Made by a program: the position numbers and the translations under genes. The notes under the pieces are model-generated. The model was given only the letters and a program-made list of their open reading frames with translations. It had not been told where the DNA came from and searched no databases. From the NCBI GenBank assembly GCA_963668175.1, contig OY764159.1, forward strand, positions 3,136,001 through 3,200,000: a stretch of DNA of 64,000 nucleotides. Direction: 5' to 3'. Positions 1 through 64,000 of the stretch are shown piece by piece. The first letter of the stretch is position 1, and every line of letters starts with the position of its first letter. The stretch is from Syntrophales bacterium. GTDB lineage: Bacteria; Desulfobacterota; Syntrophia; Syntrophales; PHBD01.

Positions 1-1293
1 ATCAACCTGATCTGGGTCGGCCGGCTCCTGGGACACACGGCCGTGGCGGCCGTTTCCGCCTCCCTGCCGATCATCACGCTGATGCCCGCTTTTCTCATCG
101 GCCTCGGCATGGCGACGAACGTCCTCATCGCCCAGGCCTTCGGCCGCAAGGACACGGCCCTCCTCCGAAAAATCCTCGCGAATTCCTTCTTCACATCCAT
201 GGCGTTCTGCCTGGTAATCTCCGCCGTCGCCCTCGTGCTGCGCCGCCGGCTGCTCGTCTGGGTCCATGCACCCCTGGAGATCATGGACATGGCCGAATCC
301 TACCTGACCATCATCATGGCGACGATGCTCTTCCAGTTCTTCGTCAACTGGATGACCGGCATGCTCCGTGGCCTCGGGGACGCCAAAACGGTGGTGAAGA
401 TCCTTCTTCTACTCACGATCCTCAACATATCGCTGGTTCCGCTGTGCATCCGCGGCTTCGGCCCCGTTCCCCCCCTGGGCGTCGCCGGCGCGGCCTGGGG
501 GTCGGCCCTGGCGGCCATGGGGACCTGCTTTATCGGCTACGCTTACCTTATGCGGCGCAATCCTTATGTCGATATGCACACCTGGGATTACAGCCTCGAC
601 TGGCGCATCATCCGCGAGGTGTTCGTCATCGGCATACCCGCTTCAATGCAGATGATGCTGGTCTCCCTGGCGGGGGTGGTCATCCTCTCCCTGGTGAACC
701 GGTACGGCACGGACGTAACCGCCGCCTTCGGCATCGGCCTCCAGATCGACATGCTCGCGACCATTCCCTTCATGTCTATCGGCATGGCGGCGACCTCCAT
801 CGCCGGCCAGAACCTGGGCGCGCAGAAGATCGACCGCGTTTTTCAGACCCTGCGCACATCGGTCTCCATCGGGTTGATCATCGCCCTGACGATTACCGTC
901 GTGCTGAAGCTATTCCCCGAGTACATCGGCGCCATCTTCCTCGAAGCCTCGGCCGAACACACCAACGTGCTGCACCTCGTCGCCGGGTACTACTATTGGA
1001 TGGCCTTCGTCTTCCCTCCGTTCGCGATCATTTTCGCCATCCAGGGCGTGCTGCGCAGTTCGGGCGACACCGTGGCCCTGCTGGGCCTTTCGTTCATCGC
1101 CCTCTTCATCCTCCGCATCCCGCTGGCCTATGCGCTGGCCGGCCCGGGCGGCTTCCGGCAGGACGGCATCTGGATGGCGATGCCCCTGAGCAGCGGCATC
1201 GCCGTCGTCTTTAATTGGCTTTACTATCGCTACGGTCCCTGGAAGCAGAAGCGCATCCTGGCGGATCCCAGACCGGTGGCGCCGGAAAACTGA
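1..1293 (+). CDS. MATE family efflux transporter (5' end outside the window)
   Basis: Frame open from base 1 (INLIWVGRLLGHTAVAAV...). Many TM segments and MATE motifs (LRGLGDAKT, GQNLGA, LRSSGDT). Confidence 0.9.
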   Translation: MNLIWVGRLLGHTAVAAVSASLPIITLMPAFLIGLGMATNVLIAQAFGRKDTALLRKILANSFFTSMAFCLVISAVALVLRRRLLVWVHAPLEIMDMAESYLTIIMATMLFQFFVNWMTGMLRGLGDAKTVVKILLLLTILNISLVPLCIRGFGPVPPLGVAGAAWGSALAAMGTCFIGYAYLMRRNPYVDMHTWDYSLDWRIIREVFVIGIPASMQMMLVSLAGVVILSLVNRYGTDVTAAFGIGLQIDMLATIPFMSIGMAATSIAGQNLGAQKIDRVFQTLRTSVSIGLIIALTITVVLKLFPEYIGAIFLEASAEHTNVLHLVAGYYYWMAFVFPPFAIIFAIQGVLRSSGDTVALLGLSFIALFILRIPLAYALAGPGGFRQDGIWMAMPLSSGIAVVFNWLYYRYGPWKQKRILADPRPVAPEN

Positions 1294-1395
1294 AAAGCCG
1301 CACCTTCATGCGGCCGGCGGACAGACTTCTGCGACCAGACACGCCTTCTCTTCGCCGATTCCGGTGCGTCTCCGTGTCAAAGCAAATTATTAAAA

Positions 1396-1872
1396 CTATC
1401 GGTAGGTTTTTTTAAGGGCGATCCGGATGGCCCAGCCGTTGTCCAGCCTGTACGTCTTGAGGACCGGCCCGGCGGCCGGGTTGTAGGCGGTAAGCGATGT
1501 CCCGCCCGTCGCGGTGTCGAGCTCGACGAGGAAATCGGCGGAGGGGCCGCCGCTGTAACGGACGGTCTCGCGGATCACCGGCGGCAGGCCAGCACGCGGT
1601 TCCCAGTTGACCTGGATGAACCCTTCCTCGCGGTCGCCCGTGAGCCCGTCGAAGACGGGGCGGTGGATGCGGGCCGTGTATGCGCCGTGATCGACGGTTT
1701 CCCTCACCTCGCCCCCGGTGTAGCGCGCGGAAACGCTGATCCCCGTCGCGGAGACGAGTTTGGCCGCGAAGTAGCGCTGCCCCATGAACGTCCCCACGGC
1801 CACGATGAGCGCCAGCACGGCGGCGGTATACCCGAGGACGGCCTTGATTCTGTTCGCGCCTTTCGTCGTCAT
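1396..1872 (-). CDS. hypothetical membrane-anchored protein
   Basis: N-terminal TM helix. ATG at 1872 overlaps the upstream TGA (ATGA), indicating translational coupling. Confidence 0.7.
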   Translation of the reverse strand: MTTKGANRIKAVLGYTAAVLALIVAVGTFMGQRYFAAKLVSATGISVSARYTGGEVRETVDHGAYTARIHRPVFDGLTGDREEGFIQVNWEPRAGLPPVIRETVRYSGGPSADFLVELDTATGGTSLTAYNPAAGPVLKTYRLDNGWAIRIALKKTYR

Positions 1873-3044
1873 GCCGTAAACCACCCTCCCGTCGTCACAA
1901 GCCGCATGATCCTGACCAGCGTATCCTGAATGCTTCCCCCCGCCATGGTCGCGAGGAAGAGAAACGCCGGATAGATGAAGAGCAGGCGCGAGGCCATATT
2001 ACCCCTGGGCGGCGTGCCTTTCACATGATAGGCGATGGCCTGCTTCGGACATTCGTCGATGCACTTGCCGCACTTGACGCAGGTCATGCGCGTCTTTCCT
2101 TCCTTGATGGTCTCCTTGTCGATGGAGAAGGTCGGGCAGACTTTTTCGCACCGCCCGCACTTCACGCAGGCCTCCCTGTCGATACGCACGTCAAAGGGGG
2201 TGACCTTGTTCGTGAAGGACTGGAAAGCGCCGAAGGGGCAGAAGAGGCCGCACTGGATGCGCCGCCGCGTCAGTATGGGCAGTACGATCACGAGGCCGAC
2301 GAAGAGCGAGACGAAGATGACCGTCTGGATCAGGATCATGACAGATGTAATCTGGGCGAATTCCGTCACCGTCTTGAAGGGGCAGAGCCATTGGCAGTAC
2401 ACCGGGGCGAGATAGGCGGCCGAGGCCAGCATGACCGCGAAGAGAAGCGCGAAAGGGAAGTAGCGCCACTTCGGATTGATCGTCTTGATCGCGGGTTTTT
2501 TGAGGACGCGCGAGAAGGCCTCGTCCCAGCCGCCGAAGAAGCAGACCCAGCCGCAGAATCCCCGGCCGATGGCGAAGGACGATCCGATCCACAGCACCAG
2601 CATCGAGGCGATGGCGGCGTACGCGCCCAGCATCGTTCCCGGAAAGATGACGGTGCGGCTGAAGGCCAGGGGGATGGCGGTCATGGGGATGACGATATGG
2701 CAGAACGGCGTCTTGCATTCGAGGATGTTCGCCTCCGACAGGCCCATGCTGCCGCGCACTTCGATATAGTGGGATACGAACGACGCGGAGAGGCAGACGG
2801 CGAAGATCGAGAAAAGGACCGCCCGGTAGCGGTCGGTCTTCCCCGTGCGCATCATGAGGAAGAAGAGGCCGTTGAAAAAAACAAAGGTGATAATCAGGGC
2901 CGCCAGCCTCTTCGGGTCGGCGGGGATTTTCCCGCCCGAGAGCATCGTGAAGGTCAGGAGCATCATCGGCGCCGTTGCGGCCAGGGCCCAGGCGAGGCCC
3001 GTCTGTCCCGCGCGGGGAGCGGTTATCGCGGCTGTTTCGGTCAT
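1869..3044 (-). CDS. 4Fe-4S-binding membrane protein (NapH/MauN-like polyferredoxin)
   Basis: TM helices, FCGWVCFFG / CQWLCP / CGLFCPFG motifs and two CxxCxxCxxxCP ferredoxin motifs. Start at MTETAA (ATGA overlap at 3041-3044). Confidence 0.85.
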   Translation of the reverse strand: MTETAAITAPRAGQTGLAWALAATAPMMLLTFTMLSGGKIPADPKRLAALIITFVFFNGLFFLMMRTGKTDRYRAVLFSIFAVCLSASFVSHYIEVRGSMGLSEANILECKTPFCHIVIPMTAIPLAFSRTVIFPGTMLGAYAAIASMLVLWIGSSFAIGRGFCGWVCFFGGWDEAFSRVLKKPAIKTINPKWRYFPFALLFAVMLASAAYLAPVYCQWLCPFKTVTEFAQITSVMILIQTVIFVSLFVGLVIVLPILTRRRIQCGLFCPFGAFQSFTNKVTPFDVRIDREACVKCGRCEKVCPTFSIDKETIKEGKTRMTCVKCGKCIDECPKQAIAYHVKGTPPRGNMASRLLFIYPAFLFLATMAGGSIQDTLVRIMRLVTTGGWFTA

Positions 3045-3679
3045 GCGCGGACTATAACACCAATCGCGAGCATCAGGCCAGTGTAAAAATAGTAGACGCC
3101 CATGATGCCCGCCGCCATCTTCCCGACGGTCGCCAGGACCTTGGCGCGCCGCGCAGCCCCGACGAGGGGAAAAGGGACGAAGAAGACGGACGTCCCGAGG
3201 AAGAAGAGAAAGAAGAATGTCAGGGTTTTGAGAAGGTTCGCCTCGGCGGCGGCGTTGCCGAAGGCAAGAAGAAAGGGCGGGCAGAAGTTGAGGCCGGTGA
3301 AGAGGCCGAGGGCCGCGGGCATCAGGGCGGGCCACCGCTCGCCGAATTTTCCCAGGCGGCTTTCCGCCTTTTCAGCGGCGCATCCCCCGCCGACGCGGAA
3401 GAAGCAGTAGAGGACGAGGAGCGCGGCCAGGACCATGTCCGCGCCGCCGATGACGGCCTCCCGCCAGAGGAGGGATTCGGGAAGCACGATCCGGCCGACG
3501 GACCAGGCCAGGACGCCGAAGAGGAGATACCCCAGGAGCCGCCCGGCAAGGAACCGGGTGACGAGGGAGGCGTTGCTCCGTATCCCCGCGCCCTCGCCCA
3601 GAAGATACGGGAGGAGCACCGGGGCGCAGTAGGCGATGCAGACGGCGCCGTTGCTGATGCCGAGGAGAAAGGCCTGCAC
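3041..3679 (-). CDS. DsbD_2 / TauE-SafE-like membrane protein (Cys-containing TM protein)
   Basis: Hydrophobic protein with N-terminal CIAYCAP and internal GLNFCPP motifs; GTG start. Confidence 0.7.
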   Translation of the reverse strand: MQAFLLGISNGAVCIAYCAPVLLPYLLGEGAGIRSNASLVTRFLAGRLLGYLLFGVLAWSVGRIVLPESLLWREAVIGGADMVLAALLVLYCFFRVGGGCAAEKAESRLGKFGERWPALMPAALGLFTGLNFCPPFLLAFGNAAAEANLLKTLTFFFLFFLGTSVFFVPFPLVGAARRAKVLATVGKMAAGIMGVYYFYTGLMLAIGVIVRA

Positions 3680-3947
3680 GGTCTTCTTTCCTTTCGTTCA
3701 GGGAGATGCGCCGCAATCATAGCCCCGTTCGCCGGAAAAGTCATGTTGAAAGAGATTGCCGCGCCCTGCAGCCGTTACAGGCTCAAATTCGACTGATATA
3801 GAAATTCCCCGAAATTCGGATTGGACGGCCGGACGGAATCCTGTATAATATGAAGATGATCGGGCCGGAGATCGGAACGCCGCCGCACGCGCGGGCGTTC
3901 CGTCCCGGATCGAAGCCTTCGCCAATCTCTCTATCGGGGGAAACGAT

Positions 3948-4736
3948 ATGCGCCTTAACGTTACGATAGCGGCGGTTCTCTTGCTGCTCGCCGGCTGCGC
4001 GCCGGCCCCCTACGTCTTTCCGGATCGGGCCCTCGTCGACAGGGACGTCGTCGCGGATGCCGTCGCCACCCAGAAGCAGATAGACGCCCAGGGCGAAAAG
4101 GACCCGCCGCAGGGCGCGTCCTGGTTTGCGGTGATCGAGGGGCCCTCCCCCGTTATCGTCACGGCCCCCCATGCGGCGATGACGTTCCGCGAGAGGACGG
4201 CCCGTTTCTCCGACGGCGGCGGCACGGCGGCGCTGGCGAAGGCCCTGAACAGGGTCGCCGGGGCGACCGTCCTTTACACCACCTATGCCGGCCCGTCCGA
4301 CCCGGACTATTACGACGACAACGAATTCAAGCGCACCCTGGACAAGCTCATCGACGAACGCAAGCCAGTGCTGGTGCTCGATATCCACGGGAGCCACGCC
4401 TACTGCCCCTACGACGTGGACATGGGCACGATGTTCGGCAAGTCCCTCATGGGGAACGAAGCCGCCGCCGCGCGGCTGGCGGAAACGCTGAAGAAAGAGG
4501 GCATCCTGAACATCTCTTATAACTTCTCAAGCGCGGGCGACCGCGACACGATCGCCAAATTCGCCTCGCAGCGGAACGTCCCCGCCATCCAGTTAGAAAT
4601 CAACCGCACGTGGCTGACGCCCGCGCAGAGCGACCTTGCCGCCCACCGCTTCGCCCAGCTTCTCCAGGCTCTGGCGCGCTACATCGAGGCCGAAAAGTCC
4701 GAAGCCCCCGCCATGCTGCTTGAAGAAGCACGCTGA
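3948..4736 (+). CDS. lipoprotein, N-formylglutamate amidohydrolase-like Zn hydrolase
   Basis: Lipobox LLAGC; motifs TAPHA, LDIHG, AIQLEIN. Confidence 0.65.
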   Translation: MRLNVTIAAVLLLLAGCAPAPYVFPDRALVDRDVVADAVATQKQIDAQGEKDPPQGASWFAVIEGPSPVIVTAPHAAMTFRERTARFSDGGGTAALAKALNRVAGATVLYTTYAGPSDPDYYDDNEFKRTLDKLIDERKPVLVLDIHGSHAYCPYDVDMGTMFGKSLMGNEAAAARLAETLKKEGILNISYNFSSAGDRDTIAKFASQRNVPAIQLEINRTWLTPAQSDLAAHRFAQLLQALARYIEAEKSEAPAMLLEEAR

Positions 4737-4976
4737 TACTTACGGCCCTGCCCTGTTCTGCTTCGCCCCGCCCTGCTTCACCGCCCGGCCGGATGCAGCG
4801 GACAGATCGCACCCCCGCCCCCACCACGCAGCAACGCCACGATCTCCCCCGTGCTCAGGCTATATTCTTAATATATTGTGGATATAAAATCCGAATCGTG
4901 CTAGGAAGCTGCTATACGAAAAATACGTAAACCCGTTCCATCCCGCAACCCCAAGCCGGAGGGAAATATGGACCAA

Positions 4977-5015
4977 CTGAAAACCCCGATTCTGTGAAGA
5001 AGGCGGGGTTTTCAG
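4977..5015. terminator. inverted repeat, probable terminator at the left edge of the AT-rich insert
   Basis: ctgaaaaccccg-N15-cggggttttcag, a perfect 12-bp stem. Confidence 0.55.
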
Positions 5016-5147
5016 CGTTTATCAAATTAATAAGATTTAACAAATCGAATATATATCCACCAATTTACCTATAAATGCTGTGGAATATTAATGTAGTAAC
5101 TTACTTAAATCTTTGTTATTAGAAATGATTTAGCGGAATATTTTTCA

Positions 5148-8100
5148 ATGAAAAAGATACCCTCCAAAATGCCCAAAAGACCGCAAGCACATAGAATTGG
5201 TGACCGTGCAGTTAAAGAATTTAAACAAAAAAGTTCTGACTTCTGGGCTATTACAGAATCTGAAAACGATTACGGATGGGACTTAATCATTACAATTAGT
5301 GAATCTGAAGAAGTTAAAGACGATTTCTTCGTTCAAGTCAAAGGCTCTAATTCACCAGACTATATTAATAATCAGAAGTATATCAGCGTGAATCTCAACG
5401 GGAGTACGGTAAACTGGCTGTTGTCTAAGCCTATGCCAACAATGCTATGCATATGTGACACTTCTAAAAAGGGTAAACCAGTCTTTTATACTTGGATTCA
5501 AGAAGATATAAAGAGGATTGCCAAAAATAACCCAAAATGGGAAGAACAGGAGAATTTGGTATTTCATATACTTGTCTCCGAAGAATTATGCGAAGAAAAC
5601 TATAGTCAAATTGAAACTTATGTAAAAGAGTTTTATGAAAACTTAAAAATATCAGCTGCAATTGGAGATATATTACGACCGAGTTTCGGTTACAAAGGCA
5701 ACACTGCCCTTTCAGCCTACACGCAAGAAACAGAACAACATCTTCTTGAAAATATTCCTACTTCTATGAAGGAAACCGGTATCTTTGATGTTTCCGCAAA
5801 CAAGGTACATGGAAGTCGGTTACATGTCCTGTCAGCTCTTGATCAAAAGCTCTTCAAGGAAATCAAAAAATCATCAGAAGCTTTAAAGGAAATGAGATCG
5901 GATAAGGCTAGAGAAATCATCTCGGAGATTGAGGAAGAAATTAAATTAGCCTCACATGTTATCCAAGCACGATTTCATAACAACCTAGGAGTATTGTATT
6001 TACAATCTAGGTCTGAAGAAATGGCTTTGAGAGCATTTCGAAAGGCCAACAAGTTATGTCCCAATGATTTAAAATATCAAACAAATATTTTGATGACAGA
6101 ATACATTCTTCTGACAAAAAGTTCAGATAAAACAAAAGAAGTTTTAATTGGAAGTAATTGGCATAAAAAACTAAATAAAATATTTTCCAAAGATCGTGAA
6201 TTCGCAGGCATTGTTCGTCTGAAGGCAATATCAATTGGCAAAGAAATAAATGCTCAAGCAGCTGAAGACTATATCAGGGCCCAGAAAGTATGGAAAGAAG
6301 AACCAATCGCCGCGCGGTGTGAATTGGCAGATCTTTACAAGGACGAAGGTGATTGGGATAATGCGATAAGGGTACTCAAAGAAGTTGAACAACAAGCGAT
6401 GGGACTTGATGGCTTATACTGGAACTTATACGGAATCTGTATGCTACAAAAAGCATTAGGAGGCATCGGATGGCACGCGTTGAAAGGTATTCACGGGACA
6501 GGACCGAGTCAATTAAATATCAATGACTTAAAGAAATCCGAACAATGCTTGATTAAATCATGCAAGGAATTTGAACAAGTCGGTTTTCCACCACTATCAA
6601 GTATACCAATTATCAATCTCGTAGCCGTTCAGCGTATATTGGGCCACGCACATGACGCTGAGCAATATTGCAGGTCCTTTTTGAGGAAATACCCGAATCA
6701 CGCGGGCGTGGCTGGCGCTATAGCCACATGCGCGATAATGAAAGATGATTTTTCTACAGCTACAACATATTCAAAAATAGCTTATGAGGCGCAGCAAGAT
6801 GATTCATTAGCTTACCGAAACTACATGCTCTGTCTATTCTTATCAGATGACGCAGATGCGCTCATAGAATTGATACTCAAACGGCAAAAGATAGGCTTTT
6901 CAGATTCTAAGGAAAAATCAATATCATTATCTCTTTATGCAACTGCACTCAATGAAATCGGCCGCATTGATGATGCAAAAAAACAAATTAACATCATGAA
7001 GACAAACCCAGAAATGCTCGATGATGCATTCGTGGCTGAAGCGGCTATAGCGCGTAGCAATGGGATGTCAAGAAAAGAAATCAAGCAAATATTTATAGAA
7101 GCTTTAAATTCTAATCCGAAAAGCTCAATTCTTTTAACACATTATTTCGATTGCCTTGCCCCGTCGGAACCCGATGACTCCGGAGAACTCATTAATATTA
7201 TTTCACTCTTAGCAAATAATCGACAACTGTCGCCGTTAGAAGCTTATACTCTCGGCATTTGTTATATGACACTCAATAACGCAGAAAAAGCACTTGAAAT
7301 CTTCGGAAAAGGCAGCGAGAGGTTTCCGGAAGAGAGTAGATTCTTATATGGACAGGCAAGGGCTTTATCACTGCTCGGTAATGATGAGGAAGCTTATTCT
7401 GTTTTGAAGAAATATTTCGATTTAGGGAAAAAGGATTATGCTGTTATAAAAAATTTAGCCATAATGGCGATGGAGACGGGAAGACTTAATGAAGCAATCA
7501 ATTTATTTCAAAAAGCAATTTTAAAATCTCAGAATGCCGATGAACGCGGCGATCTTCATAATCAGTTGTGGGAACTTAAAAGAAGGCGAGGTGATCCGTC
7601 GAAAGAAGTAATACGTCATATTATTGAATATGGCAAAACAACCGGTAATAACCCTGAAAAAGAAGCTCGCTTTCTTATAATGGCTCTTCTATCACCATAT
7701 GGTGAAACGGATGAAGAAGAAAAAGATTGGAATAATGAAATTAGAAGGAGAATTAAGAATTTTTCACAAAATCATCCACGGTTTCCTGTGTTCACTACTT
7801 TTGATATTCCATCAAATCTTTCAAGTGAAGAGTTGGGAAATTACATAATGGCTCAAATCGCCGCAGTGATGCTTCCCAGACAACTTGCTACTGCGCCTTT
7901 GGAGATTGCAACTCGTTCAGTTCCATTTCCTCTGGTTTTCAGAGCTCATTTATTACCTTCTTATGGATCAACATTTAGTTATTGGTCTCATTGCATTTCA
8001 TCAAAAGAATTTTCATCGGCAATACATATCTTTGGTGATTTTAACTCATTAGCGCGAGAAATAGATTATTCATCGAAAACATCCACTATATGTATTGATT

Positions 8101-9254
8101 TGACGGCGCTTCTAACTCTTGCAGAACTAAATCTTCTGAGTCTATTAAAAAATAGATTTTCATTAGTAGTGATCACACGTGGCACGAAAAGATCTATCGA
8201 ACATCAATTATTTCGAGCAGAACCTCCACATCCACTGGCTGTTAAAATCGAAAGATGGAGGCAAGAAAATCGGTCGATCATTCGGATAAGAAATATTCCA
8301 GAAAGCGAAGGACTCGATAAAAATGATCCTGAAACTTACAGAGATTATGTAAGGGATCGAAGTGGCATTTTCCTGAGAAAAGAACCCCCCGTTAATATTT
8401 TAATTGGAGATGGTGTAGGCGAGAGCCTCCTGCTTGCGAATCAGTTAAACATACCTCTTTATTCAGACGAATCCTATATCAGGAATTTGGGCTATGATAA
8501 TTATAGAGTCAAATGTCTATCGACTATCTCGCTCATAAGAAAATTGAGAAATGAAAAGATAATCTCAATACATGATGAAACGATAATCTTCTGTGAAATG
8601 ATAAGGAAAAATTTCAGAGTTGTTCCTTTTGATAAGGATCATTTAAATTCCTCTCTTGAATTTTTATTAACGAAAATGACGAAGGAAAAGAAATTATTAC
8701 CTGGAAAACAAGCGCTATTGGACGATGAGAACCTTGGACTTCTATTGAAACAATTCGGTGATCCATTTTTTAATGAAGCATGGCTAGTGAAGATAGCAGT
8801 ATCCTGGTGGTTATCTATGATAGAAGAAAATACTATCAATGATAATATTCTGACATACTGTATCGAGTATCCAAGTTATGCTTTGTCGATGAGGCATACA
8901 GGATATGCTATTATGAAAGGTTTCAAGAAGAATGAGCAAGAAAATAGACTCGCCCATATTTTTGCGTATTTCTTAGTCCAGACATGCGAACTCGTACAGC
9001 CTCCTATTCGCAAGGTATGGTCATATATAAAAACTTGTTGCGAACAAATATTTTCTTCCAATCAAAAAAAATACACGACAACGCTTTTCGAAATATTGCC
9101 ACGATGGATTTCTTCTGAATTAAACAATAACAGAACTATTAATAACGATGTTAAGTTGTTTAGATTCTTTTTAATTTCAAGTTCCTTTCCTGAAGGAGAT
9201 AGATCACAATTCGATGAAATAGTTAAGAAATATCCCCCCGCATTTATGTCATAA
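5148..9254 (+). CDS. DUF4365-like PD-(D/E)xK nuclease + TPR repeats + C-terminal PIN domain protein (candidate anti-phage defence)
   Basis: N-terminus has HRIG...NDYGWD...FFVQVKG. Middle has TPR-like helices (ARFHNNLGVLY, LFQKAI). C-terminus has PIN-like CIDLTALLTL...GESLLLANQLNIPLYSDE. Much more AT-rich than the flanks. Confidence 0.75.
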   Translation: MKKIPSKMPKRPQAHRIGDRAVKEFKQKSSDFWAITESENDYGWDLIITISESEEVKDDFFVQVKGSNSPDYINNQKYISVNLNGSTVNWLLSKPMPTMLCICDTSKKGKPVFYTWIQEDIKRIAKNNPKWEEQENLVFHILVSEELCEENYSQIETYVKEFYENLKISAAIGDILRPSFGYKGNTALSAYTQETEQHLLENIPTSMKETGIFDVSANKVHGSRLHVLSALDQKLFKEIKKSSEALKEMRSDKAREIISEIEEEIKLASHVIQARFHNNLGVLYLQSRSEEMALRAFRKANKLCPNDLKYQTNILMTEYILLTKSSDKTKEVLIGSNWHKKLNKIFSKDREFAGIVRLKAISIGKEINAQAAEDYIRAQKVWKEEPIAARCELADLYKDEGDWDNAIRVLKEVEQQAMGLDGLYWNLYGICMLQKALGGIGWHALKGIHGTGPSQLNINDLKKSEQCLIKSCKEFEQVGFPPLSSIPIINLVAVQRILGHAHDAEQYCRSFLRKYPNHAGVAGAIATCAIMKDDFSTATTYSKIAYEAQQDDSLAYRNYMLCLFLSDDADALIELILKRQKIGFSDSKEKSISLSLYATALNEIGRIDDAKKQINIMKTNPEMLDDAFVAEAAIARSNGMSRKEIKQIFIEALNSNPKSSILLTHYFDCLAPSEPDDSGELINIISLLANNRQLSPLEAYTLGICYMTLNNAEKALEIFGKGSERFPEESRFLYGQARALSLLGNDEEAYSVLKKYFDLGKKDYAVIKNLAIMAMETGRLNEAINLFQKAILKSQNADERGDLHNQLWELKRRRGDPSKEVIRHIIEYGKTTGNNPEKEARFLIMALLSPYGETDEEEKDWNNEIRRRIKNFSQNHPRFPVFTTFDIPSNLSSEELGNYIMAQIAAVMLPRQLATAPLEIATRSVPFPLVFRAHLLPSYGSTFSYWSHCISSKEFSSAIHIFGDFNSLAREIDYSSKTSTICIDLTALLTLAELNLLSLLKNRFSLVVITRGTKRSIEHQLFRAEPPHPLAVKIERWRQENRSIIRIRNIPESEGLDKNDPETYRDYVRDRSGIFLRKEPPVNILIGDGVGESLLLANQLNIPLYSDESYIRNLGYDNYRVKCLSTISLIRKLRNEKIISIHDETIIFCEMIRKNFRVVPFDKDHLNSSLEFLLTKMTKEKKLLPGKQALLDDENLGLLLKQFGDPFFNEAWLVKIAVSWWLSMIEENTINDNILTYCIEYPSYALSMRHTGYAIMKGFKKNEQENRLAHIFAYFLVQTCELVQPPIRKVWSYIKTCCEQIFSSNQKKYTTTLFEILPRWISSELNNNRTINNDVKLFRFFLISSSFPEGDRSQFDEIVKKYPPAFMS

Positions 9255-9401
9255 TAATAGGCATTATTTATGTTCTATCTTCTCTTTCCGGATTAATATG
9301 TCATTCGTATAAATAGCACCCAGAAACAATCAACCTTCTTGCCTAGAACGCTATCGTAAATAATTTTTCCGGCATGATTTACCTTGTGGCTTTTCCTACC
9401 G

Positions 9402-10625
9402 CTACACTTCCGGCAGCCCTTTCACCGCCGTAAAGAATTTTCTGAACGGCTGGTAGATGTCTTTCGCGAGGGTTTGGCGGGCGGGGTCCCGGCTTTGCCG
9501 CCAGGCCGCAAGCGCTTCTCCGGCGGTGCTCGCGGCTTTCGCAGATTCAACATACGTCGCCGCCGCAACGGCGGGCCTGTCGTTTCCGTCCAGCAGTTTT
9601 TCAAACCTGCCGCTTATATCGTCGAAGTAATCCTTTAAATCCTTTCCTTCGATCTTTTCGGGCGGCCGGTCCGTCCGGTCGACCTCGACGCTTTTGATCT
9701 CGCCCGGCGCTGCGCTTGCAAAGGCCGCCAGCACCGGGATGACGGCGTCGAGCACGCCCGGCAAGAGCCCTGCGGACTCCAGGCTGACGGCGATCCTGTC
9801 CGGGCTTTTCTGGACGATGTACCGGTCCCCCAAGGTTTGGGACAGAGCCCGCTCGACGGGGAAGAGGTGCCCCCAGCGTCCGTTGGCGAACACGACGGCG
9901 ATCTGCTCGCGCCGCTTGCTTTTCAGGTCGGCCAGATAGGCGACGACCGCTCTCCCGTTCGCCTTGACAAGCTCCGGGGGAACGTTGACCAGGGGGTTGC
10001 CGTACATTTCGATGGTGACGATGTCCGTGAGGTTGCCGATTTCCAGCGGAAGCTCCGCAAGTCGGTTCTTGGGGAGGCGGAGCCTGTTGAGATTCGTGAG
10101 CCTGCCGAACTCCGGCGGCAGCGCCTCGATCCGGTTCGTGCCGAGGTCGAGCTCGATGAGCTTCGTGAGATTCCCGATCTCCGGCGGAACGGTTTCGATC
10201 CGGTTATAGCCGAGGTGAAGCCCCGTGAGGTTTGCGAGGTTGCCGATCTCCGTCGGGATCGCCTCGATATGGTTGTTGTTGAGGTAAAGCGCCGTCAGCT
10301 TTTCGAGGCCGCCGATCTCGGGCGGGATCGTCCCGATCCGGTTGTTGCCCAGATCCAGCACGGCAAGATTTTTGAGGCCGCCCAACTCCTTCGGAATCGC
10401 CTCGATATGGTTCCCGCCCAGGTACAGGTCGGTCAGGTTCTTAAGATTCGCGATTTCCGGAGGGATCGCCGTAATCGTGTTCCAGCCGAGCTTGAGGGTC
10501 GTCAGCTGCGTGAGCGCGCACAGCTCCGCCGGGAATTCCGTCAACTGCTGGCCGTAAAGGGATATGGCCGTCGCCCCTTCGCTGCGGGCCTTGTCGATTA
10601 GTTCGAGAAGATCTTTTTTCTCCAC
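9402..10625 (-). CDS. leucine-rich repeat protein with an unknown C-terminal domain
   Basis: About 8-9 tandem 23-aa LRRs (LxxLxLxxNxIxxIPxEIGxL), closed by GNPLVNVPPEL; GTG start. Confidence 0.9.
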   Translation of the reverse strand: MEKKDLLELIDKARSEGATAISLYGQQLTEFPAELCALTQLTTLKLGWNTITAIPPEIANLKNLTDLYLGGNHIEAIPKELGGLKNLAVLDLGNNRIGTIPPEIGGLEKLTALYLNNNHIEAIPTEIGNLANLTGLHLGYNRIETVPPEIGNLTKLIELDLGTNRIEALPPEFGRLTNLNRLRLPKNRLAELPLEIGNLTDIVTIEMYGNPLVNVPPELVKANGRAVVAYLADLKSKRREQIAVVFANGRWGHLFPVERALSQTLGDRYIVQKSPDRIAVSLESAGLLPGVLDAVIPVLAAFASAAPGEIKSVEVDRTDRPPEKIEGKDLKDYFDDISGRFEKLLDGNDRPAVAAATYVESAKAASTAGEALAAWRQSRDPARQTLAKDIYQPFRKFFTAVKGLPEV

Positions 10626-10795
10626 GCTTTACCTTCAATATATCCGGCGTTCGTCTCTTCCGGCAGCGCGGGCGAAATTAACCGACCGCGGCAGGTATCT
10701 CCCGGTCGAAAATAATAGGCCACAGCCCGGCGGAATGCAAACGGTTTCCGCATGCCCGCCGGGTCGCTTCTCGCAACCGGCCGGAAAAAAACAAC

Positions 10796-11371
10796 CTATC
10801 TGCACAGAATGTAATCCCGAACGGCGGGATCGTCGATGACCTGCCGCGTCACCGTATGAATGGCGTAAGCCGCCGCAGTGATACCGCTTATCGCATTATC
10901 CCTGGACTCGTAAGATTTGCTGAAATTCTTCTCCGGGATCGCCACGTTCATCTTATAATAACTTCCGAAGCTCCAGACTCCGGAGACGGACTTAATGTCC
11001 GACAAACTTATCCGGATAACCTTCGAAGATTTGACATCGCTGCGGATATTGCTCCGCTCGTAATTCTTCGCCATGTACAGGGCGACACTGTCCATCAAGT
11101 CCTTGGGAATGATACTGTTGGTAAAGGGCGGTTGTTCGATCGCGTCAAAGTCGTCCGTGCGCGTTTCCGCATTCTCTATCCTTACCGTCGGCGGCTCCTT
11201 GCATTTCGACAGGGAAGAAAGGTCTTGCACCTTCAGATTGTAACTTTTGTACAAATCGTCGATATCCAGCGTCTCGCTGATCGCCTTCGTGAAATGTTGC
11301 GCACAGCCTTGCAGAGAACAGAACAACAGAACGACAAACATACCGAATCCCATCTTGAAAAAAGGTTTCAT
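10796..11371 (-). CDS. hypothetical lipoprotein (paralogue of 11423-12001)
   Basis: Lipobox LQGC; C-terminus QVIDDPAVRDYILCR is shared with the neighbour. Confidence 0.7.
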   Translation of the reverse strand: MKPFFKMGFGMFVVLLFCSLQGCAQHFTKAISETLDIDDLYKSYNLKVQDLSSLSKCKEPPTVRIENAETRTDDFDAIEQPPFTNSIIPKDLMDSVALYMAKNYERSNIRSDVKSSKVIRISLSDIKSVSGVWSFGSYYKMNVAIPEKNFSKSYESRDNAISGITAAAYAIHTVTRQVIDDPAVRDYILCR

Positions 11372-11422
11372 CTTTATCCCCCCATTAAATATTGTTCGTA
11401 TGAACTCCGAATATGCTCGGCC

Positions 11423-12001
11423 TCACCTGCAAAGGATATAATCCTGGATGACCGGGTCGTTGATGACCTGCCACGTTGCGTCGTGGACCGCATAGACCAG
11501 CGCCCAATAAAGGTCCCCGGACGACTGCGACGCATAAAACGTGAACGTCTGCTGTTTTTCCGGGAGGAACACGTCGAGCTCGAGGTTGGCCGTGCTGTTG
11601 AACTTGAAGGCGCTGTTGGGGATTCCCTCGACTTTCCTGATGGATATCCGGAGCGTCTTCTTCGACTGCGGATTGTTCAGCACCCGGCATTGCCGGTAAT
11701 TGTCCCCGAGGAAATTGACGATGTGGCCCGTCAGTTCCCGCGGATTCTGCAGCCAGGACGGGCTGTACACCGCGCCGGGTACGATGTTGACGTCCTTGTC
11801 GGCCGTCTCGGCATTGACGAGATTGACGGCGACCTCGTCCGCGCATTTCGCTTTCTCCTTCAGGTTCGGGGGCTGCGTTCCGAACAGGTAACGTACTTCG
11901 GATGGACGCATGCTCCTGTTGACGTCCTCCTTGAAAGTCCTCTGAGCGCCGCAACCGGCCAGCATGACGATGCACAATACGAACAGAGACAGCTTTTTCA
12001 T
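11423..12001 (-). CDS. hypothetical lipoprotein (paralogue of 10796-11371)
   Basis: MKKLS...LAGC lipobox; C-terminus QVINDPVIQDYILCR. Confidence 0.7.
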   Translation of the reverse strand: MKKLSLFVLCIVMLAGCGAQRTFKEDVNRSMRPSEVRYLFGTQPPNLKEKAKCADEVAVNLVNAETADKDVNIVPGAVYSPSWLQNPRELTGHIVNFLGDNYRQCRVLNNPQSKKTLRISIRKVEGIPNSAFKFNSTANLELDVFLPEKQQTFTFYASQSSGDLYWALVYAVHDATWQVINDPVIQDYILCR

Positions 12002-12343
12002 TTTCCCCCCCATGAATGCGTTAGGAAATCCTATATCTTCCCCGCCGGTCCGAAAACGGCCGACGGGTCTTCCTTCGATGACTGTTTGACACTATTGCGT
12101 ATATATGCATGAAAAACGGAGCCAAGTAAAAGGTAATTTTCCATATTTACCGATATTACAGCGATGTATTATCATTTATTACAATTCATATCGTTACACT
12201 ATATTGACACTTGCTGCATTTTATGTTCTCTGTCGATTAAACTTATATTTTTTGGGCAGTTTCGATTGCGCGTCGCGTCACGGACGGCAGGGATTTCCTG
12301 TTCGATGATCATTTAACACTTCAACATTCCAGCGGGGGGCGGC

Positions 12344-13081
12344 ATGAAAAAGCGAATATGGATTGTTTTATTATCTCTTGGCCTGCTTTTAACATTATCT
12401 GCGAGCGCTATGGCGGACGAAAAACCCAAGTCCGGCGATTCGCTCGGCCTCTACATCGCGGCCACCGGCGGCGTCACCTTCCCGTCGACCATGTCTACAT
12501 CGATCATCAACACCACGTCGGGTGGCATCATTTTGGACAGGGATATAACCCTGAATTCGGGCTGGTTTGCGGGCGCCAAACTCGGCTGGCAGACATCGTT
12601 CACGAAAAAATGGCTGGCGATCGAAGCGGAATACAATCATGCGGAGAATACCTTCGACTCGGGAACGCCCTATAGCACTTCGGGTATCGATTATAACTAC
12701 GACGGCAAGGTCAAAATCGATTCGGGCATGCTGAACCTCATCGGCCGCTATCCGGAAGGCAAAATCCATCCTTATATCGGCGCCGGCGCGGGGTATGCCA
12801 GCATTCAGCTCGACGAAATCCGCCGCTCGTTTGTCGGCATCACCGTTCGTAATATGGCAGGCGGCTCCAAAGGCGTTTTTGCCTATCAGTTCATGTGCGG
12901 CTTCGATTTCGAACTCACGGACCATATCTACATGGGCGTCGGCTACAAATACTTCATAGCCAACAAGGCCCAATTCGACACGACGATTACTTCACCCTAT
13001 TCAACTTCTTCCGACCCGGGAACGGTCGAAGTGGACTACAAGGCCCACGTTATCGCCTTCACCGTCGGATTCATGTTTTAA
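12344..13081 (+). CDS. outer-membrane beta-barrel protein (OmpA-like/opacity porin family)
   Basis: Signal peptide, amphipathic beta strands (PYIGAGAGY, FAYQ, GVGYKYF) and C-terminal Phe. Confidence 0.85.
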   Translation: MKKRIWIVLLSLGLLLTLSASAMADEKPKSGDSLGLYIAATGGVTFPSTMSTSIINTTSGGIILDRDITLNSGWFAGAKLGWQTSFTKKWLAIEAEYNHAENTFDSGTPYSTSGIDYNYDGKVKIDSGMLNLIGRYPEGKIHPYIGAGAGYASIQLDEIRRSFVGITVRNMAGGSKGVFAYQFMCGFDFELTDHIYMGVGYKYFIANKAQFDTTITSPYSTSSDPGTVEVDYKAHVIAFTVGFMF

Positions 13082-13104
13082 CTTTCCGCCCGTTGACTTC
13101 ACAG

Positions 13105-13133
13105 GAGCCCTCCCCCGGGAGGGCTCTTTCTTT
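13105..13133 (+). terminator. rho-independent terminator
   Basis: gagccctccc/gggagggctc stem followed by tttcttt. Confidence 0.7.
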
Positions 13134-13403
13134 ATCGAGCAACCGGCAAATCAGGAATCCCGCATCCGACGGCTCCTGCCCGCGTCCTCCGGGCTCGTAA
13201 GCGGCATCGCGATATATCCATTGTTTGAGATTTTCCCGATCCTCCGAAGGCCGCCGCCTGTCTCTCATCTATAGTGAATATTTTTTCCTTTTCCATTGAC
13301 ACATAAAGCCGCCGATTTTAAAATCATACTTATCAAGGCTTGTTTTCAGTCCGTATCGATTCCTTAACGCCCCATCGACCCACCGCAACGAAAGGAGCAC
13401 TCG

Positions 13404-13793
13404 ATGAAAAAGACGATCGCCCTGCTGTCCATCGCCATCTTTGCAACGACCATCCTGGCCTTCGCCGCCGAGGACGCCAAACAAGAACTGCGTCCGGCCC
13501 AGAAAGCGATGCGGGCCCGTTCCGCCTGGCTGGCGGCCATGAACAAGAACCTTGCGGCCAAAGATTATGCGGCCGTTTCCAAGGATGCCAAGGCCCTGTC
13601 GGAGCAGACCAAGAAGGCCGGCGACGGCCTTGCCAACCCTCTCGCCAAAGAGCTGACCCTGGCTATTTCGTCGCTGGCGGAGGAGGCCGCCGCTGCCGCC
13701 GACAAGAAGGACGGCAAGACCGTCCAGGCAAAACTGGACGGGATCAAGGGCAAGTGCGGCGAGTGCCACGCCAAGATCCGCGACAAGAAATAG
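13404..13793 (+). CDS. class II cytochrome c (cytochrome c'/c556-like four-helix bundle)
   Basis: Signal peptide, Ala/Lys-rich helices and a single C-terminal heme motif CGECH. Confidence 0.85.
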   Translation: MKKTIALLSIAIFATTILAFAAEDAKQELRPAQKAMRARSAWLAAMNKNLAAKDYAAVSKDAKALSEQTKKAGDGLANPLAKELTLAISSLAEEAAAAADKKDGKTVQAKLDGIKGKCGECHAKIRDKK

Positions 13794-13819
13794 CGTCGAC
13801 CGCATTTGACGCATCATGC

Positions 13820-13860
13820 CGATGAGGCCGCAGTGTGCATATACACTTACGGCCTCATCG
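13820..13860 (+). terminator. stem-loop after the cytochrome gene
   Basis: cgatgaggccg...cggcctcatcg 11-bp stem with an inner agtgt/acact pair and a T-rich tail nearby. Confidence 0.55.
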
Positions 13861-13992
13861 TGTTCATTTTTTCACTTCGCTGCCGCCATTTGCGCTGTCA
13901 ACCCATTTCGGCGCGCCACCCGGCACTTGACACAAATCCAACTGGCTGTTAAGATTACTCTATCCAATGTTCATGTATCCTGTGAGGTGACG

Positions 13993-16287
13993 ATGAGACG
14001 AGGGTTGTTGTATGCGGCCATGATTCCTATCCTTTTCTGGTGCATTCTTGCGGCTGCTGCTGGTGCGACGGACCGTCTGCCGCCGCCTGATTTTCCGCTC
14101 ATGGAGGCGGTCAAAAAGGGCGACGCCAAGAACGTCCGGAGCCTCCTTGAAAGCGCATCTTTTAATAAGGCCGATATAGACAGGAAGGGTATAAGCGGCG
14201 AAACGGCCCTCACCGTCGCCGCCGGGGACGGCAACCTTGAAATCGTTCAGCTTCTCGTGGAACACGGCGCCGCGGTCGATGCGGGGAAAGACGGAGCAAG
14301 AACGCCGCTGATCGAGGCTTCCGGCCAGGGATACGTCAAGATCGTCCAATACCTCATCGAAAAAGGCGCCGACGTCAACGCGAGGGGCGGCGGCATTACG
14401 GCTCTCCTTGCGGCGAGCCGCAACGACGTCTTCCCTTTCAAACCCAAAGGCAACAGGAAGCGGACGATGGCGGCTCTCCTTTCGGCCGGCGCGGATGTCA
14501 ACGTACAGGACGAATCGTGGATGAAGACAGGCCGGACGCCCCTCATGTTCGCCGTAACGCAGGGGGATGCCGCCGCGGTGCAGAGCTTCCTCGCCAAAGG
14601 TGCGAAACTCGATGTAAAAGACAGCAACGGTGACACGGCCATGGCCATCGCCAAGGAGGCCCGGCTTGAATATATCGTATCGCTTCTCGAAAAGGCGGAG
14701 AAGGGACCTATTGAAGCGCCGCCCGCCGGCCCCGAACTGCCGCCTATCTTCGATGCCGTCAGGGAAAACAGTCTGAGCAAAGTGAAAGCCCTCCTCAAGG
14801 GCGGAGAGGATGTCGACCGGCGGACCCCCAGCGGCAGCACGCCGCTGATGTTTGCGGCGGACGGCGGCAATGCGGAAATCGCCCGGTATCTCATAAAAGA
14901 AGGCGCCGACGTCAATGCCGGAAACGGCATGAACAACACGGCGCTCATCTTCGCGGCGACCAAGGGCCATGCCAACATTGCGGCCGATCTCCTGCGGAAG
15001 AAGGCGGACGTCAACGCCCGGAACCTAAGCCGCGGCGACGCCCTGATCTATGCCGTGATCCATAACAAGGCCGACGTCGTCCGCATCCTTTTGAAGAGCG
15101 GCGCCGATATCGACCGCACCTATGACGACGGCAAGACGGCCCTCATCGCGGCCGTGGCCGAAGGCAACGAGGGTATCGCCCGCCAACTCATCGCCCGCGG
15201 GGCGGAAATCGATGCGGCCGACAGGAACGGCGTCACCGCCCTGATGGTCGCCTCCATCAAAGGCCAAGCGGAAATGGTCGATGCGTTCATTAAGGCCGGG
15301 GCGGATGTCCATATCAAGGACAAAAACGGGGAGACGGCCCTGGACAAGGCCGTGGCGGCCAACAGGCTCCCGATCGTCAAGAGACTGGCAGACGCGGCCG
15401 GACGCACCGGCCGGGAGCAGGCCCTCTTCGCCGCCGCCGGCAACGGCAACATGGAGATCGTCAAGCTTCTTCTGACCCGAGGCGTGGACGTGAACTCCGC
15501 AGGGCCCGGCGGGGAAACGCTCCTGATGCGGGCGGCCGCGGCGGACGACGACATGGTGAAGTATCTCGTCGGAAAGCACGCGGATGTCAACAGCCGCGAC
15601 TACGAAGGGAACACCGCCCTCATCAAAGCGGCAGGTTCTTTCTACAGCACCGCCGGCGTGACGGTCAGGTATCTCCTGGAGAACAGCGCCGATCCCAACG
15701 CGGCAAACAAGGACGGCGAGACGGCCCTGATCCTGGCGGCGAAAAGGGGCCGCATGGTTATGGCGGAAATGCTTCTCGACAAGAACGCTGCCGTCTTCCC
15801 GAAAGACAAGGCGGGCAAGACGGCCCTTGTCTATGCCATGGAAGGGGGCTATAACGACATCGCGGCTCGCCTGACCAAAGCAGGCGCAGCCAGAGATTAT
15901 AAGGGGATGAAATGGTCCGCTTTCGTCTCGAAGCAGAAGGAGCCGTTTATCAAGGTCGTGGACAATGCACAGGAATGGCATGCCCTCTGGAGCCGCGCCC
16001 TCGAAAAAACCGCGCCGGACATCGATTTCGACAAGTACGTTGTGGCCTGTGTCTTCCTGGGTTACTACGCAAAGTGGCTTTACGCCATCAACATCGGCGA
16101 ACCCGTCATGGAGGACGGCCGGATGGTCGTGCCCTACGGCCTTTTAGATATTGAATTGCGGCTTTCCGGCCCCTTCGAGGCCTCCGGGCAGTACGCCATG
16201 AAGGTCCTGGAGAAAAAACCGGGCGTATCGTACGTCGTGGAAGAGCGGCCTGCGCGGACTCGGCGGCACCCTCCGGCGCTCCGTTGA
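13993..16287 (+). CDS. exported ankyrin-repeat protein with a C-terminal PrcB-like domain
   Basis: Signal peptide from MRRGLL (RBS gaggtg). More than 15 GxT(A/P)LxxA...GADVN repeats. C-terminal EWHALW...PDIDFDKYVVACVFLG. Confidence 0.85.
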   Translation: MRRGLLYAAMIPILFWCILAAAAGATDRLPPPDFPLMEAVKKGDAKNVRSLLESASFNKADIDRKGISGETALTVAAGDGNLEIVQLLVEHGAAVDAGKDGARTPLIEASGQGYVKIVQYLIEKGADVNARGGGITALLAASRNDVFPFKPKGNRKRTMAALLSAGADVNVQDESWMKTGRTPLMFAVTQGDAAAVQSFLAKGAKLDVKDSNGDTAMAIAKEARLEYIVSLLEKAEKGPIEAPPAGPELPPIFDAVRENSLSKVKALLKGGEDVDRRTPSGSTPLMFAADGGNAEIARYLIKEGADVNAGNGMNNTALIFAATKGHANIAADLLRKKADVNARNLSRGDALIYAVIHNKADVVRILLKSGADIDRTYDDGKTALIAAVAEGNEGIARQLIARGAEIDAADRNGVTALMVASIKGQAEMVDAFIKAGADVHIKDKNGETALDKAVAANRLPIVKRLADAAGRTGREQALFAAAGNGNMEIVKLLLTRGVDVNSAGPGGETLLMRAAAADDDMVKYLVGKHADVNSRDYEGNTALIKAAGSFYSTAGVTVRYLLENSADPNAANKDGETALILAAKRGRMVMAEMLLDKNAAVFPKDKAGKTALVYAMEGGYNDIAARLTKAGAARDYKGMKWSAFVSKQKEPFIKVVDNAQEWHALWSRALEKTAPDIDFDKYVVACVFLGYYAKWLYAINIGEPVMEDGRMVVPYGLLDIELRLSGPFEASGQYAMKVLEKKPGVSYVVEERPARTRRHPPALR

Positions 16288-16420
16288 TCCATCCCCGGAT
16301 CATAAGCGGCGATGGCTCGTCGTTATGGCGGTGTTTGAATGAAGCCCATACGGGTCAATACTCCTCCGGAATACATCCGGCAGGATACGATATGAAAAGA
16401 TAACACGAGGAGATCAATCT

Positions 16421-16846
16421 ATGCATCTATCAGACAAGTCTTACACCGGCACCGCCGTCAGTCTTGCCGTCTGCCTGTTCCTGTTTGCCGGCATGCCCCT
16501 GAAGACCGCCGCAGCGGCAGAGGCGGCATCCGCCGAAAGTTCGCGGAACCCGATAGTCGAAGCGAAAAAGACCTTTGACGTCGAGATGAAGAAAGCCAAA
16601 ACCGCCTTCCTGGAAGCAATCAGACAGGCCCGGAGGGATTACCGCGAGGCGGTGCGGAAGGCCAGGGAAGATTTGCAGAACACGAAAGAATCTTCTTCGG
16701 ACAAGGCGAAGGAGTTGCGGCAAAGCAGCAACGACGCGATCAAGACGGCCAAGGAAGATATGAAGAAGGCGCAGCAATCGGCCAAGGAAGAATGGGAGAA
16801 GGCCAAGGCGGAAGCCAAAAGGAAATTCGACAGCGCTATAAAGTGA
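16421..16846 (+). CDS. exported Lys/Ala-rich coiled-coil protein
   Basis: RBS gaggag, signal peptide and charged helical body. Confidence 0.65.
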   Translation: MHLSDKSYTGTAVSLAVCLFLFAGMPLKTAAAAEAASAESSRNPIVEAKKTFDVEMKKAKTAFLEAIRQARRDYREAVRKAREDLQNTKESSSDKAKELRQSSNDAIKTAKEDMKKAQQSAKEEWEKAKAEAKRKFDSAIK

Positions 16847-17053
16847 TTCCGCGATTTCTCTATCGGTTTTGAGGCATCTAGGATCACGGTAAGACGTTGA
16901 GATTATTCAGCGATCGTCAGAGACATATAGTGACTTTGTTTTACGATTCGCCGACATCCGGGATAACTGATAACTGTCACTCTCAGCTACACGAAGAATC
17001 GGCCGGGAATCGTTTCATGTCATGGTCCACTGCTCTAGTATTAATGCTGGAAA

Positions 17054-18010
17054 TCAACCATAAGCAGGCGATTGCTGCTGTTTCTCAAGGTTACCAATGG
17101 CAGCCCTGATCATGGGATACAGCGTGAGATCCATTCTATGACGGTCGTGAAGCGTTCTCAATCGAACGAGAGCTTCCGGGAAGGACCGTTGAAGTGTGAT
17201 ACAGTAGCCCACTCCGATTTCTAACTGGTCTTCATGGTTGCTGTACAATTGGCACAGGCAGTGCCAGTCGTCGATCGCCATGTTAATTATTTCATGGTAA
17301 CGATTCTGTTGATCCGCAAGCCCCCTATCAATCGCTCCAACGATGTCCTCGGCGGTCGTTGTGCCGGATAACTCTATGATAGGAGGTAAATCCCTAAAGT
17401 TCATACGCCGCAACAACGACACGAGGTGGCCCCTTGCTTCCGGCGCCAGCATCAAATACTCCTCCGCAACCGCCCTGGAATAGTATGCGATATAGGATGT
17501 GTATTTCGTTTCGAATAGTTCTTCCACTTTTGCTTCCGTGAACTCCGGCACTTTATAGTTTTTTATATTATCTAAACTTGAGGCGATCTCATTCGTTACG
17601 GTTTGTTTCAGAGTCTGGAAATGGTTTTCAAGAGAATCTTTACCCGAATTTATCGATTCCGTTACCTTATCATCCATGATGGAGAAACGATTCTCTATGT
17701 TTCTGATAGTTTCAATTTCTCTTGTTATAAATTCTCTTTGATTCTTTGCCGCGCTGTTGCCTGTAATGGCAATACCGATACTAAATGCACTAACAATAAA
17801 TGTCATGAAGAAACCGTAGACCGTTATCGTATTGTCGAGACGCTTAATAGCGAGTTCAAAGAACTTTTCATTGGTCAGATTAGCCTTTTCGTTGGCTGTC
17901 CTGGCAGGCGGGTCGATCAATCCACGGTCAGCGCATGAGGAACTGATGCAATACAATAAGGACAGGAAACATATAAAACCAGTTAAAAAACATATATATC
18001 TCGGCATCAT
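17054..18010 (-). CDS. hypothetical membrane-anchored coiled-coil protein
   Basis: Signal-like N-terminus, one further TM helix and a helical C-terminus. ATGA overlap with the upstream receiver gene; AT-rich. Confidence 0.6.
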   Translation of the reverse strand: MMPRYICFLTGFICFLSLLYCISSSCADRGLIDPPARTANEKANLTNEKFFELAIKRLDNTITVYGFFMTFIVSAFSIGIAITGNSAAKNQREFITREIETIRNIENRFSIMDDKVTESINSGKDSLENHFQTLKQTVTNEIASSLDNIKNYKVPEFTEAKVEELFETKYTSYIAYYSRAVAEEYLMLAPEARGHLVSLLRRMNFRDLPPIIELSGTTTAEDIVGAIDRGLADQQNRYHEIINMAIDDWHCLCQLYSNHEDQLEIGVGYCITLQRSFPEALVRLRTLHDRHRMDLTLYPMIRAAIGNLEKQQQSPAYG

Positions 18011-18552
18011 GGTATTTTTTTCTCCAGTCTGTCGAAGGCTATGCGCAAGCTATCTTTATTCATATCCCTTTTGCATAGATGAAAAATTCTCGGGACACCA
18101 TGTGCATCCCGCAATTTTCTTTCTATCACATCATACCTCTGTCGATATAACGGCTTTTCCGTCACCGTCAGGAAAAGAACCAGCGGTGGCGGCGACCATG
18201 TCCAATTGACAGTAACGTCTTCGCTGTCCGGCCCTCTCATTTGGAGAATCACCCTCTCATAGAAGACCAGTCCCGCGTCGGTGCCGTTCCCTTCCGTACG
18301 AAACAGCAATTCTTTATCGCCCTCGTGCCATTCCCGGGGAGATGCAACGAGAGGCGTGCCCATCATCATGACGTCCAGGATAAGCCCAAACCTTCCAAGC
18401 CTATTCGGATCCTTTTTCTTTATCTCGACAAGAAAGGTTGTAAATCTGGCGATATTCGAAAATACGTCTATTATTCTTACACCAAGATCTCCTAGTGTCT
18501 TTTTTGTGCCTTCAACCGTTGATTGTTGATCCTCCAGCCAAAGCCATTCCAT
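18007..18552 (-). CDS. stand-alone, divergent response-regulator receiver domain
   Basis: WLWLED, LILDVMM, AGLVFY and VLFLT motifs. RBS ggaggtg precedes ATG 18552. Confidence 0.7.
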   Translation of the reverse strand: MEWLWLEDQQSTVEGTKKTLGDLGVRIIDVFSNIARFTTFLVEIKKKDPNRLGRFGLILDVMMMGTPLVASPREWHEGDKELLFRTEGNGTDAGLVFYERVILQMRGPDSEDVTVNWTWSPPPLVLFLTVTEKPLYRQRYDVIERKLRDAHGVPRIFHLCKRDMNKDSLRIAFDRLEKKIP

Positions 18553-18569
18553 ACAACCGCACCTCCTTG

Positions 18570-21500
18570 TCATGAATCCCATGGATTTTCTTCTCTCTCC
18601 AACCATGCAGGGTATTCTAACAAAAAGGAAAAGATGGACCATCGGGGGTCCTTCGTCTTCCTATAGTCGAGACACAAATCGCCGCCGAAGGAACGGGCTC
18701 TCTTCCGGGCAATGAACAGCCCAAGCCCTTCGCCCTTATCATCTTGGCCTTGGAGATTGGAGTGGCATCGCGCTCCGGCGTCAAATACTTTCTCAGGCGC
18801 GGTTGTCGCTTCTTCATTCAGAGCAACGCCCGTGTTTGTGATCGTTATCTCGCGATGCGCCGCGCTGGAATGCGCCGTGATCTCAAGTGCCGTTCCCCTT
18901 TTTGCGTATTTTACAATGTTATCAACTAAATTTTTGAATATTTCCCTCAACGTCAAATCGGGAAGCCAGATGTCGGCGGGATAGATATCCAATTCAAGAA
19001 TCCTGATTCCCGCCTCTTTCAGGTCTTCCTCCCTCGACTTCAGAGCGGACGTCAAAACGGAGCGGATATCAATGCGTTTTCGCATGGGGCCATGAAGAGA
19101 AAAGGTGAACATATAGGCCAATAGGGGATGCTCATCATCCATTATATTGAGTTCTTCAATTTTATTTGAAGTGATGAATCGAAGCAACGCGTTTCCCAAC
19201 TTGATGTTACTTGAAATGTCAATCAAGTTTTTTCGTAACTCAGGGGTTAGATGCTGTTTTATTCTCTTTTGGAGAAGTTCGACATTCTGCTGGATGCCTA
19301 GGAACGCCAGATCCACATCGTGTGCGATTACGCGGCGTATCGTGGCCATCTTCCTGTTCAGGGCGTTGTAATGCATGACGATCTCGGTGATCTCCTGCCC
19401 CAGGTACACGACAGCATCCTGAAATTCCTTGGAGTATTCAATCCCTTTCATGCGATCGTGAATCACGAGCAGGCCGAACGGTCTTTGCTCCATATCCACC
19501 ATTTTGACCTGGATGCAGGATCTGTAGCCTGCCGCTGAAAGACCATGCAAGGCCGTGCCGGTAAGGGAGGACACGTCTGAAATGATCCATAATGGGTTGC
19601 TTCTTTTCAGTATCTCGGTGAAGAAGCGATCGCTGCCGGAAACCTCCATGTCATACTGTAACAAATTGTCCTGTATGTTGATGCTCTTTCCTATTAAGAC
19701 CAACTCACGCTCCTCGGACAAGCGCCACAAGGATACGCCGCCGGCGCCGAAGAGAACGGCTGTCTCCTCCGCGATTTCTTCGTAAAATGCCCGATCACGG
19801 CCTGTTTTGATTGCCTCTCCGAGGATTTCATTGAGCCTTTTATGGGCGGCCGTCAGCTTGGACTCGAAGAGTTCGGGCGCATAGGTGTCCACGAAGTTGA
19901 TGACACTCAGCCTGTCCAGGATGGAGAACTGGCACGGTTTTTCGGTCGATAGACATAAGACACCGTGTTTCCGTCCCTGATAGATGATAGGGGAGATCAA
20001 ATAGTCGCCATCCTTTTTAAACCAATGGGACCAGTCCCGAAGATTTATGAAAGTTTGGTCGATAAGATGGGCAAGGGGTTTGAATGTTTCATCGCATATA
20101 TAACGGGAGATGAACGTCTCATCATCCAGACACTGGTATAAGGGATTATTGATCCTCTGAGATTCATTTCCTCCTTCTGTTTTCATAAACGATGCAACAT
20201 CCAGCCATATAGCGTCATTTCTGGCCGGTTTCATCCCCCTGGGAAACACGTTCGATATATCCATCACGGCGGGGATGAGAATGTTAGCGGGGCCGTCGTA
20301 TTTGAAGTACGTCACGCGATCTGCCAGAGTGAGTTGCAGCGACGCAACTGCCAGTTCTTCATACCGCCGCTGGGCGTCTTCGATTGGAACGCCTTGAAGT
20401 TTATGGTGGATCTGCTGGGAGTAGGTCCGCTTGAAGTGGGACCTGTTCATCATTCCCTTTTCCCTGTGCAGCTTGTGAAAGCTCTCCAGTTCCTTCCTGG
20501 CATCATTCCATAACTTTTCATACTTCTCTCTATTATCTTCCGTAACGTCCTCATCGTCATATTCGATCGTTACGTGATCCAAGTTTTCTTCATGCTTTTC
20601 TTTCTTCGTGATTGCCGTGCGGAACTGATAGAGGTCGTCCTTATGATTGAAGGTCCAAACCGATGACGCAACGTGGTTTAGCCTTGGTTCGGGAGAGAGG
20701 CGTACGCTGATGTGGACGGTATACGGTTTATTCTTTTCATCTTTCTCTTGCTTATCTTTAGAAAACGGTTTTTTCCAATAACTCTTTATTTCTGTTTTCT
20801 TAATGTCGTCATGGAGTGCTTTGATTTTAGCTGAATACTTCCGAAATAACGGGGCCGTATAGTCGCAATGTAAGAACAGGAGCCACTCGACGAGATTTCG
20901 CCATTCGGAAGAGGAAAACGCAGCAATGCTTCTATTATATTGCTTCTCCAAGAGAGTCAGGTCAGTGATGACAGTACTCGCGATTAAGGTTTTTTTCGTG
21001 AGGATATCCTGATTCACCAAGGAATGCATTCGGAGACTGTTGATCAGATGGACTGTATCCTCGTAAGACAATATTTCATTCTTTTTGATTTGCTTGAGAA
21101 TAGCCAGGATATTGCGTTCCATACGAAACGAATGCGAGCCGGCTTCTGTGGGGTCCAAGGACTCTGCGGTCCACACATGCCCCACCACCCAGTATCCGTC
21201 CATGGTGCCGAACCCCTGCCGGATAGGCAATATCATCTCCTTGAGACCGATGGGGTTCAGCAATGCTTGCTGTTCATTTTTATTGTTAATAGGGTTCAGT
21301 AATTCTTGCTGTTCATTTATATTATTAAAGCTTGCTATCGCTCTCAAGTAGTGCAGCGTCATGTAGGATGAAATAGGGGGGTATATTTTCTTGACGGCTT
21401 GGAAGAGCGGGTTCGGAATGCTGAGGGGAGTCTGCCAAATGGCATTGTTCAAGGCATCTTTTGTTATTGGAGTATATCCCTTTTTCTGAAAAGATTTCGG

Positions 21501-21746
21501 CACGTTTTCAGGATAGAACCAGTATAGTAGGTCATCTCCGATGCTCTCTTCCAGGGGTTTCTCAGGATGGCCTCGATCGATCAGCGCTTTGAGTTTTTGA
21601 ATGGGGGCACCTGCTTCTTCCCATATACGCAAAACGGCATCCAGTGCGTCGTAATTGATTAAACGGAATGAGCAGTTCAGAAAGAAAGACAGGGACCGCT
21701 GTGTATGAAGCAGGCGCTTCTTCTCATCCGGGCTCAAGCTCGCCAC
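18570..21746 (-). CDS. cytoplasmic sensor histidine kinase with PocR-like and GAF-like domains
   Basis: H-box IAHDV, N-box NLVDNIVKY, ITNTG, VFDAG and GEGLGL. GAF-like segments (ISPIIYQGRKHGVLCL; PFGLLVIH). No TM helices; GTG start. Confidence 0.8.
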   Translation of the reverse strand: MASLSPDEKKRLLHTQRSLSFFLNCSFRLINYDALDAVLRIWEEAGAPIQKLKALIDRGHPEKPLEESIGDDLLYWFYPENVPKSFQKKGYTPITKDALNNAIWQTPLSIPNPLFQAVKKIYPPISSYMTLHYLRAIASFNNINEQQELLNPINNKNEQQALLNPIGLKEMILPIRQGFGTMDGYWVVGHVWTAESLDPTEAGSHSFRMERNILAILKQIKKNEILSYEDTVHLINSLRMHSLVNQDILTKKTLIASTVITDLTLLEKQYNRSIAAFSSSEWRNLVEWLLFLHCDYTAPLFRKYSAKIKALHDDIKKTEIKSYWKKPFSKDKQEKDEKNKPYTVHISVRLSPEPRLNHVASSVWTFNHKDDLYQFRTAITKKEKHEENLDHVTIEYDDEDVTEDNREKYEKLWNDARKELESFHKLHREKGMMNRSHFKRTYSQQIHHKLQGVPIEDAQRRYEELAVASLQLTLADRVTYFKYDGPANILIPAVMDISNVFPRGMKPARNDAIWLDVASFMKTEGGNESQRINNPLYQCLDDETFISRYICDETFKPLAHLIDQTFINLRDWSHWFKKDGDYLISPIIYQGRKHGVLCLSTEKPCQFSILDRLSVINFVDTYAPELFESKLTAAHKRLNEILGEAIKTGRDRAFYEEIAEETAVLFGAGGVSLWRLSEERELVLIGKSINIQDNLLQYDMEVSGSDRFFTEILKRSNPLWIISDVSSLTGTALHGLSAAGYRSCIQVKMVDMEQRPFGLLVIHDRMKGIEYSKEFQDAVVYLGQEITEIVMHYNALNRKMATIRRVIAHDVDLAFLGIQQNVELLQKRIKQHLTPELRKNLIDISSNIKLGNALLRFITSNKIEELNIMDDEHPLLAYMFTFSLHGPMRKRIDIRSVLTSALKSREEDLKEAGIRILELDIYPADIWLPDLTLREIFKNLVDNIVKYAKRGTALEITAHSSAAHREITITNTGVALNEEATTAPEKVFDAGARCHSNLQGQDDKGEGLGLFIARKRARSFGGDLCLDYRKTKDPRWSIFSFLLEYPAWLEREENPWDS

Positions 21747-22155
21747 AGGATCGACCTCCGTACTTTTATAAGGATATTATTTCTATATCATTGACATTTA
21801 ACAATTGCAAGAATTTAATTCAAATTATAAATATAGAATATAATGATTATAATTTCCGATGAAATAAACCTAAAATATGTTTACCATAATTAATGAATGT
21901 ACGCTTAAAGGACGTTGACAGACTTTTATACTTCTATTTTTTCGAAAAACTTCAGTGCAAATCAAATTACTGTTGACAATGTTGGAAAATGCTGATTTGT
22001 GCATTTTGGTCAGGGATGCGGCGTTTTACATTGCATAATGTGTGCGTCAAAGAGAAGAATTTTCATCTACCTCTTTATATTTGTGTTGACATTAGTTTTC
22101 GTCTGTATGTGAACCGGCCCTAAATGCTTCTTGACATTTTATTTTCGGTCCTGTA

Positions 22156-22169
22156 GTTGTATATACAAC
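22156..22169. promoter_or_regulatory. putative MarR operator 1
   Basis: Perfect palindrome GTTGTATATACAAC between a TTGACA (22131-22136) and the marR start. Confidence 0.75.
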
Positions 22170-22198
22170 GTATTGACTTCTTCGCAGGACGGAACCCT

Positions 22199-22657
22199 AT
22201 GAATAAACCGGCAGACACGATGGGCCTTGTCAAGATCCGGGCCAACGAATGCATTGCCGTCCGCGTCCGGCTCCTGAGCCGTATGGTGACCCATATCTAC
22301 GACTCCGCCATGAAACCCTACGGCGTGAAGCTGAACCAGATGACCATCCTTTCTCTCGTCTACCTGACCGGAGAGACCGGCTTCGAGGCCCTGGGCCGGA
22401 GACTCAAGATAGAGAAGTCGACGGCAAGCCGGAACGTCGAGCGCCTGAAGAAGGCAGGCTGGCTTACTGTGACGCAGGACAGCGACGATAAACGGAAGAT
22501 TCTCAGGATTACGCCGGCGGGAGAGCGGTTGCTTGCGGATGTCCACGAGGCCTGGGAGAACGCCCAGAAACAGGCGGCAGAACTCCTGGGAAGGGAAGGC
22601 GCGGCCGCCGTCTGTCTGACGGCCGACGAGATATGGCGGAAAGACCGGAGGGGATAG
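22199..22657 (+). CDS. MarR family transcriptional regulator
   Basis: wHTH motifs STASRNVERLKKAGW and DDKRKILRITPAG; start at MNKPAD. Confidence 0.9.
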   Translation: MNKPADTMGLVKIRANECIAVRVRLLSRMVTHIYDSAMKPYGVKLNQMTILSLVYLTGETGFEALGRRLKIEKSTASRNVERLKKAGWLTVTQDSDDKRKILRITPAGERLLADVHEAWENAQKQAAELLGREGAAAVCLTADEIWRKDRRG

Positions 22658-22674
22658 TTTTTTTTACGGATTAA

Positions 22675-22688
22675 GTTGTATATACAAC
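22675..22688. promoter_or_regulatory. putative MarR operator 2
   Basis: An identical GTTGTATATACAAC palindrome upstream of the Fe-S gene. Confidence 0.75.
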
Positions 22689-22710
22689 ATACGAACCATG
22701 GAGGATAATC

Positions 22711-23505
22711 ATGAAGCAACGTATCAGGCAATTCGCCCTGGATTACGGCGTGGACGATGTGGGCATCGCGGCGGCCGCCGATTATCGGAGCGTGCGTTCC
22801 CCGAAACTTGAAACGATCATGCCCGGCGTCAAGTCGATGGTCGTCATGGCCTTCAAGGAGCCGTCCAGCTGCGAGAGCGCCAACCCCCAGGTCGCCATGA
22901 GCGGCCGGCTGGACCTCATGTCTTTTTCGCGGTCCTGCAACTACAAGATGGTCCGCTTCCTGGAGAAGGAATTCGACGCGAAGGCGATGGCCGCCCCCGT
23001 CTCCTATCCCCTGGAGATGGGCGAGAAGACCATGGGCCTCGTCGGCGACGTGTCGCTCCGTCATGCGGCGGTGGCGGCAGGCATCGGGTCCTTCGGAAGA
23101 AACAATCTCGTCCTTCATCCGAAGTACGGTTCCCGCATTCTCTTTACGGCCGTCCTCACCGATCTAGCCATGGATTCCGACGCCCCATACGACAAGGACC
23201 TTTGCACCGACTGCAATCTCTGCGTCGAAAAATGCCCCGCCGGGGCCCTGGATGAAGAAGGCAAGACCGACACGCTCAAATGCCTCCGGAACTCGCAACC
23301 TCACGGCATCGGCGCGAGCATACGTTTCTGGTCCAAGTATGCCGATGCCCCGCCTGAAGAGAAAAAGGCCATGGTCCGTGATGTGGAATTCTGGAAGATG
23401 TACCAGGCAGGCTTCATCGGTTTTCAGTACTTCTGTTGGAACTGCATGACGTCCTGTCCGGCGGGCCGGAAGAAAGCCGCCAAAACAGGCAAGGCATCCC
23501 AATGA
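22711..23505 (+). CDS. QueG-like (epoxyqueuosine reductase-like) 4Fe-4S dicluster protein
   Basis: AAVAAGIGSFGRNNLVLHPKYGSR motif, CTDCNLCVEKCP and CWNCMTSCP. Confidence 0.8.
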   Translation: MKQRIRQFALDYGVDDVGIAAAADYRSVRSPKLETIMPGVKSMVVMAFKEPSSCESANPQVAMSGRLDLMSFSRSCNYKMVRFLEKEFDAKAMAAPVSYPLEMGEKTMGLVGDVSLRHAAVAAGIGSFGRNNLVLHPKYGSRILFTAVLTDLAMDSDAPYDKDLCTDCNLCVEKCPAGALDEEGKTDTLKCLRNSQPHGIGASIRFWSKYADAPPEEKKAMVRDVEFWKMYQAGFIGFQYFCWNCMTSCPAGRKKAAKTGKASQ

Positions 23506-23559
23506 TCCGTGGGATGTCGGGTTGCCGCAGGAAGAACGCCCTGCCCTTCAGTCCTGTCC

Positions 23560-24972
23560 CTATTTTCGTGCAGGCGTATCGGGGATTTTGGCGCCCAGCG
23601 ACTTGACCAGTCGCTGAAAGTTCTCGTCGGCATACAGAATCCTGCCGGCGGCATCCCCCAGGCGGTCGATCTGGTCCTCCGACAATCTCAGGGACGTGGG
23701 AATCTTGTGGAAATATTCCCGTTCGTCCTTGTCCGGCAGGGCTTCGAAGGTCACGTGGATGATGTAGAATTCGATGGGGACGATGCCCTTGGTCTTGTCA
23801 AGGTAGGTCCAGTCCCGGGCATAGCGGTGCAGCAGCTCGATCGTCTCGAAGTTATATTTATTGACCATGATCGTCGACGAGGCATCGAGAATCATCGCGA
23901 GCCCCGGTATCTCCTTCAGAAGCCGCCAGCTGGACGTTTCCTGCGTCTGGGCGTCGACGATGAGGAACACCACCTTCTCTGTTTTGTCGAATCCAGTCTC
24001 CTTGAGAAGATCGCGCGCATCGCCCCGGATCATCATGGCTTCCAGCGGACCCCGAACGCCCAGATTGTCCGACACCCCGCCGTCCACAAGGTAGATATAC
24101 GGTTTCGTCTGGGGATTCATGTATGTGTTGAGGCGTACCGCGTTGTAGTAAACGCGGCTTGCCATGTCGGGTTTTTCCAGGGCCTTCCGCATCCACTCGG
24201 GATGTTCGGCGCTGCGGCATTGTCCCGCATAATTCTTGAGGGCGATGGGCGAAAAAGCCCCGGGAAAAGCGGCGGAAGCGGCTACGGCACGGGCAACGGG
24301 AAATTGATCGTAGTCGGAACACAGAAGCGAAAACAACCCGGGTGAGAAGCTGAAGATAAAACCGTCCGCCACGTCCGTGGCCATGATCAGCACGGCCGGG
24401 CCGTCCCCCCGGGCCAGGTCGCCAAGAGTGGCGCCGTGGAACAGGTTAGCGTCGTAGTATTCCGCCGCCAGGTCGCTGCGGCCGTAAAAGGGCGACCCGA
24501 TCGCAAACCAGTTGATGGGATTGAACAGACGCCAGAGCAGCGCCGACTGATAGTCCTGCGTCAGGAAATTCTCCCGGTAGTCTTTGAAGATGCTTTTACC
24601 GTGCAGGCCGTAATAGGCCGCCGTAAAACTGCCGCCCGAGACGCTGGAGATGAGATCGACTTCGTCGAGGAGCGTATGTCGTCCTCTGTTGGCGTCCGTT
24701 TGGAGCGGGTCCGGCGGCATCTCGATCCGTTCCAGGGCCTCCAATACGCCGTAGGAAAGGGCCGCGGCCCTGCTGCCTCCGCCGGAAAACGTCAGAAAGA
24801 AGAGGAGCGACGGGGACCGGTCGCGGGCGATGATCTTCGCAAGAACGGGGTCCGCTGGACCGCGCTGCGGCGGAGCGGAGGTCTTGGGGTTGAGGGGAAA
24901 TTGGGCGGTGCATCCCGCAAGAAGAAGGATGCCGATAAAGACGGAAAGAAGTACCGATGCCTTGCAAGGCAT
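23560..24972 (-). CDS. patatin-like phospholipase, lipoprotein
   Basis: Lipobox LLAGC; SGGGSRA, SSVSGGS (nucleophile) and DGG motifs. Start uncertain (24972 or 25017). Confidence 0.8.
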   Translation of the reverse strand: MPCKASVLLSVFIGILLLAGCTAQFPLNPKTSAPPQRGPADPVLAKIIARDRSPSLLFFLTFSGGGSRAAALSYGVLEALERIEMPPDPLQTDANRGRHTLLDEVDLISSVSGGSFTAAYYGLHGKSIFKDYRENFLTQDYQSALLWRLFNPINWFAIGSPFYGRSDLAAEYYDANLFHGATLGDLARGDGPAVLIMATDVADGFIFSFSPGLFSLLCSDYDQFPVARAVAASAAFPGAFSPIALKNYAGQCRSAEHPEWMRKALEKPDMASRVYYNAVRLNTYMNPQTKPYIYLVDGGVSDNLGVRGPLEAMMIRGDARDLLKETGFDKTEKVVFLIVDAQTQETSSWRLLKEIPGLAMILDASSTIMVNKYNFETIELLHRYARDWTYLDKTKGIVPIEFYIIHVTFEALPDKDEREYFHKIPTSLRLSEDQIDRLGDAAGRILYADENFQRLVKSLGAKIPDTPARK

Positions 24973-25278
24973 TGCACCGTTCTTGTGTCGGCGGGGCTGC
25001 GTCTGTCTTCGGAACATACCGCCACTCCTTGACGGTCCGCTTGAAGGGCATCGGCCCGGACGAGTATGCACAGCGTTGCATCCTCCCGCATCTTGCCATC
25101 ACCGGCACTCAGGCGGGCACGGCTGAGCATTCACGCCGGTGCGGGCGGCAGGTCATTCCGGTATTGTCGACACGGACCTGTTCCGGACGGCCCCCGCCCT
25201 TTTCGCTTCGCAAGGAATTCACAGCGTCGAACGGATGGCAGACAAACCGAATCAATGGGGCTCCCCGTTCGGCGCCGT

Positions 25279-25548
25279 TCACTGTCTCTTGAGACCAGAG
25301 AGAAAAGTCTCCATCATGTGATAGCCCTGGTCGATCTTTTCCTTGAACTCGTTACGGTTTCGCTTGCTGGTCTCCACCCATTCGTAGATAGTCTTCTTTT
25401 CACCCTCCTGAACCAGCTGGTTCCGCTCAAGCCAAGCGGCCATAACCTTCTCCGTCTCCTCCTGCATCAAGGCCATGACCGTGTAAGTCCTTTCAAAGAC
25501 CATCTTGTTGAAATCGATCATTATCTTCATGACATGGATCGGATCCAC
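25279..25548 (-). CDS. small helical protein, possibly phasin-like
   Basis: GTG start after RBS aggaaaggag; amphipathic helices MIDFNKMVF...MQEETEK...EWVE. Confidence 0.55.
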   Translation of the reverse strand: MDPIHVMKIMIDFNKMVFERTYTVMALMQEETEKVMAAWLERNQLVQEGEKKTIYEWVETSKRNRNEFKEKIDQGYHMMETFLSGLKRQ

Positions 25549-25625
25549 GGCATCTAGCTCCTTTCCTGTGTTTCTATGGTTTGTTCTTCCGCTACCGATT
25601 ACAGGGCTTCCGGAACGGCATGGAC

Positions 25626-27032
25626 TCACACCCCGCCGCCCAGAACCTTGTAAAGCGTCACGCGGTTCGTTATCCGAACCAATTGCAGAGAGATCAGCGC
25701 CTGCTGCGCGCTGTACAGCGACCTCTGGGCGTCCAGAACGGAGAGGTAGCTGTCGATCCCTTTGACGTATCGAGCCGTCGAAAGGCGGTATGTCACCGCG
25801 ACGGCGTCGACCAGCGACTGTTGCGCCGCTATCTGATTATCCACGGTCCCCTGCATGGCGAGCGCGTCCGCCACTTCCCTGAACGCCGTCTGGATCGCTT
25901 TCTCGTATTGGGCGATCACAAGATCCTTCTGCACCTTGCTCAAATCGTATGCCGCCCAGACACGGGCGTCGAAAATCGGCATCACGATCTGCGGCGCAAA
26001 GCTCCACGTATCCTGACCGGCCTTGAAGAGGTTCGAAAGATCGGAACTGGCCGTGCCGATATACGTCGTGAGCGAAATACGGGGAAAGAAGGCCGCCCGT
26101 GCAGCGCCGATATTGGCGTTGGCCTCTTTGAGCCGGTGCTCCGCCGCCATCATGTCGGGTCGTCGCAGAAGTTGATCGGACGAAAGTCCCGCTGCAACCT
26201 CTTTCGGCGGCGTCACGGATGCCAGCGTCTCGGGCAGAATGTCCGAAGGCACAGTCGAGCCGACGAGCAGGTTCAGGGCGTTTTCGTCCTGGGCGACCAA
26301 CCGCACATTCTTCGCGACATCGACGCGCGCCGCATCGACCTGGCTTTGCGATCTCTTGAGGTCCAGATCGGACGTGAGGCCCACATCGTAACGCTTCTTG
26401 ATCAGCTTATAGGAGGCCTCTTGCGTTTCCAGCGTCGAGGACGAAAGCTTGAGACTCTCCCGGTCCGCCGCCAGCGTGAGATAAGCGTTGGCCACTGCGG
26501 ACACGAGCACAAGCTGCGCGCTGCGGCGTTCCTCATCCGTGGCGAGATATTCTTCCAGGGCGGCATCCTTCAGGCTCCGCAGCCTCCCGAAAAAATCGAT
26601 CTCCCAGGAACTGACGCCCAGGCTGACGCTGTACTGGGACGAAGTGCCGGCGACGCCGGTGTAGGATAGGTCGGCGGGGACACGGGTCCTGTTGGCATTT
26701 CCAGCCGCATCGATCGCGGGGAACAGTTCCGCCCTCTGGATGCCGTACAGCGCCCGGGCCTTTTCGACATTGAGGACCGCAAGCCGCAAATCGCGGTTGT
26801 TTTCCAGGGCCAAGGCGACGACTTTCTGCAGGCGTCCGTCGGGAAAGACGTCCCGCCATACGAGATCCGCCGGAGCCGGGGCACCTGCCTGCGGCTTCGC
26901 CTCCCCATAAGCCTTTCCCGTCGGCCACGCCGCAGGAACGGGAGACGCGGGCCTCTCGAATTTCGGGGCCATGGTGCAACCGGCGACAAGTACGGCGATT
27001 ACGGCCAGAATCAGTATTGATTTTCGGGTCAT
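25626..27032 (-). CDS. RND efflux outer-membrane lipoprotein (OprM/NodT family)
   Basis: Lipobox VAGC; WEIDFFG, RRPD...ANANIGAARAAFFP and YKVLGGG motifs. Confidence 0.92.
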   Translation of the reverse strand: MTRKSILILAVIAVLVAGCTMAPKFERPASPVPAAWPTGKAYGEAKPQAGAPAPADLVWRDVFPDGRLQKVVALALENNRDLRLAVLNVEKARALYGIQRAELFPAIDAAGNANRTRVPADLSYTGVAGTSSQYSVSLGVSSWEIDFFGRLRSLKDAALEEYLATDEERRSAQLVLVSAVANAYLTLAADRESLKLSSSTLETQEASYKLIKKRYDVGLTSDLDLKRSQSQVDAARVDVAKNVRLVAQDENALNLLVGSTVPSDILPETLASVTPPKEVAAGLSSDQLLRRPDMMAAEHRLKEANANIGAARAAFFPRISLTTYIGTASSDLSNLFKAGQDTWSFAPQIVMPIFDARVWAAYDLSKVQKDLVIAQYEKAIQTAFREVADALAMQGTVDNQIAAQQSLVDAVAVTYRLSTARYVKGIDSYLSVLDAQRSLYSAQQALISLQLVRITNRVTLYKVLGGGV

Positions 27033-27033
27033 A

Positions 27034-30000
27034 TTATTCACCCCCGGGAGTATTCATAAGGGCGGCCTCGGCCGCTTCTTTTCGCTTACGGCGCCGCTCC
27101 GAAAGCGTTTCGATCATCACGTAGAAGAGCGGCGCGAAGATGACGACCAGGACGGTGGCGGTAATCATCCCGCCCAGGACGCCCGTGCCGATGGCATTCT
27201 GGGCCCCTGCCCCGGCGCCCGTCGTGATGGCCAGAGGCAGAACGCCGAAACCGAAGGCAAGGGACGTCATGACGATCGGACGAAACCTCAGTTTCGCCCC
27301 TTCCAGCGTCGCATCGATCAGGCTCATACCGCTTTTGACGCCTTCCTTCGCGAACTGGACGATCAGAATCGCGTTCTTGGTTGTGAGGCCCAGGGTGGTC
27401 AGAAGACCGATCTGGAAGTAGACGTCGTTGGTCAGCCCTCTCAGACTGGAGGCAATGACGCCGCCGATCACCCCGAGGGGGAGAGCCATGAGGATCGATA
27501 TCGGAATGGGCCAGCTTTCATAAAGCGCCGCCAGACAGAGAAAGATCACGAAAATGGAAAATGCGTAAAGAAGAGGCGCCTGGGAGCTCGCCATCCGCTC
27601 CTGGTAGGAAACACCCTGCCAGTCGAAGCCGATGCCCTGCGGCAGCTTTCTCACGAAGTTTTCCATCTCCTGCATGGCCTCGCCGGAGCTTCGCCCGTGG
27701 ACAGCCTCACCCACGATATTGAGGGAGGGAAAGCCGTTGAAGCGCTCAAGTTTCGGGGAACCGGACGACCAGCGACCGGTGGCGAAAGACGAGAACTGGA
27801 CCATCTTGCCCGCGTTGTTGCGAACGTGCAGCTTTTCCAAATCGGTGGGCAGCATGCGGTAGGGGGCATCCGCCTGTGCGTAGACCCGCTTCACACGTCC
27901 TCCCTGGATGAAGTCGTTGACGTAGGCACTGCCGAACATCGCCGCGATCGTGTTATGGATCGAACTGATCGGCACGCCGAGGGCGCCCGCCTTCTCCCAA
28001 TCCACTTCGATTCGGTATTCGGGAACGTCTTCCAGTCCGTTGGGCCGGACCTTCGTCAGGATCGGGTCCTTGAAGGCCATACCGAGAAGCATGTTGCGCG
28101 CCGCCATCAGTTTCTCGTGTCCCAGTCCGCCGCGGTCCAGGAGCTGGAAATCGAATCCCTTGGACTGCCCCAGTTCCGGAACCGCCGGGGGAGCGAACGC
28201 AAAGACCATCGCATTTCTGATCTGGGAAAATTCCCGCATGGCTCTCATGGCCACTGCGGTCACTTTCATATCCGACCGGGGCCGCAGATTCCAATCTCTG
28301 AGTTTAACGAATGCGAGGCCCGCATTCTGTCCGCGGCCGGACCAGTTGACGCCCGAGACGGTGAAAACAGACTCGACGGCACCTTTTTCTTTTTCGAGGA
28401 AATAATTTCTGACCCGCTCCATGACCTTATCGGTCTGCTCCAGGGTGGAGTTTCCGGGCAGAAGGGCCTGTACCAGCATGGTTCCCTGGTCTTCGTCCGG
28501 GAGATAGGCCGTGGGCATCCGCATGAAGAGCACGCCCATGAGCGCCACAATCACCAGGAACACGATGAGATACCTTTTCTTCCGGGTGAGCGAATGCCCG
28601 ACTAATTTCACGTAGAGTTCCCTCGTCCGGAAAAATTTACGGTCGAACCAGCGGAAGAACGGCCGCATAAAAGAGATCGCACTGTCCGCCGGCTCGTGAC
28701 CCGCAGGCACCGGCTTGAGCAGGGACGCACAGAGGACCGGCGTCAGGATCAACGCCACAAAGACGGAAAGCATCATGGAGGAAATGATCGTAATCGAAAA
28801 CTGGCGGTAGATGACGCCGGTGGAGCCGGGGAAGAAGGCCATGGGGCCGAATACCGCCGAGAGCACCAGACCGATGCCGATCAGGGCGCTCGTGATCTGG
28901 TCCATGGACTTGCGGGTCGCTTCCCTGGGCGAGAGGCCCTCCTCGGCCATGATGCGCTCCACGTTTTCCACGACGACGATGGCATCGTCCACGAGGAGTC
29001 CGATTGCCAGGACCATGGCGAACATGGTCAGCATGTTGATGGAGAAACCGAAGAAACCGAGAACGGCAAACGTACCCAGGAGCACGACCGGCACGGCGAT
29101 TGTCGGAATGAGGGTCGCGCGCATGTTGCCCATAAAAAGGTACATGACGATGAAGACGAGGAAAATGGCTTCGAAGAGGGTCTTCACGACCTCGCTGATC
29201 GCCACGCGAATGAACGGCGTGGTATCATAAGGGTAGATGACCTTCATTCCAGGCGGAAAGAAATGGCTCATCTCGGCCATTTTCGCCCGGACGTTCTCGG
29301 CCGTCTGCAAGGCGTTGGCCCCGGCGGCCTGCCGGATCGCCAGGCCCGCAGCCGGTTTCCCGTTGAAATATCCCTGGATGTCGTAGGCTTCGGTACCCAG
29401 TTCCGTCCGTCCCACGTCCTTGACACGGATGATGGAGCCGTCCGGGTTCGTGCGGATGGGGATATTGGCAAACTCTTCCGGCGTCTTGAGCATGCTCTGC
29501 ACGATGATCGCGGCATTCAGGCGCTGTCCCTTGACCGCCGGCGTCCCACCGAACTGTCCGGCCGACACCTCCACGTTGTATTTCTGGACGGCGGCGATGA
29601 CATCCGCGATCGTCAGCTGGTAATCCGTGAGTTTGTCGGGATTCAGCCAGAGCCGCATGGAATACTGGCTGCCGAAGATTTCCACTTCGCCCACGCCGGG
29701 TACACGGGACAGGATTTTCTCGAGGCTGGACTGGGCATAATCGCGCAGATCGTTGCCGTCCATGGACCCGTCTTCAGAGATCAAGCCGATGACCATCAAA
29801 TAGTTGCGCGTGCTCTTGCTCACCTTGACGCCCTGCTGTTGCACTACCTGCGGCAGGCTCGCCATGGCGAGTTGGAGTTTGTTCTGGACCTGGGTCCAGG
29901 CCATGTCCGGATCGGTCCCGGCGACAAAGGTCAGCTCGATGCGTGCCGAGCCGGAAGAATCGCTCGTCGCGGAGAGATAAAGCATCTTGTCGAAGCCCGT

Positions 30001-30210
30001 CATCTTCTGCTCGATGATCTGGGTGACGCTGTTTTCGACCGTCTCCGCCGAAGCGCCCGGATAATAGGCGGTGATCGCGATGGAAGGCGGAGCGATCGGA
30101 GGATATTGCGATATAGGCAAATTGTAAATGGAAAGCGCCCCCAACGCCATCATGATGATGGCGATGACCCAGGCAAATACGGGACGCTCCAGAAAGAATC
30201 TCGATAGCAT
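27034..30210 (-). CDS. acrB: RND efflux permease (AcrB/MexB family)
   Basis: FFLERPVFAWVIA, GLLVDDAIVVVENVER, KNAILIV and RFRPIVMT motifs. Confidence 0.95.
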   Translation of the reverse strand: MLSRFFLERPVFAWVIAIIMMALGALSIYNLPISQYPPIAPPSIAITAYYPGASAETVENSVTQIIEQKMTGFDKMLYLSATSDSSGSARIELTFVAGTDPDMAWTQVQNKLQLAMASLPQVVQQQGVKVSKSTRNYLMVIGLISEDGSMDGNDLRDYAQSSLEKILSRVPGVGEVEIFGSQYSMRLWLNPDKLTDYQLTIADVIAAVQKYNVEVSAGQFGGTPAVKGQRLNAAIIVQSMLKTPEEFANIPIRTNPDGSIIRVKDVGRTELGTEAYDIQGYFNGKPAAGLAIRQAAGANALQTAENVRAKMAEMSHFFPPGMKVIYPYDTTPFIRVAISEVVKTLFEAIFLVFIVMYLFMGNMRATLIPTIAVPVVLLGTFAVLGFFGFSINMLTMFAMVLAIGLLVDDAIVVVENVERIMAEEGLSPREATRKSMDQITSALIGIGLVLSAVFGPMAFFPGSTGVIYRQFSITIISSMMLSVFVALILTPVLCASLLKPVPAGHEPADSAISFMRPFFRWFDRKFFRTRELYVKLVGHSLTRKKRYLIVFLVIVALMGVLFMRMPTAYLPDEDQGTMLVQALLPGNSTLEQTDKVMERVRNYFLEKEKGAVESVFTVSGVNWSGRGQNAGLAFVKLRDWNLRPRSDMKVTAVAMRAMREFSQIRNAMVFAFAPPAVPELGQSKGFDFQLLDRGGLGHEKLMAARNMLLGMAFKDPILTKVRPNGLEDVPEYRIEVDWEKAGALGVPISSIHNTIAAMFGSAYVNDFIQGGRVKRVYAQADAPYRMLPTDLEKLHVRNNAGKMVQFSSFATGRWSSGSPKLERFNGFPSLNIVGEAVHGRSSGEAMQEMENFVRKLPQGIGFDWQGVSYQERMASSQAPLLYAFSIFVIFLCLAALYESWPIPISILMALPLGVIGGVIASSLRGLTNDVYFQIGLLTTLGLTTKNAILIVQFAKEGVKSGMSLIDATLEGAKLRFRPIVMTSLAFGFGVLPLAITTGAGAGAQNAIGTGVLGGMITATVLVVIFAPLFYVMIETLSERRRKRKEAAEAALMNTPGGE

Positions 30211-30223
30211 TGATTACCCTCCG

Positions 30224-31510
30224 TCAATTCGCTTTGGCGGCGGGTGTGCCTGCCGCAGGAGCCGCCGTAGTCGCCGCGGCCTTGGCGGGCAACTCTTTCG
30301 GTGCATTCGGTGTCGTCGATGCGGTCGCCGGAGGCGCCGCCTGGGAGGGAGCATCCTTACCGCCCGCCGGTTCAACAAAAGGAACGGCCTTGACGGGAAC
30401 ACCCGGCCTCACCTTCTGCAGCCCTTCGACAATCACTTTGTCGCCGGCCGCCAGTCCTGCCGTAACGAGCCATTTGTCAGCAACGGCGCGTTCAAGGGTG
30501 AGCATCTTGATTGCGACTTTGTTTTCAGCGTCCACGACCAAACAGAGCGGATTGCCCTTTGTATCACGCGACACGGCCTGCTGGGGGACCAGAATGGCCT
30601 TGTCGTTGATCCCTTCCTCCACCACGGCGCGTACGAACATGCCCGGAAGGAGGACTTTCTTCGAGTTGGGAATGATGACCCGGAGCGTAACCGCCCCGGT
30701 CGTCTGATCGACCGTAATATCGCGGAATTGCAGTTCCCCTTCGAGGGGATAACGGGTATTGTCTTCCAGGTACAGGGTGACCTTGTTTTTCGCGCCTCCG
30801 CTTCGCTTAAGGCGTCCGTCCGCCAGGCGTCGCTGGAGACGCAGCATCTCCGTCGTGGACTGCGGAACATCAACGTACATGGGGTCAATCTGCTGGATCG
30901 AAGCCAGGGCCGTCGGTTGGGAGGCCGTCACCAGGGCGCCTTCGGTAACAGAGGACCGGCCGATGCGTCCCGAGATTGGGGCCGTAACCTTCGTGTATCT
31001 CATATTGATCTGTGCCGTATCGACGGATGCCTTCCAGTACTGGATGTCGGCCTCATTCTGCTTCAGGGCCGCGGCGGCATCGTCGTAGTCCTGCTGGCTG
31101 ACCGCCTTGTCTACGAGAAGGTCCTTGATACGTTCGGCTTTCAACCGGATGGCCGACAGGTTGGCCTCGGACTTGCTCAACGCGGCCTTTGCATTGTCCA
31201 GTGCTGCCTGGAACGGTGCCGGATCGATCTGGAAGAGCACCTGGCCCTCCTTCACGTCGGAACCCTCCGTAAACAGGCGTCTTTGAATGATGCCGCCTAC
31301 CTGGGGACGGATCTCCGCTACGAGTTTGGGGCTCGTCCGGCCGACCAATTCCGTTGTAATCACGATCTGTTCCGGCTTCACCGTCACCACGGAGACTTCC
31401 GGCGGTCCTGCTTGAGGCGCAGCGCCTTGCCTGCCGCAGCCGGCGAAGATCAAGATCGTGGCCAAAACGCCTGCGCAGACCATGAGTTCGAATTTTTTAC
31501 CGATTTTCAT
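30224..31510 (-). CDS. acrA: RND efflux membrane-fusion protein (AcrA/MexA family)
   Basis: Lipobox FAGC; AEIRPQVGGII and TAPISGRIG motifs; Ala/Pro-rich tail. Confidence 0.93.
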   Translation of the reverse strand: MKIGKKFELMVCAGVLATILIFAGCGRQGAAPQAGPPEVSVVTVKPEQIVITTELVGRTSPKLVAEIRPQVGGIIQRRLFTEGSDVKEGQVLFQIDPAPFQAALDNAKAALSKSEANLSAIRLKAERIKDLLVDKAVSQQDYDDAAAALKQNEADIQYWKASVDTAQINMRYTKVTAPISGRIGRSSVTEGALVTASQPTALASIQQIDPMYVDVPQSTTEMLRLQRRLADGRLKRSGGAKNKVTLYLEDNTRYPLEGELQFRDITVDQTTGAVTLRVIIPNSKKVLLPGMFVRAVVEEGINDKAILVPQQAVSRDTKGNPLCLVVDAENKVAIKMLTLERAVADKWLVTAGLAAGDKVIVEGLQKVRPGVPVKAVPFVEPAGGKDAPSQAAPPATASTTPNAPKELPAKAAATTAAPAAGTPAAKAN

Positions 31511-31560
31511 GCAACACCTCTGGAGTTTGATATCGTCTTAAAACCGCTCCGCCCCGTACG

Positions 31561-31576
31561 GAGTGAACGGTCATTC
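31561..31576. promoter_or_regulatory. putative TetR operator upstream of acrA
   Basis: gagtgaacggtcattc, an imperfect palindrome matching the site at 32204-32219. Confidence 0.55.
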
Positions 31577-31608
31577 TGTTTATTCTAATAGGATTTCGCT
31601 GGCTTCCC

Positions 31609-32184
31609 CTACCTCTTGATGCCGTCCCAGCAGGCCTCGATGGTCTTTGCGATCGTATCGTCGTCAAGTCGGATCAGGGCCAGGATGTGGTCCCGGGCCA
31701 AGGAAACGAGAGGCATGATGGTCAACGCCGCCATGGCATAATGTGGAAGGTCTTTCAAAATCTGTTGATCGACGCCCTGCTCAAATATTTCCCTGAAAAC
31801 ATCCCGCTGCCTGTTCTTTTCCATCAGCTTGTCCCGCCGGCAGTCAACGCCGTATGGAGATTGGAAATACTGCTCAATGAACCGGAAATGAAGGGGGTTG
31901 TCGAGAAAATACCGGAGAAGCCTTTCGCACAAAAAGATGAAACGCTCCCTCATGGGTTTGTTGTCCATGTACCCTTCCGTGATAGCCGCAGTGATCTTGT
32001 GTTCGACATCGGCGTATATACCCGTAATGAGAGCATCTTTGCTATCGAAGTAACGGTAGATCGTCCCCGTCCCGACGCCCGCCTTCTCGGCAACCAGGGA
32101 CATGGGTGTGCCATGGAAGCCGTGTTCGGCGATGAGGTCTAAGGCTGCATTCACGATATGGTCGCGCTTCTGCGATGATTTCAT
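31609..32184 (-). CDS. TetR/AcrR family regulator
   Basis: GFHGT...AEKAGVGTGTIYRYFDSK helix-turn-helix. Confidence 0.93.
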   Translation of the reverse strand: MKSSQKRDHIVNAALDLIAEHGFHGTPMSLVAEKAGVGTGTIYRYFDSKDALITGIYADVEHKITAAITEGYMDNKPMRERFIFLCERLLRYFLDNPLHFRFIEQYFQSPYGVDCRRDKLMEKNRQRDVFREIFEQGVDQQILKDLPHYAMAALTIMPLVSLARDHILALIRLDDDTIAKTIEACWDGIKR

Positions 32185-32202
32185 AGTCTATCGCCCCAAA
32201 AG

Positions 32203-32220
32203 GGAATGATCGTTCATTCC
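32203..32220. promoter_or_regulatory. putative TetR autoregulatory operator
   Basis: GGAATGA-tcgt-TCATTCC, downstream of a minus-strand TTGACA (32242-32247). Confidence 0.65.
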
Positions 32221-32315
32221 TTTATACCTCCTGAGATGCGCTGTCAAGTAATTTATCGGAAGCATTACAAAAAAGTGATATGTGGATTGCGGCCGCGCTA
32301 ACGCTGCCAAAGCCG

Positions 32316-32615
32316 TTACCCGTGGATACGGGGATCGCGGTCATCCGTGGTGATCCAGAAAACATGCTCCACCAGGCCGAATCGTCTGAGTGTATCGGCA
32401 AGAAAAAGGCCGGTGGCGCTTTTTCCCTCTACAGCGGCTTTTTCCTGCCAGTGCAGAACTACCGCCAGGTCTCCTGTGTCTGCGGCACCGATGTAGAGCC
32501 CCGCCTTTGCCGGCAGCGAGACGGCGACATCACGGCAGAATATCTTCATATACGACCTCGCCTGTTCCGCAGCATTACCCGATGTCCGCAGTGAGATGAT
32601 CTCCAGTCTGTTCAT
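32316..32615 (-). CDS. hypothetical protein
   Basis: Globular-looking ORF (LEIISLR...DLAVVLHW...FGLVEHVFW); start uncertain (32615-32642). Confidence 0.55.
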   Translation of the reverse strand: MNRLEIISLRTSGNAAEQARSYMKIFCRDVAVSLPAKAGLYIGAADTGDLAVVLHWQEKAAVEGKSATGLFLADTLRRFGLVEHVFWITTDDRDPRIHG

Positions 32616-33052
32616 CCTGTCGTACCCGTCCATTTGTTCCATCCAGTTCGGATATTTGCAGGAATCATGCCCGATGAGGCGGCTGTCATTTCGACACTCC
32701 TGAGAATCAGCTTGTATTTATCCATTATTCTTATGAATTTACGAGATTCGCTCCTCTACATTCAGGAAACGGCCTGACATACGATCTCTTCAGTATGTCG
32801 TGTCCGGGCGGACAAACGAACCGTCCGTTTCCGGTTCGGTATCTTCGCATCAGACGCCGCTGCAAATCCGCCGAAGCCCCCCGCGGAGGATTCAGTCCGG
32901 GAGCTATGGGCACTCCTGCCTTTTCGGCCGCGATCAAACTCCGACATAGTCGTTTGCAGCAACCCATAAATGTGATAGGGAATACGGAACGGCAACGCGG
33001 TCCGCAGATTTAATCGGGCGGCATCTTAAGACTTTACTGGGAGGGAAAAGTC

Positions 33053-33598
33053 ATGAAGAGAGCACTTTTGGTCATTGATGTTCAGAACGAGTACTTCACC
33101 GGCAAGATTCCCGTTACGCACCCGGCAGGCAGCCTGAACAATATCCTGTCCGCGATGGACTTTGCCAATACCCGCGGCATACCAACCATCGTCGTTCAGC
33201 ATTCGGCGCCGCCAGACAGCCCGGTCTTTGCGAAAGGATCGGAAGGATGGAACCTGCATCCGGAGGTTGCTTCCCGCCATCACGATCATCTCGTCGAAAA
33301 ACAACTTCCCGGAAGTTTCACCGGTACGGACCTGGAGCAATGGCTCAGGAACCGGCAAATCGACACGGTGGTTATAACGGGCTACATGACGCAGATGTGC
33401 TGCGACACAACGGCCCGCCAGGCATTCCACATGGGCATTGCCGTCGAATTCCTCTCCGACGCGACAGGGACGCTGTCCATCGCCAACGCCGCAGGAAGCG
33501 TCACCGCCGAGGAGCTTCACCGCGCCATCCTCGTCTCGCAGGCCATGCGTTTCAGCAAGGTCATGACCGCCGCAGAATGGATGGAGAATGCGGCGTAA
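33053..33598 (+). CDS. isochorismatase-like cysteine hydrolase
   Basis: [20 protein letters not shown] and [10 protein letters not shown] motifs. Confidence 0.92.
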
Positions 33599-33652
33599 CC
33601 GCTCGCATTGCACGCCATGAATACCCAGGCAGGAAAAATGAGGACATAGCGC

Positions 33653-34153
33653 ATGGATGACATTACTGTCCGGTCCGCAGAAGCGTTCGATTATCACCCC
33701 ATCATAACCGTACTGAACGACTGGTGGGGAGGGCGGATGATGAGCGATATGCTGCCCAAGCTTTTCTTCATCCATTTTCGTGACACGAGCCTGGTAGCGG
33801 AAAGGGACGGAACAATCGTCGGATTTCTCGTCGGCTTCAAGTCGCAGACGCATCCCGAACAGGCCTATATCCACTTTATCGGCGTTCATCCCGATTATCG
33901 CGGGCGAGGGCTGGCAAGACAGCTATACGGGCAGTTTATGGATATTGTCCGGCAGCGCGGTTGCCGGACTGTTCACTCCGTAACCTCGCCTATCAACAGA
34001 ACATCCATCGCCTTTCATCAATGTATGGGCTTTACGATAGAATCGGGCAACAAGATCGTCGACGGCATCTCCGTCGCTGAAAATTACGACGGACATGGCG
34101 GCGACAGGGTTTTGTTTGTCAAGAATCTCGTCACGGTTCATTCCCGGCAATGA
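33653..34153 (+). CDS. GNAT family N-acetyltransferase
   Basis: Acetyl-CoA motif VHPDYRGRGLA and N..SIAFH..MGF. Confidence 0.9.
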   Translation: MDDITVRSAEAFDYHPIITVLNDWWGGRMMSDMLPKLFFIHFRDTSLVAERDGTIVGFLVGFKSQTHPEQAYIHFIGVHPDYRGRGLARQLYGQFMDIVRQRGCRTVHSVTSPINRTSIAFHQCMGFTIESGNKIVDGISVAENYDGHGGDRVLFVKNLVTVHSRQ

Positions 34154-34323
34154 CGTCCGCTGACCGGCATGAATAGGCCTTCTGAGAATGGATAAGTCTT
34201 CGCTATTGTGCGGATGGGAGCAATGACACCCAGCCGGTCAAGACGGTTTATTGAAAATGGGAATCCCGGGGAGGGAAGGATTCTTTCCCCGCTGGTTTTG
34301 TTTGCTGCCGCGGCCAATCGGGT

Positions 34324-34364
34324 AGCCCGTTCCGGCTTCATTCGACGCCGGAACGGGCTTTTTT
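34324..34364. terminator. terminator between convergent GNAT and crotonase genes
   Basis: agcccgttccggc/gccggaacgggct 13-bp stem plus a T-run. Confidence 0.75.
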
Positions 34365-34399
34365 AAATATCTTGAGACGCTAAAGTTCCCGGAGCGGTG

Positions 34400-35179
34400 C
34401 TACTTCTTCGCCGCCCTGGCCGCCGCAAGCTTTGCCTGGAGGGCATCGATGCGCTGGTGGTTGTCCTCGGAGCCGATATACGTCCTGAACAGCCATTCCT
34501 GGACCTTCATGGCACCGTCAAGGTCTTCGTCCAGAATGTGGTTCGCAAGCTGCTTCGTCTCCTTCAGGCACATACGGTCGTAGGAGGCCATCTCCTTCGC
34601 GATCGCCATGACAGACGTCAGCAACTGCCCTTCCGGGAACACCTTCGTCACGTAGCCCATCTTCTCCGCCTCGTACGCATCGTAGATACGGCCCGTCAGC
34701 GCCACTTCCTTCGCACGGCCCAGACCGATGATACGCCACAGCGGGTCCATGATCGGCGTCAGAGACAGAACGATCTCACGCTGACCGAACTTCGCCCGTT
34801 CGGACGCATACCGGATATCGCACATCAAGGTCAGGTCGAATCCGCCCGCGATCGCCGGCCCGCCAACGGCGCAGATCACCGGCTGCTCGCAGAACATGAT
34901 CGCACGGTACGCTCGGTGGAACAGCGCCGTGTAGTCCTCGTTCGAGACCTTCTCCAGCTTCCGGATGATCGTGAGATCGAAGCCCGCCGAGAAGTACTTC
35001 TCGCCGCCCGTGAACACGACCACGTTCACGTCCTGACGCTTCGCGATCTCCGTAAAGATATATTCCACTTCCTGAAGAACCTCGGGCGCCAGCGCATTCC
35101 CCTTGTCGGGACGATGGATCGTTACGGTCGCCACCTTGTCTTCCACATTCAACAGCAGATACTTCATGTCCATAAGCAT
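34400..35179 (-). CDS. enoyl-CoA hydratase/isomerase (crotonase family)
   Basis: FSAGFDL, PVICAVGGPAIAGGFDL and FGQRE motifs. Confidence 0.92.
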   Translation of the reverse strand: MLMDMKYLLLNVEDKVATVTIHRPDKGNALAPEVLQEVEYIFTEIAKRQDVNVVVFTGGEKYFSAGFDLTIIRKLEKVSNEDYTALFHRAYRAIMFCEQPVICAVGGPAIAGGFDLTLMCDIRYASERAKFGQREIVLSLTPIMDPLWRIIGLGRAKEVALTGRIYDAYEAEKMGYVTKVFPEGQLLTSVMAIAKEMASYDRMCLKETKQLANHILDEDLDGAMKVQEWLFRTYIGSEDNHQRIDALQAKLAAARAAKK

Positions 35180-35196
35180 ACTCCTCTATTCTATGA

Positions 35197-36336
35197 TTAG
35201 CGCAAATACTCCGCCGCAGCCATGATACGCTGGATCTCGTTTACGCCCTCGTAGATCTCCGCCAGCTTCATGTCGCGGAAGATCCGCTCCACGTTGAACT
35301 CCTTCGAATACGAAAACGCGCCCAACACCTGCATCGCGTTGCTCGCCACACGGTGGCAAGCCTGCGACACAAACAGCCGCGTCCGCGCAGACTTGAACAG
35401 GATATCCTGCTTCTGGGACTTGTGGTACGCCGTCGCATACGTATAGTAACGCGCCGCCTCCACGTCCGAAGACATCTCGCCCAGAAGCCACTGGATCGTC
35501 TGGAAACTCGTGATCGGCTTGCCACGCTGCACGCGCTCCTTCGCATACTTGATCGCTTCCTCGAACGCGCCCTGCGCCATGCCCACGCATTCCGCGGATA
35601 TGCCCAGCTTGCCGATCGCGATCTCCGTCGTCAGGATCTTGAAGCCCTTGCCCCGGTTCGCCTCGCCGCCCGTCGTGTTCTCGATCGGCACCCGAACGTC
35701 TTCAAGGACCACATCGGCCACTTCCATCCCGTTCATGCCCATCTTCTCCACCAGCTTCGGCGTCGAATAACCCTTCGCATCCTTCGGAACGATGATGTTC
35801 GTCACCTTACCGTCCTTCGCCACGTCCTTGCAGAATACAACGATGTAACCGGGAAGCGTCGAGTTCGTGATGAAGATCTTCTCGCCGTTGATCACCCATT
35901 CGTTGCCGTCCTGAACGCACGTCGTCTTGATGTTGTCCGGGTCCGATCCCGTCGACGGCTCCGTGAAGGCAAAACTCCCCACAGCCTCTCCCGCCACGAT
36001 CTGCGGCAGGTACTTCTTCTTCTGCTCCTCCGTCCCGAAGTCGTTGATCGTCCCCGCACAGAGGCAGTTCACCGAGATGTGGCCGCCGATCGAACAATAC
36101 ACCCGAGACAGCTCCTCGATCACCATCACATACTCCAGGTACGTGCTGCCAACCCCGCCGTACGCAGCAGGGTACTGTATCCCGTAAAAGCTCAGCTCCC
36201 GCATCTTCTTGATCAGCTCGCGGGGAGTACGCTTCTTCTCCTCCATCTCCGGGATCAAAGGGCGAATCTCCGTCTCCGCGAACTTCCGCGCGGTATCCCT
36301 GAACATCACTTGTTCTTCCGTCAAACCAAATTCCAT
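35197..36336 (-). CDS. acyl-CoA dehydrogenase
   Basis: FTEPSTGSD, NGEKIFITN, YAKERVQ and EIYEGVNEIQR motifs. Confidence 0.95.
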   Translation of the reverse strand: MEFGLTEEQVMFRDTARKFAETEIRPLIPEMEEKKRTPRELIKKMRELSFYGIQYPAAYGGVGSTYLEYVMVIEELSRVYCSIGGHISVNCLCAGTINDFGTEEQKKKYLPQIVAGEAVGSFAFTEPSTGSDPDNIKTTCVQDGNEWVINGEKIFITNSTLPGYIVVFCKDVAKDGKVTNIIVPKDAKGYSTPKLVEKMGMNGMEVADVVLEDVRVPIENTTGGEANRGKGFKILTTEIAIGKLGISAECVGMAQGAFEEAIKYAKERVQRGKPITSFQTIQWLLGEMSSDVEAARYYTYATAYHKSQKQDILFKSARTRLFVSQACHRVASNAMQVLGAFSYSKEFNVERIFRDMKLAEIYEGVNEIQRIMAAAEYLR

Positions 36337-36381
36337 AGATTCCTCCAGTTATATGTTTAATCCAGATTCGATCCTTTTCTC

Positions 36382-37860
36382 TTAATACCAGGAACGCTTC
36401 GCACGGAAGATCCCCTTCGTCGATTCCTTCACCGGAATCCCCGCCAGCTTCTTCACCAGGTTCTTCGAATGCTCGATGTTGTGGTCGCGGTAGATAGCCA
36501 CCTTCTCGATCACGGGCGAACCCCCGCCGTGCAGCGCGTCGATCAGCTTGTGGCCGCCCCACGTCGACGTCATCATGTCCTGGAACAGACGGAACGCACG
36601 GTGCTGATCCTCGCCCGATACATCCGGATTCCTCATGATGTATTTCTCCAGGAACGGACCGATCTTCTTGTCCGCAAAATCCTCCTCCGCAGGCAGCGTA
36701 CAAGCCAAACCGCCAGCGATCGCCGCCAGGTGCTCGTACTCCTGGTAGATCGACTCGCCCGCCAGCATCCGGCCCGCGTTCACGTAGTTCGTATCCGGTA
36801 CGTACGTCCCCGAATCCGCACGCGTCGAATGGATCGCCGACGCAATCCCCGCCGCATAGATCAAATCCACGATCTGGATCATCTCCGCCAACGTATGACG
36901 AACATGGCCCGCATTGCCGATCCCGTTGTACTCCGCCGCCAGCGCCGTCGCTCCCAGAACAACCTCGGAAAGCGCCGCCTTGCAGCCCGTGTAGCTGTGT
37001 CGGTGGAACAACGCAAAATACAGCGCCGCCTTGCCCGCCTGCTCCGTCTCGCCGCACAAAAACACACGCTCCCACGGCACAAACACATGGTCCAATATCG
37101 TCAACGAATGCGAAAAACCGATGTTCGAATGCGGAGCCATCAGCTTTTGACGCTGAGGTGGATGGAACGGCGCATTCACCAGCGTCACGCCCTCCGCGTC
37201 CGCCGGAATCGCAAACGCCACCGCCCAGTCCGACTCGTCTTCCATCATGTTCCGGTAAGGCAAAAAGATGATCTCGTCCGCATACACCGACGCCGAGTTG
37301 TGCGCCTTCGCCCCGTTCACGATGATGCCGTCCGGCCTCTTCTCCACCACACGCACATACAAATCCGGGTCCTTCTGCTTCGCAGGACGCCACGCACGGT
37401 TACCCTTCGCGTCCGTCTGCGCACACACCAGACACAGGTCCTCTTTCTGCACCTTCTTCAGGTATTCCAGAAACCGCTTGTTGTACTCCGTCCCGTGCTT
37501 CTGGTCCGCATCGTACGTCGCAATCGACAGCGAGTTCAAGCCGTCCACGCCCATGCAGCGCTGGATGCAACCGCCCACTTCCTGGCAGTACAGACGCGTC
37601 ATCTTCTGCTTGTTCAAAAGGTCTTCCACGCTCTGATGGATATGCGTGTAGCGGTTGATCGTCTCGCCCGTCAGATGCGACTTCGTCACACCCACGCTCT
37701 CAAAATCCGGGTCCTTCACAAAATCGTACGTCGTCGTCATGACGTTGATGCCCCCGACGATCGACGGATCGAACCTGTCCACAAACTGCCCTCTCTGAAA
37801 TACATTCCGCCGCATCTTTGCAATGCGCTCCCTGTATTGCTTTCCCGTTATCATGTTCAT
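36382..37860 (-). CDS. abfD: 4-hydroxybutyryl-CoA dehydratase-like FAD/[4Fe-4S] enzyme (AbfD/HpaB family)
   Basis: CIQRC and HRHSYTGCK carry the three Cys plus His and Tyr typical of AbfD; also QTDAKGNR and HGGGSP. Start may be 37854. Confidence 0.8.
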   Translation of the reverse strand: MNMITGKQYRERIAKMRRNVFQRGQFVDRFDPSIVGGINVMTTTYDFVKDPDFESVGVTKSHLTGETINRYTHIHQSVEDLLNKQKMTRLYCQEVGGCIQRCMGVDGLNSLSIATYDADQKHGTEYNKRFLEYLKKVQKEDLCLVCAQTDAKGNRAWRPAKQKDPDLYVRVVEKRPDGIIVNGAKAHNSASVYADEIIFLPYRNMMEDESDWAVAFAIPADAEGVTLVNAPFHPPQRQKLMAPHSNIGFSHSLTILDHVFVPWERVFLCGETEQAGKAALYFALFHRHSYTGCKAALSEVVLGATALAAEYNGIGNAGHVRHTLAEMIQIVDLIYAAGIASAIHSTRADSGTYVPDTNYVNAGRMLAGESIYQEYEHLAAIAGGLACTLPAEEDFADKKIGPFLEKYIMRNPDVSGEDQHRAFRLFQDMMTSTWGGHKLIDALHGGGSPVIEKVAIYRDHNIEHSKNLVKKLAGIPVKESTKGIFRAKRSWY

Positions 37861-38345
37861 TCCTCCTTAAAAGTTGATTTTAGGCCTATTTCCTCACGAA
37901 GGCATCGCCATCGATGCTGTTTCATGCTCCCGCCGTTTAAGCGGCTTCTTATTCTATGTATACGGCAATCTTCACAGCCTTGCGGATGACGGATGCCGGG
38001 TTTCTTTAAGTTTGAATAATGAGAAGACGGAAATGTTCCGCCTTCCATGCCCATATACGATGTCCAGTCTGTCAAAGACAGGCCGCGGTTCAAAGCCGTG
38101 TAACGGGAAGAGCGGATATTGCTCTGCCGCAACTTCAACGGCTTGATCTGCAGCGGCATGTCCTCGCATAACTTCATGGAAAAGATGCGGAGCTTTCCCT
38201 AAAGAGAAGAATGCTTGCGCAGGTGGTTACGAAAACATTTCAAAGACGCTTTTGTGCGGCCCCGGCGCCCGGCAGCGGCCGGGCTCATGCAGCGGCTCCC
38301 GGAACATGTGAAAGGCCGCGTCGTTCCGGGAAAGGCCGTTCTATC

Positions 38346-39380
38346 TTATTCGCTCTTAAAGATGACCTTGATGGCCTTCTCCTCGATACAGAGCTTGAAT
38401 CCCTTGTCCAGTTCGGCCAGCGGCAGGACATGGGTCACGACCTGACCGAAATTGATTCTTCCGTCCACGACCAACTCGGTCGCCCGGGTATAGTCGTCGA
38501 ACGTGTAGCAGAAAGAGCCTACGAGCGTATACTCGTTCCTCACGAGGGTCAGGAGATCGACATTTGCCGGTTCGTGGAAAATGCCCGCCACGACGACGGT
38601 CCCGTGAGGCAGAAGCATTTTGAAGCAGTCTTTGAAAACGACGGGGTTTCCCGTGGCCTCGACGATGACGTCGGCACCGCTCCTCCCCGTCAGCTTCCGG
38701 AAACGCTCCTGGACATCTTCCTTCCCGGCGTTGATCGTCAGGGCGCCGAGTTTCTTGGCCGCCTTAAGCCTGCTTTCCACCAGGCCGACCACCACGACGC
38801 TCCGGAACCCCATGAGTTTCAACAATTGCGCCGTGTAAAGACCGATGGGACCAGGCCCGTACACAAGAACCGTCCTGTCGATGCTGACCGCGCCTATTTT
38901 CTTTACGACGTTGTAGGCGACGGCGATGGGTTCGATCGATGCACCCTCGACGACGGAAAAACCCTTGGGCAGCGTATGGACGGTTGTCGCCTTGACCGCG
39001 ATATACTCGGCAAAGGCGCCGTCGACATGAATGCCGTATTCCGTCAGTTTTTCGCATTGGGCCTCGAAACCCCGGCGGCACGGCTCACAGAGGCCGCAAT
39101 TGATGATGATGCCGGGGGTGACCAGGTCGCCCATCGAGATATCCTGAACGCCGGGACCGACTTCTACGACCTCGCCGCAGAATTCGTGGCCGGGGACGAG
39201 CCCCTCCGGTACGTGCCTCTTACCGGCATAAATCCCGATATCCGTCCCGCAGATACCGACGGCCTTGACCTTGACCAGAACTTCACCGGGGCCTATTTTC
39301 GGCACCGGCAGAGTGGCGTGGGTAAAGCCGTATACGCCGTCCTTCTTAATCCAGGCGTCCATCTGGGTCTTCCGTTTCAT
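38346..39380 (-). CDS. zinc-dependent alcohol dehydrogenase (MDR, sorbitol/threonine DH-like)
   Basis: GICGTD, GHEFCG, C..C..C.......C structural Zn site and GPGPIG. Confidence 0.93.
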   Translation of the reverse strand: MKRKTQMDAWIKKDGVYGFTHATLPVPKIGPGEVLVKVKAVGICGTDIGIYAGKRHVPEGLVPGHEFCGEVVEVGPGVQDISMGDLVTPGIIINCGLCEPCRRGFEAQCEKLTEYGIHVDGAFAEYIAVKATTVHTLPKGFSVVEGASIEPIAVAYNVVKKIGAVSIDRTVLVYGPGPIGLYTAQLLKLMGFRSVVVVGLVESRLKAAKKLGALTINAGKEDVQERFRKLTGRSGADVIVEATGNPVVFKDCFKMLLPHGTVVVAGIFHEPANVDLLTLVRNEYTLVGSFCYTFDDYTRATELVVDGRINFGQVVTHVLPLAELDKGFKLCIEEKAIKVIFKSE

Positions 39381-39423
39381 CTTTCTTCTCCCTCGCGCGA
39401 CATTGTAGATTGAGAACCCGGTT

Positions 39424-40134
39424 TTATATGCCCAGGTAAGCCTTCTTCAGGTATTCGTTGTTGAGAAGTTCCTCGCCGGTGCCCTTGATCACGATCTTGC
39501 CCGTCTCCAGAACGTTGCCGTGGTCCGCTATTCTCAGGGACTGTTTGACGTTCTGTTCGACCAGAAGGACCGTAATGCCCTGCTTCTTGATATCCTGGAT
39601 GATTTCAAAGACCTTTTCGACCATGACCGGCGACAGGCCCAGCGACGGCTCGTCGAACATCAGCACCTCCGGCTTCGCCATGAGTCCGCGGGCGATGGCG
39701 CACATCTGTTGCTCGCCTCCGGAAAGGGAACCTGCAAGCTGCTTTTCCCTCTCCTTGAGCTTGGGCAGGATCGTGTAGACCATTTCCAGCGTCTGCTTTC
39801 GCACTTTTCTGGCCTTGGACGTATAGGCGCCCAACTCCAGGTTCTCCAGGATGGTCATCTCCGGAAAGAGCTTCCGCCCTTCGGGGACCTGAATGACACC
39901 CAACTCTACGATCTTGTTGGGTTCCATGTTCTGGATGGCCTTGCCCTTGTATTCGATGGTCCCTTTACGGCACTTGTTGATCCCGGAGATCGTATTGATC
40001 GTCGTCGATTTTCCCGACGCATTCGATCCGACGAGAACGACGATCTCTCCCTGTTCGATGCTCATGGAAACCCCGTCCAGCACCTTGATGTCGCCATGGA
40101 AGACATCGATATCTTTTATGTTAAGCATTTCCAT
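39424..40134 (-). CDS. livF: branched-chain amino acid-type ABC transporter ATPase
   Basis: GSNASGKST, LSGGEQQM and DEPSLGL motifs. Confidence 0.9.
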   Translation of the reverse strand: MEMLNIKDIDVFHGDIKVLDGVSMSIEQGEIVVLVGSNASGKSTTINTISGINKCRKGTIEYKGKAIQNMEPNKIVELGVIQVPEGRKLFPEMTILENLELGAYTSKARKVRKQTLEMVYTILPKLKEREKQLAGSLSGGEQQMCAIARGLMAKPEVLMFDEPSLGLSPVMVEKVFEIIQDIKKQGITVLLVEQNVKQSLRIADHGNVLETGKIVIKGTGEELLNNEYLKKAYLGI

Positions 40135-40846
40135 GCTCCTTCCCTAGATAGGCCTCGATGACGACCGGGTTTCTGGAAATTTCCTCGGGCAATCCCTCGG
40201 AAATTTTTTCGCCGTGATCCAGGACAACGATCCGGTCCGACAGCGTCATGATGACCTTCATGATATGCTCGATCACGAATATCGTGATGCCGCGGTCCCT
40301 GATCTTGGAAATCACGATGAGGATTTCGTTGATCTCCGTCGGCGTGAGTCCGGCCATGACCTCGTCAAGCAGAAGGAGTTCCGGGTCCGTGGCCAGTGCC
40401 TTCGCCAGTTCCAGACGCTTGCGGTCGCCGATCGTCAAGTGCTTCCCGAGGCGCTTCTTCTTTTTCGCCAGATCGACGAACTCAAGCACTTCCTCCGCCT
40501 TCCGGGCCGCATCGCCCTTCTTGGGATGGCGGCAGAAAGCGGCGGCCATGACGTTGTCGAGAACGGTCATGTTCGCGAAGGGCTTCACCTTCTGAAACGT
40601 TCTTCCTATTCCCAGGTTGCAGGCATGATCGGGCAGGCAGCAGTTGCAGATTTCGCATCCATTGAACTGGATACTGCCGCTCGACGAGGGGAGCGAACCG
40701 GTAATGAGGTTGAAGACTGTCGTCTTTCCGGCGCCGTTCGGTCCGATAAGACCCAGAATTTCGCCGCGCTTTATATGGAAGTCCACGTTCTTCACGGCCG
40801 CGAGACCTCCAAAATATTTTGTCAATCCTTTGACTTCCAGAATCAT
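40121..40846 (-). CDS. livG: branched-chain amino acid-type ABC transporter ATPase
   Basis: GPNGAGKTT, GRTFQ, LLLLDE and VIEAYLG motifs. Confidence 0.9.
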   Translation of the reverse strand: MILEVKGLTKYFGGLAAVKNVDFHIKRGEILGLIGPNGAGKTTVFNLITGSLPSSSGSIQFNGCEICNCCLPDHACNLGIGRTFQKVKPFANMTVLDNVMAAAFCRHPKKGDAARKAEEVLEFVDLAKKKKRLGKHLTIGDRKRLELAKALATDPELLLLDEVMAGLTPTEINEILIVISKIRDRGITIFVIEHIMKVIMTLSDRIVVLDHGEKISEGLPEEISRNPVVIEAYLGKEHGNA

Positions 40847-41835
40847 TGTTTCACCTCTTGTCTCTTGGCGAACTTCGCCTTCAGGCGGCGAACCATGTCA
40901 TTGCCCCATACGACAACGCCTTCCGGCATCATAAGCACAACTACGATAAGGATCAGGCCGTAAATGGCAATGTGCAGACCCGAATAAGAGCCTCCCAGCC
41001 ATGCCCTCAGGAATTCTCCGAGGGGCGTCAGGATGAAGGCTCCAAGGATCGGGCCGACCACGGTCCCCAGGCCGCCGATGATGCTCATCAGGGCGAACTG
41101 CGTGGAAAGCTCCGCCGAGAACACGGTCCTTGGTTCGATGAACAGAATATATTGAGCGTAGAATACGCCTGCGACACCCGCGAAGAAGGCGCTGACCATG
41201 ACGGCATACAGTTTATACTTGGCTGTATTGATGCCGATGGCCCTTGCCGCTTCTTCGTCCTCCCGGAGGGAAAGCAGATAGTATCCCATTTTCGATGTCG
41301 CAATTTTATAGGTAATAAAAATCACGAGCAGAAGCAGAACCAGCATGATGTAGTAATACCAGATTTTTTCACGAAACATGAGATTCCAGAAGCCGGGTTT
41401 GAAGGGAATGAGGAGCCCGACCGCCCCTCCCGTCAATTCGCGGAAGTAGCTGGCCAGGATGGATACGACTTCGCCGAAGGCGATAGTCGCCAGGGTAAAG
41501 AAAGGCCCGCGCAGCCGGAAACAGGGATAACTGATACCGCTTGCAACGGCCATGGCCAGAAAGCCTCCGCAAAGAAGGCCTATCCAGGGACTGACGCCCA
41601 TCTTCAGATAGAGAATCGTCGACGTGTAAGCCCCGATTCCGAAAAAGGCGGCATGTCCCAGGGAAATCTGCCCGGCGATCCCGCCGATGATGTTCCAGGA
41701 CGCCGTCAGGGTCGCCCAGAAGAATATCATGATCAGGTTGTGGAGATAGAAATTGTTCCTGACGAACAGCGGTATCAGCATCAGGGCCGCGCCGAATAAC
41801 ACAAAATAAATAAGGTATTTTCTGTCTTTAGTCAT
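40843..41835 (-). CDS. livM: branched-chain amino acid-type ABC permease
   Basis: GQISLGHAAFFGIGAY and REDEEAARAIGIN motifs. Confidence 0.9.
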   Translation of the reverse strand: MTKDRKYLIYFVLFGAALMLIPLFVRNNFYLHNLIMIFFWATLTASWNIIGGIAGQISLGHAAFFGIGAYTSTILYLKMGVSPWIGLLCGGFLAMAVASGISYPCFRLRGPFFTLATIAFGEVVSILASYFRELTGGAVGLLIPFKPGFWNLMFREKIWYYYIMLVLLLLVIFITYKIATSKMGYYLLSLREDEEAARAIGINTAKYKLYAVMVSAFFAGVAGVFYAQYILFIEPRTVFSAELSTQFALMSIIGGLGTVVGPILGAFILTPLGEFLRAWLGGSYSGLHIAIYGLILIVVVLMMPEGVVVWGNDMVRRLKAKFAKRQEVKQ

Positions 41836-41841
41836 AGTTGA

Positions 41842-42717
41842 TCACGTCGCCTCCGCTCCACGGACGCCGAAGAGACCGTTGGGTCTAAACAGCAGTACCA
41901 AGATGAAAAGAATAAAATAGATCGCTTCCTTGAGGGTCGGATCGACGTACGTGCCGCTGATGGATTCCACCAGTCCGATCAGGAGACCGCCAATGAAGGC
42001 TCCTTTCATATCCCCCATGCCGCCCAGGACGACCACGACGAAGGAGGTAATCCCGAAATACGTTCCCACCGACGGGAAAACATAGTAGACGGGCAGAAGG
42101 ACGCAGCCGGCAAAACCGAGGCAGGCCGTTCCCAGTCCGAAAGCCAGAAGGTAGATCCGTTTAACGTTGATGCCCATCAGGAGCGCCGCTTCGCGGTTCT
42201 GCGAAACGGAACGCAACGCCTTTCCTGCATACGTATATTTCAAGAAATAGAAGAAGCCGATACTGACCGCCATGGCGATGATGAATGTAACCAGGCGGGG
42301 ATAGCTGAAGACGATGGGACCGATATCGTAGTTGATGCTCTGATAGGCCGTCCGGACCGTCCGGTAATCCGCCTTCCACAAGAAGAGTGCCATATTCGAA
42401 AGTACGAGGCCAACGCCGACGGTGGCGAAGATCTGCATGGCATCAGGGGCTTTCAGGATTGGGTTAATGACGATTTTCTGGGTGGCTACGCCGAGGAAAA
42501 ACATGGCCGGAACGACAAGCACGACGGAGAGATACGGATCCAGGTGGAGGAGAGTAAAAGACCAGAAGGCCAGATACATCGCGATCATTAGGAACTCGCC
42601 GTGGGCAAAATTGATGACTTTGACGATACCGAATATCAGTGTCAATCCTATACTAATCAGAGAATAAATGCCGCCCAGTAAAATACCGGATACAACAACT
42701 TGCATGAATTGTACCAA
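41842..42717 (-). CDS. livH: branched-chain amino acid-type ABC permease
   Basis: GLTLIFG...INFAHGE and VVLGGMG motifs. Confidence 0.9.
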   Translation of the reverse strand: MVQFMQVVVSGILLGGIYSLISIGLTLIFGIVKVINFAHGEFLMIAMYLAFWSFTLLHLDPYLSVVLVVPAMFFLGVATQKIVINPILKAPDAMQIFATVGVGLVLSNMALFLWKADYRTVRTAYQSINYDIGPIVFSYPRLVTFIIAMAVSIGFFYFLKYTYAGKALRSVSQNREAALLMGINVKRIYLLAFGLGTACLGFAGCVLLPVYYVFPSVGTYFGITSFVVVVLGGMGDMKGAFIGGLLIGLVESISGTYVDPTLKEAIYFILFILVLLFRPNGLFGVRGAEAT

Positions 42718-42816
42718 TGGTTTTTACTCCTCTCTGCTGCAATAAATCGCCGTCAGGCCCCCCGCTGCATCCTACGCGGGAGGCCTAAGCGAAATGCGAT
42801 TTTTATGGCATTTTGG

Positions 42817-44082
42817 TTACTTGGTGGTTTTCCACGGTTTCTGGGGCAGCAGAATCTTGTCTGTCGCTGCGTACTTCTCGGGCCAGACGGTGATCTGCCT
42901 GTTGTTCTGCCACTGGGAAACGAGCGGGAACGCCGCTGTGTTCTGACCCATATTGGCCGGGTTGGAGGGCTCGAACTTCGCGCCGTAACCGGCTGCAGTC
43001 TCTCCATCCGGGATATTGATCTCAAGGGCGCCCTTCCTGATGGCGTCCGCATTCATCTGGCCGCCGCCCTTTTCTATAGCTTCCAGCAGGAGGAGGGTCC
43101 CCTGGTAGGCCACCAGCGAGTGGGCGGACTTGGGTTCGCTTCCGTAAGTCTCTTTGTAAAGCTTGTTGAATTCTTCGATGCCTTTGGCGAATTTCGGGTT
43201 AAGGTCGACCTGGGGATAATCGACATTGAAGATACCGTTTACCTCGTCACCCATGGCGTCGGCAAAATCTCTCAGGGCGTATCCGCCACCCTGGCCGATA
43301 TAGGCCTTGATCATGTTCAGGCCGAGTTCCTTTGCCTGACGGAAGAAGAGAATCGTATCGGTGATGTAGGAGGTGTGGATCAGGACATCGGGTTTGACGT
43401 CTTTCAGTTTCAAGACAACGGCGGAAAGGTCGTTGCTCTTCGCGCTGTAACGAATGCGGGCGGCAATCTTCATGCCCTGCGCCGCCGCTTCTTTCTCCGC
43501 CCAGTCGCCGCAGGTCGTACCGTACATCGAGTCTTCACCGATGACGGCAATCTTCAGATCTTCGGGTTTCTTACCCAGCTTCGGGGCGATGGCCTTGGCG
43601 AAACGAACGCCGTAGATGCCGTAGCTGGAAGCCGTGGGAACCGTCCGGAAAAGATACTTGTAGCTGCGGCTGGTGATCGGGTCGGAAATACCGCCTACTT
43701 CCCAGTAGATGACGCCGTTTCTTTCCGCGACTTCACTGGCGGCGAAGGAAAGGGAGCTGGAATACGTTCCAACGATCGCTTTGAGCCCTTCCTTACTGAT
43801 AAGACGGTCCGCTTCGGACACCGCGGCAGTCGCATCGGGTGCATCCGCCTTGACAAGCTCGATCTTTTTGCCGCCGATACCGCCGGCCGCATTCTTAACC
43901 TTCACGGCCAATTCGGCGCCGCGGAAGTTTTCCGTTCCTAATGCAGCCAGGTTGCCGCTGAACGGATACAATGCACCGATTCTCAGTGTGTCACCTTTCT
44001 TCCCCTGATCGCCGCCGGAACAACCGAGTATTAACCCAGCCGCAAGGCTTGCCATCAGCAATACCATCAATACTTTCTTCAT
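42817..44082 (-). CDS. ABC transporter substrate-binding lipoprotein (LivJ/LivK-like)
   Basis: Lipobox ILGC; IGALYPFSG, GTYSSS and YLFRT motifs. Confidence 0.88.
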   Translation of the reverse strand: MKKVLMVLLMASLAAGLILGCSGGDQGKKGDTLRIGALYPFSGNLAALGTENFRGAELAVKVKNAAGGIGGKKIELVKADAPDATAAVSEADRLISKEGLKAIVGTYSSSLSFAASEVAERNGVIYWEVGGISDPITSRSYKYLFRTVPTASSYGIYGVRFAKAIAPKLGKKPEDLKIAVIGEDSMYGTTCGDWAEKEAAAQGMKIAARIRYSAKSNDLSAVVLKLKDVKPDVLIHTSYITDTILFFRQAKELGLNMIKAYIGQGGGYALRDFADAMGDEVNGIFNVDYPQVDLNPKFAKGIEEFNKLYKETYGSEPKSAHSLVAYQGTLLLLEAIEKGGGQMNADAIRKGALEINIPDGETAAGYGAKFEPSNPANMGQNTAAFPLVSQWQNNRQITVWPEKYAATDKILLPQKPWKTTK

Positions 44083-44849
44083 TATCTTCCTCCGTTGGTT
44101 GAATTATTTGATCATACGCCGACTGCTCGTCGGCCATGCTTCCCTCGTTCCGTGATCGGCAATCCGTTTAGAAGCACCGGTCACGTTGCACGATCCATAC
44201 CATTTACGCCTGTTCGACCGCATTTTCATGTTCGGAGCCATCTGCGAAACGACGGCACCTTCAATGATATTCCTTTGCGGATTCGGAAGTTGTTTGAGAA
44301 ATGGATTTGCCAAAAAAACCACCATGGGTATTCCATGTGGGTTGTCGAATATCATCTATTGTCACGCTGAATTCAGCCGAATTACGAGAATAACCGGATC
44401 AACACCTCCCGCCCATCAGCAAGTAACCGTTCACACTTAACAATTGCGATAATCAGATTGCATAAAATCGTACACAATTAACCTATACGTTTTGGTAGAC
44501 AATCTTGTATAACATCGGACCTTCGTTGTCAATAAGATTTTATCTCGCATTTTTATAGGACAAAAAATGTCAATATTATAGGTATTTGTCTGAGACTACA
44601 CTTTCGACCATTTTCAGTTCGTCGAGGATGACGCGACGTCTTTGACCCGTCTCTATCCTTCTTAAGAGCTGCGTTTTATCGAATCGGGACGATCGGGTCT
44701 TGACAAGGAGACCGGATTTGTACCATTCTATCTTCCGATGATATGGTTTCCGCGGATATCACCGCCTACCTGCGAAATGCCGTTACAGCATTGAAAACAG
44801 CCGGTTTGCCGCTTTCATCCAGTAAATTCCCTGCATTAAAAGGATCGAC

Positions 44850-47147
44850 ATGAACGTGTTCTATTTTGAAAAAATCGCCCGTGAGCTCGACATCAGCCCC
44901 ACCCAGGTCCAGGCCACGGCCCAGTTGATCGGCGAGGCCGCCACCGTCCCGTTTATCGCACGCTACCGGAAGGAAATGACCGGCTCCCTCGACGAGGTGG
45001 CCGTAACCGCCATCCGGGATCGTCTCGTTCAACTGGAGGAACTCGACAGCCGCCGGGAGGCGATCGTCAAATCCCTCACGGAACGCAACCTCCTGACCGA
45101 CGAACTCAAGGTTAAAATCGAAGCGGCGGAAACCCTCGCCGTCCTGGAAGACATCTACCTGCCCTTCCGGCCGAAACGCCGGACCAGGGCGACCATTGCC
45201 CGGGAAAAAGGGTTGGAACCTCTGGCGGCTGCTCTGTTCGCCCAGAGTGACATGGACGTCCCAGCGGAAGCCGCCCGGTATGTGGATGCGGAAAAAGGCG
45301 TTGCCGACACCGAAGAGGCGCTGGCGGGCGCCAGGGATATCATGGCGGAATGGATCAACGAGAATCAGGACGCCAGGACGGCCGTCCGGGCGTTGTTTTT
45401 CGAAAAAGGCACCATCCGCGCCCGGGTGATCACGGGAAAGGAAGAGGAAGGCATCAAGTATAAAGACTACTACGATTGGGAAGAACCCATCGCCACAGCG
45501 CAGGCCCACCGGGTCCTCGCCATGCGCCGCGGCGAGCAGGAGGAATTCCTGATCCTGCGCATGTCGCCGCCGGAAGACGATGCCCTGAACATCCTGGAAG
45601 GCCTCTTCGTCCGCGGGGACGCCGAATCGTCCCGTCAGGTCCGCCTCGCCGCCCACGACGGCTACCGCCGCCTCCTGGCCTCCTCGATGGAGACGGAGGT
45701 CCGCCTTGCCACCAAGAAGGCGGCAGACGACACGTCCATCAAGGTCTTCGCTGAAAACCTGCGGCAGCTTCTCCTGGCTCCGCCCCTGGGACAGAAGGCT
45801 GTCCTGGCAATCGATCCGGGTTTCCGGACGGGCTGCAAGATCGTTTGCCTGGACCGGCAGGGCAAGCTCCTCCATAACGAAACGATCTATCCCCTGCTTT
45901 CCGACCGCAACCGACAGGAAGCGTCCCTGGCCGTCGCAGCGCTCCTCACCCGCTTCGCCGTCGAGGCCGTCGCCGTGGGCAACGGCACGGGCGGGCGTGA
46001 GACGGAGGCCTTCCTTCGCACACTGGATATACCCCAAACGGTCCCCATCGTCATGGTCAACGAAAGCGGGGCTTCCGTCTATTCGGCATCGCAGGCGGCC
46101 CGCGACGAATTCCCCGACCAGGATGTCACGGTCCGCGGGGCTGTTTCCATAGGCCGGCGCCTGATGGACCCGCTGGCCGAACTCGTCAAGATCGATCCCA
46201 AGGCGATCGGCGTCGGCCAATACCAGCACGACGTGGACCAAACGGCGCTGAAACAGTGCCTCGACGATATCGTCATAAGCTGCGTCAACGCCGTCGGCGT
46301 CGAAGTGAATACGGCGAGTGCCCAGCTTCTGTCCTATGTTTCCGGACTAGGTCCGGCCCTGGCGGACAATATCGTCAAGCACAGAAACGCCAACGGGCCG
46401 TTCGTATCCCGCACGGAGCTCCTCAAAGTCAACCGCCTGGGCCCGAAGGCCTTCGAACAGTCGGCGGGATTCATCCGGATCAGGGACGGCCTCCACCCCC
46501 TCGACGCCAGCGCCGTCCATCCGGAAAGTTACGGCATCGTCGAGCGGATGGCCGCCGACCAGGGCTGCTCCATTACCGACCTGATGCAGGACGAAGCGCG
46601 CAGGCAACAGATCCGGCTTTCCGATTACGTCTCCGATCAGGTCGGCCTGCCTACGCTGAAAGATATCATGAGCGAACTCGCCAAGCCGGGGCGAGACCCG
46701 CGTCAGCAGTTCCAGAATGTCGTCTTCGCGGAAGGAATCGAAAAGATCGGCGACCTGTCTCCAGGAATGAAGCTGCCGGGCATTGTGACGAACATTACCG
46801 CTTTCGGCGCCTTTGTCGATATCGGCGTCCATCAGGACGGTCTCGTACACTTGAGCGAAATGGCCGACCGGTACGTCAAGGCCCCGGGAGAAGTCGTGAA
46901 GGTCGGGCAGAAGGTCGATGTCACTGTTCTGACCGTCGATCTCGCCAGGAGCAGGATCGGCCTCTCTCTGAAAAAGTCGCCGGGACAGAAGAACAGGACT
47001 GATGCATCGAACGAAACGCTCTCGGCGACGCCGGCAACACAGGGAAAACGGCAGGAGAGGAAGGCGGAGAAGAAGCCGGCCAGAGAGGCCCCCAAACCTT
47101 TCAACAATCCCTTTGCCGATGCCTTCCGCAAGCAGGGAAAGCATTAA
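44850..47147 (+). CDS. tex: Tex/YhgF RNA-binding transcriptional accessory protein (S1 domain)
   Basis: TVPFIARYRKE, IDPGFRTGCK, DPLAELVKIDPKAIGVGQYQHDV and S1 motif FGAFVDIGVHQDGLVH. Confidence 0.95.
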   Translation: MNVFYFEKIARELDISPTQVQATAQLIGEAATVPFIARYRKEMTGSLDEVAVTAIRDRLVQLEELDSRREAIVKSLTERNLLTDELKVKIEAAETLAVLEDIYLPFRPKRRTRATIAREKGLEPLAAALFAQSDMDVPAEAARYVDAEKGVADTEEALAGARDIMAEWINENQDARTAVRALFFEKGTIRARVITGKEEEGIKYKDYYDWEEPIATAQAHRVLAMRRGEQEEFLILRMSPPEDDALNILEGLFVRGDAESSRQVRLAAHDGYRRLLASSMETEVRLATKKAADDTSIKVFAENLRQLLLAPPLGQKAVLAIDPGFRTGCKIVCLDRQGKLLHNETIYPLLSDRNRQEASLAVAALLTRFAVEAVAVGNGTGGRETEAFLRTLDIPQTVPIVMVNESGASVYSASQAARDEFPDQDVTVRGAVSIGRRLMDPLAELVKIDPKAIGVGQYQHDVDQTALKQCLDDIVISCVNAVGVEVNTASAQLLSYVSGLGPALADNIVKHRNANGPFVSRTELLKVNRLGPKAFEQSAGFIRIRDGLHPLDASAVHPESYGIVERMAADQGCSITDLMQDEARRQQIRLSDYVSDQVGLPTLKDIMSELAKPGRDPRQQFQNVVFAEGIEKIGDLSPGMKLPGIVTNITAFGAFVDIGVHQDGLVHLSEMADRYVKAPGEVVKVGQKVDVTVLTVDLARSRIGLSLKKSPGQKNRTDASNETLSATPATQGKRQERKAEKKPAREAPKPFNNPFADAFRKQGKH

Positions 47148-47251
47148 CAGACAGTTGAAACGCGCCCGATATCGTCAACTGTTCCATCCGGCGCGTCAGG
47201 CTGCAAGCCTCGGCCATTGACATACTCCTATGGTTGCTTCAATCCAACCGC

Positions 47252-47392
47252 CCCCCTATATATAGGGGGTTGCGCCCTCCGCAAGGGGGCTTTTGCGCGT
47301 CCCTTAAAGGGGATAAACTTTACTTTCGGACATTTTTGAACCCCCTGAAGGGGGCAAGCAGCCTGCGCGCCCCCTTCATAGGGGGTTCAAAA
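47252..47392. repeat. cluster of C5/G5 inverted repeats (REP-like or structured element)
   Basis: Perfect palindrome CCCCCTATATATAGGGGG (47252-47269), two small hairpins, and a 22-bp stem with a 2-nt bulge (47334-47392). Confidence 0.6.
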
Positions 47393-47426
47393 TCGCGTGA
47401 TTCAACAAGCTGTCAGAAGGAGGAGG

Positions 47427-47669
47427 ATGGCCGACGACAGAAGAAAGGCCGGCCGGAACACCGTCGGCCCCGCCCGGACGGATGACGAAGCGATGGAGGG
47501 ACGGGTCAACTGTTTCATGTGCCGCCATTTCTACATTACTTACGACCCGAACTTCCCCTACGGATGCAGGGCCGCCGGATTCCGGTCGCGCGTCTTGCCG
47601 GCGGAAGAGGTCTTCATCAGCTCCGGTATGCAATGCCTCCTTTATACGGAGAAAGAGAAAATCCGTTGA
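47427..47669 (+). CDS. small Cys-rich (probably metal-binding) protein
   Basis: Strong RBS aggagg; CFMCRHF...YGC...C motif. Confidence 0.7.
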   Translation: MADDRRKAGRNTVGPARTDDEAMEGRVNCFMCRHFYITYDPNFPYGCRAAGFRSRVLPAEEVFISSGMQCLLYTEKEKIR

Positions 47670-47706
47670 TGTTTCGATGCGGAAATCGATAAAGAGCGAG
47701 GTCGTT

Positions 47707-47982
47707 ATGAACAAATCGGATCTGGTTGCGGCCCTGGTTGAAAAAGAGAAGATGACGGAGAAAATGGCGGCAGACGTCGTGAGCCTGATTTTCGACGACT
47801 TCGCCGCCGAGCTTGCCCGGGGCGGCCGCATCGAAATCCGGGGATTGGGGACCTTTACGGTACGTCAATACGGCTCCCATGGAGGACGGAACCCCAAGAC
47901 GGGGGAGAAGATCGTCGTAAAACCCAAGCGGCTGCCGTTTTTCAAACCGGGCAAGGGACTCAAAGAGAAGGTTGCGGGATGA
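47707..47982 (+). CDS. ihfB: IHF/HU family DNA-binding protein (IHF beta-like)
   Basis: MNKSDL, RIEIRGLGTF, GRNPKTGE and PFFKPGK motifs. Confidence 0.85.
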   Translation: MNKSDLVAALVEKEKMTEKMAADVVSLIFDDFAAELARGGRIEIRGLGTFTVRQYGSHGGRNPKTGEKIVVKPKRLPFFKPGKGLKEKVAG

Positions 47983-48203
47983 CAGCAGCCGTCAGGCGAT
48001 TTTCCGCCGGCCGCAATCAGTTCAGCGTTTCGCGGCCTCCCGGCGACGGAAGGCGGCGAGGTTGAGACAGCGTCACCGTCCTGCCGATGGAGAGCGGACC
48101 CGCTCCCATTCTTTCTGCCGGTCCATCTGCGCCTGCACGGCCCAGGATGGACATGGCCGCGTCGGAGAATTGGATTTCCGCTTTCCCTGATATAAAGTTT
48201 ATA

Positions 48204-48231
48204 TTGACAAAGGAATAAAATAGCGTATAGT
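48204..48231 (+). promoter_or_regulatory. sigma70-type promoter
   Basis: TTGACA-N16-TATAGT; a second TTGACA lies at 48246-48251. Confidence 0.55.
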
Positions 48232-48523
48232 AGTATTGTTCTTAATTGACATTCTTTTTACTATACATACATTCTTCTCTTTCGGCACGTATCTTAACGT
48301 CCCCGTTATCCTAGATACTGATTCTGAAAATATTTCGACCCCCGGCACCCTTTACAGATGGAGACGATGAAGTTCCGGCAATTGAGCGATTCAGTAGTCC
48401 GCGTATATGATCGTAACGACAACCCGTGTCCGTTTCCGCTGCCCGACCGGGTGGATTCCACCATGTCAACCTGAGCGGTCGCCGGGGTGATTCGCATCGC
48501 AGGACTCGGAAAGGATCATTTTC

Positions 48524-48904
48524 TTGACCAAGAGAAAGAGCCAGGCAGAACATGACGAAATGATCATCGCCCTGACGTCCCATCTGCGGCATAACGGCCA
48601 TAAGGATGTCCGGGCCGATATCGAGGGCTATATAAGGCCGGAGGCGATCCCAAGCGGAAAGACCAGCGACGGCCTTATCCCCGATGTGACCTCCTCCTGC
48701 GGGAAGGAGTTCATCTTCGAAATCGAAACAGCCGATTCGATCGACGAAACCCATACCGAGAACCAGTGGCGCAGTTTCGCCGCCTATTCGGCTGCACGCA
48801 ACAAGAATTTCATTGTCGTCGTCCCTAAAGGTGTGGACAAGCAGGCCAGGCTCCGGGCGGAAGCATTGGGCGTCGTCGTCAAAGACGTCTGGACGGTCCG
48901 TTGA
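48524..48904 (+). CDS. small protein with a PD-(D/E)xK-like fold signature
   Basis: EH...IPDV...FIFEIET; TTG start after aagga. Confidence 0.6.
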   Translation: MTKRKSQAEHDEMIIALTSHLRHNGHKDVRADIEGYIRPEAIPSGKTSDGLIPDVTSSCGKEFIFEIETADSIDETHTENQWRSFAAYSAARNKNFIVVVPKGVDKQARLRAEALGVVVKDVWTVR

Positions 48905-49054
48905 AAAGCTTTCCCGGCGGCATCATAATCCCTTCGCCACGCCTATTTGACGCGCCTTCCCGATTCCGACGTCACAGTTACGAAGGCTTAACCTTCCCCA
49001 TGGCCCATTTTCCGGGACCGCGGCCGTCAAAGGCCTCTTTTTTTTCCACCCCCC

Positions 49055-49107
49055 TTGACAATAAAAAAGTCCGTGATTAATTTTAAGTCAATGCGAATAT
49101 TGCCTTA
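49055..49107 (+). promoter_or_regulatory. hsp20 promoter with an adjacent inverted-repeat operator
   Basis: TTGACA-N17-TAATTT followed by TAAGTCAAT-N6-ATTGCCTTA. Confidence 0.5.
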
Positions 49108-49187
49108 TGATATTAAAGGTATACGTATGCCGTTGTATGGCGTAAACCGTCTTTTTTGAAGATACGTTATAAAAAGGAGGTATGAAC

Positions 49188-49628
49188 ATGTTCGGATTAA
49201 GAACGGGAAGATTCGGAGTCGATACGTTGAGGGAACTGCAGAATCTGCAGAGGGACATCAACCAGGCATTTTCGGGAATAAGTCCCCTGCCGGCGGTGCG
49301 CCAGTATCCGGCCCTCAATGTGTGGGAAAGCGGCGGAGAGCTGATCTTCACGGCCGAGTTGCCTGGCATTGACCCTGAGAAGCTGGACATCTCCGTCGTC
49401 AACGACACCCTGACCCTGAAGGGCACCAGGGATCATGTGGCACTCAAGGAAGGAGAAGCCTTTCACCGCCAGGAACGCAGCACGGGGCGATTCTCCCGAA
49501 CGGTCGGCCTGCCGTTTACGGCCGATGCCGCCAGGGTCAACGCCGTCTATAAGAAAGGCATCCTGACGATTACGGTGCCGAGGGCGGAGAAGGAAAAGCC
49601 CAAAAAGATAACGATCAGTACCGAATAG
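49188..49628 (+). CDS. Hsp20/alpha-crystallin small heat-shock protein
   Basis: YPALNVW, AELPGID, FSRTVGLP and YKKGILTITVP motifs. Start 49188 is favoured by RBS spacing. Confidence 0.93.
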   Translation: MFGLRTGRFGVDTLRELQNLQRDINQAFSGISPLPAVRQYPALNVWESGGELIFTAELPGIDPEKLDISVVNDTLTLKGTRDHVALKEGEAFHRQERSTGRFSRTVGLPFTADAARVNAVYKKGILTITVPRAEKEKPKKITISTE

Positions 49629-49644
49629 AGAGGAGGCATGAACC

Positions 49645-50049
49645 ATGGCACAGGAAGCGAAGGAAACCGCCAAACAGGAAGTGCAGCAACCGTCGGGCAC
49701 GGAGCGCACGAGGACAAAAAAGGTCTACGTGCCGGAGGTGGATATATACGAGACGAAGGACAGCATTGTCCTGATAGCGGATTTGCCGGGCGTGGACGAG
49801 AAATCCGTGGACATCGTCCTTGAGAAGAACGTCCTGACGATTACGGGTGCGGCCGGGCCGGTTGCGTATCCGGGCTATAGCGTGACGTACTCCGAATACG
49901 ATACGGGCGACTACCAGAGGGCGTTCACGATAAGCGATGAAGTCGACCGCGACAACATCGACGCCGCCGTCAAAAACGGCGTCCTTACGATAACGCTCCA
50001 CAAAGCGGAGAAGGCCAAGGTCAAGAAGATCTCCGTAACGACTCATTAG
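49645..50049 (+). CDS. Hsp20/alpha-crystallin small heat-shock protein
   Basis: PEVDIYE, ADLPGV, YQRAF and NGVLTITL motifs. Confidence 0.93.
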   Translation: MAQEAKETAKQEVQQPSGTERTRTKKVYVPEVDIYETKDSIVLIADLPGVDEKSVDIVLEKNVLTITGAAGPVAYPGYSVTYSEYDTGDYQRAFTISDEVDRDNIDAAVKNGVLTITLHKAEKAKVKKISVTTH

Positions 50050-50074
50050 TATTGCAAATCATCTCTTCGTCACG

Positions 50075-50124
50075 GCGGCGGGAAGAAGGGTATACGCCAT
50101 ACCTCCCTCTCTCCCGCCGCTTTC
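50075..50124 (+). terminator. terminator after the hsp20 pair
   Basis: gcggcggga...tcccgccgc stem followed by ttt. Confidence 0.6.
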
Positions 50125-50309
50125 GTCTCTCAGGTTAATTGAAGCGAAAAATCAGGTTTTTCCCGATTGCACGGCAAGGGAATCATTTCTTATGGTTTAT
50201 TGTGTTATGCCTGTGAGAACAGACTTCCCCGGGCAACACGCCGTTCGAGGCAGGCAGGACATCTTCAAATCCCGCCCGCGCCGTCATCTCAGGTAAGGAG
50301 ACCTTCGCT

Positions 50310-51704
50310 ATGTCCGAGTTGATTGTCATCACGCCCGACGACGTTTATAACAGAGTCCGAACGGGGACAGCCCTCCTGGTCTGCGCCTACGACGAGGAAG
50401 AGAAGTTCCTGAAAATCCGCCTCGAAGGTGCGATTTCCCTCAAGGAGCTGGAAGCGCGCCTTCCCGATCTTCCGAAAGACCGGGAGATCGTTTTCTATTG
50501 CGCCTGACCGGAGCAGGCCACTTCCGTCCGTCGGGCGGAGCAATACCAAAAGCTCGGGTACACGGCCGTCAAGATATTGCGGGGCGGGGTGAAGGCATGG
50601 GAGGCGGCCGGACTTCCGCTGGTTCCCCAGGAGAAATCCGCTCCGAAAGCGCCCTCGAAGCAGGAACGGAAAGCGGCGGCACGCAGAAACGGAGAGAAAA
50701 AGAGCATCAATCTGGCCCTGCAGGGAGGCGGCACGCACGGCGCATTCACCTGGGGCGTCCTGGACCGCCTCCTGGAGGACGACCGCATCCATATCGAGGC
50801 CATCAGCGGCACCAGCGCCGGGGCGATAAATGCGACGATTATCGCGGACGGCCTCATGGAAAGCGGCAGGGAGGGCGCCCGCCGGGCCCTGGAAGGATTC
50901 TGGTGGTCCATCAGCCATGCGGCGCAGTTCAGCCCCATCAAGCGGACGCCCCTGGACGTCCTCACGGGCAACTGGAACCTGGACCGTTCGCCCAGCTATC
51001 TCTTCTTTGAAGTGATGGAACAGCTTGCCTCCCCCTACCTTCTGAATCCGCTCAACCTCAACCCCATAAAAACGCTGCTCGCCAGGCAGGTCAATTTCGA
51101 ACGGGTCCGCCAGTGCGACGTGATGAAGGTCTTTATCTCCGCGACCAATGTCCGCACAGGCCGGGTGAAGCTCTTCGAACGGACGCAATTGACCCTGGAC
51201 ATGGTCATGGCTTCCGCCAGCCTCCCCTATCTCTTCCAGGCGGTGGAAATCGACGGCGAGGCTTACTGGGACGGAGGCTACTCCGGAAACCCCGTTCTCT
51301 ACCCCTTTGCCTACCAGTGCACGTCCAAGGACGTCGTAATCGTCCAGATCAACCCCATGTGCAGGAATACCGTCCCCAAAACGGCCCATGAAATCCTGAA
51401 CCGGATCAACGAGATCACATTCAACGGTTCGCTCATGAAGGAACTCCGGGCCATCGAATTTGTCGGCCGGCTCCTCGATTCCGAGAGTGTGGATCCCGTC
51501 CGCTACAAGAAGATGCTCCTCCATGTGATCAACGCGGAAGAGGAACTCAAATACTTTAACGCTTCCAGTAAATTCAATGCGGAATGGGGTTTCCTGACCC
51601 ACCTGCGGACACTCGGCCGCCTGGCGGCGGAAAAATGGCTGGATGCGAACTACGACGCGATAGGCAAACGGTCGTCGGTGGATCTGCGCTCGCTTTTCGA
51701 ATAA
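50310..51704 (+). CDS. predicted selenoprotein: rhodanese-like domain (Cys-Ala-Sec) fused to a patatin-like phospholipase, 464 aa
   Basis: ORFs 50310-50507 and 50577-51704 share a frame. Reading through TGA 50505-50507 gives IVFYCA-U-PEQATSVRRAEQYQKLGYTAVKILRGGVKAWEAAGLP, completing a rhodanese domain, then GGGTHG / GTSAG / WDGG patatin motifs. Confidence 0.8.
50508..50540 (+). promoter_or_regulatory. candidate bacterial SECIS element
   Basis: Hairpin ttccgtcc-GTC-gggcggag (50522-50540); the apical loop starts with G-U, 23 nt after the UGA. Confidence 0.65.
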
Positions 51705-51708
51705 ACCG

Positions 51709-52686
51709 CTAGGAACGATCCTCTTTGAAGATGGCCGCCATCTTCTTTTCGTGCCAGCAGTTGAAGGGAATGGTCTTGAAAAAGCCGCAGTGCCCCCCGT
51801 ACTTCTGGATGGCAAGCGTCAGGTTTCTGCTTCTCCCGAGACCGCGGATATCTTCGATAGGAACAACCGGATCGTCCTCGGCGGCAATGATGGTCACCGG
51901 GACATCGAGGTCCCCGAAGACATCGCCCAAGAGCGTATACCGGCTGAAGTAATCCCGGAAATCATCGAACTCGGGATAATAGGCCATGACGGCCTCGGTC
52001 ATCCCCAGGCAGGTCTTCATCCGGAGGACCTCGTCGAATTGGTACCGCTCGGGGAAAAGTTCCTGCTTCGTCCGGAGGGAGCGTTTCCACTTCCACAGGA
52101 AATGATAGCGGTATCCCCTGAATCCGTTGTCGATAGCGACGGTGGCCTTGTACGGGTCCAGCGCCGGGCTTATGGCGACCACGTGTCGCAGGTTGTCTAT
52201 CTTCACATGGGAATGGCGAAGGGCGATGCGCAGCGCGAAGTTCGCCCCCAGGGAAAAACCCGCCAGATAAAAGGGACGGGACGGGGCGATGCCGGCCACG
52301 GCGCGCACGGCGGTGAAGGTTTCGTCAAGGAGGGCGCCGTGAAAAAGCCCGGCGTTCAAGTCGTGGCTCGGACCGTGGTCGCGCAGGTTCAGCCTGAAAA
52401 CGTCGTAACCCCTCCCGTAGAGATACTCGCCCGCCGAGACGACGTAGGCCGAATCGGCGCTGCCTTCCCAACCGTGAATAATGGCCACCGTTCCCGCCGG
52501 CTTGATGTGGCGATGCTTCGAATAGATCCCTAACAGGCGGACGCCGCCTCCGGCCTGGACGATCATCCCCCTGGCCGATTCCTGCATCCCGTTTCCCCGG
52601 AGCTTCCGGAGGCGGGAAGAGGCAAAAATGGTCTGCAGGTGGCGGTTCCGGGACCCGTGCCGGGGTGTCAGGTTTTCTTCCGTCAT
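51709..52686 (-). CDS. alpha/beta hydrolase (YheT-like esterase)
   Basis: HLQTI, HGWEGS, GFSLG, DDPVVP and GGHCGF motifs. Confidence 0.88.
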   Translation of the reverse strand: MTEENLTPRHGSRNRHLQTIFASSRLRKLRGNGMQESARGMIVQAGGGVRLLGIYSKHRHIKPAGTVAIIHGWEGSADSAYVVSAGEYLYGRGYDVFRLNLRDHGPSHDLNAGLFHGALLDETFTAVRAVAGIAPSRPFYLAGFSLGANFALRIALRHSHVKIDNLRHVVAISPALDPYKATVAIDNGFRGYRYHFLWKWKRSLRTKQELFPERYQFDEVLRMKTCLGMTEAVMAYYPEFDDFRDYFSRYTLLGDVFGDLDVPVTIIAAEDDPVVPIEDIRGLGRSRNLTLAIQKYGGHCGFFKTIPFNCWHEKKMAAIFKEDRS

Positions 52687-53480
52687 GGCTTCACCGCATA
52701 TCCCAGGTAGGCAATGATTTTATGGCTTCCAACGCGCATATCGAGTTTCTCCGCCAGTTCGCGGTGGCGTATTTCTCCCCTCAGCCGCTTGCGGAGAAAC
52801 CGGAAAAGGGTGACGGGGTTGCCTCCGGGGAACCATCCCCGCAGTTCGGCAAGGTCGAATCCGTTTTCCGCCAGGGCCCGTTTCAACTCCTCCGGTTTGA
52901 TGAACTTCTTCCAGAAGTGAAGGTCGCGCTCCATGAAGGCCGTGTATTTCCATTCCTGGAGAAGCTTTATCATAAAAAGCCAGCTTAGAAAATTGCGATT
53001 TATCGTTTCGAAAAAGAAAAGCCCCCCCGGCCTCAGCACACGGGCGATTTCGGCCGTGACGCGGTAGTAATCGCTCACATGCTCGAGGACGTCGCAGCAT
53101 AAGACCGCATCGAACGATGCCGCGGCGAAGGGGAGCGCTTCACCCGCGCCCTGCAGATAACGGATCGCCAGGGAGGACCGCCGGGCATGCGCCAGGGCCG
53201 TTTCCAGGGATTTGTGGACGGGATCGAGTCCCGTAACGGAGAACCCCTCTTTGGCAAACTCCTCCGCGAGATAGCCGCCGCCGCACCCGATGTCCAGGAT
53301 TTCCCGGAAAGCCTGCGGCCTTCCGCCATATCGGCCGATGATGCCGCGATAATAGCGGAAGCGGGGCCGATTCACGCCGTAGCGCAGGGACGAGAGGGAA
53401 CCGGCTTCGTCATCGTCCCACCAGGCATCGCCGATGCGTTCGAAGACGTCGTTTTCGGATGGAGAAGGGCGGAGAGCCAT
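52683..53480 (-). CDS. UbiG-like SAM-dependent O-methyltransferase
   Basis: WWD, LDIGCGGG, CDVLEHV, ETINR and KFIKPEEL motifs. Confidence 0.85.
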   Translation of the reverse strand: MALRPSPSENDVFERIGDAWWDDDEAGSLSSLRYGVNRPRFRYYRGIIGRYGGRPQAFREILDIGCGGGYLAEEFAKEGFSVTGLDPVHKSLETALAHARRSSLAIRYLQGAGEALPFAAASFDAVLCCDVLEHVSDYYRVTAEIARVLRPGGLFFFETINRNFLSWLFMIKLLQEWKYTAFMERDLHFWKKFIKPEELKRALAENGFDLAELRGWFPGGNPVTLFRFLRKRLRGEIRHRELAEKLDMRVGSHKIIAYLGYAVKP

Positions 53481-53481
53481 A

Positions 53482-54045
53482 TCACCCGGGAAACCGCGCA
53501 TTAAGCAGGCTTGAGCCGTATACGCCCAGAAAAACTCCTGACAGGAGCCCCAAACCGCTGAAGCCGATCATGGCCGCGATATAAACGAGTCCCTCCGGCT
53601 CACGCGCTGCTTGCGTGAGAAACAGGAGGGCCAGCGAAGCACCGAAAAAGACTACCCCGAGCACGATCTTTTTCTTCAGAATCGGCGTCGTGTACCTCCG
53701 GAAGCGGATTTTGCCGTCGAGCAGTCCCGACAGAATGGCGGCAGCAAGCGTAAAGGGGAGGCAAAAAGCCATTACCCTGATCGTCGTGAAGAGGTCCCCC
53801 CGGAGCGTCCAGGGAACGAGGGGAAGACAGAGGGAGAAAAGGAACAGAAGCGCGCCGAGAGCCTGGGGAATATGGACGACGATCGGGTGGAGATGCCTGT
53901 CCAGAATCCATTTTCTCTTTTCCGAGATGTTGTCGGTGAATGCCTCGAACATCTTGCTCGGCACCCCGCAAGCAGGGCAGACGTCTTCGACTTTGTCGGC
54001 CTCCATAATAAAACCGCAGGCCTTACAGCGAACGAGGGATTTCAT
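53482..54045 (-). CDS. rubredoxin-like domain fused to a four-TM (DUF2231-like) membrane domain
   Basis: CKACG...CPACG N-terminus, then HPIVVH followed by TM helices. Confidence 0.75.
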   Translation of the reverse strand: MKSLVRCKACGFIMEADKVEDVCPACGVPSKMFEAFTDNISEKRKWILDRHLHPIVVHIPQALGALLFLFSLCLPLVPWTLRGDLFTTIRVMAFCLPFTLAAAILSGLLDGKIRFRRYTTPILKKKIVLGVVFFGASLALLFLTQAAREPEGLVYIAAMIGFSGLGLLSGVFLGVYGSSLLNARFPG

Positions 54046-54071
54046 AGTTCCTCCATAAATATAAAGGTTGT

Positions 54072-54941
54072 TTACTTCATGTTCATCACATAAAACAAGG
54101 CAAAAAAGATATTAAGACAGGTGGACGAGACGAGATTGAGCTTCATGGTCGAGCGGTAATTGGCCCGCGCTTCATTCCTTAATACCTTGAAAAACCAGAC
54201 ATTGAAATAGACGAGGACCGGTGCCTGGACGGCAAGGAAAAGCAGAGCGAACATCATCCGGAAATGGGTATGGTAGTAAAGGGCGAAACCGCCCATCACC
54301 ATCACGAAGAAGATGGCCGAAAAGGCGAAGGTGCCCCGGATGCCGAGAAGGATGCTCAGCGTGATATCCCCCCTGCGGCGGTCTTCTTCATGCTGATAGA
54401 CCTGGGTCATGGGATAGGCCGCCATAAGAAACGCCGAGGAGAGCAAGGCCGGAATCAGAACGCCTTTCCCGGCAAGATCGCCGACGGTCACATCGTTGAC
54501 GGCATAATAGCTTATGAGGAAGACGAACGCCCCCTGAAACGCAACGACCCCGATCCAACTTACGACAGGCAACTTCTTGATACGGATCTTCGTATAACTG
54601 TATGCCTTCGACCCTAAACCGAACACGAAGACGGCCAGGGCGACCCGCCAGTCGATGCACAGACCGAGCATGACGGCAAAGGAATCGAAGGCCAGCGACG
54701 CCCATAGCAGTTCGTCGCTTACGGGCGGCGGGTGTTCGATGCCGCCGATGCTGCCCGTATCGCGGTCGTAGTAGGAATTGAAGCCGTTGGTCGCCGGAAA
54801 GAGAAAAAGGTGGAGGATGACGAACATCAGCCAGACGCGCCACCAATCGGGACTGCTGCTCAAGCTGACGGCGAAAAAGAAGATCGGAGACAGATAGTAG
54901 GAGAAAGGGATTCGGAGATGAATCAGCGTCGATCTTTTCAT
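54072..54941 (-). CDS. UbiA family prenyltransferase
   Basis: Multi-TM protein with NSYYDRD and QHEEDRRRGD acidic motifs and YS...RIK. Confidence 0.8.
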   Translation of the reverse strand: MKRSTLIHLRIPFSYYLSPIFFFAVSLSSSPDWWRVWLMFVILHLFLFPATNGFNSYYDRDTGSIGGIEHPPPVSDELLWASLAFDSFAVMLGLCIDWRVALAVFVFGLGSKAYSYTKIRIKKLPVVSWIGVVAFQGAFVFLISYYAVNDVTVGDLAGKGVLIPALLSSAFLMAAYPMTQVYQHEEDRRRGDITLSILLGIRGTFAFSAIFFVMVMGGFALYYHTHFRMMFALLFLAVQAPVLVYFNVWFFKVLRNEARANYRSTMKLNLVSSTCLNIFFALFYVMNMK

Positions 54942-55075
54942 CGGCTTATCTTCTTACCTGCAATGTATTGACGGCCGTGAACCTCGCCCGGAAGACGGCT
55001 TCAGATTACACTGTTTTATTTTAACCGTATTTTGATATAGATGCAAGAAGGGTGATTTCTTTATCCGGAGTTTTC

Positions 55076-55750
55076 ATGATCCAGGACTATTTTGACTGCG
55101 ACGAAGTCGATCCCCGGGGCATGGACGTCCTTTGGGCTCTCGGTTTCCGGCATTTCGGCACGACCTTCTTCCGCTACGAACTTCAGCGGCATCGGGGTGA
55201 GATCGTTCATGTCCTGCCGCTCAGGATCGACCTCGGTTGCTTCCGGCCTTCGGGCAGCCAGAAAAGGGTCTTGCGGAGGAACAGGGACCTCGATGTCGTT
55301 TTTCGGGAGGCGTCCGTCGACGAAGAAAAGGAGAGGCTCTTTTCGATCCACAAGGAAAGGTTCAAAGAGAACGTACCCGAATCGATTTACAGCTTCATGT
55401 CGCAACGGCCCGCGCAGGTCCCCTGCCCTGCCCTTGAGTGCTGCCTGTTCCGGGAGAACACCCTCCTGGGCACCGGTTATTTCGACATCGGGGAAACAGC
55501 CGTCTCCAGTATCTACACCTTTTTCGATCCGGCCAAGGACTTGAGCCGGCGCAGTCTGGGCATTTACGTGCTCCTTCAGCAGATTGCGTATGCCCGGGAT
55601 GCCGGCAAGGCCTATCTCTATCACGGTTACGCCTTCCGGGAACCATCCTTTTACGATTACAAGAAGCTTTTCTCCGGACTGGAATATTTCGACTGGACCG
55701 GCAAGTGGCGGCCATGGGAAGAGTTGACGCTCACCGGTACGGGAAGATAA
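55076..55750 (+). CDS. ATE/Bpt family aminoacyl-tRNA-protein transferase
   Basis: GFRHFG, SQKRVLRRN, SSIYTFFDP, RSLG, YLYHGY and YK motifs. Confidence 0.8.
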   Translation: MIQDYFDCDEVDPRGMDVLWALGFRHFGTTFFRYELQRHRGEIVHVLPLRIDLGCFRPSGSQKRVLRRNRDLDVVFREASVDEEKERLFSIHKERFKENVPESIYSFMSQRPAQVPCPALECCLFRENTLLGTGYFDIGETAVSSIYTFFDPAKDLSRRSLGIYVLLQQIAYARDAGKAYLYHGYAFREPSFYDYKKLFSGLEYFDWTGKWRPWEELTLTGTGR

Positions 55751-55835
55751 GGATGCGGACCGTTCATTTTGAGGCATCTTGGCCGGGCCGAAGGAAGGAT
55801 CGGGGCGGTATCCCGCCGGCGAACGGCCCTGTCCG

Positions 55836-56861
55836 TCACGCGTCCGTTTTCAGCTTCTCCGCTTCCGGACACGCCGGTTTGTACTGATAAAGGCAGGCTT
55901 TCTCGAAATCGACCCGGGCCTGGGAACGGCTTCCTTTCTGCATATAACACCGGCCCCGCTGGTAGTAGGACCACCCGTAGTCGCCGCGCAGGCGGATCGA
56001 TTGGGAAAAATCGGCAATGGCGTCGTCGTACCTGCCGTTTTTATAATGAAGCCATCCCAGCCAGTTGAAGGCGCCGGCATGTCCCGGCACGATCTCGACG
56101 ACCTTCAGGAAATCGGCGGCGGCATTGCCGTCCTTATTCATCCTGGCATTGGCGATACCCCGCCAGTAATAGCCCTGGTAGACGGAAGGGTCGTCCTGGA
56201 TGGCCCGGCTGTATTCCGCCGCTGCTTTTGGAAAATCATTCGTTTTGAAAAAGGCATGTCCCCGGGCCAGGCTTTCCCTGTAGCCGGCCGCCGGCGAATC
56301 CGTTCCCGCACCGGCCCCCCGGCCCTCCGGCGCTCTCTTATCCGTCGAAAGCGGACGGATGACGCCGCCTGAATCCTGATACTGCGCCGAAGCCACCCGC
56401 CAGGGTCCCTGGCTCTTTGCCAGGACAAGGAAGACCTTTACGGAACCGCCGGAGCCTTCAACGTTGAAGGCGATGTTGGCCCTGGCCTCGCGTCCGCCGA
56501 TATCGAAACTGAACGGATACGTGGGCGTGACATCCTTGACCTGTCCCACGGCGGTCTGGATTTCGGAATTCCTGCGGATAAAGTCCTCGGATACCCTGAT
56601 CGGTTCGGATTCGGCGACGATCGTATAGAGAAAATACCCGGCGAGAATCACCGCGCCGACGACGAGGATGGGAACCATTCCGAAACCTCTGCCGCCCGGC
56701 GTTATGGGATTGTTTGCCGGCACCGTCTTGTCCTGCGGTTCCCTGGTTTCCTGCCGGGATTTGATCAGGTCGGCGAGACCCCGGCCTTTCTCCTGCCTAG
56801 CGGCCTCTTCCTTCATCATGGTCCACAGCTTGAATGGCATGGGATCAGTCCCCCTTTCCAT
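55836..56861 (-). CDS. membrane-anchored protein with a Coa1-like domain and C-terminal TPR repeats
   Basis: One TM helix, NSEIQTAVG...ANIAFNVEG...W segment and about 4 TPRs (YYWRG, YYQRG). Start uncertain. Confidence 0.75.
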   Translation of the reverse strand: MERGTDPMPFKLWTMMKEEAARQEKGRGLADLIKSRQETREPQDKTVPANNPITPGGRGFGMVPILVVGAVILAGYFLYTIVAESEPIRVSEDFIRRNSEIQTAVGQVKDVTPTYPFSFDIGGREARANIAFNVEGSGGSVKVFLVLAKSQGPWRVASAQYQDSGGVIRPLSTDKRAPEGRGAGAGTDSPAAGYRESLARGHAFFKTNDFPKAAAEYSRAIQDDPSVYQGYYWRGIANARMNKDGNAAADFLKVVEIVPGHAGAFNWLGWLHYKNGRYDDAIADFSQSIRLRGDYGWSYYQRGRCYMQKGSRSQARVDFEKACLYQYKPACPEAEKLKTDA

Positions 56862-57126
56862 CCTTCAGGGCCAGATAATGCTGGCGGGTTTTCTCCAGAA
56901 GCACGACGAAATATTCGAAATCGGACCTGGCCGTTTGATACTGCCGGGGTGAAACGACTTCCCTGAAATCATCATAGAACATATCGACCAATTGCTCAAA
57001 TTGTTTCTGGACGGCAAGAACCGCTTCGGCATCCGTTCCCACCAGGCCGTCCTGAACGTAAAGGGCCGAAAGCTTCAGGTGATCGAGCTTCTCGATCATC
57101 TCATCCATGTGTTGTTCATCCTTCAT
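56845..57126 (-). CDS. hypothetical protein
   Basis: Acidic helical ORF packed between two genes on the same strand. Confidence 0.55.
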   Translation of the reverse strand: MKDEQHMDEMIEKLDHLKLSALYVQDGLVGTDAEAVLAVQKQFEQLVDMFYDDFREVVSPRQYQTARSDFEYFVVLLEKTRQHYLALKDGKGD

Positions 57127-57133
57127 CCTGATA

Positions 57134-58039
57134 TCACTCCTTGTCCAGACGATGCAGTCCCGCATTCAGGGCCGCCCTGCAGGCCGCCGACCACTCCGAC
57201 GGGGCAACCCTCCTCCCTATCTTCGCATCCTTTACGGCCGTACCGCAGGGCCGGTACTGCTCCATCATATTGATATACGTATCCGGGGAGAGATCGGCAA
57301 GAAACGCCGCAATCTCCTCCGCATCGGCCACTCGCCCGGGCATCACCAGATGACGGACCAAAAGCCCCCGTTCCGCAACGCCCTCCATATCGACCCGCAA
57401 ATCCCCCACCTGGCGGTGCATCTCCCTGACGGCTGCGACAGCCCGACGGCGATAGTCCGCGGCCCGGCAATAGGCCTCCCCGCCGTCGGGATACCAGAAC
57501 TTGAAATCGGGCATATAGATATCGACGATTCCCTCCAGGAGCCTGATCGTTTCGGGCTTTTCGTAGCCCCCGCAGTTGTAAACCAGGGGAATGCTGAGCC
57601 CCGCTTCGATCGCGGCGGGCAGGCTCTCCAGGATCTGGGCGGCGACGTGGGTCGGGGTGACGAAATTGATGTTATGGCACCCCCGCTGTTGCAAGCCGAG
57701 CATCATCCGCGCCAGGTCCTCCGGTCCGGTTTCTGCACCGTCCCCAAGATGGCTGATCTCGTAATTCTGGCAGAACGTACAAAAGAGGTTGCAGTAACTG
57801 AAAAAGATCGTGCCGGAACCGCCGGTCCCGACAAGGGGTCTTTCCTCGCCGAAATGGGCATGGATACTGGCTACCCGCGCTTTGCGGCCCGTCCTGCATA
57901 TGCCTCTTTCATCCGCTAGCCTGTCCACGCGGCATTCCCGCGGACAGAGGTCGCAGTCCCGCAATCTTTCGAGGGCCAGACCGATCTTCTCCTTCAATCT
58001 TCCTTCCCGGTGCGAACGGATATAGGACGGTTCGTTCAT
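57134..58039 (-). CDS. radical SAM protein, PflX-like
   Basis: CDLCPRECRVDR, GSGTIFFSYCNLFCTFCQN, DIYMPDFK and LLVRHLVMPG motifs. Confidence 0.88.
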   Translation of the reverse strand: MNEPSYIRSHREGRLKEKIGLALERLRDCDLCPRECRVDRLADERGICRTGRKARVASIHAHFGEERPLVGTGGSGTIFFSYCNLFCTFCQNYEISHLGDGAETGPEDLARMMLGLQQRGCHNINFVTPTHVAAQILESLPAAIEAGLSIPLVYNCGGYEKPETIRLLEGIVDIYMPDFKFWYPDGGEAYCRAADYRRRAVAAVREMHRQVGDLRVDMEGVAERGLLVRHLVMPGRVADAEEIAAFLADLSPDTYINMMEQYRPCGTAVKDAKIGRRVAPSEWSAACRAALNAGLHRLDKE

Positions 58040-58437
58040 CTTGACAACCTTCACGCGTTCACGGTCTAATCGATTCGGTCACGGGCCGCACGCAACCATC
58101 TTTTTATCCTTAGATATCACAAACGATCCCATGAAGGGAATATGCATTAGATGGAAACCCATACCGTCTTTTTACGGATATGGGACAGATCCGGCAGCGG
58201 TTCCGTTCAGGTTGGAGGATCGAATCCTGCAAGGGTCATCAAGGCGTTTGCGGCCGCCGCTTCGGAAAGGCCGTCTGCTGCGACGGAGCATCCGGCAGGG
58301 CATGCTCATGCAGATGACGGCGCGTGGCGCCTCCCCCGGAACCTGCGCCGCGCATGGCCGGAAAAGAATCCTTGCTTTTTCCGGTCCGATTGCATAAAGA
58401 TACCTGAATCCCTATACATGAAATTTACGGAATAACC

Positions 58438-58764
58438 ATGGCCCCGTTTCCGAAAACAGCGGCTAAGATCATTACCGTACTTGGCCTGTTCGCCTTTCTC
58501 GTCGTCGCGACGATGGACCCTGTCGACGATTTTACCAGCCTGTTCAATACGTCTGTCGCGACCTGTCTTGTCAATCAAGCCGGCGACGATGACGGCCATT
58601 ACCCGAAGGTTAAGAGTCCCAATGCCGACTATGCGTCATCAGCCGAAGCGGATGTCCTCGGCTATATGCCCCCCGCCCCTCTTCATAACGACCCGATTCT
58701 GAACAATCATCCTCAATATTTCGTCGCTTCCGGCACCGGCCGGGCACCGCCAACAAAATCCTGA
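58438..58764 (+). CDS. small secretory or membrane peptide ending in RAPP (candidate ribosome-arrest peptide)
   Basis: Hydrophobic N-terminus; GRAPPTKS* at the C-terminus (RAPP codons 58741-58752). Confidence 0.55.
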   Translation: MAPFPKTAAKIITVLGLFAFLVVATMDPVDDFTSLFNTSVATCLVNQAGDDDGHYPKVKSPNADYASSAEADVLGYMPPAPLHNDPILNNHPQYFVASGTGRAPPTKS

Positions 58765-59258
58765 CAAACCGTCTGTCCCATGTATATCGGGGCAACATCC
58801 GGAACAGCCTCTGCGGACAGGCATATTCAGGTCTGTCGGATCATCCTGCCGCGGAGATTTGGATTATGCAGGAGGTTCCTGCTTCCCTCCTCCTCTGGCA
58901 AGTCTCCGCGGCTCTTTATCTCCAGGTTACAGAGAATAACCATGACGTCAGGCCCGAGTGCCGATCTCGGCGCGTTCCGCTTCCGCCCGCGACGAGATAA
59001 AGGGTACGGGTTGTCCATCTTGTACGGCAGCGGGCTGATCCTTCTGCGAGCAGCTGCGATCACATAAATCGCCACCTAAAAAGTCCAAATCTTTATTTTT
59101 ACTCAGAAATATTAAAAAACGCAATAAGCGGCAACGGTCGCACATTGGTATTGTTCGCTGGCACATTATCTGCATACTTTCTTACAGCGGCTTCACATCG
59201 CGACGCGCCGCAGAGAAAAATAATTATAATACATAATAACTTGCATTACTGTAAATTT

Positions 59259-59795
59259 ATGACGGCAAAGGACACATTCGTAGAATTAATCAGGAGGGAG
59301 ATGATCAACCGGGGATGGGTGAGTTCCAGCGGCCGGCTGATCAACAAGAAACTGGCCGACACGTCAGGGGTGAACGCCGGGACGGTTTCCCGGTTCCTCA
59401 ACAACAAATCGGTCAATATGAAGCTGGACAACCTCTATCAGATGCTTACGGCTCTGGACTTAATCAAGTTCCCGGGCAACACGTCCGGACCGGACGGCAC
59501 CGATGCCGCAAAGCAAGATGCGAACGCCGCGTCCGCAGAAAATCACCGATTCGACAAAGAGACGCAGGAAATGATCGACGACCTGATGACGGTTGTCCGG
59601 CATGGCAATACGGACATGAAGAATGCCGTCCGCATGGGGATCAAGGGTGTGATCGCCGCCATCGAGAAGGAAGCCGCCGCCAATAAGCAGGAACAGCTGA
59701 TCAGACAATTACAGGAGAATTATCGCTCCATCCTCGAAAGGCTCGACCACTTGTCAGACCCATCCGCCGCCAAATCTCACCGGCGCGGGGAATAA
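59259..59795 (+). CDS. XRE/Cro-C1 type HTH regulator with a C-terminal coiled coil
   Basis: NKKLADTSGVNAGTVSRFLN helix-turn-helix; AT-rich upstream region. Confidence 0.75.
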   Translation: MTAKDTFVELIRREMINRGWVSSSGRLINKKLADTSGVNAGTVSRFLNNKSVNMKLDNLYQMLTALDLIKFPGNTSGPDGTDAAKQDANAASAENHRFDKETQEMIDDLMTVVRHGNTDMKNAVRMGIKGVIAAIEKEAAANKQEQLIRQLQENYRSILERLDHLSDPSAAKSHRRGE

Positions 59796-60142
59796 CACGT
59801 AACGGCACCATACCTGCCCCGGCCCGATTTTCCCCTCCGGACATTCAGCCAGACAATCATGCAGATTTCCTGAATATCATGCTTCACAGGAAACAACGGT
59901 CTCCCTGGAAGTTCCCCCTTTCTCCATTTCCGGCGGAATATGGACGGGACCTCCTATCGCTGAAATAGGCTTGCGCCGTCCGTGTTAAACGTATAGAAGA
60001 GGACTTATTCACAGAACCAATCCGGACCTTTCGACGGAAACCGTGAAAACGTGCGACATACCTCCATGAGACAGAGACGCCGACCGAGTCCGTTTTTCCG
60101 GACAACGAAAGGCAAGCTTTCTACCATAGACCGGGATGTGCT

Positions 60143-60892
60143 ATGGCATTCGATCCAACCGGCGGGTTGATTTATCACTGGCGGGCCGCCCGCTTCGCAA
60201 AGACGCTCTGGAATCCTTTTCGAGCGGCCCTGGAAACATGGCTCTCAAACTGGACGCCGCCGGAAAGGAAACTCATCGTCGTCGGAGCCGGCGGCGGCTA
60301 CATGCTGCCGCCGGCGTTTTTAAGCCGGTTTGACGCCGTCCTTGCCGTGGATATCGACCCCGTCGCCCGCCTGATATTCCGGAGACGTTTCCGCTCCATT
60401 GGAATTTCCATACAGTGCGACGGAAGGGATTATTTCCGATTCCCCGGGACATCGGCCGCGCCCTTCCAGGATCTTTTGAGAAGGGAGCCGGTAGCTGCCG
60501 TCCTGTTTTCGAACATCTGGGGACAAGTCGGCTTTCTTGCAGAGAATGACATCGAGAGAGATGCCATGTTCCGATTTTGGGAACAGGAACTCCCCCGCCT
60601 TCTCGCCGGGCGCAGTTGGGCCAGCTACCATGACCGCTATTCCGGACCGGGCGAGACAGCGGAAGATCGTCCGTTTGTCTCCGGCCGGAGACTTGCCGGC
60701 GAGGCATTGATTTTAAGATTCTGCAACGCCGGTACCGCGGGCGTCTGGACCGATCACCTCGCCGGGCGGCTCTTTCCGGAAGCGGCGACTTACGCCTATT
60801 TCCTCTGGCGGCTCACGCCCCGTTCCGTCCACATCATCGAGGGGGTGAACCGTCCCTGCGCCCGGCACGATATCTTCAGGGAAACCCTCTGA
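60143..60892 (+). CDS. hypothetical protein with a SAM-binding-like Rossmann motif
   Basis: LIVVGAGGG...LAVDIDP motif. Confidence 0.55.
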   Translation: MAFDPTGGLIYHWRAARFAKTLWNPFRAALETWLSNWTPPERKLIVVGAGGGYMLPPAFLSRFDAVLAVDIDPVARLIFRRRFRSIGISIQCDGRDYFRFPGTSAAPFQDLLRREPVAAVLFSNIWGQVGFLAENDIERDAMFRFWEQELPRLLAGRSWASYHDRYSGPGETAEDRPFVSGRRLAGEALILRFCNAGTAGVWTDHLAGRLFPEAATYAYFLWRLTPRSVHIIEGVNRPCARHDIFRETL

Positions 60893-61181
60893 TTCGATAC
60901 GGATCGTCTCCCTCCAGTCATGTACTGCGAAAGAAAACCCCGCGCAGTTCCCCGCGAAAAGCCGTGTCCAATCGTAAATGCAAAATCCGCATGCAAATCA
61001 ACGCGTGAAGCATCGCGATATCCACGGCGAAGGGCCCCGGATCCGCTACAGCCTAAAAAAACGGACACGGCCGGATACCATAATTTCGTTGACACCAAAT
61101 ACCGATCGTCTTATAAATTATACAATTGGGAATAATTTATTTCCGTTCATGGACCCCTAACACGCGCAGGAGGCTGCCATC

Positions 61182-61553
61182 ATGAAGAACATGTCGCCGA
61201 AAATGAAGAAGGAAGTGTTGAAGGATCTGGAAATGTACTTTGGGAAACCCCCTTACGACAGCGAGTATGTCCGGCATCATTTGACCTCGGGACTTTTCGA
61301 GGAACAAGCCCTGATGAAGTACGGTTATACGCCCATCGAACTCATGAAAGGCCTTGAGCAGGTTCAGTTGAGCAAAAAACAGAAAGCGGAAGCCCTGAAG
61401 GACCTGAAGATGTACTTCGGCGAACCGCCTATCAAGAGAACAGCCCTGGACAAACGGTTGACCTCCGGTCTCCTGGAGGTGCAGATTCTGGCCAAATATC
61501 TCATGACGGTGAAAGAATTGATGAAAGAAGTGGGCTATAAGATCGCCGACTGA
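61182..61553 (+). CDS. hypothetical protein built from two ~58-aa repeats
   Basis: RBS aggagg; LKDLxMYFGxPP...LTSGL.E.Q.L.KY..T..ELMK occurs twice. Confidence 0.75.
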   Translation: MKNMSPKMKKEVLKDLEMYFGKPPYDSEYVRHHLTSGLFEEQALMKYGYTPIELMKGLEQVQLSKKQKAEALKDLKMYFGEPPIKRTALDKRLTSGLLEVQILAKYLMTVKELMKEVGYKIAD

Positions 61554-61585
61554 AGATTCGCCGAACCTTTCTCCGCGCATTCATA

Positions 61586-61621
61586 AAAAGAGGCCGCTGG
61601 CACCCCGGCTGGCCTCTTTTC
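61586..61621. terminator. bidirectional terminator
   Basis: aaaagaggcc...ggcctctttt between convergent genes. Confidence 0.7.
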
Positions 61622-61720
61622 TATTTTATCCGACGGCGCGATGTCCATATCCGGATTTCGGGAAGAGATCAGACTTTACCGAGATATTGTACCGCCGGAC
61701 CCCTTTTTCCTGTTGTCATC

Positions 61721-62590
61721 TCAGAATATCCTTTCGATCTCGTAGGCCAGTTCCGTCTTTCCCCCGTCGCCGTAGAAGCAGGTCGCATTGGGAAGAATCT
61801 CCCTGGCCCGACGCGCCAGGGCTTCCACGGCCGCAGGATCGGGGGCACGCCAGGGCAGGCCGTTGATCGGCAGGTAGGCGTCTATCCGGAGAGAAATAGA
61901 GCCGTCCACATCCGCGATGAAGGCGGCGATCCCCAGGATTTCCTCTTCGTCGACGTAGCCGGGAATGAAAACGGTTTCCGTCTTGAGGATCGGAGGATAT
62001 CGGGAGGCAATCGTCCTGAAGTTCGCCAGGATGTCCTCGTTGCCGCATCCCGTGTAATCCCTGTGAAGTGCAGGCGTAACCGCCTTGATGCTGAAGATGA
62101 CCTCGTCCAGAAGGGCCAGGGGCGGCAGCACCTTGCCGTTCGTCAAGAGAATAAAGGAAGAGCCCGAGGCCTTTTTCAGGGTCAGCAGGATATCCGGCAG
62201 AAGGGGATCGCAGACGGGCTCGGCCCCCATGAGGACGACCTGCTTAAGCGGCAGGGGGTCGAGATGTTGCCTGAGCTCGTTCATGGTCAGGAAGCGTACG
62301 GGGCGTCCGCTCCGGTAACCGCTTTCATAGATCCGGAAGCGATTCTCAGGCAGGTGGCAGTCGAAGGCCTCCTTCTTCAGGAGGCACAAACGGCAACGAA
62401 GATTGCAGCCCCAGAAGAAGAGACAGCAGACGCCGTACTCCCTGGAATAGGTGATATGGTAGACATGGGTAAGGGGCGACTGACCGCCCGGACGTGCGTT
62501 CATGGTATCCCCCGCAAATACCAGTCCTGGTAGCAGGCCGCGACCGACATCGACGCACTCCTTATAAGATGACACATGGGCCGTTGTCAA
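61721..62590 (-). CDS. radical SAM protein (glycyl-radical activase-like)
   Basis: FWGCNLRCRLC, GAEP, TNG and TVFIPG motifs. Start uncertain (62503 or 62590). Confidence 0.8.
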   Translation of the reverse strand: MTTAHVSSYKECVDVGRGLLPGLVFAGDTMNARPGGQSPLTHVYHITYSREYGVCCLFFWGCNLRCRLCLLKKEAFDCHLPENRFRIYESGYRSGRPVRFLTMNELRQHLDPLPLKQVVLMGAEPVCDPLLPDILLTLKKASGSSFILLTNGKVLPPLALLDEVIFSIKAVTPALHRDYTGCGNEDILANFRTIASRYPPILKTETVFIPGYVDEEEILGIAAFIADVDGSISLRIDAYLPINGLPWRAPDPAAVEALARRAREILPNATCFYGDGGKTELAYEIERIF

Positions 62591-62769
62591 TCTTCCCTTT
62601 TATTGCATCCGTCGGATGCGATAAGAAAAAGCCATAGCAAGGAATATTTTGATACGGAGTATGTTTCAGGGTATAATGCGTCTATCCGGATCGGGCCGTA
62701 CCGCGGCAGATTTTCTCCGTCCGCAAGGAGCCGAAACGGAAATCTTCGACAGGCAAATCGTTATTGCAG

Positions 62770-63372
62770 ATGAAAGTCATGCCCGGGAAGAATACTGTCC
62801 GCTGCCCGTGGGTCGACATGACCAAGGCCGATTACGTGGCCTATCACGACCGGGAATGGGGTGTCCCCGTTTACGACGACCGGCTGCTCTTCGAATTTAT
62901 CGTCCTCGAATCCGCCCAGGCGGGCCTGAGCTGGTACACGGTGTTGAGAAAGAGGGCCGAATACCGGAAGGCCTTCGCCCATTTCGACCCGGTGAAGGTA
63001 GCCGGGTTCGATGACGCCGGGATCGAAGCGCTCCTCAACAATCCGGGCATCATCAGAAACAGACAGAAGATCGAAGCCACGGTGAACAATGCCCGGAAAT
63101 TTCTGGAGGTCCAGGAGGCGTTCGGCCGCTTTTCCACCTATCTCTGGGACTTTGTCGGCGGCAAGCCCATCGTTCACACGATCAGGACGATCGCGGACTA
63201 CCGTCCCCGAAGCGCGGAATCGGACGCCATGGGCAAAGACCTCAAACGGAGGGGGTTCAGATTCCTCGGCTCCACGACGTGTTACGCCCTGATGCAGGCA
63301 ACAGGCATGGTCAACGACCATGCCGTGGACTGCTTCCGAAGGGCAGAGATTATGGCGGATTACGGACGCTGA
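62770..63372 (+). CDS. tag: DNA-3-methyladenine glycosylase I
   Basis: RCPW, YHDREWG, LESAQAGLSW, IIRNR and VNDH...C motifs. Confidence 0.95.
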   Translation: MKVMPGKNTVRCPWVDMTKADYVAYHDREWGVPVYDDRLLFEFIVLESAQAGLSWYTVLRKRAEYRKAFAHFDPVKVAGFDDAGIEALLNNPGIIRNRQKIEATVNNARKFLEVQEAFGRFSTYLWDFVGGKPIVHTIRTIADYRPRSAESDAMGKDLKRRGFRFLGSTTCYALMQATGMVNDHAVDCFRRAEIMADYGR

Positions 63373-63412
63373 CCGTATCGAGTCCGTCCGCTCTGCCGGA
63401 TGATGTACCCGT

Positions 63413-63895
63413 ATGCCCCGCTTCCACCCGGCGGCCCCTGAAACGGGTCCGCAAACCACCGGAGGTCGTCTCATGCTTACACACGCCGGCTGTGTCGCCT
63501 ATCGTAAGACGGAGGACGAAACCCTCTTCGTCGTCGTTTCGTCGTCCGACGGCAGACACTGGGTCCTTCCCAAGGGTCATATCGCACCGGGCGAAAATCC
63601 GAAAGAGGCGGCGCTGCGCGAACTGGCGGAAGAGGCAGGGGTCACTGGCCGCATCGTCGCCAAAATCGGACGCGAAAAATATTCCACGGAAAAGGAGAAG
63701 GCGGTCGTGGATTATTTCCTCATCGAGGCGTCGGGATGCCGCCGTGCGGAAGAGGCGCGGACTGTCCGGTGGCTGAATGAGACGGCGGCGCGTACGACGC
63801 TGACATTCGACGGCCAGAAGAAGGCGCTCCGCCGGGGAGCCGCCATGATCGCCGACATCTCTCCCCCGGCCGGAGACGGACCGCAACAACCCTGA
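63413..63895 (+). CDS. Nudix hydrolase
   Basis: Nudix box GHIAPGENPKEAALRELAEEAG. Confidence 0.9.
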   Translation: MPRFHPAAPETGPQTTGGRLMLTHAGCVAYRKTEDETLFVVVSSSDGRHWVLPKGHIAPGENPKEAALRELAEEAGVTGRIVAKIGREKYSTEKEKAVVDYFLIEASGCRRAEEARTVRWLNETAARTTLTFDGQKKALRRGAAMIADISPPAGDGPQQP

Positions 63896-64000
63896 AAATC
63901 AAAACGTATGCCCCTGACGGCCGCTGAAAACGGCCCTGCCTCATACTTCCTCATCATGAGCGGACAACGGATAAACAAGGACATAAAGTCCTCGGCCCAC

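Follow-up and report, generated by a model that had tools for sequence, protein, structure and literature searches.

A single reading frame across an in-frame TGA predicts a selenocysteine-containing rhodanese fused to a patatin-like phospholipase in a Syntrophales bacterium

Two open reading frames share one frame on the forward strand of the analysed window, the whole 64,000-nucleotide stretch of DNA from a Syntrophales bacterium. The upstream frame (50310-50507) starts with ATG, encodes 65 amino acids and ends in ..EIVFYCA, and the downstream frame (50577-51704) starts with TTG and encodes 375 amino acids. The sole stop between them is a TGA at 50505-50507, followed by a C; a preliminary description had drawn attention to this arrangement, and both the ORF coordinates and the translation agree with it. 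Read through this triplet, the two frames make up a single coding sequence of 464 codons (50310-51704) with the UGA at codon 66 and a TAA stop at 51702-51704. The gene model draws on the translation, on Pfam matches to a rhodanese and a patatin domain, and on the same architecture in a Smithella locus (L001), while the proposed Sec66 codon is conserved in L001 and relatives end just before it. A Shine-Dalgarno-like AAGGAG (50295-50300) can be read 9 nt upstream of ATG 50310, and no comparable motif could be read upstream of TTG 50577, as expected from the earlier remark that the patatin frame, with its TTG start, has no evident ribosome-binding site.

The first 105 residues (50310-50624) form a rhodanese domain, as indicated by Pfam PF00581, an AlphaFold2 model and Foldseek. 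The PF00581 match covers residues 8-99 and profile positions 1-101 of 102, scores 40.0 bits against a cut-off of 22.2, and spans the TGA. This near-full coverage of the profile bears out the earlier proposal that the read-through segment PEQATSVRRAEQYQKLGYTAVKILRGGVKAWEAAGLP completes a rhodanese domain. With Cys placed at position 66, residues 1-108 were modelled as a complete rhodanese fold with a mean pLDDT of 94.8 and a pTM of 0.87. More specifically, a helix (67-81), a strand (87-90) and a second helix (93-99) of the modelled domain are all encoded after the TGA. Foldseek aligned the model with rhodanese structures at TM-scores of 0.72-0.77.

The UGA is located in the active-site loop. 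The triplet Cys64-Ala65-UGA66 directly follows the beta-strand that bears the canonical catalytic cysteine, and in an alignment with the solved rhodanese 6mxv the FYC of the query pairs with FYC/LYC, which identifies Cys64 (TGC, 50499-50501) as this cysteine and upholds the earlier placement of the UGA in the loop as C-A-U. The Cys64 column holds Cys in 73 of 78 short homologues. A further cysteine, Cys25 (50382-50384), lies in an LLVCAY motif; in alignment A5, 90% or more of the family members have Cys at this position, and the columns of V24, C25 and A26 are nearly invariant. Canonical rhodanese loops consist of six residues, C-X5-R/S/T, with basic residues for thiosulfate binding. The loop found here, CAUPEQATS, departs from this definition, as it is two residues longer than that of 6mxv, contains a Glu and has no Arg. 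It does carry the YCAU (Cys-x-Sec) active-site motif, in the form FYCAU at residues 62-66. Among NCBIfam models the query is closest to NF041203, 'rhodanese-related (seleno)protein' (rhodanese_LYCAU); residues 39-104 align with profile positions 56-123 of 126, and the score of 55.1 bits falls below the curated cut-off of 115.

The rhodanese domain is followed by a Lys/Arg/Pro-rich linker (residues 106-134, 50625-50711), which is poorly conserved and variable in length in the family alignment (A1) and has low pLDDT in the full-length model. Residues 135-329 (50712-51296) make up a patatin-like phospholipase domain, matched by PF01734 with 87.8 bits against a cut-off of 27.7, modelled with pLDDT above 90 and recovered by Foldseek. 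Patatins are defined by the motifs GGGx[K/R/H]G, GxSxG and DG[A/G]. All three have counterparts here: the oxyanion-hole motif GGGTHG (residues 139-144, 50724-50741), in which G139, G140, G141, H143 and G144 are invariant in A1; the nucleophile elbow GTSAG (residues 167-171, 50808-50822) with Ser169 at 50814-50816; and the DGG motif (residues 321-323, 51270-51278) with the catalytic Asp321, the latter two likewise invariant. With its Ser169/Asp321 dyad and oxyanion hole intact, the domain is a putative lipid acyl-hydrolase. Foldseek matched it to CapV, PlpD, CapE, plant patatin and VipD. The remaining residues 330-464 (51297-51701) form a mostly helical C-terminal extension of the patatin subfamily that is conserved in A1, reaches pLDDT values of 85-98 and has no separate Pfam match. 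In the full-length AlphaFold2 model the rhodanese part has a pLDDT of only 27-53, and contacts between the domains are not readable from it.

A SECIS-like hairpin, UUCCGUCC-GUC-GGGCGGAG, was found by folding and by a constraint scan at 50522-50540, with an 8-bp stem, a loop at 50530-50532 and an energy of -10.1 kcal/mol. It begins 22 nt after the UGA, and its GUC loop fits the hairpin with a GU-starting apical loop that had been noticed downstream of the TGA. Four bSECIS constraints, taken from portions of PMC13188914, are all satisfied by this hairpin in our own contiguous-stem implementation of the published constraints, which is distinct from bSECISearch. Its folding energy is not unusual when compared with shuffled sequences (z-scores -0.56, -0.04 and +0.25), and because these scores are not significant, a positional control over all TGA sites was used instead. 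Only 5.5% of the 1956 TGA sites in the window satisfy the same constraints, and 1.5% have an equally stable hairpin. The Smithella locus has a corresponding hairpin (8-bp stem, GGC loop, 22 nt spacing, -8.6 kcal/mol) that also satisfies the constraints, and its stem carries one compensatory double change, C-G to U-A, at synonymous sites; this covariation is a single compensatory pair from two fusion DNA sequences. Nucleotide identity between the two loci amounts to 84% over the UGA and the following 42 nt, compared with about 60% in the flanks. An Rfam scan of 50400-50700 returned no meaningful family, the two matches being weak lncRNA hits with E-values of 0.32 and 3.6. Another hairpin, terminator-like and located just before the TGA (50465-50490), is not conserved in L001 and was treated as chance.

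The TGA codon itself is conserved among relatives. The Smithella locus encodes the same fusion, 68% identical, with TGA at codon 66, and the nearest named relatives of the gene belong to Smithella, Syntrophales and Syntrophaceae. Among database relatives of the N-terminal part, 99 of 102 end in [FL]YCA, just before the position of the TGA. A comparison of the 23 start-less codons 67-89 with those of L001 revealed 10 identical codons, 10 synonymous and 3 non-synonymous differences, and this stretch between the TGA and TTG 50577 is, judged from the aligned codons, under purifying selection. Homologues had been proposed as a check for Cys or Sec at the UGA column: opposite U66, the 64 complete short homologues carry Cys in 37 cases, followed by Ser (12), Trp (5), Asp (4), Thr (3), Gly (2) and Leu (1). 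Tryptophan had been named beforehand as a residue that would speak against selenocysteine, and it does occur in these 5 of 64 homologues, but in the one cluster examined the sibling sequences stop at that exact point, so that the Trp most likely represents a TGA read under another code by the gene caller. Separately, the Trp-bearing homologues point to a possible U-x-U double-Sec variant of the rhodanese.

The geometry of the two reading frames is, taken alone, within chance: in the window, 45 or more open codons flank a TGA triplet on each side in 109 cases. What rises above chance is that homology continues on both sides of the TGA, that relatives retain this triplet, and that the hairpin agrees with the SECIS constraints. 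TGA is otherwise an ordinary stop in the window, where it ends 14 Pfam-supported genes. Two of these 109 open-frame sites were also read through as candidates for a second selenoprotein, and both were rejected: the one at 1869-3716 on the reverse strand is Arg/Pro/Gly-rich upstream of the TGA and looks non-coding, and the one at 10799-12091, also on the reverse strand, consists of two tandem paralogous genes, each with its own stop. Downstream of the fusion gene, a consensus scan placed a terminator-like hairpin followed by a T run at 51727-51745, 23 nt after the stop and inside the 3' end of a convergent hydrolase gene. The genes around the fusion in the window are not shared by L001, and the genomic context thus yields no functional clue.

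The fusion appears to extend beyond these two loci. Among the best 120 matches to the patatin part, 16 begin inside the rhodanese C-terminus; their pseudo-starts differ, and not one extends back beyond the UGA. In 5 pairs, a patatin and an N-terminal fragment come from contigs of equal length. In a patatin tree, one well-supported clade of 22 rows takes in 16 of the 18 fusion rows, and none of 500 label shuffles was as clustered. A Cys form of the rhodanese-patatin fusion was not encountered: patatin motifs occur in none of the 72 long matches among the best 150, which rank above 2939 weaker ones, and 428 candidates contained no such fusion and one rhodanese-CBS fusion. The preliminary description had regarded the architecture as new. 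For the patatin fusion of a CxU rhodanese this stands, as no description of it was found in the literature searched; the CxU rhodanese itself, by contrast, is already listed as a predicted selenoprotein family (NF041203), including in the sections of two reviews that deal with it.

We compared the predicted protein with known relatives. The closest counterpart of its N-terminal half is the rhodanese-like selenoprotein 'form 3' (CxU; NF041203; COG0607 form 2), which shares the single rhodanese domain, the catalytic Cys followed by Sec two residues on (..YCAU..) and a SECIS hairpin inside the coding region. The proteins of NF041203 have about 126 residues, whereas the query adds a 360-residue linker and patatin part, and its motif reads FYCAU-PEQATS. 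Its C-terminal half resembles stand-alone patatins of about 345 amino acids ('NTE family protein', 'patatin-like phospholipase family protein'), for example from Halomonas, Alphaproteobacteria and Syntrophales, which are 52-70% identical over residues ~130-464 and keep all the catalytic motifs and the C-terminal helical extension, but have neither the rhodanese domain nor the UGA. Of the 80 fetched loci, 79 have no related rhodanese gene closer than 5 kb.

More distant similarity was found among solved structures. The same fold and Ser-Asp dyad occur in PlpD (5fqu/5fya), in the CBASS proteins CapV and CapE, and in plant patatin; Foldseek comparisons with solved patatin folds gave E-values of 6e-11 to 5e-8, target-normalised TM-scores of 0.49-0.71 and identities of 13-21%; PlpD was also matched by sequence (E = 8.1e-10). 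None of these patatin folds includes a rhodanese domain or a selenocysteine, and the cyclic nucleotides bound in the CapV and CapE structures have no implied counterpart in the query. Rhodanese domains joined to a catalytic partner are known from persulfide dioxygenase-rhodanese (5ve3), CoA-disulfide reductase-rhodanese and NADH-dependent persulfide reductase (3icr, 3nt6, 6pfz), with TM-scores of 0.65-0.70. Those fusions pair the rhodanese with a sulfur redox enzyme and use Cys only in the active site, in contrast to the lipid hydrolase and the Cys-x-Sec loop found here. Five rhodanese(CxC)-CBS pair fusions (P0123, P0133, P0148, P0195 and P0207) belong to the same N-terminal rhodanese subfamily, 47-48% identical, but carry a CBS pair in place of the patatin domain.

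Taken together, the TGA shared with L001, the fragments ending in YCA, the purifying selection, the Cys column and the hairpin support the 464-aa CxU-rhodanese/patatin fusion put forward in the preliminary description, and we regard 50310-51704 on the forward strand with high confidence as one gene with UGA recoding and not two. Translation would start at ATG 50310 behind its good ribosome-binding site, selenocysteine would be inserted at UGA-66 (50505-50507), presumably with the hairpin at 50522-50540 guiding SelB and tRNA-Sec, and the ribosome would then run on to the TAA at 51702-51704. As a whole, a single selenoprotein gene that joins a rhodanese to a patatin is the best explanation of the locus, with a probability of roughly 0.8.

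Other readings of the TGA were weighed against this one. An unlikely alternative is that the UGA is recoded as Cys, or as a mixture of Sec and Cys, by a Sec-like tRNA-Cys (selC*) together with a SelB paralogue, in which case the full-length fusion would be made even without selenium. The parts of PMC5389517 that treat selC* place these tRNA-Cys genes in Syntrophobacterales, Desulfobacterales and a composite Smithella genome, in those parts always with a complete selABCD set. These lineages are related to the nearest named relatives of the gene, and Cys is the commonest residue in the U66 column, but neither selC* nor any other tRNA is encoded within the 64-kb window. The search for selA, selB, selD and tRNA-Sec covered the same window and found none of them there. 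Cys decoding is compatible with the gene model, since it alters only the inserted residue and the extent of selenium dependence. Two separate products, a 65-residue peptide ending at the TGA and a patatin translated from TTG 50577 or GTG 50589, are far less probable. Gene callers do annotate the relatives as separate ORFs, TTG and GTG are both possible starts, and stand-alone patatins of the same subfamily with ~345 amino acids are common; yet the 65-residue piece would lack two helices and one strand of the rhodanese fold, and the first in-frame ATG is residue 183, beyond the catalytic Ser169. Furthermore, the pseudo-starts vary among relatives (residue 82 in L001, residue 90 here), TTG 50577 is without a Shine-Dalgarno sequence, and the 23 codons from the TGA to this TTG contain no start codon and still differ from those of L001 mainly at synonymous positions. 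A Cys codon (TGC/TGT) that was misread as TGA, or mutated to it in a pseudogene, takes a single base change from TGC and would agree with the Cys at this column in complete homologues, but is extremely improbable: the identical TGA occurs in an independently assembled Smithella genome, TGA is implied in the 99 of 102 shortened relatives, which come from several sources, and both flanks are under purifying selection with the downstream catalytic motifs intact.

For the selenoprotein reading, the position of the lipase domain downstream of the UGA would tie its synthesis to the recoding machinery, so that without UGA recoding no lipase would be made. That the lipase is made only when selenium is available would follow as a logical consequence of the architecture; this expectation is weakened by the UGA-to-Cys tRNAs (selC*) reported for related deltaproteobacterial lineages in the relevant parts of PMC5389517. 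In the assembled protein, the Cys-x-Sec pair may close into a selenenylsulfide or carry sulfane sulfur, and the rhodanese may thereby sense redox state or persulfides and gate the lipase. Our leading guess for the mechanism, and a tentative one, is such a phospholipase under redox or sulfane-sulfur control. It is in line with the N-terminal fusion of the nearest rhodanese subfamily members to CBS pairs as well, and with the patatin structural relatives CapV/CapE (cyclic nucleotide-bound) and VipD (solved with Rab5). The two domains could instead form a bifunctional enzyme for membrane-lipid repair, in which the Cys-x-Sec site reduces lipid hydroperoxides or acts on sulfur- or selenium-modified lipids and the patatin cleaves the damaged acyl chain. 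An analogous logic underlies peroxiredoxin 6, a peroxidase that is also a phospholipase A2, but peroxidase activity is not known from this kind of rhodanese domain. Immediately upstream, in the same orientation, are two Hsp20 stress genes (49182-50049), an adjacency that is absent in L001, and the fusion is maintained across a diversified clade, although its long variable linker argues for loosely coupled modules. Sec near Cys is typical of redox catalysis, according to general statements in portions of the reviews. On balance, we consider such a repair enzyme improbable.

Roughly a hundred entries in the databases, 65 residues long, carry the name 'hypothetical protein' or 'rhodanese-related sulfurtransferase'. 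For some share of them, the entry and the neighbouring 'patatin-like phospholipase' probably represent the two halves of a single selenoprotein gene. Recognising the split halves as one gene corrects the annotation. The fusion also adds a hydrolase-linked architecture to the prokaryotic selenoproteome, in which redox proteins are considered to predominate, as far as the pertinent section of a review goes. A more far-reaching and doubtful possibility is that Cys25, Cys64 and Sec66 make the rhodanese a selenium-based switch, responsive to redox state or sulfane sulfur, for activating or shutting down a membrane phospholipase. Lipid remodelling or breakdown in syntrophic anaerobes would then be linked, via UGA recoding, to selenium supply and, via the selenenylsulfide, to oxidative or persulfide stress. 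If this switch reading is true, the protein would be the first selenoprotein whose Sec controls a hydrolase instead of performing redox catalysis. A UGA-dependent lipase with a plausible Cys-x-Sec switch would thus offer a testable link of selenium status or redox state to lipid hydrolysis in anaerobes.

The 65-aa open reading frame at 50310-50507(+), which begins with ATG and ends in EIVFYCA, shares its frame with the 375-aa patatin open reading frame at 50577-51704(+), and the TGA at 50505-50507 is the sole stop between them, as the preliminary description had stated. A Shine-Dalgarno-like AAGGAG (50295-50300) lies 9 nt upstream of the ATG at 50310, and no comparable motif precedes the TTG at 50577, in line with the earlier remark that the patatin start has no evident ribosome-binding site. 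We read the locus as a single gene, 50310-51704(+), encoding two domains, in which the UGA at codon 66 is recoded within a rhodanese active-site loop and the lipase domain follows downstream (probability roughly 0.85). Frame geometry alone is weak evidence, since 109 TGA triplets of the window are flanked on both sides by 45 or more open codons; ordinary stop use of TGA is also seen in the window, where it ends 14 Pfam-supported genes. An antisense frame of 508 codons (50289-51815(-)) spans the whole fusion gene, has no Pfam match and was rejected as a shadow of the plus-strand gene. Within the coding sequence, just 5' of the UGA, a 10-bp hairpin and the T-rich run behind it (50465-50490(+)) resemble a terminator; this element is not kept in L001, a Smithella sp. 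locus with the orthologous fusion, and is probably due to chance.

The read-through segment had been proposed to complete a rhodanese domain, and the Pfam match of the 464-aa product does cross the TGA, covering residues 8-99 and profile positions 1-101 of 102 with 40.0 bits (cut-off 22.2). Modelled alone with 58 homologues, residues 1-108 gave a mean pLDDT of 94.8 and a pTM of 0.87, and Foldseek grouped the model with rhodaneses (TM 0.72-0.77). In the predicted fold, strand 59-63 runs into the loop formed by Cys64, Ala and the proposed Sec66, and helix 67-81, strand 87-90 and helix 93-99 are all encoded 3' of the TGA, so the 65-residue frame by itself is an incomplete fold. The catalytic Cys of solved rhodaneses pairs with Cys64 in the alignment, and the active-site loop of the fusion protein is two residues longer than theirs. 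Furthermore, Cys25 (50382-50384), in an LLVCAY motif, is kept in at least 90% of the rhodanese subfamily (alignment A5) and stands where that strand usually has acidic or basic residues. It could serve as a third redox partner of Cys64 and Sec66.

The downstream part of the product matches Pfam patatin at residues 135-329 (87.8 bits, cut-off 27.7) and was modelled at pLDDT above 90. The motifs GGGTHG (139-144), GTSAG (167-171, with Ser169) and DGG (321-323, with Asp321) are invariant across 27 aligned relatives. Its structural relatives are CapV, PlpD, CapE and plant patatin, with a sequence match to PlpD at E = 8.1e-10. A second patatin-domain gene at 23560-25071(-), of 503 aa (Pfam 5.1e-19), lacks both an NCBIfam match and a rhodanese domain and looks unrelated.

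Conservation of both the TGA and the fusion was assessed in a scan of species-representative genomes, which gave at least 599 matching stretches, 588 of them confirmed, and from these the best 80 were kept. Only one of the 80, the Smithella contig L001, matches residues 1-463 and carries the same rhodanese-patatin arrangement with TGA at codon 66 (IIFYCAUPEQATSVRRAEQYQD), which bears out the fusion proposed earlier. Across the 23 codons from the TGA to the TTG, the window and L001 have 10 identical codons, 10 synonymous and 3 non-synonymous differences; as they contain no start codon, translation has to enter this stretch from upstream. When the best 80 loci were compared with the rhodanese part by local tblastn, L001 alone gave a match, so the stand-alone patatins have no related rhodanese gene nearby. 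Upstream of the patatins in two other loci, L007 and L010, there are ordinary stops and unrelated sequence, with no rhodanese read-through.

Database proteins preserve the traces of the same gene. The patatin frame had been noted to begin with the rhodanese C-terminal motif, and this recurs in relatives (MTSVRRAEQYQ, MELGF, MGYT, MRGG): 16 of the best 120 patatin matches start inside the rhodanese C-terminus, at differing pseudo-starts, and none of the 16 reaches past the UGA position. A search with the 108-residue N-terminal part gave 109 candidates and 102 significant relatives, 99 of which end in [FL]YCA; the other three comprise one ending in FYCN, one ending in IIFY and a complete protein that has Ser in the Sec66 column. 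Five pairs of N-terminal fragments and patatins lie on contigs of equal size (3371, 8872, 4646, 21762 and 11106). A patatin tree was built from 120 rows, P0020 and P0076 being left out because they lack the anchor motif. Eighteen rows carry a rhodanese tail, a label that hinges on the gene caller's start choice, and 16 of them fall inside one 22-row clade (support 97), with P0070 and P0073 placed elsewhere. Clustering as strong was reached in 0 of 500 label shuffles, and two of the six unlabelled rows of the clade belong to the equal-size-contig pairs.

A hairpin 3' of the UGA, UUCCGUCC-GUC-GGGCGGAG (50522-50540(+)), is present with the GU-starting loop described earlier, and its spacing from the UGA is 22 nt. 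Bacterial SECIS elements are expected to have a 3-9 nt loop that carries G within its initial two positions, a 4-16 bp stem, a spacing of 16-37 nt and an MFE of -7.5 kcal/mol or lower (2026 review, PMC13188914). In our simple contiguous-stem implementation the hairpin fits these constraints; of all TGA sites in the window (1956), 5.5% pass as well and 1.5% match its stability. The energies are -10.1 kcal/mol in the window and -8.6 kcal/mol in L001, where one C-G pair is changed to U-A by two synonymous third-position substitutions and the loop is GGC. Nucleotide identity between the two is 84% over the UGA and the following 42 nt, compared with 62% upstream and 60% downstream. The folding energy of the whole segment is not unusual against shuffles, and Rfam has no match to the hairpin region. 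Drawn from two sequences, the SECIS identity of the hairpin is suggestive, not proof.

What the ribosome inserts at the UGA was approached through homologues. An exhaustive search without a profile, run over 1.84 billion representatives, returned 3089 matches, and the columns were counted in the 78 matches of at most 200 aa among the best 150. Cys64 is Cys in 73 of the 78. The Sec66 column holds Cys in 37, with FYCACPEQSTS and FYCACPQDETS as typical forms, then Ser (12), Trp (5), Asp (4), Thr (3), Gly (2) and Leu (1), and is absent by truncation in 14. Trp at this position had been named as speaking against selenocysteine; it does occur (P0230, P0153, P0135, P0140 and P0270). One cluster, that of P0230, was examined: its 116-aa forms, with FYWGWH, come from contigs of 526-1025 bp, and their siblings of 63 and 71 aa on longer contigs end in IVFY, right before the first W, so this W is probably TGA; the simplest reading of the printed Trp would be translation of TGA under another code by a gene caller. 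P0153 continues beyond the normal C-terminus via another W. Two Trp-form homologues have W at the Cys64 column as well (FYWGWH, FYWAWP), which would probably imply a U-x-U double-selenocysteine variant, a form absent from the review's table of selenoprotein rhodaneses. No tRNA and no selA, selB or selD lies within the 64-kb window. The closest relatives that bear a name are Smithella, Syntrophales, Syntrophaceae and Desulfomonilia, and selC* tRNA-Cys genes are reported from Syntrophobacterales, Desulfobacterales and a composite Smithella genome, accompanied in each case by complete selABCD (PMC5389517), which supports Sec competence of the lineage. On occasion, a UGA with a SECIS may be decoded as Cys, and such decoding via selC* weakens the earlier proposal of a lipase produced only with selenium.

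In the mechanism we propose, the lipase domain would not be made without UGA recoding, and Cys64 and Sec66, together with Cys25, might be joined in a selenenylsulfide or bear sulfane sulfur. Gating of the predicted lipase by the rhodanese domain is a tentative idea. It is favored by the N-terminal position of the same rhodanese subfamily in fusions with CBS pairs (P0123, P0133, P0148, P0195 and P0207), by the structures of the patatin-fold relatives CapV and CapE with bound cyclic nucleotides and of VipD, another such relative, in complex with Rab5, and by the long, basic and variable linker between rhodanese and patatin. That the protein is instead a bifunctional lipid-repair enzyme seems improbable to us. 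DUF2383 (P0131) and cupin (P0160) are further partners of the subfamily.

Gene context is of little help for function. Two tandem Hsp20 small heat-shock genes (49182-50049(+)) lie directly upstream, 260 nt from the fusion gene, and this adjacency is not kept in L001, where a penicillin-binding protein and a tail-specific protease are found instead. Four genes convergent with the fusion gene (51709-54941(-)) encode a YheT-like alpha/beta hydrolase, a methyltransferase of the UbiG family (146 bits, cut-off 103), a membrane protein that contains a rubredoxin-like domain and a UbiA prenyltransferase, and look like a quinone-biosynthesis cluster. Elsewhere in the window, two paralogous genes in tandem, each of about 200 codons (10799-12091(-)), share one frame, and both have a signal-peptide or lipoprotein-like start and DYILCR before their own stop; they are overlain by a 418-codon frame (10856-12112(+)), probably a shadow, for which Pfam gave no match. 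Three large repeat proteins form an unusual bacterial set: a 1368-aa protein with DUF4365, TPR and PIN-TPR-GreABC-type regions (5148-9254(+)), a leucine-rich-repeat protein (9402-10625(-)) and an 823-aa ankyrin-repeat protein (13816-16287(+)).

The architecture had been presented as not known to be described, which agrees with the literature searched for the patatin fusion but not for the Sec-rhodanese part, since CxU rhodaneses are already listed as a predicted selenoprotein family, 'form 3', NF041203 (PMC13188914, PMC9312934). This model, rhodanese_LYCAU, a 'rhodanese-related (seleno)protein', is the top NCBIfam match of the read-through product, which differs from the family in scoring under its cut-off (55.1 bits against 115). 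The main text of the two reviews does not mention 'patatin', and a full-text literature search found no paper joining patatin, selenocysteine and rhodanese. Among the matches listed, judged by title, patatin with selenoprotein gave no prokaryotic protein and rhodanese with patatin-like fusion nothing relevant. No Cys form of the fusion was found among the best 150 of the 3089 homologue matches. The rhodanese-patatin fusion is real and recurrent, and its gene is currently mis-annotated in databases.
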